DNA of 44,461 nucleotides from a bacterium. Its GTDB lineage: Bacteria; Myxococcota_A; Bradymonadia; UBA7976; UBA1532. This document shows positions 1-44,461 of the stretch, piece after piece. Where the stretch lies: positions 1 to 44,461 of the forward strand of contig JAUHVS010000001.1 in NCBI GenBank assembly GCA_030424955.1, read 5' to 3'. Within the stretch, counting starts at the first letter, position 1; each line of letters begins with the position of its first letter. The position numbers were made by a program, and so were the translations under genes. Under the pieces are notes generated by a model. The model made no database searches, had not been told where the DNA came from, and worked only from the letters and a program-made list of their open reading frames with translations.

Positions 1-420
1 CTGCCCCTCTTCGACCACGTACGGGCCGCCGTGGGCCACCGCCGGCGGCACGTTCGCCGCCGCGTCCACCGTGACCTGCACGGTGGTCGTCTTGGTCTGG
101 CCCGCGGAGTCCACCACCCGCAGCGTCGCGGTGTAGTTGCCGCGGCGCAGGTACTGGTGCTCAAAGGGCGCGTTGACGTCGTCGGTCTCGAAGTCGGGCT
201 GGGCGTTGTTGTCCCACCACAGGCCGTTGCTGGCGTCCACGTCCCACTGGAACGCGTCGATGGTGGCGCCGCCGTCGGGGTGGAAGGACGCGCTGTGGTC
301 GAAGGTCACCCGGCCCGCGTTGCCGCCCGAGCAGCCCTCGGTCACCCGGTTGGGCTGCACCGTCGCCAGGGGCACCGGCTTCGGGTTGAACACCGTGGGG
401 GTCAGCACCAGGCCACTCAT
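1..420. repeat. Near-identical segment shared by the two giant paralogs (copy in paralog B)
   Basis: Bases 1-126 are identical to 8547-8672. Hand alignment of the next ~300 nt shows roughly 20 mismatches and no indels. Further toward the 5' ends of the genes, similarity drops and indels appear. Confidence 0.85.
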
Positions 421-2301
421 GGCGGAGCCCATGAAGCCCGAGCCCCAGTTACAGGTCACCGAGGTGGTCTCGCAGTAGTCGTCGGTGACCATGCCGAAGG
501 TGCTGTAGCCCGCCATCGGGTCGTTGACGTTGACCGTCCGGTCCTGGGCGCGGATGTAGTAGGTGGTGTACATGCGGCGCCAGTCGTACGGGCCGACCCG
601 GGTCAGCTCAGGCTGGCCCGTCGCGTACCCCTTCTGGTTCGAGTACATGGTGTAGGTGTTGCCGCAGCGCGCCGTGGTGCCGTTGGCCCCGTTGCGGGCC
701 GTGCCCCACTGGTAGATGGCGTTGCGGTTCCCACACAGGTAGTCGCCGTGGGACCAGTTGCCGTCCAGCCAGCCGATGGAGCCGCGGACCTTGCGGGTCG
801 CGAAGGTGGCCGCCATGTAGCCGATGTGCTGGTTGTAGCTGTCGACGAGGATCTGGCGGGTCAGCGCCTGGCCACGGTTGTAGCCGGCGCGCAGATCGGC
901 AAAGCGATCCGGGACCGTTGCCGCGTCCTCGGGGAAGGGCACGCGGCCGTCACGGGCCATCGCGTGGCTGCCCATCATGCGGTGCGCGAGGATGGCGCCA
1001 CCGGTCATCTTCATGTCGGACGGGCGGCCGGCGCTGTCGTACGCCGCGCCGCCGTCGGTGTTCTGGTTCGCCAGGATCTGGAGGGCCACGCGGTACTTGT
1101 GGCGGTTGTTCACGAAGACGCCGTAGGGCTCGCCCACGACGGCCACGGACTCCAGGCCGACGAAGGCCCACTGGGTGGTCGAGAAGTCACCGTTGGAGCA
1201 GCTACCCGAGCCGTTGAAGGCCGTGTAGAACCAGCCGCCGGCGCCGCAGCCACCGTCGATCTGCATGTAGCCCATCCAGTCGGTCATCTCCTGGATGTAG
1301 CGCTCCCACAGCCAGCCGGTCGCGCCGCGCTGAATGGGCGTACCCGCCAGCGCCGGCAGCAGCGTGGCGATGCCACCCAGGTTCATGCCGGCCGGGTAGG
1401 TGTAGTTGTTGCCGTGCGAGGCGACACCGAAGTTGTCGGTGGTGTTGGGCAGGCGGTTCTCGGTCAGGGCCACGTAGGCCGCGCCGTTCCACCGGTAGCC
1501 GTGCTTGTTGCTCTCGTCCGCCCCGTTGATGCTGTTGCGGTAGTAGTAGCCCGTCAGCCAGTTCATGTAGCGGGTGACGGTCTCGGCGTAGGGATCCTCG
1601 TTCCAGCGCCGATCGTTCTCAGCCTCCCACCCGTTGGGCAGGTTGATGCCGTGCCGGTTGATGGTGTTCGGCGGGTACGCCGGCAGGTGGCCGTTGACCG
1701 TGAACTGCCACATGCTGAGGGGCGTCGCGTAGCTGTAGGGGTCTTGCGCCCGCATCGTCGAGGTGTCGCGCTCGGCGAACCCGTTCTGTACGCGGTGCGA
1801 GTACCACATGGCCTCTTGCACGGCCATCGAGGCCATGACCTCGATCTGCTCGTCGCTCCACAGCGTCGGATCGTTGCTCGGCCGCCAGTCGTAGATGAAC
1901 AGCCGGAAGGTGCCGAACTTGTCCTGGCCGTTACAGGTGTTTCGCACCCGCACGTTCAGGTTGTAGCTCTGGTCGCGGTCGACCACCGGCACCTTGAAGG
2001 TGCGGCCGATGTCACGCACCGCGCCGGTCGTGCCGTCACGGCTCACCCGGCGGGTCCAGTCGTTGTAGACGCCGTCTCGGTTGACGTCCCACGTGATGTC
2101 GTACGTGCCACAGGTGGCGTTGCGCACGATCCCCTTCAGGGTGATCTGGGCGTCCTCGTGCGCTGGATGTGGGATGTCCGTGTTCTTCTGAGAGAACGGG
2201 ACGATCATGACCTGATCCTGCTCTTGGGCATGGACCAGACCCGGCCAAGCGAGTGACGCGAATACCGCGGCACCCGCCAACAGGCGGACAAAGCTCTTCA
2301 T
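1..2301 (-). CDS. Giant secreted multi-PKD protein, paralog B (5' part only, 767 codons; 3' end lies beyond the left edge)
   Basis: Absent from the ORF track because it has no stop inside the window. Minus-strand ATG at 2301 gives MKSFVRLLAGAAVFASLAWPGLVHAQEQDQVMIVPFSQKNTDIPHPAHEDAQITLKG..., a signal peptide. The rest is collinear with the first ~760 aa of the 2661..10826 protein. The frame stays open to base 1 (2301 nt = 767 codons). Confidence 0.8.
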   Translation of the reverse strand, partial: MKSFVRLLAGAAVFASLAWPGLVHAQEQDQVMIVPFSQKNTDIPHPAHEDAQITLKGIVRNATCGTYDITWDVNRDGVYNDWTRRVSRDGTTGAVRDIGRTFKVPVVDRDQSYNLNVRVRNTCNGQDKFGTFRLFIYDWRPSNDPTLWSDEQIEVMASMAVQEAMWYSHRVQNGFAERDTSTMRAQDPYSYATPLSMWQFTVNGHLPAYPPNTINRHGINLPNGWEAENDRRWNEDPYAETVTRYMNWLTGYYYRNSINGADESNKHGYRWNGAAYVALTENRLPNTTDNFGVASHGNNYTYPAGMNLGGIATLLPALAGTPIQRGATGWLWERYIQEMTDWMGYMQIDGGCGAGGWFYTAFNGSGSCSNGDFSTTQWAFVGLESVAVVGEPYGVFVNNRHKYRVALQILANQNTDGGAAYDSAGRPSDMKMTGGAILAHRMMGSHAMARDGRVPFPEDAATVPDRFADLRAGYNRGQALTRQILVDSYNQHIGYMAATFATRKVRGSIGWLDGNWSHGDYLCGNRNAIYQWGTARNGANGTTARCGNTYTMYSNQKGYATGQPELTRVGPYDWRRMYTTYYIRAQDRTVNVNDPMAGYSTFGMVTDDYCETTSVTCNWGSGFMGSAMSGLVLTPTVFNPKPVPLATVQPNRVTEGCSGGNAGRVTFDHSASFHPDGGATIDAFQWDVDASNGLWWDNNAQPDFETDDVNAPFEHQYLRRGNYTATLRVVDSAGQTKTTTVQVTVDAAANVPPAVAHGGPYVVEEGQ

Positions 2302-2343
2302 GGGTTGTCGACCCCCCAAGGCGACTGGCGAAATAGCTCCTTC

Positions 2344-2372
2344 AAGGTAGCGGGCCGAGCGGTTCTGAACAA
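2344..2372 (-). promoter_or_regulatory. Candidate sigma70-type promoter of paralog B (-35 TTGTTC, 17-nt spacer, -10 TACCTT, read on the minus strand)
   Basis: Minus-strand TTGTTC = 2367-2372 and TACCTT = 2344-2349. It lies in the only AT-richer patch of the 359-nt intergenic region. A homologous arrangement sits upstream of paralog A (10864-10893). Confidence 0.3.
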
Positions 2373-2619
2373 TTCCACTCGGCACATGGAAATCTAGCGC
2401 CAGCGCACTTTTTCACAATTCGGTGTGTTTTCAGAAAGTTGTGACCGTGCGGCGCGCGCGGAGATCCGCCGAGCGGAGGCGCCTCGCCGGCCCCTGTGCG
2501 CGCAACTTGGCGCAAAGGCGGAACGACGAGGCAGCGCCAGTGTCAGGGATTGTGCGAGGTTTGCGCTTGTATACGCACACGGCCTTCAGGGCCGCGTATG
2601 CGCAGCGCACGTAGGGCTG

Positions 2620-2639
2620 CCCCCGGCGGGCGCCGGGGG
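2620..2639 (-). terminator. GC-rich hairpin 22 nt downstream of the stop of the 2661..10826 gene
   Basis: CCCCCGGC (2620-2627) pairs with GCCGGGGG (2632-2639): a perfect 8-bp stem with a 4-nt loop. There is no U-tract, so it is only a weak intrinsic-terminator candidate. Confidence 0.3.
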
Positions 2640-2660
2640 TCAGCTCAGCCCCGGGGGGGC

Positions 2661-5600
2661 TCAGGGGACGCGGACGGTGAAGCTGAACTCGCGGCCCAGG
2701 GTCGCGTCGTTCGTCTGCCGCGTGAACACGTCGATGCGGTAGTCGCCCGCCGCCGTGCCCGCCGGCCAGGACACCGTCACCGGCACCTGCACGGCCTCAC
2801 CCGGCGCCGCGTCGACGCCCGGCATGATGTCCACCATCCAGCCCTGGGGCGCCTGCCGCAGCGCAAGGCTCAGGTCCGCCGCGTCGCACGGCCCACGGCT
2901 CGCGTTGCGCATCGTCGCCACCAGCGCCATCGAGTCGTTCGCCACCGCCGGCCACATGCAGTTCGCCTCGTCACCCACCGGGCACAGCCCGCCGGTCACC
3001 GTCGGCGCCAGCTCGCGGCACACCAGCTCGTTGAGGCACTCCACGTCGCCATCGTACGGCGCGTTCGCCTCCGGATCCGCGCTCACCAGGCACTGGTCGT
3101 ACACCTGGATCAGCGTGCACTGACGATCCGGGTGCGCGTAGTAGCTCAGCGCCTGCGCGTCCTGGTCGTCGTCGACGAACTCCAGGCCCACCGCCTGCAC
3201 CTGCCGCGCCCGCTGCGCGATGGCCGTCCGCGCACCACACGCGAACTCCACGCGCTGGATCGACAGCTCGATGCGGAACTTCAGCGCCAGCACCAGGCAG
3301 CTCTGCCACTGACGGACCCACGCGCCGCTGTTCGCCGCCACGTCCAGGTCACGCACCAGCTGCGCCGCCTCCAGCTCCAGGTCCAACGCCTCGCGGTCCG
3401 TCACGCACCGCTCGTTCTCTTCGCAGTTCGGCCCCAGCAGCAGCCCCTGCAGCGCCAAGATGTTGTCCATCTTGTCCACCGCCGCCGCCACGTTCGCCGC
3501 CGCCGGCGCGCCCGCCTTCTGCGCGTACCCGTCCAGCTCGTTGCGCATCGCGGTCAGCGCCACCCCGAGCTCATCGGTGTTGATCCGGTTCGCCTCGGGA
3601 CGGATCGCCAGCGGATCCGCCAGGTTGGGCAGCGTGAAGTCGTTGAAGTCGTTGCACTGGTACGTGGAGTCCGCCAGCCAGTAGTACGCCTCGACCGCCT
3701 CGAAGAAGATGTCGTTGGCCACCCCCACCCGGTCGTTCGTGTTCAGGTCCGCACGGAACCCGGGCGCGTCGTACAGCGCCGCCACGTTGTCCAGGTGGTC
3801 CGTCGCCAGCTGGATGCTCGGGTGGTTGGCGTCGCGCGGATCGTCACCGTCCGCCAGGATCGCCGCCCGCATCCGCGTCATCTCGCGCTGCAGCTGCCGC
3901 GACAGGGCCCACAGCTCCCAGCCGTAGTCCGCCCCGGCGCCCTGCGCCTGCACCAGCTGCGCCACGATGGTCCGCAGCGCCATCAGCGTCACGCCGCGCT
4001 CGTCGTTGTCCTCACCCCACAGGCCCCGGTCCAGCGCCGCCCCGATGGGCGCCAGCTGGAACCGCGCGAACGCCGGGAAGCCCGGATCCGCCAGGTCGGC
4101 CTCGACCTTGTCCTGCGTCCACGCCAGCAGCTCGCGCAGCGTGATCTCGCGCACGTTGACCACGATGGCGTCCACCGAGCTCGAGTCGCCGTCCCGCACG
4201 GTCACCACCACGTTGTAGTCGCCCGCCGCGTCGAACTGGTGCTCCACCTCGGTCAGGTTGTTGCCCGAGTACTCCGGCACCCCGTCGCCATCCATGTCCC
4301 ACTCGATGCGGGTGATGGGATCGGACGCCGCGCCCGGCCGCGCGTCGATGGTGAAGGTCATCGGCGCCGTCTCGTAGGGGTCGGCCGGCGGGTTGATGCC
4401 GTCGATGATGGGATCCACGTCCCGCACCGCCACGGCCACCTGCACGGTCACGAAGCTGTCCTCGTCGTCCACCCGCAGGGTGACGGTGTACGCGCCGTTG
4501 TCCTCGTAGGTGTGCTCCGGCTGGGTCAGCCCCGCGCCGTTCACCGGCGGCGTGCCGTCGCCGAAGTCCCAGGTGTAGCGCGTGATGAGGTCCGCCGCCG
4601 AGCCCGGCTGCGTCGCCCGCGCGTCGAACTGCAGGGGGGTGCCCTGCGCCACCACGTACGGCCCGCCCGCGTCCGCGCTCGGATCCACGTCCAGCACCGT
4701 GACCCGGAACAGCGTCTGCCCCGTCGCGCCCAGGCTGTCGGTCACCCGCAGCACGCCCTGGAAGACCCCGTCTTCGTTGGTGTCAAAGGCCACCACGCCA
4801 CCCTCGGCGTCGAAGTTGCCGTCGGAGTCGTAGTCCCACTGGTAGCGCGCCACGTTGTCGCCCGCCTCGGGCGCCAGCGACTCGCTGCCGTCCAGCTGCA
4901 GCCCCGCGCCCTCGGTCACCACGTACGCGTTCGGCAGGTTCGGATCCGCGTTCGGGTGCCCCGCCGGGATCGCCACCGCCGTCGGCGCCGAGTTCACCGA
5001 GAAGTTCCGGATCTGGTTACGCGCCACGCCCGAGCAGTTCGCCACCGCCACGGTCATCGCGTAGTTGCCAGGCTGGTTCAGCAGCTGGCTCTCCGGGTAG
5101 TTGGCCGCCGCCCCGCCGTTGCGGGAGTAGCGCGCCGTCACGTTGCTCGCGCACGCCGCCGGCCCGATGACCTCCCACGACACCCGGGCCTGCGCCACCA
5201 GCGCGCCCTCGTCGACGCCGTTGATCTGCACCTCGACCGGCTGCGCCAGCAGGTACGTGCGCTCGGCCGAGCCCACGTTGCCGCAGGCGTCCGTCGCCGT
5301 CGCCCGCAGGGTCCGCCCGCAGCCGTCCTCGATGGTCTCGCGGTTCAGCGCCGGCGCGTTGTCCTGCGCGTCCACCGCGTTCACCACCGCCTCGGGCACC
5401 GCGTTCGGGTTGTAGCAGACCCCCTCCGCCAGGTTGTTCTGGATGCTCACCACCGGCGCCGTGCGGTCGAAGGTCAGCCGCCCGCCCGAGGTCACCTCGG
5501 ACTCGGCGTTCTGGCTGTTGCGCAGCGTCACCACCACCTCGTGGCGGCCCTCCGGCACGTTCGCCGAGTTCACCACCACCTGCAGCGGCACCGCGTTCCC

Positions 5601-8600
5601 GTTGTCCGGCGGATCGATCGCGCCCTGGCCGACCTCGATGCCGGCGATGGTCACCGTCGCCGTCAGCGGGTTGCCCGCGGGATCGCTCACGCTCAGGTCG
5701 ACCGTGAAGTTACCCGCGCCCAGGCAGGTGTTGGCCGCGTCGGCCCGCGGCGAGAGCATCTCGCCCACCGGCGGCGCCACGTCCAGCACCTCGACCTGCG
5801 CCTCACCCGGCGCGCTGCACGCCCCGGTCTGGTCACACACCACCAGCCGCACCGTGTCGACCGTGTTCACCCGCCAGTTCGCGTTGTTGTAGCGCACCGT
5901 CGCGCCCTCGAGGTCGGCCGGGTTGTCGTCGCGGCCGTAGCGCCCGTCGGCGTCCGTGTCCCACTTGTAGACCACCACCGCGTCGCACGGCGCGTTCGGG
6001 TCCAGCGACCCGCGCCCGTCCAGCGTCACGTCCGCGAACCCGCCCTGCACCGGGCCCGTCGTGTACGGGCCCCCGGCGTTCGCCACCGGCGGCTGGTTCT
6101 GCACGTCGATGACCACCACCACCTGCGTCGTGTCCGTGTGGTTCAGCCCGTCGGTGATCTGCAGCCCCGCCACGACCTGGATCTGGCCGTTCGCGTCCGG
6201 CTGCGCCACCGCGGCGCGCTGCACCACCGGGCCCTGCGCGTCGTCGTAGACCCCGTCGTTGTCGAGGTCCCACGCGTAGCTCACGATGCCGAAGCCCTGG
6301 TTGGCCGGCCCGAAGAACTCAGACCGCGCCGCCGAGAACTCCACCTGGTTGCCGCAGCCGGTCCGCGCCGGGTTCGCCGTCGCCACCGCCCGCGGGCCCG
6401 CCACAACGCGCAGCGTCGCCAGGCCGTTCGCGCTCACGCCGAACCGGTCCGTCACCGTCAGCCGCACGTCGTAGTTGCCCACGCCGGCCACGCCGGCCGC
6501 CTGCAGCTGCGCCCACGTCAGGTTCGCCTGCGCCCCGTTCGCGTTCACCGCCCCGTTCGCGCCGATGTCCCACGCGAAGCTCTGGATGCTGTCGCCGCAC
6601 GCCGCGTCCGGGTCGCTCGACCCCGCCGAGTTCAGCTGCACGCCCTCGCCCGCCACGATCACGTAGGGGCCCGCCACCTGGCCGTTCACGTCGCGGAACC
6701 CGCCCGCGTTCGGCACCGGCGCCCGGTTGCCCTGATCCACGTTGACGTCGATGGCCGTCGTGCCCTCGTTGCCGCGGGAGTCGGTCACCGTCAGCGCCAC
6801 GGTGTTCGCCTGGCCGAAGGTGAAGGCGTCGAACGCCCGCTGCACCGACTGCCCGTTGGCGTCCACCTGGCCGTCCCCGTCGAAGTCCCAGGCGTAGCCC
6901 ACGATGTCGATGGTCGGGTGCGGGTGGTTCGACGCGCTCGCGTCGAAGGTCACCCGCCCACCACAGGCCGCCGGGTTCGGGTTCGCGTCCACCAGCGCCA
7001 CCGGATCCACCGCGTGCACCCGCAGCGTCGCGGAGTCCTCGCTGGTCAGGTTGGTGATGTCCTGCACCTGCAGCCGCACCGTGTAGGTGCCGGGGCCGTT
7101 GATGCCCGCCGCGTTCAGCTCAGCCCACGTCACGGTCGCCCGCGCCGCGTTCGCCTGCTCCTGCGCGTTCGCCGCCTGCCGCGTGAGGTCGGCCTGGAAG
7201 CCGTCGTTCGCGTCGTAGGTCAGGTCCCACCGGAAGAACCGCAGGTAGTCGCCCGCCTGCGCCGAGTCCGGATCGCTCGACTGCCCGCCGTCCAGGGTCA
7301 GGTCCTCGCCCACCAGGATGTCGTAGCCCCGCTCCGGCGGATCGCTCGGATCCGCGTCCGCCGTCGGCGGCGTCGGCGGCACCGTCAGCACGATGTCGTA
7401 GCTGCCGATGTTCTGGCGGCCCGTCTCGTCGGTCACCCGCAGCCGCACCGTGAAGGTGGGCAGCGCGCCCGGCTGGCGCTGGTTCTCGGGCACCACCCGC
7501 TGGAAGTCGGTCACCGGCCGGTCAGCCGTCTCGAAGGTGCCGTCGTTGTCGAGGTCCCAGTCGTAGCGCACGATGCTCACGTTGGGCACCGGCGAGCTCG
7601 ACTCGCGGCCATCCAGCGTCACCTGCATCAGCCCGTTGTCGAGCCGCACCGACGCCGGGTTCGGGTTCTGCACCACCACCACCTCGGGCAGCGCCTCGTA
7701 CAGCGTCACCGTCACGTCCACCGTCGCCGACACGCCGAACTCGTCGGTCACCCGCAGCGTCACCCGGTTCGTCGGCAGCCCCGTCACCGGATCCGCCAGC
7801 CGCAGCCCCGCCGCGATCAGCGCGTTCCACGCCACGGTGGGGTTGGGGGTGTTGGGGATGTCGGCCGCGTCGCCGAAGGCGCCGTTGCCGTTGAGGTCCC
7901 AGGCGTAGGTCACGATGGAGTCGCCGCAGTTGGCGTTCGGCTCGCTCGAGCCCCGGCCGTCCAGCGCCAGCGCGTCGCCCTCGAGCACCGTGATGGCGTT
8001 GCGCGCCACCCGGGCCACCGGGGGCTGGTTGCCCTGGCTGATGTCCACCACGAAGGTCGTCTCGTCCGTCCGCCCCAGATCGTCGGTCACCCGCAGCCGC
8101 GCCGTGTACTGGCCGAACTGCTGGTACGCGAAGCGGAAGATCTGACCCGAGCCGTCGAAGTTGCCGTCGTTGTCCACATCCCAGTCGTACTGAGCGATGG
8201 ACCGCGCCGGGTTCGGGTGCGCCGACGCCGAGCCGTCAAAGGTCACCTCGGCCCGGCACGCCGCCGGGTTCGGGTTCGCGCGGCCGCTCGCCACCGGCTC
8301 GCTGGGGTAGATGGTCAGCGTGGTCTCGGCCGTCACCACCGCGCCCGCCGTGTCCCGCGCCCGCACGAAGATGCGGTTGGGGTTGCCCGCCCCGCGGGGC
8401 AGCCCCGCCAGCAGCGCCCAGCCCACGTTCGGGCTCGCGCCCGCCGCGTCGTTGAAGTCGTTGTCGCCGTCCAGCTCCCACGACACCGTCAGCCGATCGC
8501 CGCAGCCCAGGTTCTGGTCCGTCGCGTTGGCCGCCAGCTGCACCCCCTGCCCCTCTTCGACCACGTACGGGCCGCCGTGGGCCACCGCCGGCGGCACGTT

Positions 8601-10826
8601 CGCCGCCGCGTCCACCGTGACCTGCACGGTGGTCGTCTTGGTCTGGCCCGCGGAGTCCACCACCCGCAGCGTGGCGGTGTAGTTGCCGCGGCGCAGGTAC
8701 TGGTACTCAAAGGGCGTGGCGCTGTCGTCGGTCTCGAAGTCGGGCTGGCCGTTGTTGTCCCACCACAGGCCGTTGCTGGCGTCCACGTCCCACTGGAACG
8801 CGTCGATGGTGGCGCCCGCGTCCGGGTGGAAGGACGCGCTGTGATCGAAGGTCACCCGGCCCGCGTTGCCGCCCGAGCAGCCCTCGGTCACCCGGTTGGG
8901 CTGCACCGTGCCCAGGGGTACCGGCTTCGGGTTGAACACCGTGGGGGTCATGACCAGGCCGCCCATGGCGGAGCCCAGGTGCCCCGAGCCCCAGTGGCAG
9001 GTCACCGAGGTGGTCTCGCAGTAGTCGTCGATGACGCGCCCAAACAGGCTGTAGCCCGACATGGGGTCGTTGACGTTCATCGCCCGGTCCTGCGCCCGCA
9101 TGTAGTAGATGGTGTACATGCGGCGCCAGTCGTACGGACCGACCCGGGTCAGCTCAGGCAGGCCGGTCGCGTACCCCTTCTGGTTCGAGTACGTCGTGTA
9201 GGTGTTCCCACAGCGGCCGCCGTTGTAGACGGTGTTCTGGTTGCCGCACAGGTAGTCGCCGTTCTGCCAGTTGCCGTCCAGCCAGTGCGAGCCGAAGACT
9301 CGGCGCCGGGCAAACCAGGTGGCGGCATACGCCAGGTGCCGGTTGTAGCTGTCCACGAGCGCCGTGCGCGTCAGCGCCTGGCCGCGGCCGTAGCCGTTCG
9401 TGCGATCAGCGTAGTTGTCGGGGATGACCGTGGCCTCGTTCGGGAACGGGACGCGCGCGTCGCGGGGCATGTTGTGGGTGCCGATCATGCGGTGCGCCAG
9501 GATGGCCCCACCGGTCATCTTGAAGTCGGAGCCGCGACCGCCGCCGCCCACCCGGTTGTCGTAGGCCGCGCCGCCGTCGGTCTGCTGGTTGCTCAGGATC
9601 TGGTACGCCACGCGGTACTTGTGACGGTTGTTGACGAACACGCCGTAGGGCTCGCCCACGACCGCGACGGACTCCAGCCCGACGAAGGCCCACTGGGTGG
9701 TCGAGAAGTCGCCATAGACGCAGTCGCCGCCACCGTCGAAGGCGGTGTAGTACCAGCCACCGGTGGAGCAGCCGCCGTCGATCTGCATGTAGCCCATCCA
9801 GTCCGTCAGCTCCTGGATGTAGCGCTCCCACAGCCAGCCCGCGGGGCCGTTCTGCAGCGGCGTGCCCGCCAGGCTCGGCAGCGCCGTGGCCAGGGCGCCG
9901 AGGTTCATCCCCACGCGGTAGGTGTTGTTGTTGCCGTAGGCCGCGACGCCGTAGCCGTCGGACGTGTTGGGCAGCCGGTTGAGGGTGTTGGCGACGTAGC
10001 GCGCGCCGTCCCAGCGGTAGCCGTGCTGGTTGCTCTCGTCGGCCCGGTTGATGCCGTTGCGGTAGTAGTAGCGGGTGATGTTGTTGATGTGCCGGATGAC
10101 CGTCTCGGCGTACGGATCAGCCGCCCACCGCCGGTCGTTCTCGGCCGCCCAGCCGTTCGGCAGGTTGACGCCGTGGGCGTTGATGGTGTTGGGCGGATAG
10201 GCCGGCAGGTGGCCGTTGGTGGTGAACTGCCACAGCGACAGGTTGGTGGCGTCGAAGTACGGCGAGGACGAGTAGATGGTCGACGCGTTGCGACCGCTGA
10301 AGCCTGTCTGCTGGCGGTGCGTGTACCAGAGCGACTCCTGCACGGCCATGGTGGCCATGATCTCGACCTGCTCTTCGGTCCACTGCGTCGGGTTGGCGCT
10401 CGGCGCCCAGTCATAGACGAACAGCCGGAAGGTGCCGAACTTGTCCTGGTTGGTGCAGCGGTTGCGCACCCGCAGGTTGATGTTGAAGCTCTGGTCGCGG
10501 TCCACCGAGGGCACCAGGAACGTGCGGCCGATGTCCTGCACGTTGAAGGTGGTGCCCTCGCGGCTCACCACCCGGCTCCAGTCGTCATCGTAGTTGCCGT
10601 TGCGGTTGACGTCCCACCAGACCTGGTAGGTCCCGCAGGTGGCGTTCTGCACGATGGCCTTGAGCGTGATCTGCGCCGCCTCGTGGGCTGGGTGTGGCAG
10701 CTCCACGTTCTTCTGCGAGTACGGTACGACCAGGACTTTGTCCTGCTCTTGGGCGCTCGCGGTGGTGGGCGCGGCGAACGCCGCCAACCCCAGCACCCCG
10801 ACAACCCATGCTGTCAGTCGGTTCAT
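2661..10826 (-). CDS. Giant secreted multi-domain protein, paralog A (2,721 aa). Order: signal peptide, ~760-aa N-terminal region with Q-x-x-DGG repeats, ~13 PKD-like domains, Ig/HYR-like insert, Cys-containing helical region, terminal beta-sandwich
   Basis: Start placed at ATG 10826 (MNRLTAWVVGVLGLAAFAAPTTASAQ, a signal peptide) rather than ORF-track 10931. PKD-like signatures recur (IAQYDWDVDNDGNFDG...RLRVTDDLG, ITRYTWDFGDGT...TVTLRVDDED). N-terminal motifs are MQIDGGCSTGGWYY and LSNQQTDGGAAYD. The antisense 2,797-aa plus-strand ORF is Arg/His/Val-rich nonsense. Confidence 0.9.
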   Translation of the reverse strand: MNRLTAWVVGVLGLAAFAAPTTASAQEQDKVLVVPYSQKNVELPHPAHEAAQITLKAIVQNATCGTYQVWWDVNRNGNYDDDWSRVVSREGTTFNVQDIGRTFLVPSVDRDQSFNINLRVRNRCTNQDKFGTFRLFVYDWAPSANPTQWTEEQVEIMATMAVQESLWYTHRQQTGFSGRNASTIYSSSPYFDATNLSLWQFTTNGHLPAYPPNTINAHGVNLPNGWAAENDRRWAADPYAETVIRHINNITRYYYRNGINRADESNQHGYRWDGARYVANTLNRLPNTSDGYGVAAYGNNNTYRVGMNLGALATALPSLAGTPLQNGPAGWLWERYIQELTDWMGYMQIDGGCSTGGWYYTAFDGGGDCVYGDFSTTQWAFVGLESVAVVGEPYGVFVNNRHKYRVAYQILSNQQTDGGAAYDNRVGGGGRGSDFKMTGGAILAHRMIGTHNMPRDARVPFPNEATVIPDNYADRTNGYGRGQALTRTALVDSYNRHLAYAATWFARRRVFGSHWLDGNWQNGDYLCGNQNTVYNGGRCGNTYTTYSNQKGYATGLPELTRVGPYDWRRMYTIYYMRAQDRAMNVNDPMSGYSLFGRVIDDYCETTSVTCHWGSGHLGSAMGGLVMTPTVFNPKPVPLGTVQPNRVTEGCSGGNAGRVTFDHSASFHPDAGATIDAFQWDVDASNGLWWDNNGQPDFETDDSATPFEYQYLRRGNYTATLRVVDSAGQTKTTTVQVTVDAAANVPPAVAHGGPYVVEEGQGVQLAANATDQNLGCGDRLTVSWELDGDNDFNDAAGASPNVGWALLAGLPRGAGNPNRIFVRARDTAGAVVTAETTLTIYPSEPVASGRANPNPAACRAEVTFDGSASAHPNPARSIAQYDWDVDNDGNFDGSGQIFRFAYQQFGQYTARLRVTDDLGRTDETTFVVDISQGNQPPVARVARNAITVLEGDALALDGRGSSEPNANCGDSIVTYAWDLNGNGAFGDAADIPNTPNPTVAWNALIAAGLRLADPVTGLPTNRVTLRVTDEFGVSATVDVTVTLYEALPEVVVVQNPNPASVRLDNGLMQVTLDGRESSSPVPNVSIVRYDWDLDNDGTFETADRPVTDFQRVVPENQRQPGALPTFTVRLRVTDETGRQNIGSYDIVLTVPPTPPTADADPSDPPERGYDILVGEDLTLDGGQSSDPDSAQAGDYLRFFRWDLTYDANDGFQADLTRQAANAQEQANAARATVTWAELNAAGINGPGTYTVRLQVQDITNLTSEDSATLRVHAVDPVALVDANPNPAACGGRVTFDASASNHPHPTIDIVGYAWDFDGDGQVDANGQSVQRAFDAFTFGQANTVALTVTDSRGNEGTTAIDVNVDQGNRAPVPNAGGFRDVNGQVAGPYVIVAGEGVQLNSAGSSDPDAACGDSIQSFAWDIGANGAVNANGAQANLTWAQLQAAGVAGVGNYDVRLTVTDRFGVSANGLATLRVVAGPRAVATANPARTGCGNQVEFSAARSEFFGPANQGFGIVSYAWDLDNDGVYDDAQGPVVQRAAVAQPDANGQIQVVAGLQITDGLNHTDTTQVVVVIDVQNQPPVANAGGPYTTGPVQGGFADVTLDGRGSLDPNAPCDAVVVYKWDTDADGRYGRDDNPADLEGATVRYNNANWRVNTVDTVRLVVCDQTGACSAPGEAQVEVLDVAPPVGEMLSPRADAANTCLGAGNFTVDLSVSDPAGNPLTATVTIAGIEVGQGAIDPPDNGNAVPLQVVVNSANVPEGRHEVVVTLRNSQNAESEVTSGGRLTFDRTAPVVSIQNNLAEGVCYNPNAVPEAVVNAVDAQDNAPALNRETIEDGCGRTLRATATDACGNVGSAERTYLLAQPVEVQINGVDEGALVAQARVSWEVIGPAACASNVTARYSRNGGAAANYPESQLLNQPGNYAMTVAVANCSGVARNQIRNFSVNSAPTAVAIPAGHPNADPNLPNAYVVTEGAGLQLDGSESLAPEAGDNVARYQWDYDSDGNFDAEGGVVAFDTNEDGVFQGVLRVTDSLGATGQTLFRVTVLDVDPSADAGGPYVVAQGTPLQFDARATQPGSAADLITRYTWDFGDGTPPVNGAGLTQPEHTYEDNGAYTVTLRVDDEDSFVTVQVAVAVRDVDPIIDGINPPADPYETAPMTFTIDARPGAASDPITRIEWDMDGDGVPEYSGNNLTEVEHQFDAAGDYNVVVTVRDGDSSSVDAIVVNVREITLRELLAWTQDKVEADLADPGFPAFARFQLAPIGAALDRGLWGEDNDERGVTLMALRTIVAQLVQAQGAGADYGWELWALSRQLQREMTRMRAAILADGDDPRDANHPSIQLATDHLDNVAALYDAPGFRADLNTNDRVGVANDIFFEAVEAYYWLADSTYQCNDFNDFTLPNLADPLAIRPEANRINTDELGVALTAMRNELDGYAQKAGAPAAANVAAAVDKMDNILALQGLLLGPNCEENERCVTDREALDLELEAAQLVRDLDVAANSGAWVRQWQSCLVLALKFRIELSIQRVEFACGARTAIAQRARQVQAVGLEFVDDDQDAQALSYYAHPDRQCTLIQVYDQCLVSADPEANAPYDGDVECLNELVCRELAPTVTGGLCPVGDEANCMWPAVANDSMALVATMRNASRGPCDAADLSLALRQAPQGWMVDIMPGVDAAPGEAVQVPVTVSWPAGTAAGDYRIDVFTRQTNDATLGREFSFTVRVP
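8547..8966. repeat. Near-identical segment shared by the two giant paralogs (copy in paralog A)
   Basis: 8547-8672 is identical to 1-126, and about 93% identical (hand alignment) over the following ~300 nt. Confidence 0.85.
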
Positions 10827-10863
10827 GAACGCCCCCAAGCGATGTGGTCCTCGATCCTGGCAC

Positions 10864-10893
10864 ACCGTAGCGACCGCGCGAGCCAGTGAACAA
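10864..10893 (-). promoter_or_regulatory. Candidate sigma70-type promoter of paralog A (-35 TTGTTC, 18-nt spacer, -10 TACGGT, read on the minus strand)
   Basis: Minus-strand TTGTTC = 10888-10893 and TACGGT = 10864-10869. The 9-mer AATTGTTCA and a CTTGGGGG element just before the ATG are shared with the upstream region of paralog B. Confidence 0.3.
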
Positions 10894-11020
10894 TTGAACT
10901 TGCGGGCGGGCAGAGTCCCCTTTGAGATCAACGCCCAATGCGATCGCGGGTCGCCTGCAGGCCGCGCCGAGCGGCCGAAGCCCCCCGGCCCGCGGCGTCA
11001 GACGCTCGAAGGAGCCGCAC

Positions 11021-11413
11021 ATGAACGATGATGATTTCGAATCCGAGATCGGGCCCGCGACCTCCGCCGGGCTGCCCGTGCAGCCGGCACCTCGGGTGGT
11101 CGGGCCCGGCTTCAACGCCCGGGTCTACGCCGTCGTCCGGCGGGTACCGCCCGGCCGGATCACGACGTACGGCGACGTCGCGACGGTGCTGGGCTCACCC
11201 CGGGTGGCCCGGCATGTCGGCTTCGCCCTGGCCGCCCTGCGGGACCCCACGGTGCCCTGGCACCGCGTCATCAACAGCCGGGGGCGCATCAGCTTCAAGG
11301 GCGACACGGCCCGAGGCATCGAGCAACAGCAGCGGTTGATGTCGGAGGGGATCATCTTCTCGGCCGCCGGCGTCGTGTCGCTCAAGCGGTTCCGCCACGA
11401 TCTGCAGCCCTGA
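11021..11413 (+). CDS. atl: Alkyltransferase-like protein (MGMT-family DNA-binding domain with Trp in place of the active-site Cys)
   Basis: ATG 11021 is preceded by GAAGGAG (11008-11014). Motifs GRITTYGDVA and VPWHRVINSRGRISF are present, so PWHRV replaces the methyltransferase PCHRV. Confidence 0.8.
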   Translation: MNDDDFESEIGPATSAGLPVQPAPRVVGPGFNARVYAVVRRVPPGRITTYGDVATVLGSPRVARHVGFALAALRDPTVPWHRVINSRGRISFKGDTARGIEQQQRLMSEGIIFSAAGVVSLKRFRHDLQP

Positions 11414-11434
11414 GCCCCAGGGAGGCGCCGTGGA

Positions 11435-12301
11435 TCAGCCCCCGGTCGAGAGATCGGCCACCAGCCGCAGCAGCGCGCGGGCCAGCGCGTTCGCGGCCTC
11501 GGGGTAGCGCGCCTTCCACTGCGGGCTGGCGAAGAAGACAGCGTCCACCCACTGAGTCTTGCGGGAGGCCTTGAGCAGCCGAGGGTAGTGCTTCGCCGTC
11601 AGCGACGCGGTCCGATACACCGGCCGCCGATCTCGCCCGACGGTCTGGTGGAGCTTGTCGGACTCCATCTGCAGCACCTTGAGGCGATCGCCAAAGCCCC
11701 GATCCGCCAGCGCCGCGGTCCCCTGCCCTGGCTTGCCGACGATGACCATGCACTGCGCCTCCACGCCGTCCACGATCTTCAGCAGGCCCTCCTCCAGCGG
11801 CACCTCGCGGGCCTTGAAGCGCGCGAAGGCTGGATCGAGGCGACCGAAGAGGCGCCACGTGATGTAGGTGCCCGAGCCATACTGGTTCACCAGGATGCGG
11901 TGGCGCTGGGGGTGCAGGCCCGCCACGTCGTCGGCCTGTACGTCCCGGTTGCAGATCAGGTGGACCGCCTCGCCGTAGAGCGTGGTCATGCGGTCCATGG
12001 TGAGCCGGCTCTCGGGCTTCTCGAACTGGTAGAGGGCGTAGGCGTCCTCTTGGGCGATGACAGCGTCGCAGCGCCGGGGCTCCTGATCGATGGCCTCGAG
12101 GTTCTCCCAGGACCCGTGGGTCTGGATGACCTCGACCTCCACCGTGGCCGCCAGCGCCTCAGCCAGGCGCTCACCGACCTGGTGGTACGCGCCGCCAGTG
12201 GCGCCGGTGCACACCCGCAGCAGGGGGCGATCCGGCGCCGCCCCAGCGGGCGTGGCCAGCAGCACGGACGCGAGCAGGACGCAGATCGAGCGGAGCAACA
12301 C
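11435..12301 (-). CDS. TAXI/NMT1-like periplasmic solute-binding protein (TRAP-associated family)
   Basis: GTG 12301 lies 7 nt after GGAGG and gives VLLRSICVLLASVLLATPAGAAP (signal peptide). TAXI-like motifs follow: RVCTGATGGAYHQVGERLAEAL, HGSWENLEAI and VNQYGSGTYITWRLF. No TRAP membrane genes are adjacent. Confidence 0.6.
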   Translation of the reverse strand: MLLRSICVLLASVLLATPAGAAPDRPLLRVCTGATGGAYHQVGERLAEALAATVEVEVIQTHGSWENLEAIDQEPRRCDAVIAQEDAYALYQFEKPESRLTMDRMTTLYGEAVHLICNRDVQADDVAGLHPQRHRILVNQYGSGTYITWRLFGRLDPAFARFKAREVPLEEGLLKIVDGVEAQCMVIVGKPGQGTAALADRGFGDRLKVLQMESDKLHQTVGRDRRPVYRTASLTAKHYPRLLKASRKTQWVDAVFFASPQWKARYPEAANALARALLRLVADLSTGG

Positions 12302-12438
12302 GGCGGCGCCTCCATGGGTTGGGGAGGCGCGATGATGACATGTTGTGGGCAGACGGCGCCAACGGCGCGGGGTGGGCTCGCGGCCCAGCGGGGGCCCGGT
12401 GGACGCAGCGCTCAGCGCAGCGCCCACCGGCAGACGCC

Positions 12439-15400
12439 TCAGGGGGCGGGGGGCGGGACGGGCTGCACGTCCACCACGAGGACGGTCTGGCCCACGTTCC
12501 CGGCGCCGTACCCATCCACGAAGATGAAGTAGTCGCCGGCCTCGAGCTGCTGCGACAGCAGCGACTGCGAGCCCTCACCGCCGTCGTCGTTGCAGGCGAT
12601 CTCGGTGGCGGCATCGTCACACGCGCTGCGCAGGTACAGCGTGGTGTCGAAGGTCGACTGGGTGGTCTCGGCCGTGACCAACGCCGGGGCCGTCAGCTGC
12701 AGGAAGACCACCTGATCCCCACTGCGCGACGTGCTCCCACAGCTCGCCTCGTAGTCGTTTTCGCTGCCCGTGGTGTCGAGGGCGAACTGGCCCCCCGCGT
12801 CGATCAGCGCGCCCGCGACGGGCTTGGCCAGGCAGAGCTGCTGCTCGAAGTCCCAGCCAGCAGCGATGCAGGCGTCGTCGTCCGGGAAGTCGATCTGGCC
12901 GTCATCGTCGTTGTCGATGCCGTCGGCACAGGCCGGCAGCACATCAGGGTCGATCTCGCTGTCACCGAAGCCACCCGCGCAGCCCGGATCGGCGAGGTCG
13001 ATGAGGCCGTCCTCGTCGTTGTCGATCTCGTCGTTGCAGGCCACGATCAGGCTGGTGACCTCGATGGTCACGGTCAGATCGCCGGCGGGCACGAGGTCGT
13101 CCGCGTCGATGATGATGTAGTAGAGGCCGGCCTCGGCGTCGCCCACGGTGAGGCTGTCCGTGAAGGAGGCCTTGCACGCCAGCTCGGTCTCGGCGACGTC
13201 GCAGGCCTGCCGCACGCTGACCACGGCGCTGGCGGGCTCGCCCTCGACGTCGATGACCGACACCGTGAAGCGCGACCGCTCGGGCAGCACCAGGCCGACC
13301 ACGGCCTCGCCGTTGGTGCCGTTGTCGCAGCTGTGCTCGTAGGCGTCGCCACCCGCAACGTTCGGGTCGATCACCAGCGGATCGCCGCCGATCTCGTAGA
13401 GGGTCACCGCCTCCACCGCCCCGCAGGCGGCGAGCTCCGAGGTGCTGCCCGCAGCGTAGCACTCCGGATCCTCGCCGTAGTCGATGGCGCCGTCCTCGTC
13501 GTTGTCGATGCCATCGGCGCACGCCGGGGGATCGGCCGGATCGGTCTCGTCGGCGTCCAGGTCGAACACGCAGCCGGGATCCGCCAGGTCGATGAGCCCG
13601 TCATCGTCGTTGTCGACCCCGTCGTTGCACGCCACAATCAGGGGGCGCACCGTGGTGACCAGATCGACGGGATCCACGATGGCCGCGGTGGTGTCGACGA
13701 TGACGTAGTACGTCCCCGCCTCCATCACCTCGGTCAGGCTGGCCGAGAAGGACGACTTGCAGGCGATCTCGCTGCCCTCGGCGTCACAGACGCTGCGCAC
13801 CGACACCACGGCCGAGTCCGGCGCCCCGTCCGCGCCCAACACCTGGAAGGTGACCTCGGACTGCACGTCCAGGGTCAGCACGGCGATGGACTCACCGCCG
13901 GCGCCGTTGCCACAACTCCCCTCGTAGGTGTCAGCCCCGGCCTCGTCGGGATCGAGGGGCAGCGGATCGGCCCCGATCACCGGCAGCTCGCCCGGCAGGC
14001 CCGCACAGTAGGGGGCCTCGGAGGGCCAGCCGGCCGCCGTGCAGTCGGTGTCCTCCGGGAAGTCGATCAGGCCGTCGCCGTCGTTGTCGGCGCCGTCGCC
14101 GCACGCGGGCGCCTCGACCGGATCGGCCTCGGACAGATCCGCGCCGGCGTCGCAGCCCGGATCCGCCAGGTCGATGAGCCCGTCGTCGTCGTTGTCGACG
14201 CCGTCGTTACACTCCGTGACGAGGCCCACGATGGTGAACTGCACGGACATGGCGCCGGCGTTCCCTGCGCTGAAGGCGTCCGTGTAGAAGTAGTAGACGC
14301 CCGGCTCCAGCTGGTCGAACGAGAGCCGGGACAGCAGCCCCGCGCCGCCGTCGTCGTCGCAGCCGAGGAAGTCGCCCACGTCGCAGTTGCCGGCCCGCGC
14401 GAACATCATGGTGTCGAAGTCGGCAGCCACGATCTCGGCGGTCACGGCCGACGGCACATCCAGGATCAGCTGGAAGACCTGCTCCTCGCTGCGCCCCCCG
14501 CCGCCACAGGCCGCGCCGCTATAGTTGTCGCCATTGCCCGCGGTGTTGACCATGAACAGGCCGCCGGCCTGATCCACCTCGACCACGTTGTCGGTGCCCT
14601 CGCAGAACAGCCGCTCGGTGTTGTCGCCGGCCGCCGGGCAGCCGTCGTCCGCGGGGTAGTCGATGTCGCCGTCCTCGTCGTTGTCGATGCCGTCGCTGCA
14701 CTCAGGCACCTCGGCCGGATCGGTCTCGTCGTCGTCCATGCCGCGCTCGCAGCCCGGATCGTCGAGGTCGATCAGGGCGTCCTCGTCGTTGTCGATCCCG
14801 TCGTTGCACTCGCGGATGAGCGACTCGATGGCGATGTCGATCTCGAAGGCCCCGTCGGGCGAGAACAGGTCGCGCTCCACCAGGATGAAGTAGGTGCCGG
14901 CCTCGAGCTCGGTGAGCCGCAGGGGCCCGCCGAAGCTGGGCTCGCAGTCCAGCTCGGCGTTGGCGTCGTCGCACGCGGTCCGTGCCGACAGGATCGAGGT
15001 GAACCGCCCGCCGTCCGCGTTCAGGGAGGTGACGGTGAGGTTCGACAGCTCGTCGATGGTGACGGCAAAGACCACGTCCTCGCCGTCGCCGTTGTCGCAG
15101 GACGCCACGTAGGGCCCAGCCGGGTCGCGCTCGGGGTTCACCTGGAAGCGGCCGCCCGCCTGGTTGACCTCGATGGCCGCGATGTCATCGCAGCGGGTGG
15201 CCTCGGTGATGCCGCCCGCCGAGCGACAGTCCGCGTCGTCGGGGTAGTCGGTCGCGCCGTCCTCGTCGTTGTCGATCCCATCACCGCACTCGGGCAGCAC
15301 GGCGGGGTCGGTCTCGTCGGTGTCGCGGGCGTCAAAGCAGCCGGGATCCGCGAAGTCGATGAGCCCGTCGTCGTCGTTGTCGATCTCGTCGTTGCACTGG

Positions 15401-18400
15401 GTGATCAGGCTCTCGATGGCCACGGTGACCACCCAGTCGTCGGCGGGCGCGGGCTCGTCGCGCTCGCGCTCGATGAACACGAACCACGTGCCGCGATCCA
15501 GCGCCCGGGCGCGGGCGGGGCCGGCGTTGCAGGCCACCTCGCTCGCACGGTCGTCGCAGTCCGCCCGCACATAGACGACGGCGGGCGCCGCTGCGCCCCC
15601 CGCGGTGGCCACGCTGATGTCGACGTTGGACGGATCATCCAGGGTGATCGCCAGCACCTGCTCCAGGCCGTCCCCCACGGCGCAGCTGCCCTGGGTCAGG
15701 TTCCCGCCGTCCGAGGGCCGGAAGGCGAAGTCGCCGCCCGCCTGCCCGACCTCGATGATCGGGAACGCGTCGGCGCAGTAGTCCGTCTCGATGAGCCCGC
15801 CGGCGGCGTGGCAGCCGGGATCGTTCGGGAAGTCGATCAGGCCGTCCTCGTCGTTGTCGAGCATGTCGAGGCACGCCGGCGGCTCCGCCGGATCGGTCTC
15901 GTCGAGGTCGAAGGGCGTCTCGCAGCCGGGGTCCGCGCTGTCGATGAGGCCGTCCCCGTCGTTGTCGGCCTCGTCGGTGCACTGCGCGACCTCGAGGGCC
16001 TCGATGGTGAACTCGATGGTGCCCGGGCCGGAGTTGTTGGCGCCGAAGCCGTCCGCGAAGAAGAAGTACCGGCCCGCCTCGAGGCGGTTGAAGCTCAGCC
16101 GGGACAGCAGGCCGGCGCCGCCGTCGTCGTCGCAGGCCACCTGCGAGTCGGCGGCGTCGCACACGGTGCGCATGTGCAGGCCAGTGTCGTAGCCGGCCTC
16201 GATGATCTCGGCCGACACCCGCGCCGGGCCCGACAGCGTCAGCTCGAAGGCCTGCTCGGGGCTGGTCGCGCTGCCCGCACAGGTCGAGCTGAAGTTGTTC
16301 ACGCCGCCGCTGGTGTCGTAGTTGAAGACGCCGCCGTCCATGCCCACGGCCACCACGTCGTCGGTGGCCTCGCAGCTCAGGCGCTCGTCGAGATCGCCCG
16401 CCGCGCGGCACTCCTGGTCGGCCGGCCAGTCGATGTTGCCGTCGCCGTCGTTGTCCTCGCCATCGGCACAGGCGGGCGGGGTCAGGGGGTCGGACTCGTT
16501 GTTGTCCATGCCCTGCTCACAGCCCGGATCCGCCAAGTCGATGAGGCCGTCGGCGTCGTTGTCGTCGCCGTCGTTGCACTGCCGCACGAGGCTGCTCACC
16601 GCCACGCTCAGGGTCACGGCGGCGCCCGCGGGCACCTCGCCCGACGCGTCGACGATGATGAAGTAGGTGCCGGGCTCGAGGCCCTGCAGCTGGCGCGTGC
16701 CGGGCTGGCCGGCGCACGCGATCTCGGAGTCGGGGTTGGCGCAGTCGGCCCGCACGTACATCGCCACGGGCACCGGGACGTCGCCGGCGTCGGCTTGCAG
16801 GTCGAGGGCCACGTCCGAGGGCTCGTCGAGGGTCAGCTGCACCACGTACTCGCCGCCCGTCAGCTGGAAGATGCAGCTCGGCTCGGCCAGGCTCATGGCG
16901 TCGGGGAACTCCACCACCAGCTGAGCGCCGTCCTGGCCGACCTCGACGACGCTGTCGAAGGCGAGCTCGCACAGGGGCCGCTCGCGATCGACGCCCGCCG
17001 CGGTGCAGTCGGGGTCGTTGGGGTAGTCGGCCTGGCCGTCCTGATCGTTGTCGATGCCGTCCGCGCACTCGGGGACGATCTCGGGATCGGCCTCGTCCTC
17101 GTCGTCGGGCTCGATGCAGCCGGGATCGGCGAGGTCGATGAGGCCGTCAGCGTCGTTGTCGACGCCGTCGCGGCAGTGGGGCGCCGGGGTCTCCTCGACC
17201 ACCAGGCGGAACGGCCCGGGGCCGACCACGCGGCTGCCGGTGTCCACCACGACGAAGTACAGGCCCTGGGTGGGCTCGTCGATCCCGGCCACGGTGCCGG
17301 GCACGTCGCCCGCGCCGCGGTTGCACACGAGGTCGTCGGCGGACTCGCAGTTGCTGCGCACGTAGACCACCGTGGGCACGACGGTCTCGTCGAAGTCGGT
17401 GCGGAAGGTCACGCGGCGCAGCGCAGAGGTCACGCGGTAGGCGAAGACCCGCTCGGCGCCCGCGGAGCCGCCGCAGGAGCCCTGCAGGAGGGCGCTGCCC
17501 CCCTCGAGGCTGCCCTCCCAGGCGTCGTTGTCGGCGAGGTGAGCGTTGAGATCGATGACCTCGATCCCGGCGGCACACGAGCTGACCTCGGCGGAGTCGG
17601 CCGCGCTGTTGCAGCCCTCGTCGGCCGGGTAGTCGATGGCGCCGTCGCCGTCGTCGTCGAGCCCGTTGCCACACGCCGGCAGCACGGCCGGATCGGTCTC
17701 GTCGGAGTCGCCCCGGCCCTGACAGCCCGGATCATTCGGGTAGTCGATCAGGCCATCCTCGTCGTCGTCCGCGCCGTTGGCGCAGGCGCGAGGGGCCGGC
17801 GGATCGGTCTCGTCGTCATCGCCCGCGGCGCCGCAGCCGGGGTCGAGGGGGAAGTCGGTGGCGCCGTCGCCGTCGTCGTCGAGCCGGTTGCTGCAGGCCG
17901 CGATGGGGTTCTGGCCGTCCTCGGTGGGATCGATGCTGTTGACGCAGTCCGAGTCCGCGAGGTCAACCGCGCCGTCGGCGTCGTTGTCGAGGCCGTCCGC
18001 GCACTGGTTGGCCATCGCCGGATCGGTCTCATCGTCATCGGCCGCGTCCGTGCAGCCCGGATCGTCCGGGAAGTCCGTGGCGCCATCCATGTCGTTGTCG
18101 ACGCCGTCGGCACAGGCCGCGACCGGCGCACCGCCGACCCCACCCTGGCCGCCCATGCCGCCTTCGCCGCCCATGCCGCCCATGCCGCCTTCGCCGCCCA
18201 TGCCGCCGGCCCCGCCGGCGCCCCCAGCGCCGCCGTCCCCCCCGGTGCCGCCCTCGCCACCGGCGCCGCCTGGCCCACTGTCGGTGATGAGGCCACCGTC
18301 CTGGCTGGCGCCCTGGTCCGGATCACTCGACGAGCTATCGTCCGCCACGCACCCGAACAGCAGCGCGCTGCTCAGGGCGGCGACGAACCAACCCTTCAAC

Positions 18401-18414
18401 CACTCTTGCTTCAT
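12439..18414 (-). CDS. Ultra-acidic modular lipoprotein (1,991 aa): GGX tether, 21 Cys-bracketed DxDxDG (thrombospondin-type-3-like) putative Ca2+-binding motifs and 9 PPC-like beta-sandwich domains
   Basis: Start ATG 18414 (MKQEWLKGWFVAALSSALLFGC, lipobox-like LFGC). The 309 codons upstream in the ORF track are Arg/Gly/Pro junk that overlaps cobA/hemD. Motifs such as CNDGVDNDDDGLIDLADPGC and CADGIDNDEDGAIDYPxDxxC recur about every 196 aa. Each pair is followed by a domain ending ...EAGTYFIxVD.... Confidence 0.85.
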   Translation of the reverse strand: MKQEWLKGWFVAALSSALLFGCVADDSSSSDPDQGASQDGGLITDSGPGGAGGEGGTGGDGGAGGAGGAGGMGGEGGMGGMGGEGGMGGQGGVGGAPVAACADGVDNDMDGATDFPDDPGCTDAADDDETDPAMANQCADGLDNDADGAVDLADSDCVNSIDPTEDGQNPIAACSNRLDDDGDGATDFPLDPGCGAAGDDDETDPPAPRACANGADDDEDGLIDYPNDPGCQGRGDSDETDPAVLPACGNGLDDDGDGAIDYPADEGCNSAADSAEVSSCAAGIEVIDLNAHLADNDAWEGSLEGGSALLQGSCGGSAGAERVFAYRVTSALRRVTFRTDFDETVVPTVVYVRSNCESADDLVCNRGAGDVPGTVAGIDEPTQGLYFVVVDTGSRVVGPGPFRLVVEETPAPHCRDGVDNDADGLIDLADPGCIEPDDEDEADPEIVPECADGIDNDQDGQADYPNDPDCTAAGVDRERPLCELAFDSVVEVGQDGAQLVVEFPDAMSLAEPSCIFQLTGGEYVVQLTLDEPSDVALDLQADAGDVPVPVAMYVRADCANPDSEIACAGQPGTRQLQGLEPGTYFIIVDASGEVPAGAAVTLSVAVSSLVRQCNDGDDNDADGLIDLADPGCEQGMDNNESDPLTPPACADGEDNDGDGNIDWPADQECRAAGDLDERLSCEATDDVVAVGMDGGVFNYDTSGGVNNFSSTCAGSATSPEQAFELTLSGPARVSAEIIEAGYDTGLHMRTVCDAADSQVACDDDGGAGLLSRLSFNRLEAGRYFFFADGFGANNSGPGTIEFTIEALEVAQCTDEADNDGDGLIDSADPGCETPFDLDETDPAEPPACLDMLDNDEDGLIDFPNDPGCHAAGGLIETDYCADAFPIIEVGQAGGDFAFRPSDGGNLTQGSCAVGDGLEQVLAITLDDPSNVDISVATAGGAAAPAVVYVRADCDDRASEVACNAGPARARALDRGTWFVFIERERDEPAPADDWVVTVAIESLITQCNDEIDNDDDGLIDFADPGCFDARDTDETDPAVLPECGDGIDNDEDGATDYPDDADCRSAGGITEATRCDDIAAIEVNQAGGRFQVNPERDPAGPYVASCDNGDGEDVVFAVTIDELSNLTVTSLNADGGRFTSILSARTACDDANAELDCEPSFGGPLRLTELEAGTYFILVERDLFSPDGAFEIDIAIESLIRECNDGIDNDEDALIDLDDPGCERGMDDDETDPAEVPECSDGIDNDEDGDIDYPADDGCPAAGDNTERLFCEGTDNVVEVDQAGGLFMVNTAGNGDNYSGAACGGGGRSEEQVFQLILDVPSAVTAEIVAADFDTMMFARAGNCDVGDFLGCDDDGGAGLLSRLSFDQLEPGVYYFYTDAFSAGNAGAMSVQFTIVGLVTECNDGVDNDDDGLIDLADPGCDAGADLSEADPVEAPACGDGADNDGDGLIDFPEDTDCTAAGWPSEAPYCAGLPGELPVIGADPLPLDPDEAGADTYEGSCGNGAGGESIAVLTLDVQSEVTFQVLGADGAPDSAVVSVRSVCDAEGSEIACKSSFSASLTEVMEAGTYYVIVDTTAAIVDPVDLVTTVRPLIVACNDGVDNDDDGLIDLADPGCVFDLDADETDPADPPACADGIDNDEDGAIDYGEDPECYAAGSTSELAACGAVEAVTLYEIGGDPLVIDPNVAGGDAYEHSCDNGTNGEAVVGLVLPERSRFTVSVIDVEGEPASAVVSVRQACDVAETELACKASFTDSLTVGDAEAGLYYIIIDADDLVPAGDLTVTIEVTSLIVACNDEIDNDEDGLIDLADPGCAGGFGDSEIDPDVLPACADGIDNDDDGQIDFPDDDACIAAGWDFEQQLCLAKPVAGALIDAGGQFALDTTGSENDYEASCGSTSRSGDQVVFLQLTAPALVTAETTQSTFDTTLYLRSACDDAATEIACNDDGGEGSQSLLSQQLEAGDYFIFVDGYGAGNVGQTVLVVDVQPVPPPAP
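18127..18270 (-). repeat. Sixteen consecutive Gly-Gly-X triplets (coding low-complexity tether just after the lipobox)
   Basis: Residues 49-96 of the lipoprotein are GGAGGEGGTGGDGGAGGAGGAGGMGGEGGMGGMGGEGGMGGQGGVGGA. The DNA shows 9/18-nt reiteration (gcccatgccgccttcgcc). Confidence 0.8.
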
Positions 18415-18548
18415 GAAACCCCCCGGGAGGCGCAGATGTCGCCCCGTACCAAGCGCACGATTAATCGGATCGAGGCGTCCAGTGCAACGGCCCGCTGTCG
18501 GCCAGGGTACAGGATGACGGCGGTTCGGGGTCACCGGAGGCGCCCGCC

Positions 18549-20060
18549 TCAGGGAGCAGGCCCCGCCGCCGCCCAGCCTACGACCGCATCCACGAGGCCC
18601 GGGATGGTGTGGGGCGTCGCCTCGGCGACGACACGGAAGCCGGCCGCCTCGGCGGTCTGCGTCGCCACCGGGCCAATGCAGGCCGCCACGGCGTTCGCCT
18701 GCAGCGCGGCGAGCTCGGCCGGGCTGAACTGCGCCACAAACTGGGTGACCGTCGACGAGGCCGTGAAGGTCAGCAGATCGACCTCGCCCCGGGCGAGCCG
18801 GCCCCGGGTACCTGGATCGACGGCGGGGGCGACGGTGCGATAGACCGGCACCACGTCGACCTGCGCGCCCCGGGCTCGGAGGGTGTCGGGCAGCAGCTCG
18901 CGGGCCACCTCGGCCCGGGGCAGCAGGACCCGCCGGCCGGTCAGATCCTCGGGCAGCGCGGCCAGGAACGCCTCGGCCACGAAGGCCTTCGGGATCAGGT
19001 CGGGCACCAGCCCGCGGCCGCGCAGGCGCTTGGCCGTGGCCGATCCCACGCAGGCGATGGCGGCCCGGCCGAAGGCGCGCGCGTCCCGGCCCGCCGCCTG
19101 GATGGCGTCGAGGAACGCGTCGACGGCGTTGGTGCTGGTGAACAGCACCCAGTCGTACTCGCCCAAGCCCGCCACCGCTGCCTGGACCCGCGCGGGCTCG
19201 CGCGGGGGCGCAAAGTCGATGGTGGGCATCGACAGCACCTCGGCGCCCAGCGCCGCGAACCGCTCCGCCAGCGGCCCCTGCTGCTCCGGGCTGCGGGTCA
19301 CGGCGATCCGGCGGCCATGCAGCGGCTTGTGCTCGAACCACCTGATCTTGTCGCGCAGCGACACCACCTCGCCCACGATGACCGTCACCGGCGGGGCCAA
19401 CTCGTGGCGGACGAAGGCAGCCTCGGCGTCCGCCAGCGTGGTGATCACCGTGTGCTGATCAGGCCGGGTGGCCCACCGCACCAGGGCCACGGGGGTCTGC
19501 GGATCGCGCCCGGCCGCGATCAGCCCCTCGCTGATGGCGCCCAGGTTCCGGGCCCCCATGTAGAACACCACCGTCGCCAGCCCGGCCAGGGCCGCGAAGT
19601 TGACGTCCCCCTGGGGGTCGTCCGCCCGGTGGCCCGTGCACAGGCCAAGCGTGGGCCCGAAGCCCCGGTGCGTCACCGGGATGCCCGCAAAGGCGGCGCC
19701 CGCGATGGCCGCGGTCACGCCAGGGACCACCTCGAAGGGCACGCCGGCGGCGACCAGGGCCTCGGCCTCCTCGCCGCCGCGACCAAAGACGAAGGGATCG
19801 CCCCCCTTGAGGCGCACCACCACCTCGCCCTGCAGACCGCGCTCCACCAGCAGATCGTTGATCTCGCCCTGGGTGAGCCGGGACTTGCCCCGCCCCACGG
19901 CGATCAGCTCGGTGTCGGGGTGGGCATGCACCAGGTGGGCCGGGTTGCACAGGTAGTCGTAGACCACCGTGTCGGCGCAGCCCAGCAGCGACTGCCCGCG
20001 CAGGGTGAGCAGGCCCGGATCCCAGGGGCCTGCCCCCACCAGGTACACCATGCCGGTCAT
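18549..20060 (-). CDS. cobA-hemD: Bifunctional uroporphyrinogen-III C-methyltransferase / uroporphyrinogen-III synthase
   Basis: The N-terminal half has the tetrapyrrole methylase signature ([32 protein letters not shown]). The C-terminal half is HemD-like ([13 protein letters not shown]..., [12 protein letters not shown]). There is a 5-nt gap after the hemC stop. Confidence 0.9.
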
Positions 20061-20065
20061 GGCGC

Positions 20066-20983
20066 TCAGCGCAGGCTGGCGAGGAGGCGGTCGCCGCCCG
20101 CCGACAAGAGGGCCGCAGCCACGGCCTGCCCCAAAGCCTCGGGATCATCGCCGGCGCGATCCTCACGCAAGAAGGCGCTGCCGTCCGGGTGACCGACGAA
20201 GGCGCGCAGGGTGAGGCGCCCGCTGTCGTCGGTCGTGGCGTAGGCGCCGACGGGCACGCGGCAGTCACCCTCAACCGCCCGCAGGAAGGCGCGCTCCGCG
20301 GTCACGCAGCGGGCGGTGGGCTCGTGGTGCAGCGTGCGCAGGGCCTCGAGGGTGGCCTCGTCATCCTCGCGACACTCCACCGCCAAGGCCCCCTGCCCCA
20401 CCGCCGGGATCCAGGTCTCGGGATCCATGGCCGTGAAGGTCACGTCCTCGCGGGCGAGCAGGCCGATCCTCGACAGGCCCGCCCACGCCAGGATCACGGC
20501 GTCCACCCGCCGCGGCGGCGCGTCGTGTACCCGCTGCAGCCGGGTCTGTACGTTGCCGCGGATGGGCTCGATGTGGGCGTCTGGATACTGCCGGCGGGCG
20601 AGGCACGCGCGGCGCAGGCTCGCCGTCCCGATGGACGCCGGCACCGCACCGGCCTCCCCCACCCGCGTGATGAAGGCGTCGCGCACGTCGGCGCGCTCGG
20701 GGATGGCCCCCAGCACGAGCCCGGGCGGCAGCTGGGTGGGCATGTCCTTCAGGCTGTGCACCGCGAGGTCGATGCGGCCCGCGTCGAGGTCGACCTCGAG
20801 CTCCTTGGTGAAGAGCCCCTTGCCGCCAATCTCGGACAGCGGGCGGTCGAGGATGTGATCGCCCCGCGTCGTAAAGACGAGGCGCTCGGTGTCGCGGCCA
20901 GTGGTCTCACGCAGCCGCGCGGCCACGTGATCGGCCTGCCAGAGGGCAAGGGCGGAGCCTCGGGTCCCGATGCGGAGGGTCAT
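20066..20983 (-). CDS. hemC: Hydroxymethylbilane synthase (porphobilinogen deaminase)
   Basis: MTLRIGTRGSALALWQADHV...GGKGLFTKELE...AVHSLKDMPT. ATG 20983 overlaps the hemA stop (ATGA, 20980-20983). Confidence 0.95.
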   Translation of the reverse strand: MTLRIGTRGSALALWQADHVAARLRETTGRDTERLVFTTRGDHILDRPLSEIGGKGLFTKELEVDLDAGRIDLAVHSLKDMPTQLPPGLVLGAIPERADVRDAFITRVGEAGAVPASIGTASLRRACLARRQYPDAHIEPIRGNVQTRLQRVHDAPPRRVDAVILAWAGLSRIGLLAREDVTFTAMDPETWIPAVGQGALAVECREDDEATLEALRTLHHEPTARCVTAERAFLRAVEGDCRVPVGAYATTDDSGRLTLRAFVGHPDGSAFLREDRAGDDPEALGQAVAAALLSAGGDRLLASLR

Positions 20984-22272
20984 TCGGAGTGCGCCTTGTC
21001 TTCGCCCGGGGTCTGGGCGTCCAGGTTGAACATGCGGCGGGTCGCCTCGACCACCAGGTGCCCGTCGGGCTCCGTGGCGGCGCGCTTCAGCTCCATCATC
21101 ACCGAGTGGAGCAGCGTGTTGCACACCCCCTCGGCCAGCCGCTCGACTGACTTCTTCTGCTTGGCCGAGAGGTCGGGCAGGCGCCGGAGCGCCTTCTCGA
21201 CCTCCTGGTCGCGGATCTCGCCCGCCCGGGCCCGCAGGGCGACGATGGTGGGCTTGACGGTGTCGGTGGCGAGCTCCCCCAGGAAGCGGCTCGCCTCCTG
21301 CGCGACGAGCGCCTCGGCCGCGTCCGCCTCACGGCGACGGGCGGCCAGGTTCTCGTTCGAGATCTCGCTCAGATCGTCGACGTCGTACACGAACACGTTG
21401 TCGAGCTCGTTGAGCGCCGGATCGATGTTGCGGGGGACCGCGATGTCGATGAAGAAGATCGGCCGATACTTGCGCTGCTTCAGCGCCTTCTTCATGTCGG
21501 GGCGCTGCACGAGGTAGCCCCGCGCGCCCGTCGACGCGATCACGATGTCGGCCTGCACCAGCAGCTCGGGCAGCTCCGCGAGCGAGCGCGGGTGCCCATC
21601 GAGGGCGGCGGCCACGGCCTGGGCGCGATCCATGCTGCGGTTGGCGACCAGCAGCTCGCGCACCCCCGCCTGGCGCAGGTGTCGGGCGGCGAGCTCGCCC
21701 ATCTTCCCGGCGCCCAGCAGCACCGCGCGCTTGTCGTCCAGCGAGCCGAAGATCTGGCGGGCCAGATCGATGGCGACCGAGCTGACCGACACCGCGCTGC
21801 GGCCGATGCCGGTCTCGGTGCGCACCCGCTTGGCCACCGCGAAGGCCCGCTCGGCCGCGCGGTTGAGCGAGGGCCCGGTGACGCCGGCCTGCCGACAGAT
21901 CTCGTAGGCTGACTTCAGCTGGCCGAGGATCTGCGGCTCGCCCACCACCAGGCTGTCGAGGCTGGCCGCCACCCGAAACAGGTGCTGTACGGCCGCCGCG
22001 CCCTGATGCAGGTACATGTGCTCCCGCACGGCGCTGCTGCCGGTCTCGCCGAGCAGGGCGAGCATCTCGACGAGGCGCTCCCCCATGTCCTCGTCGCCCA
22101 CCGCCGCATACAGCTCCGTGCGGTTACACGTGGACACGACGAAGGACTCCTGACCCCCAGCCGCGCGCACGCGCCCCGCCGCGTCCGAGAGCCGATCCTC
22201 CGGGATGGCGAACTTCTCGCGGAGCTGGACCGGCGCCGTCTTGTGGCTGAGGCCCAAAACGAGCAGCTGCAT
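20980..22272 (-). CDS. hemA: Glutamyl-tRNA reductase
   Basis: MQLLVLGLSHKTAPVQLREKF, the catalytic-Cys motif STCNRTELY, and the NADPH-binding loop GAGKMGE. It starts 1 nt after the hemX stop. Confidence 0.95.
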   Translation of the reverse strand: MQLLVLGLSHKTAPVQLREKFAIPEDRLSDAAGRVRAAGGQESFVVSTCNRTELYAAVGDEDMGERLVEMLALLGETGSSAVREHMYLHQGAAAVQHLFRVAASLDSLVVGEPQILGQLKSAYEICRQAGVTGPSLNRAAERAFAVAKRVRTETGIGRSAVSVSSVAIDLARQIFGSLDDKRAVLLGAGKMGELAARHLRQAGVRELLVANRSMDRAQAVAAALDGHPRSLAELPELLVQADIVIASTGARGYLVQRPDMKKALKQRKYRPIFFIDIAVPRNIDPALNELDNVFVYDVDDLSEISNENLAARRREADAAEALVAQEASRFLGELATDTVKPTIVALRARAGEIRDQEVEKALRRLPDLSAKQKKSVERLAEGVCNTLLHSVMMELKRAATEPDGHLVVEATRRMFNLDAQTPGEDKAHSE

Positions 22273-22273
22273 G

Positions 22274-23018
22274 TCAGGCGACCCCCAGCGAATACAGCGC
22301 CACCACCATCAGCGTCGTCACCAGCCCGACCGAGGTCATGATCGCCGCGCGCCGGCCGCGCCAGCCGGCGGTCAGGCGGGCCTGCAGCACCGCCCCATAG
22401 ATGAACCACGAGAAGAACGACAGGACGTAGGTCAACCGCACACCCCCCTGGGCGTGGATGGCCTGCGCGCTCCCGAGCAGGAGCGCCACGGTATAGAACG
22501 GAAAGCCCACGATGATGCTGCGCAGCGCCAGGGCGTCGAGCACCTGCAGGGGCGGCAGCCGGCGCCGAAGCCCCGACTTCTTCTTCTGCTTCAGCGCCTG
22601 CGACTGCATCAGGTAGACGATGGAGACGGCGGTGGCGAACCCGAAGGCGGTCACCCCGATGAAGGCCAGCCCGATGTGGACCCGCAAGAGCCAGGTGGCC
22701 CACACCCCGCCCGCGAGGGTCGCGCTCGGCTTCGCCACGAAGAGCGCGAGGACCGCCAGCGCCGTCGCCAGCGCGCTGACGAAGCTCCCCAGCGCGTTGA
22801 TGGGGTAGCGGCGCAGGAGCACCAGGTACAGCACACCCAGGCTCCAGCCCGAGCTGGAACGCCGCGAAGACCAGCAGCCCGGCCCAGAACGCGAGGGAGG
22901 CGCGCAGGAGCCAGCCCGCCATCGCGCCGACCCCCGGCCGCGCCCACCACAGCGAGGCGAGGTAGGCCGCGGTTGTCGCGCCGTACGCGCCGACCCCGAT
23001 CGCGAAGAATGTCTCCAC
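22274..23018 (-). pseudogene. hemX: HemX/CcsA-like (cytochrome c assembly family) membrane protein interrupted by an apparent 1-nt frameshift near 22835-22870
   Basis: GTG 23018 (GGGAG upstream, 2 nt after the sirC stop TAA at 23021-23023) opens VETFFAIGVGAYGATTAAYLASLWWARPGVGAMAGWLLRASLAFWAGLLVFAAF. The remainder (VLYLVLLRRYPINALG...FFSWFIYGAVLQARLTAGWRGRRAAIM..., stop 22274-22276; ORF-track entry 22274..22834) is in the +1 frame. The span is 745 nt, not a multiple of 3. A sequencing error is possible. Confidence 0.6.
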
Positions 23019-23020
23019 GC

Positions 23021-23626
23021 TTACTCCCTCTCGCGTCCCACGGACGTCAACAGCGCCTCGACCGTCGGGCGCTCGCCTCGCTCCATCTGGGCCAAGAGCG
23101 GCCCCCGCGCCAGCCGGCGCAGCATCGCCTGCCGCTGCGCCCCGGGCGGCCTCGCGCTGCGGACCGCGGCGAGGCACGCCACGAAGTCTCCCCAGGCCGC
23201 CGGCACCCGGCCGGCCAAGGCAGCCCGAAGCACCGACGTCGCCGCGGGGGCCTGGCCCCCGGTGCTGATCCCGATGGTGAGCGGGCCACGGCGGATCACC
23301 GCCGGCACCACGGCGTCACCGGCCCGGCCGTCATCGGCGCGGACCACCAGCGCATTGACCCGGCGGGCGTCCTGGACCACAGCGACGTTGACCGCCGCCG
23401 GGGCGCACGCGAACACGAGCAGAGCGCCCTGGACGTCGCTGGCCTGATACGGGCGCCGGGACACCGCGTGCGCCGAGGCGTCGGCGGGGACGTCCGGCGC
23501 GACCCACCGCACCGTGGCCCCGGCGGCCAGGGCGGCGTCCACCCGGCGGCGCCCCACCGGCCCCGCGCCGACCACCAGCACGAGCCGCCCTGCGAGCTCG
23601 ACGTGGAGCGGCAGCGCCGCCATCAC
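23021..23626 (-). CDS. sirC: Precorrin-2 dehydrogenase / sirohydrochlorin ferrochelatase (CysG N-terminal-domain type)
   Basis: Rossmann motif LVLVVGAGPVGRRRV and later PLTIGISTGGQAP, about 200 aa. The start is GTG 23626 or ATG 23623. Confidence 0.75.
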   Translation of the reverse strand: MMAALPLHVELAGRLVLVVGAGPVGRRRVDAALAAGATVRWVAPDVPADASAHAVSRRPYQASDVQGALLVFACAPAAVNVAVVQDARRVNALVVRADDGRAGDAVVPAVIRRGPLTIGISTGGQAPAATSVLRAALAGRVPAAWGDFVACLAAVRSARPPGAQRQAMLRRLARGPLLAQMERGERPTVEALLTSVGRERE

Positions 23627-23689
23627 GCGCGGCCTGGCAAGCGACCGTGGGCCGCAGCCCCGCCGTGGGGGGCGACGCTCAACGGCCGA

Positions 23690-24022
23690 TCAGAGCGCGG
23701 GGTCGACCAGCTGGCGCAGGCGGCCCTTCACGTTGCCCGGCGGCATGCCGTTCATGCGGTTGACCACCTCGCCGCCCTTGAACACGAAGATCGCCGGGAT
23801 CCCCATGATGCCGAGCTTGCCGGCGATGCCGGGGTTGTTGTCGACGTTGACCTTCGCCACCACGAGCTGGCCAGCCAGCTCCTCGGCGAGCTTCTCGACG
23901 TGCGGCCCGATGGCCCGGCAGGGGCCACACCAGGGGGCCCAGAAGTCCACCAGGACCGGCAGATCGCTGTTGAGCACGTCCGCCTCGAAGCTGCTGTCAG
24001 AGACCTCGATGTAGTTCGCCAC
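23690..24022 (-). CDS. trxA: Thioredoxin
   Basis: VANYIEVSDSSFEADVLNSDLPVLVDFWAPWCGPCRAI..., with a WCGPC active site. The protein is 110 aa from GTG 24022. Confidence 0.9.
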   Translation of the reverse strand: MANYIEVSDSSFEADVLNSDLPVLVDFWAPWCGPCRAIGPHVEKLAEELAGQLVVAKVNVDNNPGIAGKLGIMGIPAIFVFKGGEVVNRMNGMPPGNVKGRLRQLVDPAL

Positions 24023-24084
24023 GGTTGGGCCTTTCTGCTGGGGCGGCGCGCACGCACCGCCCACGGTGAATCAGGGTGAGCGCG

Positions 24085-25179
24085 TCAGAAGACGGTACGC
24101 CGCAGGTTGATGTTGAGCAACAGGCCCATGGCCGCCATGACGGTCAAGACCGATGTCCCGCCGTAGCTCAACAGGGGGAGGGTCACCCCTGTGACGGGCA
24201 GCACGTTGAGGACCATCCCCATGTTCATGACGACGTGCCAGAACACGAGGGCCCCCACCCCCACCGCGACGTGACCGCCGAACTTGTCGCGGGCGAGGCT
24301 CGCGCTGCGCAGCGCGCCCAGCACGATCAACAGGTAGATGCCCAGCACGACCCCGCCACCGACAAAGCCGTGCTCCTCGGCCAGGTTGGCGAACACGAAG
24401 TCGGTGTGGTTCTCGGGCAAGAAGCCGCCGGCCACCTGGGTGCCGTCCCCGTGCCCCTTACCGAGCAGGCCGCCGCTGCCCACCGCGACCCGGGACTGGC
24501 GCGCGTGCCAGCCCGCGCCCCGGGTGTCGGCCTCGGCGTCCACCAGCGTCAGGATGCGGTCCTTCTGGTAGTCCCGTAGCACGAACTGCCACAGCAGCGG
24601 GGCGGCGGCGAGGCCCACGAACAGCACGGTGACCATGGCCCGGCGATCGAACTTCTCGAACGCCAGCATGGAGCCGCCGATGAACATCAGCATGAGGGTG
24701 TGGCCCAGATCCGGCTCCTGCAGGACCAGGAACATCGGCACGCCGAGCAAGAGCCCGACGGGGATGACGTCGCGTAGGCCGTAGCCACCGGGCCTGGGGT
24801 AGCGCTGAAACCAGCTCGCGAGGGTCAGGATGATGGCCAGCTTGGCGAGCTCAGACGGCTGGAAGCCCACGAAGCCGAGGTCGAGCCAGCGCCGGGAGCC
24901 GTTGACCTCTTTGCCCACCACCAGCACCAGCGCCAGGAGCACCACCACCGTAGCGTAGAAGGGCGGGGCCAGCCGCTGCAGGTTGCGGTAGTCGACCGCC
25001 GCGACGCCCACCATCACGCCCAGCCCCAGCAGCAGCCAGTACAGGTGGCGCAGGTAGACCTCGGAGCCCGCGGCCATTGAGCTGGAGTGAAGGTTGACCA
25101 CGCTGATGGTCCCCAACAGGACCACGAGCCCGATGAGCGACCAGTCGATCCGGCCAACCGCTGCGGCGGCCCTGCTCAT
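24085..25179 (-). CDS. rodA: Rod shape-determining protein RodA (SEDS family)
   Basis: MSRAAAAVGRIDWSLIGLVVLL..., multi-pass membrane protein with QPSELAKLA, PDLGHTLM, PENHTDFVFA and LPLLSYGGTS. ATG 25179 overlaps the mrdA stop (ATGA). Confidence 0.9.
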   Translation of the reverse strand: MSRAAAAVGRIDWSLIGLVVLLGTISVVNLHSSSMAAGSEVYLRHLYWLLLGLGVMVGVAAVDYRNLQRLAPPFYATVVVLLALVLVVGKEVNGSRRWLDLGFVGFQPSELAKLAIILTLASWFQRYPRPGGYGLRDVIPVGLLLGVPMFLVLQEPDLGHTLMLMFIGGSMLAFEKFDRRAMVTVLFVGLAAAPLLWQFVLRDYQKDRILTLVDAEADTRGAGWHARQSRVAVGSGGLLGKGHGDGTQVAGGFLPENHTDFVFANLAEEHGFVGGGVVLGIYLLIVLGALRSASLARDKFGGHVAVGVGALVFWHVVMNMGMVLNVLPVTGVTLPLLSYGGTSVLTVMAAMGLLLNINLRRTVF

Positions 25180-27083
25180 CGACGGCGCCGAACCTCGTTG
25201 GCAGCGGTGGTGCTGAAGATCGGCTCGATCTGCTGGTGGTACGCCTCGATGATCTGGCGGGCGACGGGGGCCGCCTCCTTGCCACCGGAGCCACCGTGCT
25301 CCAAGAAGACCACCACGACCACCTTGGGCGACTCGTACGGCGCGAAGGCGGCGAACCACGCGTGATCGCGGTCTCGGAAGCGCTTCACGCTCTGCCGCAT
25401 GTGGCCGCGGATGATCTTGCGCACCTGGGCGGTGCCGGTCTTGCCCGCGATCAGGCCGTAGTCGACGCCGGCCAAGTGACCGGTCGCCAGCTTCTCATCG
25501 TTGACCGCCCGCTCGAGGGCCTTGGTGACCGCCGACAGGTGCTCGGGGGTGGCCGCCAGATCGCCGCGGACCTCGGGCTCAAAGCGCTGGACCACCTCGC
25601 GGTCGTCCGTCTCGATGCGCTCCACCACCCGGGGGCGGAAGACCGTGCCGCCGTTGGCCAGGGCCGCGTAGGCCATCGCCATCTGCACCGGGCTGGTGCG
25701 CACGTCGCCCTGACCGATCGCCGTGGACAACGCGAGCCCGTGCTGGAAGCCGCCCTTGGTGTGCTCATCGTGGTAGGCCTTGGTGGGCACGATGCCAGGC
25801 GCGTCGCCGTTGATGCCGACACCGCTCGGCTCACCCAGACCAAAGCGCCGGGCGTAGATCGCCTGGGTGTCGATGCCCAGGCGCTCACCCAGCTTGTAGA
25901 AGTAGACGTCGGCCGACGCGGCCATGGCGCCGTTGAGGTCCACGGCGCCGTGCCCCGACCGCTTGTGGCAGTGGAAGATCCGGTTGCCGTACTCATAGGA
26001 CCCAGGGCTGTCGATGGGCTCCCCCGCGTCGAGCACGCCCTCTTCAAGGGCCGCCAGCGCGGTGATCGGCTTGTAGATCGAGCCGGGGAAGTAGGAGTGC
26101 ACGCTCTTGTCGAGCATCGGCAGGTAGGGGTTGTCGGCGACCGCCCGGTAGTCCTCTTTGCTGAGGCGCCCGGACCAGCTGTTGGGGTCGAAGGAGGGCT
26201 TCGACAGGATCCCCAGCACCGACCCATCCCGCGGATCGACCACCACAGCCGCGCCGGACTCATACCGGGCGAGCGCCTTGTGCAAGATGCGCTGTACGTC
26301 GATGTCGACGGTCAGCACGAGGTCCTTGCCCCGCTCAGGTGCCTGGCGAGTGACGGTGTCGGACATCGCCCGATCGGCCCAGCCCCCGCGTTGCTTGACG
26401 CCGCGGGCGTTGACCGCGTGCCGCTCGAACCCATCTTGGCCGGCGAGCTCATGCTCCCAGGCCCGCTCCAGGCCAAACCGCCCGAGCATGGACTCGGCTG
26501 TGTACCGCCCCTCGTTCTCACCTTGCAGTTCGTCGGCCCTGGGCTTGCCCAGGTAGCCCACGAGGTGCGCCCCAACGACCCCCTCGGGGTACTCCCGGCT
26601 GTACCGCACGCGGATCGAGATGCCGTCGACCCGCGCCCGAAGCGCCTCGGCGAGGGCCACGCGCTGGCGGTCGATGTCCTGGGCGACGCGGAAGGGCTGG
26701 TGGCGCCACATCCCGCGGGGCTGCTCCACCTTCTCGCGCAGGCGCACCAGGTCCAGCTCGTCCAGACCCAGCACATCGCGCAGCCCCGACAGGAGGGCGT
26801 CGATGTCCTCGACCCGGGCCGGGGTGACGTAGAGATCGAATGAGGGCCGGTTGATGGCGAGGGCGCGCCCGTGCCGATCCTTGATCGTGCCACGGTCTGC
26901 CGGCAGCCGGACAGTCCGCACGAAGTTGCGGACCGCCGCCTCCTGAAGCTCGTCGCCGTTGACCAGCTGGAGCTGCGCGAGGCGGGCCAGCAGCCCCCCA
27001 AACACAACCAGCACCGCAACCGCCAGGCGACGTACCCTGTGCTGGTACCCCACCGCAGACGAGTCGAGGAAGACGTCTGACAT
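25176..27083 (-). CDS. mrdA: Penicillin-binding protein 2 (elongation transpeptidase)
   Basis: ATG 27083 (the ORF track begins at TTG 27086). It has an N-terminal TM segment, an SxxK motif (GSIYKP) and a KTG motif (GKTGTAQV). Confidence 0.9.
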   Translation of the reverse strand: MSDVFLDSSAVGYQHRVRRLAVAVLVVFGGLLARLAQLQLVNGDELQEAAVRNFVRTVRLPADRGTIKDRHGRALAINRPSFDLYVTPARVEDIDALLSGLRDVLGLDELDLVRLREKVEQPRGMWRHQPFRVAQDIDRQRVALAEALRARVDGISIRVRYSREYPEGVVGAHLVGYLGKPRADELQGENEGRYTAESMLGRFGLERAWEHELAGQDGFERHAVNARGVKQRGGWADRAMSDTVTRQAPERGKDLVLTVDIDVQRILHKALARYESGAAVVVDPRDGSVLGILSKPSFDPNSWSGRLSKEDYRAVADNPYLPMLDKSVHSYFPGSIYKPITALAALEEGVLDAGEPIDSPGSYEYGNRIFHCHKRSGHGAVDLNGAMAASADVYFYKLGERLGIDTQAIYARRFGLGEPSGVGINGDAPGIVPTKAYHDEHTKGGFQHGLALSTAIGQGDVRTSPVQMAMAYAALANGGTVFRPRVVERIETDDREVVQRFEPEVRGDLAATPEHLSAVTKALERAVNDEKLATGHLAGVDYGLIAGKTGTAQVRKIIRGHMRQSVKRFRDRDHAWFAAFAPYESPKVVVVVFLEHGGSGGKEAAPVARQIIEAYHQQIEPIFSTTAANEVRRRR

Positions 27084-27289
27084 CAACCCTCGTGCCGGAC
27101 CTTGCCGGCGCAGGACGGCCGCCTAGGCCACCGTCGCTCAAAGCCGGCGCACGCTAGCAGAAGAGTATCGGCCCGCCAACCGCCAGACCGTTGTTTCCCT
27201 TTGATGTCAGCGACTTGCCTACACGGCCGCACACCCGGGCACATCAGGAGGACTTCAAGCATTACGCGGGGTTTGTCGTGTTTGCGCGC

Positions 27290-27799
27290 TCACAGGGTCT
27301 CGCCCTCCGGGCGCCGACCGACCATCTCGTCCAGCCGAGCCAGCAGCGGAAACAGCACAATGACCCCGACCAAGACCACGATGACGCGGGGCACCATCAA
27401 CGCCGTGACCCGGGTGGCGAGCAACGTGCCGTTGAAGAACAGCCGCGACAGGCCGGCGATCAGAGCGACGCTCGCGATCCCCCCAACCCCGCCCAGGAGC
27501 GCGTTGCCGACGATCCCTTGGAAGTGCACGCGGTTGCCCAGCCCCACCCCCAAGGCGTACACCGCCACGCCGTGCAAGAGGTGCAGCCCGAGCGGGCTGC
27601 CCGCAAACCCGTCTGCCAACAGCCCCAGCAGCGCCACCATGGTCGCGGTGCTCGCCGACACCGGGCGGCTGACCCCAAGCCAGAGGAGCAGCACCGTCAG
27701 GACGTCTGGCGTGAACGCATCCAGCGCGAACACGACCGACAGGAACTGCTGCGCCGAGAGCGCCGCCAGGCCGAGCAAGAAGATGGCGAGGGCTCGCAT
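27290..27799 (-). CDS. mreD: Rod shape-determining protein MreD
   Basis: A 169-aa polytopic hydrophobic protein. Its ATG shares one base with the mreC stop (TGATG at 27797-27801), the canonical position after mreC. Confidence 0.8.
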   Translation of the reverse strand: MRALAIFLLGLAALSAQQFLSVVFALDAFTPDVLTVLLLWLGVSRPVSASTATMVALLGLLADGFAGSPLGLHLLHGVAVYALGVGLGNRVHFQGIVGNALLGGVGGIASVALIAGLSRLFFNGTLLATRVTALMVPRVIVVLVGVIVLFPLLARLDEMVGRRPEGETL

Positions 27800-28695
27800 C
27801 AGCGCGGCCCCTTCTTCTTCTTGTCGCCCACAAAGGCATCACCGTCGGGGGTCAGCCCGCTCTGGCCGAGCACGACGAACACCTCTTCGAGGGCGTTCAG
27901 ATCAACCATCGGGAGCACATCGGCCTTTTGGAAGGGGCCGCTCTCGTCGCCCCCGACCGCCTGCACCCGCCCGACCACGAGGCCCCGCGGGTAGCGGCCG
28001 TCGTCGCCGGTGGTCATCACGCGCTCGCCATCGACGGCCTTGACCTCGCGCTGCAGGTATTGAAGGCGCGCGGCGTAGCGGTCGCGCTCGCCCGTACCCA
28101 CCGCCACCCCACGGGCCCGGCTCTGCTCCAGCACCACGTCGATGGCGCTGCGGGGATCGGTGACCAAGAGGACCTCGGCCTCGCCCCCGTCGACCGCGCG
28201 GATCTGGCCCACCACGCCGCCGGGGGCGATGACCGGCATGCCGGCGACCACCTCGGGCTGCGCGTCACGGACGTCCAACGCCACGCGCACCACGCGGAAG
28301 TACGGGCTCACCGTGCGGCTGACCACCCGTGCGGCCCGCAGCCGCAGATCCTTGCGGCGGTCGCCCAGATCGAGCAGCTGCCGCAGGCGCTCATTCTCGG
28401 CGGCCAGATCATCCGCGGTCGCGGCCCGGGCCTGCAGATCGCGCAGCCGAGAGGTCAGCTCTCGGTTGCTCTCGCGCACCTCGGTCAGCGCGACGTAGTC
28501 GAGCCACACCGCGCGCACCCCTTCCCCGCTCGCCGACACGGCGCGCTGGAGCGGGCCCACGCTCGTAATGACGACGGCGCCCAGGGCGCCCGGGCGCTCA
28601 CCACGCCGATCGAACTGCAGCAGGAACACGCCCAACGCCGCGTAGACCGCCAACAGCCCGGCGGCGCGCAGGGGAGAGGGACCGCGGCGCCTCAC
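27799..28695 (-). CDS. mreC: Rod shape-determining protein MreC
   Basis: GTG 28695, an N-terminal TM segment, a coiled-coil (NRELTSRLRDLQARAATADDLAAENERLRQLL), then beta-barrel motifs (GMPVIAPGGVVGQI, GRYPRGLVVGRV). Confidence 0.9.
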   Translation of the reverse strand: MRRRGPSPLRAAGLLAVYAALGVFLLQFDRRGERPGALGAVVITSVGPLQRAVSASGEGVRAVWLDYVALTEVRESNRELTSRLRDLQARAATADDLAAENERLRQLLDLGDRRKDLRLRAARVVSRTVSPYFRVVRVALDVRDAQPEVVAGMPVIAPGGVVGQIRAVDGGEAEVLLVTDPRSAIDVVLEQSRARGVAVGTGERDRYAARLQYLQREVKAVDGERVMTTGDDGRYPRGLVVGRVQAVGGDESGPFQKADVLPMVDLNALEEVFVVLGQSGLTPDGDAFVGDKKKKGPR

Positions 28696-28777
28696 AGGCA
28701 GCCACGCCCGGCCGGGCCGGACACCCGGGGCCAGTTCAGGTCAGGTTTCATCGCAAGGGGCGCGGGCCGTGGGGGGC

Positions 28778-29942
<1,165 letters not shown>

Positions 29943-30011
29943 TCCGCGTCCATTTGCCCGCGCGGCGCGCTGCTGCGGGGGATTTCCGACCGACACGAAC
30001 AGCGAACGGCC

Positions 30012-31733
30012 ATGCTGACCCAACTGCGACTGAAGTCTCAGAACTTCATGATCTTCATCCTCTTCGGGATGCTGATCTTTGTGTTCATCTTCTTCTTTGG
30101 CCCGCAGTCCCAGGGCTTCCAGCCGGGCGGGGGTCAGGTCTCAAGCACCGGCATCGCGGCGAAGGTCAACGGCACGGAAGTGCCCGCGGCCCACGTCGAG
30201 ATCGCCGTGCGACGGCAGGGCGACGTGGACGTCGACGACCTCCCGCGGGTGCGCCGCGAGGCGCTCCTCCAGGTGGTCGACCAGGAGCTGCTGGCCCAGA
30301 AGGCGCGCGCCGCGGGCCTCGCCATCAGCAAAGACGAGCTCTCGGCCTTCGTCGTCGGCAAGGCCAACCGCGACTTCGTGTTCTTCGCGGACCGCGACGG
30401 CAAGTTCGACTATCAGCGCTTCGAGGCCTACGTGACCCAGGGCTTCGGGACCTCCACCGCCGCCTACCGCGAGGCCAAGCGCCGCGAGCTCCTCGCCGAG
30501 CGCTACATCGGCTTCCTGGAGCAGCAGGTGCAGGTCAGCACCAGCGAGGTCAACGACGCCATCAAGCGGGCCCGCGCCACCTGGACCCTCGACTACGTGG
30601 TGTTCGATCCGGCCGACTGGAAGGCGACCGTGCCTGCCGCCACCGCCGAGCAGGGCGCGGCCTACGCGGCGAAGAACGCCGACGCGGTCGAGGCCTACTA
30701 CACCAAGAACAAGAAGACCTATGACCACGGCAAGGAGGTCCGCGTGCGCCGCGTGCTGATCCGCGCTGCGGCCGACGCGAGCGCCGACAAGAAGGCCGCC
30801 GCCAAGAAGAAGGCCGAGGCGCTCCACGCCCAGGCCACCGCGGCCGGCGCGGACTTCGAGAAGGTCGCTCGGGAGGGCTCCGAGGGCTACTACGCCAAGT
30901 TCGGTGGCGACATGGGCTGGCAGAGCGAGGACAACACCTCGAGCAGCGACTACGCCGTCTACAGCAAGCTCGCCCTGGGCCAGGTGTCGGCGGTGCAGGA
31001 GACGAACATCGGCTACTGGTTTGTGAAGGCCGAGGAGATCAAGCCCGCGGTGAAGAAGACCCTCGACGAGGTCCGCACCGAGATTGGCGTGCGCCTGGCC
31101 GCGGACGAGCTGCAGTCGAAGGCCGCGCGCGACGCCGCCACCGCCGCGCTGGCGAAGCTGACCGCCGGTGGTACCTTCGACAGCGTGTTCTCGGCGGAGG
31201 CCCAGGCGCCCGCGCCGGCGCCCGTCGAGGGCGATGCCCCCGCCGACGGCGAGGCGCCCGCCGCCCCCGCCGCGCCGGCCGCGCCCACGATGACCGTGCG
31301 CTCCACGCCGGCGTTCAACGCTGACCGCCCCGTGTTCGCTCGCATCCCCGGCCTGGGTCAGAGCGAGGCGCTGGCCCGCATGCTGCCCGACCTCAAGGCC
31401 GATCAGCCGCTGGTGAAGACCCTGATCGAGCTCGAGGGCGGCAAGGTCGCCATCGTGCGCCTGAAGGAGCGCACCGAGGCCAAGCCCGAGGACCTCACCA
31501 ACGACTTCGCCCAGACCGAGCAGCGGCTCCGGGCTCAGCGCCTCATGCAGCTGTTCGGCAACTGGCGCGCCGTCGTCTTCGGCGCCCCGTCGCAACGCGA
31601 GCTGGCGCGGAAGTTCGCCGGGGGCGCCCTGATGGCCGCCCTCGACGCCGATGGGGGCAAGGTCACGCTGAACGACAGCATGTACCCTGCGCCGGCGCCC
31701 CCTGCCTCCCCCACCTCGGCGGCGGCCCGCTGA
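30012..31733 (+). CDS. ppiD: PpiD-like periplasmic chaperone / parvulin-type peptidyl-prolyl isomerase with an N-terminal membrane anchor
   Basis: N-terminal anchor FMIFILFGMLIFVFIFFFG, then a SurA-N-like region. A parvulin-like segment follows (VRVRRVLI...ADFEKVAREGSEG...GGDMGW...IGYWFVKAEEIKP). Confidence 0.8.
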   Translation: MLTQLRLKSQNFMIFILFGMLIFVFIFFFGPQSQGFQPGGGQVSSTGIAAKVNGTEVPAAHVEIAVRRQGDVDVDDLPRVRREALLQVVDQELLAQKARAAGLAISKDELSAFVVGKANRDFVFFADRDGKFDYQRFEAYVTQGFGTSTAAYREAKRRELLAERYIGFLEQQVQVSTSEVNDAIKRARATWTLDYVVFDPADWKATVPAATAEQGAAYAAKNADAVEAYYTKNKKTYDHGKEVRVRRVLIRAAADASADKKAAAKKKAEALHAQATAAGADFEKVAREGSEGYYAKFGGDMGWQSEDNTSSSDYAVYSKLALGQVSAVQETNIGYWFVKAEEIKPAVKKTLDEVRTEIGVRLAADELQSKAARDAATAALAKLTAGGTFDSVFSAEAQAPAPAPVEGDAPADGEAPAAPAAPAAPTMTVRSTPAFNADRPVFARIPGLGQSEALARMLPDLKADQPLVKTLIELEGGKVAIVRLKERTEAKPEDLTNDFAQTEQRLRAQRLMQLFGNWRAVVFGAPSQRELARKFAGGALMAALDADGGKVTLNDSMYPAPAPPASPTSAAAR

Positions 31734-31780
31734 GCCCCCTCGGGCGCTGCTGAGCGGCCCTGCGCTGCCCGCCCGCCGCT

Positions 31781-31808
31781 GCGCGCCGCGTCACGTACGC
31801 AGGCGCGC
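31781..31808 (+). terminator. GC-rich hairpin 48 nt downstream of the ppiD stop
   Basis: GCGCGCC-GCGT (31781-31791) pairs with ACGC-A-GGCGCGC (31797-31808): 11 bp with one bulge and a 5-nt loop. There is no U-tract. Confidence 0.3.
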
Positions 31809-32193
31809 CCCCCTCCCCGCAGACGCCAGCCCGCCCGTCATCGATGAGCGCGGATCTGTCGGCCTCCGCCAGGCACGCGCCCGCGTGGTGCGCAGCCCAG
31901 GTCGGATCGGCGCGCCTCTCTAGCAGGGTGTTGAAATTCGCGGACCGAGCCAGAGCGAGCCGAAGCGTCGGATCCAAGGCGCCGCGCCGCAGGCGATGCA
32001 GGGCATCGTCGAGGACGCGGCAACGCCGGAGCCGGCGATTTCGGCGATGACACTGGCGATGGGAGCGCTTTTCAACAGCCTGCTAGGCTCAATGATGTGG
32101 CCCCTACCCCGGCTCGGGCGGCCCCGATCGGTCAAGCGGGTGCGGGAGGCGTGTGGTGGCCTCGCCACGCCACTGGGCGGGGCCTCGGCCGGG

Positions 32194-33318
32194 TCAGATG
32201 CGCTCGACCGCGCGGCGCAGCCGGTTGAAGCCGGCTCGATCCAAGCTACCGCTACGTAGGAACGCCAGCCGCAGCGCGAAGGCCCGCTCGACGAGGGTGT
32301 CCTGACCCAGAGCGCCCAGGCGGCGGATCAGCCCCGAGAGCCCCACGGCCACCCGGCGCCCATCACCGCGGTGGAACGCGCCGCTGATGTTCTCGCACTC
32401 CCCCACCAGCTCGGCGCGGTCGCGCAGATCGGCGGTCGGCGCGTGCACTTCCCGGTGCTGCCAGGGCGTGTCGGCCATCACGAGCGACAGCTCCAGCCGC
32501 TCCAGCCCCACCCGCTGTCCCCGGCGAAAGCGCAGCGACACGTCGAGCAGGCGGTAGTGACCCGCGGGCCGCGGGGTGACCTGCAGGTCGAACAGCCAGC
32601 TCAGCCGGGTCCCCCGCCCGAGCGGGCCCACGTCCAAGATGATGCGGCGATCGGCATCGGTCAGGCGCGGCACGCCCAGCAGCACCGGCACCGGCTCAGC
32701 CCGGAAGATGCGGCCCGCCTCGATGCCGGGCGCCACGGTCACATCGAGCAGGGGCCCGCTCACGGCCTGGGTGCTCAGCTCCACCAGGCGCGCTGCGAAG
32801 GCAGGCTCGGAGGGGCGCTCTTGCATCATCAGCTCACCGCGGCCGACCGCAGCGACCTGGCCGAGCAGGCTCAGCTCGACCGCCGGGTGGCTGGCGATGA
32901 CGTCGACGCCCCACGCGCGCTCGGCGATGGCCCCCGCCGCGTCCAGCAGCGGCTCGGGCGCCTCCAGCCCCGCGCCCCCCACCACCAGCAGCAGGTGCGC
33001 CGGGGGGGCGTCCTCGGCGGGGCGGTTCAAGAACGCGCGCAGCGCCGCGTTCAGCGAGCCGAACCCGCGGCCGGAGAGGCGCGCCCCCGCCCGCGGACCA
33101 TCGGGCGTCAGGGTGGTGACCGACAGGCCCTGCACGCTGGCCTCGAGGGCCGCGCACACGGCGCTGGTGTGGGGCTCCACGTGGGCGATGTACAGGTCGA
33201 TGGGCAGGGGCGGACCATCGGGCGCGTCGACCGCGACCCAGCCGTGCACGAGGGAAGGCTGGCCAGACCGCACGACCCCCGGCGTCAGCGCGCCCGTCAG
33301 CCGCGGAGAGACGCTCAC
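32194..33318 (-). CDS. vWA-like protein with a degenerate metal-ion-dependent adhesion site (hypothetical)
   Basis: GTG 33318 overlaps the stop of the upstream gene (GTGA, 33315-33318); the alternative ATG 33366 would overlap it by 52 nt. The layout matches bacterial vWA proteins (beta-rich leader, PIDLYIAHVEPHTS where hhhhDxSxS is expected, HLLLVVGGAG where LLTDG is expected, GVDVIASHPAVELSLLGQVAAVGRGEL, then a beta-rich tail). The metal ligands are substituted. Confidence 0.5.
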   Translation of the reverse strand: MSVSPRLTGALTPGVVRSGQPSLVHGWVAVDAPDGPPLPIDLYIAHVEPHTSAVCAALEASVQGLSVTTLTPDGPRAGARLSGRGFGSLNAALRAFLNRPAEDAPPAHLLLVVGGAGLEAPEPLLDAAGAIAERAWGVDVIASHPAVELSLLGQVAAVGRGELMMQERPSEPAFAARLVELSTQAVSGPLLDVTVAPGIEAGRIFRAEPVPVLLGVPRLTDADRRIILDVGPLGRGTRLSWLFDLQVTPRPAGHYRLLDVSLRFRRGQRVGLERLELSLVMADTPWQHREVHAPTADLRDRAELVGECENISGAFHRGDGRRVAVGLSGLIRRLGALGQDTLVERAFALRLAFLRSGSLDRAGFNRLRRAVERI

Positions 33319-35207
33319 GTCGGCGCCCCCGGATCGAAGTCCTGCGGGAAGCGCAGCACGATGCACGAGATGTTGTCGCCCCCGCCCCCGCGGTTCGCGA
33401 GCACCATGAGCTCAAAGGCCGCCCACCGCGCGCCGGGCGCGGTCTCGACGATCTCGCGCACGCGGTCCTCAGCGTCCTCTTCGTCGTAGCCGCCGTAGTC
33501 GGGGATCCCGTCCGAGCAGAGCACGAGGGTGTCGCCGGGCAGCATGGTCATGCGCCGGAACTCAGGCTTCAGGTCCACCGGGATCAGGCGATCGTCGTGG
33601 CTCTTCTCGAACTCGCCCACGCAGCGGATCAGCGCGGCGGCCGACGGGACAGCGCGCGCCACCCGAGGTGGCCGCCCCATCCGCACGAGCTGAGTGGCCA
33701 GATCGTGATCCACCAAGAGCGAGGTGATGTGCCCGTCGCGCACGAGGTAGATGCGGCTGTCGCCGATGGACATCAGCGTCGCCTGGTTGCCCTCCACGAG
33801 CACCGCCACGGTGGTCGCCGCCATGATGCCCTCGGCCGGGCCGAAGAACCGGGGCGTCTCTCGGTGGATGAGCTGGGCGATCCGGGCGTTGGCCGACTGG
33901 ATCATCGCCTTGAGGACCGCTCGCCGCCCGGTCTCATTGTCGGGCAGGCTGGGGTTGGCGTCATCGAGCCCGTCGAGGGTGGTGTCTTCGTCGATGTTGG
34001 CGTCCCCAGGGCGGCCCTCGAGCACGGCCTGCCAGGTCGACACGGCCGACGCGCGGACACAGCCGCTGGCCTGATCCCCCGTGCCATGCTCCGAGATGCT
34101 CACCCCATCGCTGACCACGAACAGGCCGATGCCGGATGCCGCGTGGTAGCCGATGAAGAGGTCGTCCTGGTTGATGGGCGAGTATTGGCCTTTGAGCACG
34201 CCGATGTGCCGCTCGTGCCCGATCTCGGGGCGCAGCGGCCCGGCCTCCTCGGCCGCACGCCGGCGCGCAGTGCCCACGGCGCTGCGCAGCGCCGACCGGA
34301 GCGCCCCCACGTCGCTGTAGCGCCGGTCAGGCAGCGGCGACACCGCCCGCCGGGCCACTGCACACAGCTCGGGGGGCAGGCCATCGCGGTGCACATGGGG
34401 CGGCGGGAGGGGGTGCTCGAAGTCGCTGGCCTCGAGCACGGGCGGGACCCGGGTCAGCACGTAGTAGAGGGCCATCCCCACGAAGAAGACGTCCGTGCGG
34501 GCGTCGACCTCTCCCCCGCAATGGCCCAGGTGCTCGGGGCTCGAGAAGCCCACCACGTGCCGCCGCTGCGGTCCCCCCGGCCGGCCCGTCGGGGCGGCCA
34601 GCAGCACCCGGTCTTCGAGCACCCTGACCTCTTCGGGATCGGCGAGCCCCAGCACCTCGCCGCGGCTGTGGATCGTCGCGACCGCGTCGGCCAGAGGCAG
34701 GACCCACCGCTCCACCGCCGCGAGCAAGGCCTCCCCCGTCAGGCCTCCCCCCTCGCGGAGCGCCGTGAGGCCATCGGCGAGGGACGGGCCGCTGGGCGAC
34801 GCCAGGACCGTGAGCTCCCAGGGGCCCGCGCGCCCCGCCCACAGCGAGGCACCGATGAGCGGCCCCGCCCACCCCTGGCAGCCCCGCCAGTGCGGGTGCA
34901 GCTGGTCTGGATCGGCCTCGTCGGTGATCAGGACCGCGCAGGGCTCGCCTCGCAGGATCGCGTCGAAGCGCGCGCCCGCCCCGGCCAACGGACGGCGGGT
35001 CAGCAGCCTGAGGGGACCCACGTCGGCCTGCAGCACATCGCCCGCCTCCGGCCAGCGCGCGCCGTCGGCGAAGCGCCGGCGGCCACACCCGCCGCAGACG
35101 AGGCCTACCGCAGAGCTGCCACACCCGGCGCAGCCCCACTGGACATCGACGGGCCCGGTCACAGACGGCTCGATGGCCAGTTCGTCTCCGGAGGGGGGCT
35201 GCGACAC
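33315..35207 (-). CDS. Four-Cys ribbon + pseudokinase domain + PP2C-family Ser/Thr phosphatase fusion (~630 aa)
   Basis: The first start after the upstream stop is GTG 35207. Ribbon: CAGCGSSAVGLVCGGCG. Kinase-fold remnants: SSPEHL and DVFFVGMALYYVLT. In place of HRDLKPxN it has GEVLGLADPEEV, and there is no VAIK Lys. PP2C motifs: SPINQDD, VVSDG, IGDSRIYLVRDG, VLCSDG and GGGDNISCIVL. Confidence 0.7.
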   Translation of the reverse strand: MSQPPSGDELAIEPSVTGPVDVQWGCAGCGSSAVGLVCGGCGRRRFADGARWPEAGDVLQADVGPLRLLTRRPLAGAGARFDAILRGEPCAVLITDEADPDQLHPHWRGCQGWAGPLIGASLWAGRAGPWELTVLASPSGPSLADGLTALREGGGLTGEALLAAVERWVLPLADAVATIHSRGEVLGLADPEEVRVLEDRVLLAAPTGRPGGPQRRHVVGFSSPEHLGHCGGEVDARTDVFFVGMALYYVLTRVPPVLEASDFEHPLPPPHVHRDGLPPELCAVARRAVSPLPDRRYSDVGALRSALRSAVGTARRRAAEEAGPLRPEIGHERHIGVLKGQYSPINQDDLFIGYHAASGIGLFVVSDGVSISEHGTGDQASGCVRASAVSTWQAVLEGRPGDANIDEDTTLDGLDDANPSLPDNETGRRAVLKAMIQSANARIAQLIHRETPRFFGPAEGIMAATTVAVLVEGNQATLMSIGDSRIYLVRDGHITSLLVDHDLATQLVRMGRPPRVARAVPSAAALIRCVGEFEKSHDDRLIPVDLKPEFRRMTMLPGDTLVLCSDGIPDYGGYDEEDAEDRVREIVETAPGARWAAFELMVLANRGGGGDNISCIVLRFPQDFDPGAPT

Positions 35208-35271
35208 CCGGCTCTCATCCCCTGCGCCACCTTGGCGCAGTGTACGGGCCGCCGAAGCCGCCCGGCGTGGC

Positions 35272-35904
35272 TCAGAGGTCGATAGCGACCAGGTTGGAGC
35301 GTCCCGAGCGCTGCTTCGGCGCGTCACCGTAGGCGATGACGTAGAAGCTCCACGCGCCCTCGTCCAGCTCCACCTGCAGCCGAGTCTCGGCGGTCCGCCA
35401 GGTGTGACTCCGCTGCGGCACCGTGGCCTCATCGGTCTGCCAGCGGATTCCGTGAACGACGTAGTCGGCCGCACCCTCCACGGCACTCCAGGTCAACACG
35501 GCGGTCTTGTCGTCGAGCTCGAGGTTGAGGTGCGGGGCCTCCAAGAAGCCGGTCTCGCGGCCGCAGAAGAGGCACTGGGCCTCGTCGCGATCTCGACCGC
35601 GCACCCCCTCGAAGGCGTCGTCGATGATGCAGCGCCAGAGGCACGGCCGGTCGTCAGCGCAGCCCTGCGCGCAGGCGCCAGCCTGTGCGGCGCGGGCGAA
35701 GCGCGTGCCGTCGGGCAACCGACGGCTCGGCAGGGCAGACCGGGGCATCCCCTCGTCGGTCGGGAGTCGCTGGAGCGACAGCGCGCCGGCCCTCGACTCG
35801 ACCTCAGGCGCAGGCGGCGCCTCGGCGCAGCCCCCCACCAGCAGACCCACTGCGACCGCCAGCCACAGGGCGTACCGCTGACGTGCGAACGGCAGGTGGC
35901 CCAT
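35272..35904 (-). CDS. Lipoprotein with a six-Cys segment and a C-terminal fibronectin type III-like domain
   Basis: ATG 35904 lies 6 nt after GAGGAGGG and 1 nt after the upstream stop. Signal peptide with lipobox: MGHLPFARQRYALWLAVAVGLLVGGC. Six-Cys segment: CAQGCADDRPCLWRC...CLFC. FN3-like end: LTWSAVEGAADYVV...SFYVIAYGD. Confidence 0.7.
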   Translation of the reverse strand: MGHLPFARQRYALWLAVAVGLLVGGCAEAPPAPEVESRAGALSLQRLPTDEGMPRSALPSRRLPDGTRFARAAQAGACAQGCADDRPCLWRCIIDDAFEGVRGRDRDEAQCLFCGRETGFLEAPHLNLELDDKTAVLTWSAVEGAADYVVHGIRWQTDEATVPQRSHTWRTAETRLQVELDEGAWSFYVIAYGDAPKQRSGRSNLVAIDL

Positions 35905-35905
35905 C

Positions 35906-36688
35906 TCAGCCCTCCTCATCGTCGTCACGGACCAGGGTGGCGCCCGCATAGATGGCGTAGGTGCGGGCGTCGTCGGCGTCCTGTGCGCTGTCCTCCAGGT
36001 CGCGGTAGCGCTCACGGATGAACGCGAAGAACTCGTCGCGGAGCGCATCTACGTCTTCGGGGCGGGCCCGGAAGGTGAAGGTCCGCGCCGCAGCCGTCTC
36101 AGGCTCGTCGCTCAAGAACCGCCGGCGCACCGTCTCGGTCACGGCCTCGAGGTGCTCGCGCAGGGCGTCGACCCGGGCCTCCCAGTCAGCGTCGCTGTAG
36201 AGGTCGTGGTGCTGCCCGATCACGCGGTAGCGCACCTTGCCGCCCGGCTCTCGCGGGAGCTCCTCGATCCGCTGCTCCCGCAGGAGCGCCCGGACCGCCA
36301 GGCGGGTGCTGTCGAACTCGTTGCAATGCGGCAGGCGGTCGGCCAGCTCGTCGATGGTCATCGAGCGCTGCCGCAACAGGTCCTCGACCCGCCGCATCAG
36401 GTTGGTCTCGTTCTCGGCGAAGAAGCCGCCCTTGTTGAAGCGCGCCGAGAGCGCCTTCACCGTGCGCGTGGACTTGCCGAAGATCAGCGAGATCAGGTTG
36501 ATCGTCGAGTGCTTCTGCTTCGCCTCGCGCCACAGCGCGAGGGTCATCATGTCCTTGACGGTGTCGAGGGGGTAGTTGAAGTCCACGGCCATCTTCACGG
36601 CCGGGTAGAACGACGTGAACAGGATCCGCAGGACGTATTCGGGGTAAGGAATCCCCCGTGCCGCCACGTCGTGTGCTTGACCTTGCAT
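35906..36688 (-). CDS. Putative DNA-binding protein with two HTH/winged-helix-like segments and an acidic tail
   Basis: ATG 36688 is preceded by GAGGGG. HTH-like segments: STINLISLIFGKSTRTVKALSARF and MTIDELADRLPHCNEFDSTRLAVRALLREQRIEEL...KVRYRV. It ends ...VRDDDEEG. Confidence 0.5.
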   Translation of the reverse strand: MQGQAHDVAARGIPYPEYVLRILFTSFYPAVKMAVDFNYPLDTVKDMMTLALWREAKQKHSTINLISLIFGKSTRTVKALSARFNKGGFFAENETNLMRRVEDLLRQRSMTIDELADRLPHCNEFDSTRLAVRALLREQRIEELPREPGGKVRYRVIGQHHDLYSDADWEARVDALREHLEAVTETVRRRFLSDEPETAAARTFTFRARPEDVDALRDEFFAFIRERYRDLEDSAQDADDARTYAIYAGATLVRDDDEEG

Positions 36689-36739
36689 GCGCCCCTCGCC
36701 GTGCTGTCGATGCCGCGAGCCCACGCCGCGCCAGTCTGG

Positions 36740-36768
36740 ACGATAACGTAGCGGTGACGTGCAGGCAA
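36740..36768 (-). promoter_or_regulatory. Candidate sigma70-type promoter for the 36688->32194 operon (-35 TTGCCT, 17 nt, -10 TATCGT on the minus strand)
   Basis: Minus-strand TTGCCT = 36763-36768 and TATCGT = 36740-36745, about 50 nt upstream of ATG 36688. Confidence 0.3.
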
Positions 36769-36810
36769 CGCGGCGGCCCGCACGGGGCGGCCCTGCCCTG
36801 TTTTTCGCGT

Positions 36811-36833
36811 TGTGGGCTGCCCACAGCTAGAAT
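36811..36833 (+). promoter_or_regulatory. Perfect 15-nt palindrome TGTGGGC-T-GCCCACA abutting a TAGAAT -10-like box (candidate operator/promoter of the plus-strand operon)
   Basis: The palindrome is 36811-36825 and TAGAAT is 36828-33. GGAGGG follows at 36845-36850 and the ATG at 36857. No good -35 hexamer lies at a 17-nt spacing. Confidence 0.4.
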
Positions 36834-36856
36834 GGGGCGTCTGCGGAGGGGCACCT

Positions 36857-37318
36857 ATGAGTCGGTCAACCTGGACGTCCGCCACCCGGCGCCCGCTCGC
36901 GGCAGCGCAGCGGGCCGTCGCGTACCAGCCGGCCCGTGCGGAGGCCCTGCCCGCCCTGTTCACCGTGGATGGCCAGGTGGACGTGCACGCGCTCCACGCC
37001 CTGCTCTCGGCCGCCGAGGTGGCCATCGAGGGCGGCCGCTACGACGACGCGGGCCCCGTCGAGACCTTTGTCGGCTCGGCGACCTTCGAGCTCTCCCTGC
37101 CAACGCCGCGCGCCAGCCGCGCGGCGCTCGCGCAGGACCCGCGCGCTGCACAGGCCCTGCAGGACCACACCCGACGGCACCTGGCCAGCCTCCTGGGCGC
37201 CGAGATGCCCCCGCGGCTGACCTTCGACATCGCCATCCGCGTCGTGGACGAGCAGCTCCGCGTCACCGTCGACTTCGAGGGCCCGTTGGCCCCGGGGGCG
37301 GTCGCCCACGGGTCATGA
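36857..37318 (+). CDS. Hypothetical protein (153 aa)
   Basis: ATG 36857 has GGAGGG 6 nt upstream. Its stop overlaps the next start (ATGA, 37315-37318). No motif recognised. Confidence 0.55.
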   Translation: MSRSTWTSATRRPLAAAQRAVAYQPARAEALPALFTVDGQVDVHALHALLSAAEVAIEGGRYDDAGPVETFVGSATFELSLPTPRASRAALAQDPRAAQALQDHTRRHLASLLGAEMPPRLTFDIAIRVVDEQLRVTVDFEGPLAPGAVAHGS

Positions 37319-38220
37319 GCGTCTCGTCCCCCCCGCTCGGTGAGGCCACGCCGTATGGCGTCCGCGATCTGGTGCGTCTGACGGGCGCGCCCGAGGCGCA
37401 GCTGCGTCGCTGGCACCGCAGCGGCCTCTTGCCCGCCACCCGGGTCGACAGCGCCCTGCGCTACCGCTTCGCGGACGTGATCGCGGCCCGGACGGCGCGC
37501 GCCCTGCTGGCCCAAGGGCTGACGACGCGCCGCGTCCGCGAGGCGGTGGAGGCCGTGCGCGCCTGGCGCCCCGACGTCCCCCACCCGCTCGCGTCCCTGC
37601 GGGTGTTCGCGGAGGGCGGCCACCTGCTCGTTCGCATCGACGATCAGGTCATGGTGGGCCACTCGGGCCAGCTGCTGCTGGACCTGCCGCTGGCCGAGGA
37701 GCTGCCGCCCGCTGTGCTCGCCCCCGTGCAGGCGCTGGGCACCGACGTCCCGCGGGACGCCGATGGCTGGGTGGACTGGGCCCGGGCGGCTGAGCTCAGC
37801 GGCGAGCCCTCTGCGGTCGCCCTGGGGCGCTACGCCCAGGCCCTCCAGCTCGATCCAGCCCACCCCGGCGCCCTCATCGGCGCCGGCAACGTGGCCTTTG
37901 TCGACGGCCGACTGGAGGACGCGCAGGGGCTGTATGAGCGGGCGACCCGCGCGGCGGCCCAACACCCGCACCCCTGGTACAATCTGGCCAACGTCTTGGA
38001 CGAGCGCGGCCAGGTGGACGCGGCCGCCAGCGCCTACGCCGCGGCCCTCGGGCGCGACCCCGACTTTGTCGACGCCCACTTCAACCTCGCGCTCCTGTGG
38101 GAGAAGCATGGCCAGCGAGGCCGCGCTGCCCCCCACTGGACCCGGGTCGTCGAGCTCGACCCCGGCTCGGACGCCGAGGCCCTCGCCCGGCGGTTCCTCG
38201 CGGACGACACCGATCGTTGA
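37315..38220 (+). CDS. MerR-family HTH protein fused to TPR-like repeats
   Basis: YGVRDLVRLTGAPEAQLRRWHRSGLLPATRVDSALRYRFADVIAART is a MerR-type N-terminus. The C-terminus carries TPR-like repeats (ALGRYAQALQLDPAHPGAL, WYNLANVLDERGQVDAAASAYAAALGRDPDF, HFNLALLWEKHGQ). Confidence 0.75.
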   Translation: MSVSSPPLGEATPYGVRDLVRLTGAPEAQLRRWHRSGLLPATRVDSALRYRFADVIAARTARALLAQGLTTRRVREAVEAVRAWRPDVPHPLASLRVFAEGGHLLVRIDDQVMVGHSGQLLLDLPLAEELPPAVLAPVQALGTDVPRDADGWVDWARAAELSGEPSAVALGRYAQALQLDPAHPGALIGAGNVAFVDGRLEDAQGLYERATRAAAQHPHPWYNLANVLDERGQVDAAASAYAAALGRDPDFVDAHFNLALLWEKHGQRGRAAPHWTRVVELDPGSDAEALARRFLADDTDR

Positions 38221-38508
38221 GGCCGCCCGGGGGCGTTCGGTGCGCGGCCCACGCCGCCGCGGGCCTCGCCGAGCGACCCTTGGAAACCGCCCCGTAGGCC
38301 TGTGCGGGCGGCCGCCCACCCCGACCCGCGGACCTGGACGGCAGATTGCCTCAGCGCACGAGAACTGCTACGGTCCGCCGTCCACTGTCGTGCGCGCGAC
38401 ACGCCCAACCAGGCGCAAACGCGATCGGCGGCGGATCGGCCACCCCCCGGCCGGTATCACCTGCGGGGTTCCCCCTACGAGCGCAACGACGCGGAGACCC
38501 TTCGAGCC

Positions 38509-41427
38509 GTGATTTGTCCCCTCTGTCAGGCAGAGATCGACGACGCCGCCAAGACTTGTGGGTATGACGGCGGGCCCCTCAAAGGGTCTGCCGGCTTCTG
38601 CCCCTTCTTCGGCACCCGGCTCGTCGCCGGCGATGGTGAGATCAGCTTCATCGGCCAGACCCTCGTCGACCGATACCGCATCGACGAGAAGCTCGGTCAA
38701 GGCGCTGTCGGCGTTGTGTACCGCGCCACCGATGCGGAGGGCGGCCGCACCGTGGCCGTCAAGATCCTCAACCCGGCCTTCTCGCCCGGCATGGACGAGA
38801 CCACCCGCGCCTTCGCGGACGTGGACCGGGCGACCGCCATCGGCAGCCCTCACCTCGTCCCCACCCTCGGGGTGGGCGCGCACCAAGACCGCAGCGCGTT
38901 CTTCGTAGAGCCCCTGCTCGGCGATGGCAGCCTGGCGCAGCGGCTGGCCGACCACGGCCCGATGGCGCCCGCGCTGGTCGTCCAGGTCGCGCTGGAGGTG
39001 CTCGCCGCGCTCGATGGCCTGCACGGCGCGGGGCTGACGCACCTGGCGCTCAAGCCCAGCAACCTGTTCTTGATCCGCGATCCCCTGGGGATGGAGCGCG
39101 CCGTGCTCGGCGGCGTGGGCATGCACCACCTGTATCGCCTCGACCAGGCGCCCGTGAAGGCGAGCGGCGAGTGCCTCGCCCGCCCGGAGTACCTGGCCCC
39201 GGAGATCGCGTCGGGCAAGCCCCTCGACGCCCGTACCGACCTGTATTTGTTCGGCATTCTCATGTACGAGATGCTGACGGGCCGCCCGCCGTTCAGTGGC
39301 GGCAACTTCAAGACCGTCGCCCGGCGGCACACCCTCGAGAAGCCGGTCAGCCCGCAGCTTGTGCGCGCTGAGGCCCGCATGGGCGACGCCCTGTCGTCGG
39401 CCGTCATGCGGTGCCTGGAGAAGAAGCCTGAGAAGCGCTGGCCGGACGCCAAGGCGTTGATGACCGCCTTGCAGGCGCTGGCCAAGGCCGGCTTCGCCAC
39501 CTCCCGCGGCCTCAAGACGACGACCATGACCCCGGGCCCCGCGGCCCCGGTCAGCGACGAGCCCGAGCAGGCCGTCGCCGACAAGGCTGCCGCCGACAAG
39601 GCTGCCGCCGACAAGGCCGCCGCCGACAAGGCCGCCGCCGACAAGGCTGCCGCCGACAAGGCCGCCGCCGACAAGGCCGCCGCCGACAAGGCCGCCGCCG
39701 ACAAGGCTGCCGCCGACAAGGCCGCTGCGGAGAGCGACTCGCCCGAAGGCGCGGATCAGGCCGACGCCGGCAGCCGCCGGGGCAACAAGCGCGGCAAGCG
39801 CCGCGGGAACACCAAGAAGAGCCGCTCCACGGGCGCCAACAAGACCACCAGCGGCGCAGCCGCCGAGGCGGCCCCCCTGGGTGAGCCGGCGGGCACCTTG
39901 CCCGGCGTGCGTGCGCCCGCACCAAAGGCGGGGCCCACGCCGAAGCCCCACGCGACGGACAGCGGCGCGAAGGCCGACGTGGCCCGCGCCACGGCCGCTG
40001 CCGCCGCCGCGAAGGCGCCCCCGAGCAAGCGTTCCGGCGCCGTCGACATGGCCCCCTCGGCTGAAGAGGGTCACTTCGCGGAAGACCACGACTGGTTCGT
40101 CGATACGGCCGACCAGCTGCAGGATCACCACGCCAAGCTGTCGGTGTACCAGCTGCAGGAAGAGCCTGAGCGCAGCCTGTTCCCGATCATCGTCGGCGTC
40201 GTGGCCCTGCTGGTGGGCGCCATCGTCTTGTACTTCGTGCTCTCGGGGGGCGAGTCCCCCAGCCCGCTGGCGCCGGACGCGGGCGCGATGGCGGCCGTGT
40301 CAAACGCCCGCCAGCCCGACGCCCGTCCGCCGACGGCGGCCGCGCCGCCACCGGTCGACGCCGCCGCCCCTGCGGCGGCTGAGGACGCAGGGGCGACCGT
40401 GGACGCCGCCCCCGATGCTGCTGCGGGCGCCGATGCGGCCCGCCCCGGGGCCGCCCTCGAGGCCCGGCTTGAGGCCGCCCTCGCCGCCCGGCGGTGGCAA
40501 GGATCGCCCGACGCCTTCGTCGAGACCTTCGAGGCGCTGCGCGCGGCCGAGCCCCGAAACGCAGCGGCTGAGTCCGCCGCCATCAAGGCGGTGGCGGCCC
40601 TCACCGAGGAGAGCGAGCGACACCTGGCCGCCGGCGCCTTCGAGCCGGCTCGGGCGTCGCTGCGGCTCGCGAAGCGCCTCGCCCCCAAGAACCGGGTGTT
40701 GGACGGGGCGCTCAGCGCCGTGGACGCGGCCGAGGCGAAGGTCGCGACCGACGCGAAGGCTGCCGCCGCTGCCGACGCCAAGGCCGCTGCCGACGCCAAG
40801 GCCGCTGCCGACGCCAAGGCCGCCGCTGACGCCAAGGCCGCTGCTGACGCCAAGGCCGCCGCTGACGCCAAGGCGGCTCAGGCGCGGCTGAAGGCGGCCG
40901 CCGAGGCAAAGGCCCGGGCCAAGGCCACGGCCGATGCCTCCGCCCGCGCCAAGGCTGAGGCAGCCGCTCGGGCCAAGGCGGACGCTGCCGCACGCGCGAA
41001 GGCTGAGGCGGCCAAGGCCGCCGCCGCGAAGGCCAAGAACGCCTCGGCCGCCAACGAGCGCAAGGCCCAGATTCGCGCCGGGCTGAAGCAGGCCGATGCC
41101 GATCTGAAGGCCGCCGACCTGAAGGCCGCCGAGCGTGGCTACCGCGCCGTCTTGAAGCTCGACGGCCGGAGCGCCGCCGCCTACGCCGGGCTCGGCGAGG
41201 TGGCGTTCCAGCAGCAGCAGTTCGATCAGGCTGTGCAGCACCACACCCGCAGCACCCGCCTGTCGCCGAGCAACGCGAGCTACCAGGTCAGCTTGGGCAT
41301 GGCGTACTTCCGCTTGCAGAAGTACGCCGACGCCAAGACCCACTGGGAGCGCGCCCTTCAGCTGCGGCCCGGCGACGCGAAGGCGACGAAGTACCTGGCC
41401 CTGGTCAAGAAGAAGCTGGGCGGCTGA
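38509..41427 (+). CDS. Membrane-spanning Ser/Thr-kinase-like protein. Order: Cys ribbon, kinase domain lacking the HRD and DFG aspartates, (ADKAA)10, basic patch, TM helix, Ala/Lys/Asp/Glu-rich stalk, C-terminal TPR
   Basis: The start is uncertain. I chose GTG 38509 (GGAGA 11 nt upstream), just before CPLCQAEIDDAAKTC; the open frame extends back to GTG 38302. Kinase-like motifs: GQGAVGVVY, VAVKIL, GLTHLALKPSNLFL, LGGVGM, PEYLAPE and DLYLFGILMYEMLTGRPPF. TM helix: LFPIIVGVVALLVGAIVLYFVL. TPR-like end: AAYAGLGEVAF...ASYQVSLGMAYF.... Confidence 0.75.
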   Translation: MICPLCQAEIDDAAKTCGYDGGPLKGSAGFCPFFGTRLVAGDGEISFIGQTLVDRYRIDEKLGQGAVGVVYRATDAEGGRTVAVKILNPAFSPGMDETTRAFADVDRATAIGSPHLVPTLGVGAHQDRSAFFVEPLLGDGSLAQRLADHGPMAPALVVQVALEVLAALDGLHGAGLTHLALKPSNLFLIRDPLGMERAVLGGVGMHHLYRLDQAPVKASGECLARPEYLAPEIASGKPLDARTDLYLFGILMYEMLTGRPPFSGGNFKTVARRHTLEKPVSPQLVRAEARMGDALSSAVMRCLEKKPEKRWPDAKALMTALQALAKAGFATSRGLKTTTMTPGPAAPVSDEPEQAVADKAAADKAAADKAAADKAAADKAAADKAAADKAAADKAAADKAAADKAAAESDSPEGADQADAGSRRGNKRGKRRGNTKKSRSTGANKTTSGAAAEAAPLGEPAGTLPGVRAPAPKAGPTPKPHATDSGAKADVARATAAAAAAKAPPSKRSGAVDMAPSAEEGHFAEDHDWFVDTADQLQDHHAKLSVYQLQEEPERSLFPIIVGVVALLVGAIVLYFVLSGGESPSPLAPDAGAMAAVSNARQPDARPPTAAAPPPVDAAAPAAAEDAGATVDAAPDAAAGADAARPGAALEARLEAALAARRWQGSPDAFVETFEALRAAEPRNAAAESAAIKAVAALTEESERHLAAGAFEPARASLRLAKRLAPKNRVLDGALSAVDAAEAKVATDAKAAAAADAKAAADAKAAADAKAAADAKAAADAKAAADAKAAQARLKAAAEAKARAKATADASARAKAEAAARAKADAAARAKAEAAKAAAAKAKNASAANERKAQIRAGLKQADADLKAADLKAAERGYRAVLKLDGRSAAAYAGLGEVAFQQQQFDQAVQHHTRSTRLSPSNASYQVSLGMAYFRLQKYADAKTHWERALQLRPGDAKATKYLALVKKKLGG
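39577..39726 (+). repeat. Ten perfect-length 15-nt tandem units encoding (ADKAA)10
   Basis: The unit gccgacaaggcYgcc occurs ten times head-to-tail. Copies differ only at a synonymous C/T position, except that the last unit ends gct. Confidence 0.95.
40750..40881 (+). repeat. 18-nt tandem units encoding (DAKAAA) about 7 times
   Basis: The unit gacgccaaggccgcYgcY occurs six times from 40774, preceded by a 24-nt variant at 40750. It is followed by related AKAEAAARAKADAAARAKAEAA sequence. Confidence 0.9.
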
Positions 41428-41430
41428 CGG

Positions 41431-41515
41431 CCCCCGCCAGGCCGCACCCCGGCCAGGCCACGATCCCGGCCGGGCCTTGATCCCAGCCGGGCTTCAATCC
41501 CGACCGACCGGCCCG
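41431..41515. repeat. Five degenerate 17-nt tandem units directly after the kinase-like gene's stop
   Basis: The units start at 41431, 41448, 41465, 41482 and 41499 (cccggccaggccacgat / cccggccgggccttgat / cccagccgggcttcaat ...). Each contains a short CCGG-centred palindrome. Confidence 0.6.
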
Positions 41516-41683
41516 CTCCCCCCGTACTTTTCCGCTCCAGCGCGTCCAGGCCCGCAGCGCTACGCTTTGTGAGGCGCCCCTCAGCGCTGTTTTCAAAGCA
41601 GTTTTTCCCATATACACCAAAGCCGATTGTTTTAATGTGGTTAAGTCGGGAGACTGGGCGGGATTTTCCTGAGGCGAGCGCCC

Positions 41684-43345
41684 ATGTACCGCTACACCCC
41701 GACCGATCAGCGAGTCGTCGACGAGCGGGTCGAGCAGTTCCGCGACCAGGTCCGCCGGCGTCTGTCCGGTGAGCTGAGCGAGGACGAGTTTCGCCCCCTC
41801 CGCCTGATGAACGGCCTCTACCTGCAGCGCCACGCCTACATGCTGCGCGTGGCCATCCCCTACGGCCTCATGTCGAGCGACCAGCTCCGCCGCCTGGCGC
41901 ACATCGCGCGGACGTACGACAAGGGCTACGGGCACTTCACCACCCGACAGAACATCCAGTACAACTGGCCTGAGCTGGAGGCCGTGCCCGAGATCCTCAG
42001 CGATCTGGCTGAGGTCGAGATGCACGCCATCCAGACCAGCGGCAACTGCATCCGCAACATCACCTGCGATCACCTGGCTGGGGTCGCCGACGACGAGGTG
42101 GTGGATCCGCGCCCGTACTGCGAGCTGATGCGGCAGTGGAGCACCTTCCACCCCGAGTTCAGCTACCTGCCGCGCAAGTTCAAGCTGGCCTTCACGGGGG
42201 CCAGCACCGATCGCGCCGCCATCCGCTTCCACGACATCGGGCTACAGGCGGTGCTCAATGATGCGGGCGAGGTGGGCTTCAAGGTGTTCGTCGGCGGCGG
42301 GCTCGGCCGCACCCCCGTGATCGCCGAGGTGCTCCGCGACTTCGTGCCGGCCGAGGATCTGCTCGGCTACACGGAGTCGATCCTGCGGGTCTACAACCTC
42401 GAGGGCGACCGCGAGAACAAGTACAAGGCGCGCATCAAGATCCTGGTGCGGCGCCTGGGCATCGAGGCGTTCGCCGAGAAGGTCGAGGCAGACTTCGCGG
42501 CGACCTACGGCGATCACCTTCGCCTGACGCCCGAGCGTATCGACGAGATGGCCGCCTTCTTCCGCCCCCGGCCCCTCGCAGCGGTCGATCCTGCGGCCGA
42601 GGCGGCGCTGGCACAGGCCACCGCGGCGTCTCCCGCCTTCGCGCACTGGCGCCGACAGAACACGGTGAGCCACAAGTACGCGGGCTACCACGGGGTGATC
42701 ATCTCGCTGAAGGCGCCGGGCATCGCCCCGGGCGACATCACGGCCGCGCAGATGGACGGCGTCGCCGCCCTCGCGGACGAGGTGTCCGGGGCCGAGATCC
42801 GCGCCCTGCACTCGCAGAACCTGCTGCTGGCCGACGTGCCCAGCGACCGGCTCTTTGAGACCTGGGAGGTGCTGCGCACGCTGCGGCTCGCGACCGCCAA
42901 CGTAGGCACGCTCACCGACGCCATCTGCTGCCCCGGCCTGGACTTCTGCTCCCTGGCGAACGCCACGTCCATCCCGCTCGTGCACGAGCTGAACGAGCGG
43001 TTCAACGACCTGGACCGCCTGTACGCGCTGGGCCACGTGACCCTCAAGATCAGCGGCTGCATCAACGCGTGCGGCCACCACCACGTGGGCCACATCGGCA
43101 TCTTGGGCATCGATCGGCGCGGTGAGGAGTACTACCAGATCATGCTGGGCGGCTCGGAGTCCGATGACGCGGCGCTCGGGGAGTTCATCGGCCGAGCGTT
43201 CCCGCGCGCGGACATCGTGCCGGCCATCGAGCGGCTGCTGACGGTCTACGTCAAGGTGCGCACCAGCCCCGAAGAGCGCTTCATCGACACCTACCGGCGC
43301 GTGGGCGTGGCGCCCTTCAAGGAGGGGACGTATGTCGACGGCTGA
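41684..43345 (+). CDS. cysI: Nitrite/sulfite reductase family protein (assimilatory sulfite reductase hemoprotein-like, siroheme/4Fe-4S)
   Basis: MYRYTPTDQRVVDERVEQFRDQVRRRLSGELSEDEFRPLRLMNGLYLQRHAYMLRVAIPYG.... Cluster-binding Cys motifs: CPGLDFC (C-x5-C) and SGCINACG (C-x3-C). Confidence 0.85.
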   Translation: MYRYTPTDQRVVDERVEQFRDQVRRRLSGELSEDEFRPLRLMNGLYLQRHAYMLRVAIPYGLMSSDQLRRLAHIARTYDKGYGHFTTRQNIQYNWPELEAVPEILSDLAEVEMHAIQTSGNCIRNITCDHLAGVADDEVVDPRPYCELMRQWSTFHPEFSYLPRKFKLAFTGASTDRAAIRFHDIGLQAVLNDAGEVGFKVFVGGGLGRTPVIAEVLRDFVPAEDLLGYTESILRVYNLEGDRENKYKARIKILVRRLGIEAFAEKVEADFAATYGDHLRLTPERIDEMAAFFRPRPLAAVDPAAEAALAQATAASPAFAHWRRQNTVSHKYAGYHGVIISLKAPGIAPGDITAAQMDGVAALADEVSGAEIRALHSQNLLLADVPSDRLFETWEVLRTLRLATANVGTLTDAICCPGLDFCSLANATSIPLVHELNERFNDLDRLYALGHVTLKISGCINACGHHHVGHIGILGIDRRGEEYYQIMLGGSESDDAALGEFIGRAFPRADIVPAIERLLTVYVKVRTSPEERFIDTYRRVGVAPFKEGTYVDG

Positions 43346-43826
43346 CGCCGCACAGGCCCGCCTGATCATCGTCGATCGGCAGATCGTGGCCGATCCCTGG
43401 CAGACCCTCCCCGATGACGCGCCGGCCCCGGACAGCGGCGACATCATCGTCAGCTGGGACCGCTGGCTGGCCGATGCGGCCACGCTGAGGGCCCGGTCGG
43501 GCCGCGTGGGCGCGTGCTGTCCCAGCACCGTGAACCCGGCGCTCAGCGACGCGCTGGCCGGCCTGAGCCTCATCGCCCTGTCGTTCCCGAAGTTCGCGGA
43601 CGGCCGCCCCTACACCTACGCCCGCCTGCTGCGCCAGCAGCGGGGCTTCACAGGGGAGCTGCGGGCCACCGGCGAGGTGCTCCGCGACCAGCTGCTCTAC
43701 CTGTGGCGCTGTGGGTTCAACGCCTTTGAGCTGTCGCCCGGTCGGGACCTCACCGACGCCCTGAAGGCGTTTGACGAGTTCACCGTGGACTATCAGCCCG
43801 GGACGCCTGCCCGCGCCGGGCGCTGA
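43332..43826 (+). CDS. DUF934-family protein (usual partner of this type of sulfite reductase)
   Basis: Its start overlaps the cysI end by 14 nt. Motifs: FPKFADGRPYTYARLLR and GELRATGEVLRDQLLYLWRCGFNAFE. Confidence 0.8.
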   Translation: MSTADAAQARLIIVDRQIVADPWQTLPDDAPAPDSGDIIVSWDRWLADAATLRARSGRVGACCPSTVNPALSDALAGLSLIALSFPKFADGRPYTYARLLRQQRGFTGELRATGEVLRDQLLYLWRCGFNAFELSPGRDLTDALKAFDEFTVDYQPGTPARAGR

Positions 43827-44113
43827 CGGGGGCGGCGGCGCGGCCGCCAGGCAGGCGGCGTCGACTCGCCGCACCCGTTGTCTACGACCCCATCACAGTC
43901 ATCGTCGACGCCGTTGCACTGCTCGGGCGCCCCTGCCGGCGCGCAGGCAGCCTCGGCGACGGTCACGCAGATGCGCCGGCCGTAGGCGCAGGCCCCGGGC
44001 AGCCCCGTCAGGCACGGCGCCCCGAGCACCTCCCCGCCGCAGCGCGGCGCCGCCCACACGGGCGACGCCCAGCCCAACCCAATGACACAGCCAATCCCCA
44101 GCAATCGCAGCAT
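43793..44113 (-). CDS. Small secreted Cys-rich protein with one CNGxDDDCDG-type motif (106 aa)
   Basis: ATG 44113 gives MLRLLGIGCVIGLGWASPVWAAP (signal peptide). The mature part has 9 Cys, including EQCNGVDDDCDGVVDNGC. GC3 is high. Its 3' end overlaps the convergent DUF934 gene by 34 nt. Confidence 0.55.
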   Translation of the reverse strand: MLRLLGIGCVIGLGWASPVWAAPRCGGEVLGAPCLTGLPGACAYGRRICVTVAEAACAPAGAPEQCNGVDDDCDGVVDNGCGESTPPAWRPRRRPRQRPARAGVPG

Positions 44114-44390
44114 GCGGTCCCCCCGGTCGCGCCCCGATTGAAACGCAGTCGGGGGAGGATGCCAACGCCGAAATCAACCAACGGAGGTATTAGAGGCCGT
44201 GCGCGTAGAAAATTGAAGCAAAGGTGCGCTGGCAAGCCCGTGAGGTCCAGGCGGGCGCCCTTCGGGCCCCGCCCGTTCGGCCCGGCGGTGGCGTGCCCGC
44301 GCCGCGGCACGACCGGCCCGCGAAGGGCGCATGGGATCACGGGCCCCGCCCTCAGGGCGAGGCACGATGCTGGCGTGGTCGGTGCAGTGT

Positions 44391-44432
44391 CTGCGTGCGA
44401 GGGGCTGCGTGCGAGGGGGTGCGTGCGAGGGG
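44391..44432. repeat. Three tandem 14-nt units (STGCGTGCGAGGGG) near the right edge
   Basis: The units are ctgcgtgcgagggg / ctgcgtgcgagggg / gtgcgtgcgagggg, followed by a decayed fourth copy gtgcgcaggtgg. Confidence 0.8.
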
Positions 44433-44461
44433 GTGCGCAGGTGGCTGTCACCGAGCGCGTG

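Follow-up and report, generated by a model that had tools for sequence, protein, structure and literature searches.

What the very large, internally repeated gene described here encodes, and what its product would do at the cell envelope, are the questions raised by this locus of an uncultured Myxococcota bacterium. The window, a stretch of 44,461 nucleotides, carries the gene in complete form, and the features of its product are collected in Table 1.

Gene and overall architecture

The gene is read from the minus strand, with its ATG at 18414 and its stop codon at 12439-12441; the initial sequence-only reading gave the right coordinates and length, and its strand is corrected here. The minus-strand frame has a GC3 of 0.88, and the overlapping plus-strand open reading frame (12319-18843, 2,174 aa) falls below the GC3 > 0.82 filter. 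The mature protein has a mass of ~201 kDa, a net charge of ~-378 and a pI of ~4, with Asp and Glu making up 22% of its composition and only 6 Lys and 5 His among the 1,991 residues. Its 78 Cys beyond the lipid-anchor Cys can all be accommodated in 39 disulfides (21 bracketing the acidic repeats and two in each of nine beta domains), and an oxidising, extracytoplasmic location is therefore implied. The gene product is predicted to be a very acidic, disulfide-rich, extracytoplasmic lipoprotein. Its architecture is no assembly artefact, because two independently assembled orthologues, HK-STAS-MYXO-6 and P0002, show the identical nine-domain order.

The N-terminal sequence, MKQEWLKGWFVAALSSALLFGC, has the attributes of an SPase II substrate, namely Lys/Arg in the n-region, a hydrophobic core and a lipobox (searched as [LVI][ASTVIF][GAS]C inside the first ~35 residues), and lipidation is predicted from this pattern. 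The lipobox LLFGC, which contains Cys22, is also present in the HK-STAS-MYXO-6 orthologue, and a lipobox occurs in 107 of 224 family members. The GGxGG-rich tether that follows it, recognised together with the lipobox in the sequence-only reading, has a tandem periodicity of 9/18/27 nt in its DNA; at the equivalent place, other family members carry low-complexity tethers of different sequence. The C-terminus reads ...VQPVPPPAP and bears no MYXO-CTERM.

Table 1. Features of the repeat-protein gene and its product, in order from the N-terminus after the complete frame
Feature	Residues	Coordinates	Strand	Basis
Complete CDS	1,991 aa + stop	12439..18414	-	open reading frame, GC3
Signal peptide and lipobox L-F-G-C; Cys22 is the predicted lipidated N-terminus	1-22	18349..18414	-	
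Acidic/Ser segment, then GGxGG-rich low-complexity tether	23-97	18124..18348	-	
N-terminal array of five acidic repeats, period 36-37 aa	101-268	17611..18114	-	
Beta domain 1, A-type, most divergent of the nine	269-413	17176..17610	-	
Module 2: two acidic repeats, A-type beta domain	414-612	16579..17175	-	
Module 3: two acidic repeats, B-type beta domain	613-811	15982..16578	-	
Module 4: two acidic repeats, A-type beta domain	812-1006	15397..15981	-	
Module 5: two acidic repeats, A-type beta domain	1007-1202	14809..15396	-	
Module 6: two acidic repeats (one DNDEDA), B-type beta domain	1203-1401	14212..14808	-	
Module 7: two acidic repeats, A-type beta domain	1402-1595	13630..14211	-	
Module 8: two acidic repeats, A-type beta domain	1596-1792	13039..13629	-	
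Module 9: two acidic repeats, C-terminal B-type beta domain	1793-1991	12442..13038	-	

The acidic repeats

Counting in the translation gives 21 Cys-bracketed acidic repeats, 20 of the DNDxDG type and one DNDEDA, arranged as five in the N-terminal array and two in each of the eight modules, just as had been read from the sequence beforehand. The array also shows a 111-nt tandem period in its DNA (17626-17908). All 21 repeats keep both Cys, D10, D12, D14, D18, D22 and a trailing Glu without exception. The NCBIfam profile NF033662 (acidic double-disulfide repeat, acid_disulf_rpt) matches the protein in 21 stretches with 320.2 bits (E 5.9e-98; curated cut-off 41 bits for the whole protein), the common acidic core being C-x-D-x-x-D-N-D-x-D-G-x-x-D...D-x-x-C. 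The alignment covers only positions ~4-28 of the 32 in the profile. A pair of the acidic repeats scores 36.8 bits and one teneurin repeat 38.8 bits (positions 5-32), so that each acidic repeat earns about half the score of one teneurin repeat. All 21 repeats have only the two bracketing Cys and lack the second disulfide of the NF033662/teneurin type; the four-Cys criterion applied here comes from the family name and the Teneurin-4 repeat rather than from the HMM consensus. Where Teneurin-4 has C852, in column 19 of alignment A2, the repeats hold L, F, Y, W or S, and no Cys follows the closing one. Because the profile match is partial, a hydrophobic residue replaces the second Cys and no Cys lies past the closing Cys, the acidic repeats are probably a single-disulfide derivative of the NF033662 type, used pairwise as connectors between beta domains. 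The AF2 model of a repeat pair forms one defined unit (pLDDT 97.7, pTM 0.81).

Profile comparison with the PDB points to a relation between these loops and a solved Ca2+-binding module. The profile built from the 21 repeats matches the Teneurin-4 C-rich structure 7PLP (E 2.6e-4) and fly Ten-m (E 0.017), and the human Teneurin-4 sequence itself matches NF033662 (E 5.6e-10). The 7PLP alignment spans C838-C857 and includes D840, D843, N844, D845, D847, D851 and D854, the residues that hold three Ca2+ ions in a domain closed by the C838-C857 disulfide and stable in a Ca2+-dependent manner, with sites I and II described as T3-like (Meijer et al. 2022, PMC9058538). In the present protein, the D840 column is Asp in 18 of 21 repeats and Asn in three, the N844 column is Asn in 18 and Asp in three, and the other five ligand columns are Asp throughout; the equivalents of C838 and C857 are kept in every repeat. 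The position of D856 is Gly in 14 of 21 repeats, and at -3 relative to the first Cys the sequence varies, with no equivalent of E835; a third, LDL-A-like Ca2+ site is therefore doubtful. In teneurin the domain occurs once and has six Cys, joined by three disulfides in a 1-3, 2-5, 4-6 pattern, as well as a conotoxin-like tail, whereas the protein described here has 21 copies with two Cys each, and only the 1-3 pair is found in them. What the two have in common is their acidity, an extracellular location (predicted for the present protein), the first-to-third Cys disulfide and the seven Ca2+ ligands. A Foldseek comparison of the modelled repeat pair with Teneurin-4 was non-significant (E 3.6 over 19 columns).

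The likeness to thrombospondin type-3 (TSP3) repeats that had been suggested earlier survives in the T3-like character of the two Teneurin-4 sites but not as a profile match: Pfam TSP_3 gave none, whether searched with the complete sequence (E<=1) or with three of the repeat pairs and the N-terminal array (E<=10). TSP3 repeats, including bacterial OmpA-type ones, are likewise Asp-rich, disulfide-closed DxDxDG-type loops that wrap Ca2+, but their spacing and flanks are unlike those of the acidic repeats. No thrombospondin or OmpA chain is among the PDB matches listed for the repeat profile or among the best 60 of 187 for the pair profile. In the OmpA-type TSP3 repeats of bacteria, which have a disulfide within the repeat, Ca2+ binding depends on that disulfide, according to Dai et al. 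2017 as cited in PMC12045341.

[quoted passage not shown] 2012, PMC3278476), and in two other members of the family the gene product encoded upstream gives a weak or faint match to PF11617 (Cu-binding_MopE). The search for this myxobacterial motif family, proposed alongside the sequence-only reading, nonetheless found PF11617 in neither the full-length protein nor the repeats, even with a limit of E<=10, and MopE is absent from the PDB matches listed for the repeat profile and from the best 60 of 187 for the pair profile. Only carboxylate or amide oxygens occur among the conserved ligands, His is scarce, and Ca2+ is the ion found in the homologous module by crystallography (PMC9058538). A MopE-type binder of copper or another transition metal is highly improbable on this evidence.

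The protein might also act simply as a polyanionic sink or matrix organiser that buffers Ca2+ (or other hard cations) and recognises no specific ligand; in a variant of the same proposal, Ca2+ bridges would cross-link anionic exopolysaccharide in a biofilm or floc matrix. The extreme composition, charge and pI given above would suit such a role, as would 21 predicted multi-site Ca2+ motifs. The repeat-pair profile also matches calmodulin EF-hand loop pairs (among the best 60 of 187 PDB matches), which shows that the repeats are generic Ca2+ loops of the DxDxDG kind. In the related teneurin module, however, the Ca2+ ions occupy structural, fully coordinated sites (PMC9058538), and a simple sink would need neither a lipid anchor with a leash nor nine individually conserved, disulfide-locked sandwiches in fixed order. 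This proposal is accordingly judged unlikely, though deserving of real weight.

Beta domains and module order

Each of the nine beta domains comprises 137-145 aa and four Cys. Three of them, domains 3, 6 and 9, make up subclass B, with mutual identities of 37-50% against 20-33% to the other six, so that the two kinds distinguished in the sequence-only reading are evident in the pairwise identities; the B-type domain of module 3, for example, carries CDDDGGAG...SRLS...DGFGANNSG. Structure prediction, also proposed at that stage, yielded a model of modules 5 and 6 with a pLDDT of 89.5, for which Foldseek ranks the tandem collagen-binding domain of ColG (5IKU, E 5.9e-10) first. The B. anthracis PPC domain 5SV5 (TMt 0.75, rmsd 3.5 over 124 columns) and many CUB domains, including CUB+LDLa mosaics, also match. 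The beta domains are thus modelled with a fold like that of collagenase PPC/collagen-binding and CUB domains.

The PPC likeness noted from sequence therefore holds for the predicted fold but not for single-domain sequence scores. Pfam PF04151 (gathering threshold 25.9 bits) reaches 42.7 bits on the whole protein, in a single reported stretch at residues 1907-1967 of module 9; taken singly, domains 9, 3, 6 and 2 score 18.4, 14.7, 14.6 and 13.1 bits, all below the cut-off, and the remaining five of the nine give no match. The B-type domains, weak as their PF04151 matches are, retain the PPC-like ...G.Y...V.G(Y/F) strand pattern. By profile scores, then, TSP_3 and PPC appear to be resemblances rather than memberships. 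The domains differ from PPC and ColG domains in having two extra disulfides each, in being internal and repeated nine times, and in lacking an accompanying peptidase. In eukaryotic CUB/LDL-A (or EGF) mosaics such as MASP, C1r/C1s, neuropilin, enteropeptidase and TMPRSS6, which are among the Foldseek matches, jelly-roll beta-sandwiches likewise alternate with small disulfide-closed Ca2+ modules; the analogy is one of design, with no sequence-level membership. One family member (P0021) has a precomputed Ldl_recept_a match. PPC/CBD/CUB-like folds are generic beta-sandwiches and point to no particular ligand.

Module starts are spaced 194-199 aa apart, in agreement with the 582-597 nt described previously. 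Comparing the protein with itself by identity autocorrelation gives maxima of 0.253 at a lag of 590 aa and 0.223 at 1180 aa, with 0.173 at the single-module lag of 199 aa and a background of 0.080 +/- 0.014; the super-period signal stands ~12 SD over background, and both the 196-aa and the three-module periodicities proposed earlier are supported. The super-period is set by the B modules only. A modules show no register-specific similarity, and modules 7 and 8, both A, are mutual closest relatives, with beta domains 46% (MAFFT) to 49% (BLASTP) identical. The A-A-B order, repeated three times, is a real pattern; with only the B modules in register, it does not establish that a three-module unit was simply triplicated.

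Family and gene neighbourhood

The architecture of the two orthologues matches domain for domain. Positional orthology of the beta domains holds for nine of nine with HK-STAS-MYXO-6 and seven of nine with P0002, and best domain matches are 34-78% identical across orthologues and 31-50% within the protein, each domain position keeping its own sequence. The wider family comprises ~1,900 clusters at 50% identity, nearly all unnamed, with a typical order of lipobox, flexible tether, modules and terminal B domain; homologues among the matches listed are unnamed, 'hypothetical' or 'cysteine-rich repeat protein'. The statement that the protein could not be assigned to a described family thus holds for function only, as its repeat belongs to NF033662, an annotation family without assigned function, and the protein itself to a very large family. 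Literature searches returned no paper mentioning the NF033662 repeat name and no experiment on the family.

The gene order mreB-mreC-mreD-PBP2-RodA-Trx-CcsA-hemA-hemC-hemD-X-NMT1_3 recurs on the P0002 contig, and the segment from hemA to NMT1_3 is also found in the HK-STAS-MYXO-6 MAG. Proximity to mreBCD-pbp2-rodA and haem genes could indicate a periplasm-facing envelope spacer or structural lipoprotein tied to cell-wall growth. This synteny is, however, confined to close orthologues, distant members adjoining SecA, other giant repeat proteins or unrelated genes, and profile searches found no peptidoglycan-binding domain in the protein. By a rough estimate, nine sandwiches and 21 mini-repeats would, if extended, far exceed the width of the periplasm. 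A periplasmic spacer is improbable on these grounds.

The neighbourhoods examined contain no conserved enzyme or transport partner, and neither a protease gene nor an immunity-like one is conserved beside the gene, observations that bear on a further proposal: a delivery protein of the teneurin-like or polymorphic-toxin kind, or else an accessory or propeptide component of a secreted hydrolase. The usual place of a PPC domain is behind a peptidase. The domains here sit C-terminal to no peptidase domain, and in Pfam/NCBIfam profile searches the 1,991 aa yielded neither a YD shell nor an NHL, toxin, peptidase or other catalytic domain. The likeness in sequence to the C-rich domain of teneurin and the PPC-like fold speak for such a role, as does the enrichment of bacterial teneurin-like proteins in Myxococcota (PMC13018210); it is the most improbable of the alternatives considered.

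A proposed calcium-stiffened stalk

An envelope-anchored, calcium-stiffened stalk displaying ligand-binding domains is put at about even odds (roughly 0.5). Sec export and lipidation at Cys22 would tether the protein to a membrane, most likely the outer membrane and facing outward, with the Gly-rich segment as a flexible leash. Five acidic mini-repeats would come next, followed by eight modules, each a compact repeat pair with a four-Cys beta-sandwich. Every acidic repeat, closed by one disulfide and furnished with the Asp/Asn ligand set of the Teneurin-4 C-rich domain, could hold Ca2+ at two T3-like sites, for a total of ~42 ions, or up to ~63 with a third site. Loaded with Ca2+, the repeat pairs would be rigid, protease-resistant connectors between the sandwiches. 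The Ca2+-loaded surface rod or adhesin of the sequence-only reading is consistent with all findings.

A partial parallel exists in TraA of M. xanthus, in which a Cys-rich region has been proposed as a stalk presenting a recognition domain (PMC12045341). Both would be lipid-anchored myxobacterial surface proteins in which disulfide-rich repeats form a putative stiff stalk for beta-rich recognition domains. TraA differs in its Cys-rich repeat, its C-terminal MYXO-CTERM anchor and its single variable domain, whereas the lipobox of the present protein lies at the N-terminus, MYXO-CTERM is absent and the beta domains number nine.

By its sequence relations, the protein is a well-built member of a large, catalogued and functionally unstudied family rather than a new kind of protein. 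Its sandwiches, with a more canonical B-type domain at every third module and at the distal tip, would be candidate binding surfaces for an external ligand, which may be a matrix polymer, a prey surface or a partner protein.

Gene assignment and composition

The G+C content of the window is ~70%, and long spurious ORFs therefore occur on both strands. Third-position G+C and the translations place the lipoprotein gene on the minus strand, with an ATG at 18414, a stop codon at 12439-12441 and a product of 1,991 aa; the sequence-only reading had the same limits and length and gave no strand. A plus-strand ORF of 2,174 aa (12319-18843) was rejected, as its translation is low-complexity Arg/Gly/Ala/Val and it failed the GC3 > 0.82 filter. 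Further long overlapping ORFs on either strand are high-G+C artefacts. A start at this ATG fits the spacing of 134 nt from the cobA/hemD-type gene upstream, as well as the conservation of the N-terminus in the orthologue from the MAG HK-STAS-MYXO-6.

The protein begins with MKQEWLKGWFVAALSSALLFGC, a lipoprotein signal whose Cys22 is the predicted anchor; behind it come an acidic/Ser stretch and then a GGxGG-rich tether. The mature protein, of ~201 kDa, has a net charge of ~-378, with 438 Asp+Glu against 60 Lys+Arg and only six Lys (from a content of 0.3%), and contains 78 Cys besides the anchor. The target is thus exported, of the lipid-anchor type, rich in disulfides and extremely acidic.

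Coordinates of the lipoprotein gene and its neighbours in the window
Feature	Position	Strand	Description
Lipoprotein (target)	12439-18414	-	Lipobox, Gly tether, acidic repeats, beta domains
cobA/hemD-type gene	18552-20060	-	Upstream of target; 503-aa TP_methylase (tetrapyrrole methylase) + HEM4 (uroporphyrinogen-III synthase) fusion
NMT1_3-family protein	11438-12427	-	Downstream of target; TAXI/solute-binding-like
Secreted PKD/REJ protein	2664-10931	-	Downstream, beyond the NMT1_3 gene; 2,756 aa; signal peptide MNRLTAWVVGVLGLAAFAAPTTASA, at least 6 PKD, REJ match, NEW3
PKD-containing protein	1-2412	-	Runs off window end

Repeat anatomy and the A-A-B pattern

Of the 21 Cys-bracketed acidic repeats in the protein, five lie at residues 101-268 and the others occur as one pair in each of the eight modules that follow; the total is the number first proposed. 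Invariant across them are the opening Cys, the four Asp of the D-N-D-x-D-G-x-x-D core, another Asp and the closing Cys, as well as a Glu eight residues beyond the latter. Module starts are spaced 194-199 aa (582-597 nt) apart, as had been read from the DNA, and the nine beta domains span 137-145 aa with four Cys apiece. Their division into two kinds is borne out by sequence identity: domains 3, 6 and 9 (B type) share 37-50% with one another and 20-33% with the remaining (A-type) domains. For complete modules, with the linkers counted in, identity is 45-53% among the B modules and 34-45% in other pairs, except for modules 7 and 8 at 53%.

The claimed super-period is likewise apparent in a self-similarity check, in which identity autocorrelation shows maxima at lags of 590 aa (0.253) and 1180 aa (0.223), compared with 0.173 at the single-module lag and a background of 0.080 +/- 0.014. 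The A-A-B x3 pattern is therefore real, and all quantitative statements of the sequence-only reading hold. Simple triplication of an A-A-B unit is not supported as its origin, because the A-type domains lack register-specific similarity; modules 7 and 8, both A-type, are mutual closest relatives. At the DNA level, just two stretches are recent enough for detection by Tandem Repeats Finder: the N-terminal array, with a period of 111 nt, and the Gly tether, with one of 9 nt.

The nine-domain order is common to the target, the HK-STAS-MYXO-6 orthologue and P0002, a metagenomic protein that is 57% identical to the target; the closest genome match is HK-STAS-MYXO-6, a MAG labelled Myxococcales bacterium (69% identity). 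The best domain match falls at the same ordinal position for nine of nine domains in HK-STAS-MYXO-6 and seven of nine in P0002, with best cross-orthologue identities of 34-78% (45-78% where the best match is positional); the best paralogous domains inside the target reach 31-50%. From these positional matches it follows that the architecture is old and stable and that each position is individually constrained.

The acidic repeat and its relation to teneurin

In Pfam searches of the target repeats, TSP_3, Cu-binding_MopE, Ldl_recept_a and EF-hand were all without a match, whereas NF033662, the NCBIfam model of an 'acidic double-disulfide repeat', finds 21 matches in the protein (320 bits; cut-off 41). 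The HMM check proposed for the myxobacterial metal-binding motif family thus gave no match, and the idea that the target is a MopE-type metal protein is the less well supported for it, even though Tucker et al. (2012) likened the teneurin core to a diatom enzyme and to the MopE metal motif (PMC3278476). That paper was also the sole match of a literature search on 'Cu-binding_MopE'. The earlier view that the protein fits no described family needs revision in that the repeat is already catalogued; it stands only as regards function, the family being huge and functionally unstudied.

Among solved structures, the whole target matches the C-rich domain of Teneurin-4 (E 0.014-0.024), and a profile of its 21 repeats finds the same domain (7PLP) at E 2.6e-4 and fly Ten-m at E 0.017. 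The Teneurin-4 domain, solved at 1.5 A, holds three fully coordinated Ca2+, liganded by E835, D840, D843, N844, D845, D847, D851, D854 and D856 together with backbone carbonyls; of the three sites, I and II are similar to thrombospondin T3 repeats and III to LDL-A, and the disulfides are C838-C857, C852-C863 and C858-C869 (Meijer et al. 2022, PMC9058538). In the profile alignment, the bracketing Cys of the target repeats fall on C838 and C857, and the columns from D840 to D854 show little or no variation. Most repeats have Gly in place of D856 and E835 has no equivalent, so that, compared with Teneurin-4, the target repeats keep the T3-like ligand set and do not conserve the third-site residues. 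The proposed likeness to thrombospondin type-3 repeats is accordingly sound with respect to the T3-like sites of this relative, but not with respect to the Pfam TSP_3 model, which does not match.

Teneurin-4 C-rich itself matches NF033662 with an E of 5.6e-10, its single repeat scoring 38.8 bits over profile positions 5-32; the target repeat pair scores 36.8 bits (positions ~6-27) and the diatom glucosidase core 37.1 bits. Profile scores, positions and the Teneurin-4 alignment together make the target repeats a single-disulfide derivative of the NF033662/teneurin module. Sequence comparison thus relates them to a structurally proven Ca2+-binding module with a conserved ligand set, and the teneurin C-rich domain, by its match to bacterial NF033662, has a large bacterial family of relatives. 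The NF033662 family goes unmentioned in PMC9058538, PMC13018210 and PMC3278476, and a literature search on the repeat name found no paper.

In the AF2 prediction, a repeat pair and its acidic linker of 16 residues form a single defined unit (pLDDT 97.7, pTM 0.81). Foldseek with this isolated model gave no significant match: its three candidates were all Teneurin-4, the best of them at E 3.6. No solved structure corresponds to the whole pair, and the link to teneurin is consequently one of sequence. A profile of repeat pairs (for example residues 1006-1068) also reaches calmodulin in the PDB, at E ~3e-4 to 2.5e-3 among the best 60 of 187 matches, with calmodulin residues 19-67 (the first two EF-hand loops) aligned gap-free to profile positions 6-54. 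Both DxDxDG loops are matched, and their equal spacing is striking. The calmodulin match is read as motif-level convergence on a DxDxDG Ca2+ loop rather than homology.

Beta domains

An AF2 model of two modules (residues 1006-1401, built with the help of 28 further A-B segments, two from the target and 26 from homologues) comprises two sandwiches of nine to ten strands (pLDDT 89.5). Its best Foldseek match is the tandem collagen-binding domain of ColG (5IKU, E 5.9e-10), and 5SV5, a PPC domain of B. anthracis collagenase, superposes with a TMt of 0.75. The Pfam PPC model gives 42.7 bits on the whole target, but only 13-18 bits on single domains against a cut-off of 25.9, and five domains have no PPC match when scanned singly. 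As the sequence match is marginal and the structural match good, the earlier term 'PPC-like' is correct as a statement of fold. The beta domains are sandwiches of the PPC/CBD/CUB kind, and the B type is the more canonical PPC version. Among the other structures that Foldseek matched to the model are numerous CUB domains, the C. perfringens enterotoxin domain that binds claudin, and proteases of the CUB+LDLa type. The idea of a toxin or protease accessory is less well supported. In the window and the loci of five family members, no conserved enzyme, transporter or secretion partner was found.

Family distribution and gene neighbourhood

A HMMER scan with the two-module profile against cluster representatives (50% identity) returned 1,868 at E<=1e-30, 10,718 at E<=1e-10 and 26,904 at E<=1e-3. 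The named homologues among the matches listed are all 'hypothetical' or 'cysteine-rich repeat protein' and come from Myxococcota, Bradymonadia or 'Deltaproteobacteria' MAGs. A lipobox can be recognised in about half of the family members whose sequence starts with Met, and behind it lie low-complexity tethers of various kinds. Other members are built as A-A-B A-A-A-B, as A-A-B A-B or as long acidic arrays with few beta domains, and a B-type domain ends the protein in 9 of the 11 inspected. The arrangement in the target is ordered and conserved, with the canonical B domain at the distal end.

The acidic repeat alone (e.g. CNDEIDND...) is also present in MAGs that bear CPR/Patescibacteria labels (Saccharibacteria, Uhrbacteria, Peribacteria, Nomurabacteria, Absconditabacterales) and in DPANN and other archaea (Woesearchaeota, Pacearchaeota, Micrarchaeota, Nanoarchaeota, Methanosarcinales). 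Repeat-only loci are L008, L010, L012, L014, L015, L017, L020, L021, L024, L026-L032, L034, L035, L037 and L039.

Upstream of the target in the window lie hemA, a probable hemC assigned by synteny, and the cobA/hemD-type gene, whose syntenic counterparts are a 265-aa HEM4-only protein on the P0002 contig and a 490-aa ORF in the HK-STAS-MYXO-6 MAG. Downstream, the NMT1_3 ORF can begin just 11 nt past the target's stop codon. This gene is conserved downstream in both orthologous loci, at 292-300 aa, and its true start therefore probably lies 30-38 codons into the ORF; the gene may be co-transcribed with the target. With the two PKD proteins, the target makes up a cluster of giant proteins that are secreted or surface-located.

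Across the window and the five family members' loci, the mre/hem/NMT1_3 context is common to close orthologues only; elsewhere SecA, unrelated genes or another giant acidic-repeat protein adjoins. At the loci of two more distant relatives, L042 and L043, the gene directly upstream (6532-8004 and 4484-7894, respectively) codes for another large protein, whose Cu-binding_MopE (PF11617) matches are weak or faint; in L042 it is preceded by a protein of >3,352 aa (1-6418). Genes for acidic-repeat proteins seem to form tandem arrays.

Functional interpretation and significance

The structural interpretation is supported, and from it we infer function. With two T3-like sites per repeat, each molecule would load ~42 Ca2+, and the connectors would be stiffened. 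The target would also be exposed at the surface and bind a ligand. A role as Ca2+ sink or matrix cross-linker is less well supported. The design parallels M. xanthus TraA, whose disulfide-rich region is proposed as a stalk, and the TSP3 repeats of bacterial OmpA proteins, with their disulfide-dependent Ca2+ binding (PMC12045341 for both); it also resembles eukaryotic CUB/LDL-A mosaics. A periplasmic spacer is again less well supported.

At odds of roughly one in four, the family represents unrecognised Ca2+-dependent multivalent surface receptors of Myxococcota/Bradymonadia, a bacterial counterpart of the CUB/LDL-A mosaics with ligand-specific sandwiches and a new connector. Each positionally conserved sandwich may then have an external ligand of its own, be it prey envelope, matrix or kin, and the paired single-disulfide acidic repeats may be a new rigid connector that derives from the module found in metazoan teneurins as C-rich. 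Were this receptor reading true, the teneurin C-rich domain, hitherto attributed to a diatom or algal donor (PMC3278476), would have a bacterial reservoir; this would lie in Myxococcota, where bacterial teneurin-like proteins are most abundant (PMC13018210).

The repeat (NF033662) and the beta fold are already known and the family is huge and unstudied, so the target belongs to a known, uncharacterised kind. It is a clean, fully resolved example of a very abundant family of giant, putatively surface-located lipoproteins, ~1,900 clusters (50% identity) at E<=1e-30, whose hosts are predatory or social bacteria not yet in culture. Of most use beyond the target itself is the connection of NF033662 with the sole solved structure of the module, Teneurin-4 C-rich, which bears on the origin of the teneurin domain and makes the prediction of Ca2+ binding residue-specific and testable, yielding ligand residues, a disulfide map and ~42-63 Ca2+ per molecule. 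If the beta domains are not specific binders, the target is simply another large acidic repeat protein; if they prove to be, recognising prey or matrix in Myxococcota becomes a candidate role for the family.

What the first reader, a model, noticed from the sequence alone, without database searches (positions are those of the whole stretch)
32194..36688. Tightly coupled four-gene module: wHTH-like protein / Cys-rich FN3 lipoprotein / Cys-ribbon-pseudokinase-PP2C fusion / MIDAS-less vWA-like protein
Seen: four same-strand genes are joined by a 1-nt gap (stop 35906-35908, GGAGG, ATG 35904), a 64-nt gap, and a GTGA start/stop overlap (33315-33318). A single expression unit is therefore likely. 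Domain reading, from my own motif inspection: (1) two HTH-like segments plus an acidic tail; (2) lipobox LLVGGC, a six-Cys segment and an FN3-like C-terminus; (3) a CxxC-x8-CxxC ribbon, a kinase fold without catalytic residues, and PP2C; (4) a vWA-like layout without DxSxS. Established, recalled from memory: vWA, PP2C and Ser/Thr kinase genes recur together as a 'TerY-phosphorylation triad' in comparative-genomic work on Ter stress systems. Inference: this looks like a rewired triad in which only the phosphatase can still be catalytic. It is extended by an envelope-exposed lipoprotein and a DNA-binding protein. I know of no characterised system with this composition.
Basis: partly seen in the sequence, partly recalled or inferred. 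Interest (0 to 1): 0.8.

Follow-up and report, generated by a model that had tools for sequence, protein, structure and literature searches.

The report
Pseudokinase-phosphatase fusion with degenerate vWA partner
Four tightly packed genes in a Myxococcota genome encode a cut-down protein-phosphorylation switch (a zinc-ribbon/dead-kinase/live-phosphatase fusion with a metal-site-less vWA scaffold) beside a conserved winged-helix protein and a surface lipoprotein; it is an uncharacterised variant of a known kind of signalling module.

Summary
Four real minus-strand genes (GC3 0.88-0.92) are joined by a 1-nt gap, a 64-nt gap and a GTGA overlap.

All four domain readings hold with tools:
- g1 is a winged-helix-like protein.
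- g2 is a lipobox protein with a C-terminal FN3 domain.
- g3 carries a CxxC-x8-CxxC zinc ribbon, a Hanks-kinase fold lacking G-loop, VAIK-Lys, HRD-Asp and DFG, and a PP2C with every metal-binding motif invariant.
- g4 is a vWA domain without MIDAS.

New findings:
- g4 is an ArnB-like three-domain protein (vWA, beta-sandwich, helical bundle). Its closest structures are 4FX5 and the archaeal ArnA-ArnB complex, where a zinc finger docks on ArnB. Canonical relatives of g4 lie in vWA/PP2C/FHA/kinase clusters.
- Comparison of about 27 related loci shows two separable coupled pairs, g1-g2 and g3-g4.
- In 17 loci a histidine-kinase/receiver/histidine-kinase trio lies between the pairs. It looks ancestral and lost here.
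- The locus is vertically inherited core chromosome next to mreBCD. It is not a defence island, and no TerY-P defence models match.

Verdict: a new degenerate variant of the known vWA/PP2C/Ser-Thr-kinase signalling theme. Function is untested. Interest is moderate.

The parts
35906..36688 (-). g1: 260-aa cytoplasmic protein. It has an N-terminal helical/HTH-like region, a central winged helix (about residues 97-156), two long C-terminal helices and an acidic tail. It is the most conserved of the four genes.
   Evidence: 123 homologue clusters at 51-83% identity, none with a curated name. 25 of 33 members give sub-threshold hits to Pfam PF21476 (PF0610-like wHTH), best E 9.7e-6. The AF2 model has pLDDT 72. 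Foldseek hits are weak but consistently HetR, ArnR/SmtB, PadR and MarR type wHTH regulators, best E 2.3e-3. No transmembrane segment.
35272..35904 (-). g2: 210-aa predicted lipoprotein. It has a signal peptide with lipobox Cys26 (codon 35827-35829), a variable Cys-containing linker, an invariant C-x2-C-G-RETGF-x-P motif (RETGF at 35545-35559) and a C-terminal FN3 domain (about 35275-35532).
   Evidence: A signal peptide plus Cys is conserved in 22 of 23 homologues. C26, R116-F120, W139 and S203 are invariant. A profile search against PDB hits titin and fibronectin FN3 domains (4.9e-17 to 2e-5). Pfam fn3 matches 5 of 15 members. The first four Cys of the 'six-Cys segment' are not conserved across the family.
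35085..35132 (-). g3 N-terminal zinc ribbon, C26-x2-C29-x8-C38-x2-C41.
   Evidence: The ribbon is present in 23 of 27 close-clade orthologues and in many distant ones. C38 and C41 are at least 90% conserved. A distant orthologue hits Pfam Zn_ribbon_3. The proposed role as a docking element for g4 is an inference from ArnA-ArnB (PMC12852372).
34248..35030 (-). g3 pseudokinase domain (about residues 60-320).
   Evidence: A family profile hits PknB at E 9.7e-13 over profile positions 90-307, and Tribbles pseudokinases at 4e-9. NCBIfam kinase models match the C-lobe. The G-loop, VAIK-Lys, HRD-Asp, catalytic Asn and DFG are absent in every orthologue, while the APE motif and subdomain IX Asp are retained.
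33348..34205 (-). g3 PP2C (PPM) phosphatase domain (about residues 335-620), predicted active.
   Evidence: Pfam PP2C_2 at 1.2e-9. NCBIfam Stp1 PP2C at 2.8e-24. PDB tPphA and PstP at about 4e-18. The motifs N346-Q-D348, D367-G-V-S, G482-D-S-R485, S565-D-G567 and G607-GGG-D611-N612 are invariant in 23 sequences.
33315..35207 (-). g3 whole gene (630 aa, GTG start).
   Evidence: 64 full-length homologues at 38-73% identity, all from Myxococcota or Bradymonadia-labelled MAGs.
32194..33318 (-). g4: 374-aa ArnB-like protein. N-terminal strands and residues about 186-283 form a beta-sandwich. Residues about 40-185 form a vWA fold without MIDAS. Residues about 285-374 form a four-helix bundle. The conserved points are P13, E309, D319, R350, R355, S/T356 and G357.
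   Evidence: AF2 model with pLDDT 93 and pTM 0.89. Foldseek: 4FX5 at 9.8e-19 (TM 0.73), ArnAB complex 8S05 at 3.5e-17, ArnB paralogue 5A8J at 1.3e-15, then Sec23/24. hhalign against canonical VWA relatives gives 99.93% probability and E 9.6e-36 over 383 columns, with DxSxS, T and D all replaced.
33315..33318 (-). GTGA overlap between the g4 start and the g3 stop, implying translational coupling.
   Evidence: Sequence read directly. The same 4-nt overlap occurs in 20 of 28 related loci.
35208..35271 (-). 64-nt g2-g3 spacer. In most relatives this is the site of a 3.5-kb HK-RR-HK trio.
   Evidence: No terminator-like site. Folding z-score is -0.10. The trio is present at this position in 17 related loci and absent from the whole window.
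36689..36811 (-). Region upstream of g1, shared with a divergently transcribed gene. It holds a weakly conserved promoter-like block at about 36741-36770.
   Evidence: An alignment of 22 upstream regions shows a recurring TGCA...(G)CTAnAGT-like block 35-60 nt before the ATG. The sigma-70 consensus scan found nothing, so this is only a lead.

Best explanation
The locus holds two translationally coupled gene pairs that are neighbours in a vertically inherited chromosomal block.

Pair g3-g4 is a degenerate, fused derivative of the widespread prokaryotic module of vWA protein, PP2C and zinc-ribbon Ser/Thr kinase (with or without FHA). This theme includes the TerY-P-type triads and the archaeal ArnA-ArnB module.
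- g3 joins a zinc ribbon, a catalytically dead kinase fold and an intact PP2C.
- g4 is an ArnB-like scaffold of vWA, beta-sandwich and helical bundle that has lost its metal-ion site.

Proposed mechanism (inferred, not shown):
- The g3 zinc ribbon tethers g3 to the beta-sandwich/helical-bundle face of g4, as the ArnA zinc finger docks on ArnB.
- The pseudokinase acts as a docking or allosteric domain. It could bind a phosphoprotein, a trans-acting Hanks kinase or a phosphorylated receiver.
- The PP2C removes Ser/Thr phosphates from the g4 helical bundle (candidate site S356 in the conserved R-x4-R-S/T-G turn) or from a client held by g4.
- The complex therefore works as a phosphorylation-dependent switch whose only enzymatic activity is dephosphorylation.
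- In most relatives the input probably comes from the HK/receiver/PAS-HK trio just upstream of g3. This lineage has lost that trio from the locus.

Pair g1-g2 is a highly conserved wHTH protein and an exported FN3 lipoprotein with an invariant RETGF motif. It is linked to g3-g4 by conserved neighbourhood only. g1 may be the transcriptional output and g2 an envelope-side component.
For: Shown:
- Domain identities.
- PP2C motifs are invariant while kinase catalytic residues are absent in all orthologues.
- g4 matches 4FX5 and ArnB over all three domains.
- MIDAS residues are replaced throughout the family, whereas canonical relatives keep DxSGSM/T/LTDG.
- g3->g4 coupling occurs in 27 of 27 informative loci, 20 of them with a 4-nt overlap.
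- Canonical relatives of g4 lie in STK / vWA / ZnR-PP2C / vWA / ZnR-FHA / STK clusters and in a vWA / FHA / STK cluster.
- The ArnA zinc finger (CxxC-x10-CxxC) docks on the ArnB beta1-beta2 loop, linker helix and helical bundle, and the bundle is the phospho-switch (PMC12852372 and PMC6509490).
- In g4, the near-invariant P13 lies in the loop between the first two predicted strands, and the most conserved residues cluster in the helical bundle.
- Three of the four orthologues without a zinc ribbon have the most divergent g4.
- The HK-RR-HK trio is orthologous and adjacent to g3 in 17 loci and appears ancestral.
- g1-g2 are present in 22 of 23 loci with enough upstream sequence.
Against: - No physical interaction, phosphatase activity, phosphosite or transcript was tested.
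- No complex prediction could be run.
- Many distant-clade ZnR-pseudokinase-PP2C proteins have no vWA gene within 10 kb, so the ribbon is not tied only to g4.
- Loss of MIDAS removes the usual vWA ligand-binding mechanism, so how g4 binds anything is unknown.
- g2 is exported while g1, g3 and g4 are cytoplasmic, so g2 cannot touch them directly.
- The whole region (MerR-TPR, pseudokinase-TPR, surA-like, mreBCD-pbp2-rodA) is syntenic in these genomes. Part of the co-occurrence may therefore be inheritance rather than function.
- The g1 fold assignment is weak (pLDDT 72, best Foldseek E 2e-3).
- The NJ tree has no support values.
Confidence: 0.55

Rival explanations
1. These are two unrelated units that are merely neighbours. 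g3-g4 is a self-contained phospho-signalling pair. g1-g2 is an independent regulator and lipoprotein pair. Their adjacency here comes from deletion of the intervening two-component genes and from slow genome rearrangement in this lineage.
For: The pairs are separated by 3.5 kb in 17 loci. They are inverted and on the other side of g4 in L003 and L020. g1-g2 are absent within 10 kb in L023. Synteny extends well beyond the four genes. g1 has its own conserved promoter-like block. g1 has more homologue clusters (123) than g3 (64).
Against: g1-g2 stay within 5 kb of g3-g4 in 22 of 23 informative loci, even where g3 identity has fallen to 40-50% and g4 to about 20-30%. When rearranged, the pairs move but remain neighbours.
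Confidence: 0.25
2. It is an anti-phage defence system of the TerY-P type (vWA, PP2C and kinase) in degenerate form.
For: It has the same three domain types. TerY-P-like modules are validated defence systems (Gao et al. 2020, as cited in PMC11090510).
Against: No PADLOC model matches g4, g1 or g2. g3 matches only generic kinase models (PD-T4-6, PglW), not TerY-P. The kinase is dead in every orthologue. The locus is core chromosome between heme, sulfite-reductase and cell-shape genes, with conserved synteny and no mobile-element signs. Composition is uniform across the window.
Confidence: 0.04
3. It is a regulator of cell envelope or cell shape. The module senses envelope state through the g2 lipoprotein and tunes the adjacent surA-like and mreBCD-pbp2-rodA genes through g1.
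For: Adjacency to surA-like, mreB, mreC, mreD, pbp2 and rodA is constant in L001-L004 and in the window. g2 is an envelope lipoprotein. The trio's HK2 is a membrane hairpin kinase with almost no periplasmic loop, a type that often relies on accessory proteins (general knowledge).
Against: This rests on positional evidence only. mreBCD operons are conserved everywhere regardless of neighbours. No g1 operator was found: the only palindrome (36811-36825) is not conserved. This reading concerns biological role and is compatible with the main explanation rather than excluding it.
Confidence: 0.15

Closest known systems
ArnA-ArnB motility-repression module of Sulfolobus acidocaldarius (PDB 8S05, 5A8J; PMC12852372, PMC6509490)
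   Same: Two adjacent genes. One encodes a three-domain protein of vWA, beta-sandwich and helical bundle; the g4 model matches ArnB at Foldseek E 3.5e-17 and TM 0.63. The partner starts with a four-Cys zinc ribbon followed by a phospho-signalling domain. ArnAB is a Ser/Thr-phosphorylation-dependent switch with a Sec23/24-like core.
   Different: ArnA carries FHA, where g3 carries pseudokinase and PP2C. ArnB keeps a functional MIDAS (D46, S50, T110, T135, D136), which g4 has lost. ArnAB is archaeal. Its kinases (ArnC/D) and phosphatase (PP2A) are separate proteins. No sequence-level orthology was shown; the resemblance is structural and architectural.
TerY-P / 'STK-zinc ribbon + PP2C + vWA' triads (Anantharaman et al. 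2012 and Gao et al. 2020 as cited in PMC11090510; also PMC7159879)
   Same: The same three domain types are genomically linked, and a zinc ribbon is attached to the kinase-fold protein. These triads are proposed to be phosphorylation-dependent switches.
   Different: The triad has three separate genes with an active kinase (ribbon or OB fold at the C-terminus), an active PP2C and a short TerY-type vWA with MIDAS. They are often in defence or mobile contexts. Here the kinase and PP2C are fused, the ribbon is N-terminal, the kinase is dead, the vWA is ArnB-type without MIDAS, the context is core chromosome, and no PADLOC model matches g4 or the PP2C domain.
Bacterial vWA / ZnR-PP2C / vWA / ZnR-FHA / STK clusters holding canonical relatives of g4 (L086, L087) and the Deinococcus DRA0331-0334 vWA/STPK/FHA/PP2C operon (bioRxiv 10.64898/2026.01.23.701218)
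   Same: The vWA proteins are homologous to g4 (representative search E 1e-9 to 6e-4; hhalign 99.9%) and have the same three-domain layout. One PP2C carries an N-terminal zinc ribbon. In the Deinococcus operon the PP2C has an N-terminal docking domain (KI-FHA) that directs it to kinases.
   Different: Those clusters keep active kinases, FHA readers and MIDAS. g3 replaces the docking domain with a pseudokinase and has no FHA partner in the locus.
PP2C-kinase fusion proteins of Pseudomonas and Deinococcus (PMC1262709)
   Same: A PP2C domain and a Hanks-kinase fold lie in one polypeptide.
   Different: The order is PP2C then kinase, and the kinase domain is treated as a genuine STYK in that survey. 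Neither a zinc ribbon nor a coupled vWA gene is reported.
4FX5, vWA protein of Catenulispora acidiphila (structural-genomics entry, function unknown)
   Same: It is the best structural match (E 9.8e-19, TM 0.73) and the best PDB sequence-profile match (1.3e-4 across vWA, sandwich and bundle).
   Different: It keeps the TDG/MIDAS elements (alignment). No partner or function is known.

Membership tests
PP2C / PPM Ser-Thr phosphatases | PPM fold with conserved metal-binding Asp residues (motifs xxD, DGxxG, GDSR, DG, DN) | tested here: met
   Pfam PP2C_2 scores 38.5 bits, above the 24-bit cutoff. PDB tPphA and PstP at about 4e-18. D348, D367-G368, G482-D483-S484-R485, D566-G567 and D611-N612 are invariant in 23 orthologues.
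PP2C / PPM Ser-Thr phosphatases | Mn2+/Mg2+-dependent phosphatase activity | not testable with these tools
   Needs an enzyme assay.
Hanks-type Ser/Thr protein kinases | Protein-kinase fold | tested here: met
   The family profile hits the PknB kinase domain at E 9.7e-13 over about 220 positions. The C-lobe hits NCBIfam kinase models at 1e-6 to 1e-7. The APE motif and subdomain IX Asp are conserved.
Hanks-type Ser/Thr protein kinases | Catalytic residues: Gly-rich loop, VAIK Lys, HRD Asp, catalytic-loop Asn, DFG Asp | tested here: not met
   All are absent in the window protein and in every close- and distant-clade orthologue examined. It is therefore a pseudokinase by the usual sequence criteria (criteria as in bioRxiv 10.1101/2025.01.12.632604).
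von Willebrand factor A (vWA) domain | vWA alpha/beta fold and homology to Pfam VWA proteins | tested here: met
   hhalign against 18 proteins that all match PF00092 gives 99.93% probability and E 9.6e-36. Foldseek hits vWA structures. All PDB profile hits are vWA domains. No direct Pfam hit for any of 28 members.
von Willebrand factor A (vWA) domain | MIDAS (DxSxS ... T ... D) | tested here: not met
   The aligned positions read A/I-x-V/H-G/E-x in place of DxSxS. There is no Thr, and the LTDG Asp is replaced, across the whole g4 family.
TerY-P triad / TerY-P defence system | TerY-type vWA protein recognised by defence-system models | tested here: not met
   No PADLOC hit for g4 even at E <= 1. 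g4 is a 374-aa three-domain ArnB-like protein. That TerY is a short single-domain vWA is from memory.
TerY-P triad / TerY-P defence system | Active Ser/Thr kinase with C-terminal zinc ribbon or OB fold, encoded separately from the PP2C | tested here: not met
   The kinase fold is inactive, fused to the PP2C, and has its ribbon at the N-terminus. Definition taken from PMC11090510.
TerY-P triad / TerY-P defence system | Linked PP2C phosphatase | tested here: met
ArnA-ArnB-type module | ArnB architecture: N-terminal strands, vWA, beta-sandwich and C-terminal helical bundle | tested here: met
   AF2 secondary-structure order. Foldseek 8S05 at 3.5e-17 and 5A8J at 1.3e-15 over about 410 columns.
ArnA-ArnB-type module | Adjacent partner gene whose product begins with a four-Cys zinc ribbon | tested here: met
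   C26/C29/C38/C41 in g3; conserved in 23 of 27 orthologues.
ArnA-ArnB-type module | FHA domain in the partner; phosphorylated Thr in the helical bundle; ribbon-to-ArnB contact | tested here: not met
   There is no FHA in g3; a pseudokinase and PP2C take its place. The phosphosites and the ribbon contact could not be tested.
Bacterial lipoproteins | Signal peptide ending in a lipobox with invariant Cys | tested here: met
   The sequence LLVGG-C26 follows a hydrophobic segment (KD 1.71). Cys is conserved in 22 of 23 homologues. Lipidation itself is untestable here.
Fibronectin type III domain | FN3 sequence profile | tested here: met
   The family profile hits titin, fibronectin and collagen XX FN3 domains (4.9e-17 to 2e-5). 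Pfam fn3 matches 5 of 15 members, best 2.3e-4. The window protein alone gives no Pfam hit.
Winged-helix DNA-binding regulators | wHTH fold, and DNA binding | tested here: inconclusive
   Sub-threshold PF21476 hits in 25 of 33 members. Foldseek hits wHTH repressors with target-normalised TM of about 0.5 but E >= 2e-3, from a model with pLDDT 72. DNA binding was not tested and no conserved operator was found.

The most novel reading that the evidence does not exclude
g3 and g4 form a bacterial counterpart of the archaeal ArnA-ArnB (Sec23/24-like) zinc-finger/vWA core. Both ancestral ligand and catalytic sites (MIDAS and the kinase active site) have been lost. A tethered PP2C is the only enzyme. 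The pseudokinase has been re-used as the receiver of input from a two-component phosphorelay. This links His-Asp and Ser/Thr signalling to a lineage-specific wHTH regulator and an envelope lipoprotein carrying a new RETGF motif.
Probability: 0.2. Interest if true: 0.65.

Novelty: new variant of a known kind. Interest (0 to 1): 0.5.

Why it matters
Bacterial pseudokinases and MIDAS-less vWA domains are both poorly understood. Here they occur together, translationally coupled, with one intact enzyme. This gives a simple natural system for asking what a dead kinase fold does for a phosphatase, and how an ArnB/Sec23-like scaffold works without its metal site.

The structural link to ArnAB extends that archaeal switch architecture, and its proposed relation to the COPII Sec23/24 core, to Bacteria.

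The frequent insertion of an HK/receiver/HK trio between the pairs suggests a junction between two-component and Ser/Thr signalling.

The practical limit is that the close clade is known only from metagenome-assembled genomes. A related ZnR-pseudokinase-PP2C without the vWA partner exists in cultured Lujinxingia vulgaris.

Tried and rejected
- Single-sequence Pfam and NCBIfam scans of g1, g2 and g4 found nothing. Scanning all 28 g4 members against Pfam also found no vWA. Only profile and structure methods worked.
- The word-indexed homologue search found just one relative of g4. The exhaustive representative search was needed.
An alignment of representative-search hits was accepted.
- The PADLOC scan for TerY-P or other defence models gave only generic kinase hits, so the defence reading was rejected.
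- A profile search of g1 against PDB gave only insignificant RicA/YmcA hits.
- The perfect palindrome TGTGGGCTGCCCACA upstream of g1 is absent from all 87 loci held when the search was run. It is also not rarer than chance when mismatches are allowed. It was rejected as a conserved operator.
- The sigma-70 and terminator scan and folding of the g2-g3 spacer found nothing informative.
- A literature search for 'RETGF' returned only TGF-beta mouse-strain names. No paper describes a pseudokinase-PP2C-vWA system.
- A transmembrane scan showed only g2 has a signal-like segment. Direct contact between g2 and the other three proteins was therefore rejected.
- A canonical-vWA HMM found no vWA gene beside the distant-clade g3 homologues.

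Full report
**Observation.** ORF listing and direct reading of the sequence confirm four minus-strand genes.
- g1 is 35906-36688 (260 aa).
- g2 is 35272-35904 (210 aa).
- g3 is 33315-35207 (630 aa, GTG start).
- g4 is 32194-33318 (374 aa, GTG start).

- After the g1 stop TGA (35908-35906) there is one base, then ATG at 35904, with GGAGG just upstream.
- The g2-g3 spacer is 64 nt (35208-35271).
- GTGA at 33318-33315 is shared by the g4 start and the g3 stop.

Third-position GC is 0.88-0.92 for all four genes, so they are real genes in this roughly 71% GC sequence. The public gene call for g3 is 573 aa and omits the Cys ribbon. Orthologues of 610-670 aa with a conserved ribbon support the longer form.

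**g3.**
- Pfam and NCBIfam find a PP2C domain at residues about 340-620 and only weak kinase C-lobe hits.
- A profile of 23 orthologues hits bacterial PP2C structures (tPphA, PstP; about 4e-18), the PknB kinase domain (9.7e-13 over about 220 positions) and the Tribbles pseudokinases.
- All PP2C metal-binding motifs are invariant in the alignment (NQD348, D367GVS, GD483SR, SD566G, GGGD611N).
- The Gly-rich loop, VAIK Lys, HRD Asp, catalytic Asn and DFG are missing in every orthologue.
- The N-terminal C26-x2-C29-x8-C38-x2-C41 ribbon is present in 23 of 27 close orthologues.

**g4.**
- No curated model matches any of 28 family members.
- The family profile hits only vWA domains in the PDB, best 4FX5 at E 1.3e-4 across three domains.
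- An exhaustive search of 1.8 billion representatives found 54 relatives. The distant ones all match Pfam VWA and carry DxSGSM, T and LTDG.
- A profile-profile comparison of the g4 family with these gives 99.93% probability and E 9.6e-36 over 383 columns. Every MIDAS position is substituted in g4.
- The AlphaFold model is confident (pLDDT 93, pTM 0.89).
- Its best structural matches are 4FX5 (9.8e-19, TM 0.73), the archaeal ArnA-ArnB complex 8S05 (3.5e-17) and the ArnB paralogue 5A8J (1.3e-15). Sec23/24 follow.

g4 is therefore an ArnB-like protein of vWA, beta-sandwich and helical bundle without MIDAS. It is not a short TerY-type vWA.

**g2.**
- A signal peptide ending in a lipobox Cys is conserved in 22 of 23 homologues.
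- The C-terminal 85 residues are an FN3 domain by PDB profile search (titin, fibronectin, collagen XX) and by Pfam fn3 in 5 of 15 members.
- The invariant core is C-x2-C-G-R-E-T-G-F-x-P. The RETGF part is repeated two to five times in some homologues.

**g1.**
- g1 is the most conserved of the four. It is 55-81% identical across loci where g3 is 40-73% and g4 21-66%.
- It has 123 homologue clusters and no curated annotation.
- 25 of 33 members give sub-threshold hits to a wHTH model, PF21476.
- A moderate AF2 model (pLDDT 72) resembles HetR and ArsR, PadR and MarR type regulators only weakly.

'wHTH-like' is reasonable. DNA binding is unproven.

**Comparative genomics.** A GTDB-wide scan plus contig look-ups gave 84 loci. 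All are labelled Myxococcales, Bradymonadia, Myxococcota or unclassified MAGs.
- In the close clade (about 27 unique loci), g4 follows g3 in every locus with downstream sequence. The 4-nt overlap occurs in 20 of 28.
- g1-g2 are present in 22 of 23 loci with enough upstream sequence, and their junction is 6 nt or less in about 15 of 22.
- The two pairs are separable. An orthologous cytoplasmic HK, single-domain receiver and membrane HAMP-PAS-HK trio (55-88% identical) lies between g2 and g3 in 17 loci.
- In L003 and L020 the g1-g2 pair lies downstream of g4 on the other strand. L023 lacks g1-g2 nearby.
- The window has no copy of the trio.
- On an NJ tree of g3, trio-bearing loci are basal and surround the window+L001 branch. 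The compact four-gene layout here is therefore probably a secondary deletion (no support values).
- Synteny also extends to a MerR-TPR gene, a kinase-TPR gene, a surA-like gene and mreBCD-pbp2-rodA. This is core chromosome, not an island.

**Relation to known systems.**
- Canonical relatives of g4 are encoded in STK / vWA / zinc-ribbon-PP2C / vWA / zinc-ribbon-FHA / STK clusters and in a vWA / FHA / STK cluster. Another sits beside DUF58.
- This is the known theme of vWA, PP2C and kinase-with-zinc-ribbon (TerY-P; PMC11090510, PMC7159879). It also resembles the Deinococcus DRA0331-0334 operon.
- PADLOC models do not recognise g4 or the PP2C of g3. The defining active, separately encoded kinase and the MIDAS-bearing TerY are absent. 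The locus is therefore not a member of TerY-P, although it plausibly descends from the same kind of module.
- The closest characterised analogue in structure is ArnA-ArnB. The ArnA four-Cys zinc finger docks on the ArnB beta1-beta2 loop, linker helix and helical bundle. Sequential Thr phosphorylation of that bundle switches the complex (PMC12852372, PMC6509490).
- In g4, the few well-conserved positions are P13 in the loop between the first two strands, and E309, D319, R350, R355, S/T356 and G357 in the bundle.
- Three of the four orthologues that lost the ribbon have the most divergent g4.

These points fit a ribbon-on-scaffold complex with a phospho-regulated bundle, but they do not prove it.

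**Mechanism proposed.**
- Shown: the domain identities, the coupling of the pairs and the homology to triad vWA proteins.
- Inferred: g3 is tethered to g4 by its ribbon.
- Inferred: the pseudokinase is a docking or allosteric module.
- Inferred: the PP2C dephosphorylates the g4 bundle or a client of g4.
- Inferred: input came ancestrally from the adjacent two-component trio.
- Inferred: g1 and g2 are a linked output regulator and envelope component.

I put domain identities at above 0.9, a g3-g4 physical and functional pair at about 0.7, the specific ribbon-docking/PP2C-switch mechanism at about 0.4, and a functional link between g1-g2 and g3-g4 at about 0.5.

**Rivals.** Two independent neighbouring units (0.25), a defence system (0.04), and an envelope or cell-shape regulatory role (0.15). 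The last is compatible with the main model.

**Novelty and interest.** No paper in the searchable library describes this composition. It is a new, doubly degenerate, fused variant of a known module rather than a new category. It is moderately interesting as a clean case of a pseudokinase and pseudo-MIDAS vWA around a single live phosphatase. It is also a bacterial parallel to ArnAB.

Noticed in passing
window 38302-41427 (+): The syntenic neighbour annotated by Pfam as Pkinase+TPR is itself likely a pseudokinase. The DFG Asp is replaced (GGVG) in all orthologues. HRD is HLD in relatives and HLA in the window. A sub-clade has also lost the G-loop and VAIK Lys. The protein also carries long AADK/DAKAA low-complexity repeats. 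The locus thus holds two dead kinase folds and no evident active one.
   Followed up: partly
between g2 and g3 in L002, L004, L006, L007, L009-L014, L019, L024, L025, L029, L030, L069, L072 (e.g. L002:4309-7852): An orthologous trio lies directly upstream of g3 in 17 related loci. It consists of a cytoplasmic HisKA kinase, a single-domain receiver, and a membrane-hairpin HAMP-PAS histidine kinase with almost no periplasmic loop. It is absent from the whole 44-kb window. It is better conserved (55-88%) than g3 or g4.
   Followed up: partly
window 35545-35559 (-); L022:3045-3917: An invariant RETGF motif (usually C-x2-C-G-RETGF-x-P) precedes the FN3 domain of the g2 lipoprotein family. It is present in two copies in several homologues and five tandem copies in L022. 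No known motif or literature match was found.
   Followed up: partly
window 36812-38220 (+): A conserved pair is transcribed divergently from g1. It consists of a 150-168-aa protein with no Pfam hit and a MerR-HTH + TPR protein (37318-38220). Both are syntenic in L001-L003.
   Followed up: no
window 36811-36825: A perfect 7-1-7 palindrome, TGTGGGCTGCCCACA, lies in the g1 / divergent-gene intergenic region. It is not found in any related locus and is not statistically unusual when mismatches are allowed.
   Followed up: yes
window 2661-10931 (-) and 12439-19341 (-): Two giant genes. By GC3 (0.96) the real 2756-aa ORF is on the minus strand, not the mirror 2797-aa plus-strand ORF. It holds many PKD, REJ and Ig-like repeats, so it is probably a surface protein. 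The second is up to 2300 aa, is Asp/Gly-rich and ends in a PPC domain.
   Followed up: partly
window 33315-35207 (-) versus protein P0001: The public gene call for g3 is 573 aa and starts after the zinc ribbon. Automated annotation therefore hides the ribbon in this genome.
   Followed up: yes
L031-L084, e.g. L043 (Lujinxingia vulgaris TMQ2, NZ_VOSL01000054.1) 8984-11146: A wider family of 600-840-aa proteins with a pseudokinase and PP2C, many of them starting with a zinc ribbon, exists in Bradymonadales and other Myxococcota, including a cultured species. They have no g1, g2, g4 or other vWA gene within 10 kb.
   Followed up: partly
window 18549-22272 (-), 24085-31733, 41684-43345 (+): The housekeeping context includes cobA/hemD fusion, hemA, rodA, pbp2, mreD/C/B, a surA-like chaperone and sulfite/nitrite reductase. 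This supports a core-chromosome location.
   Followed up: yes
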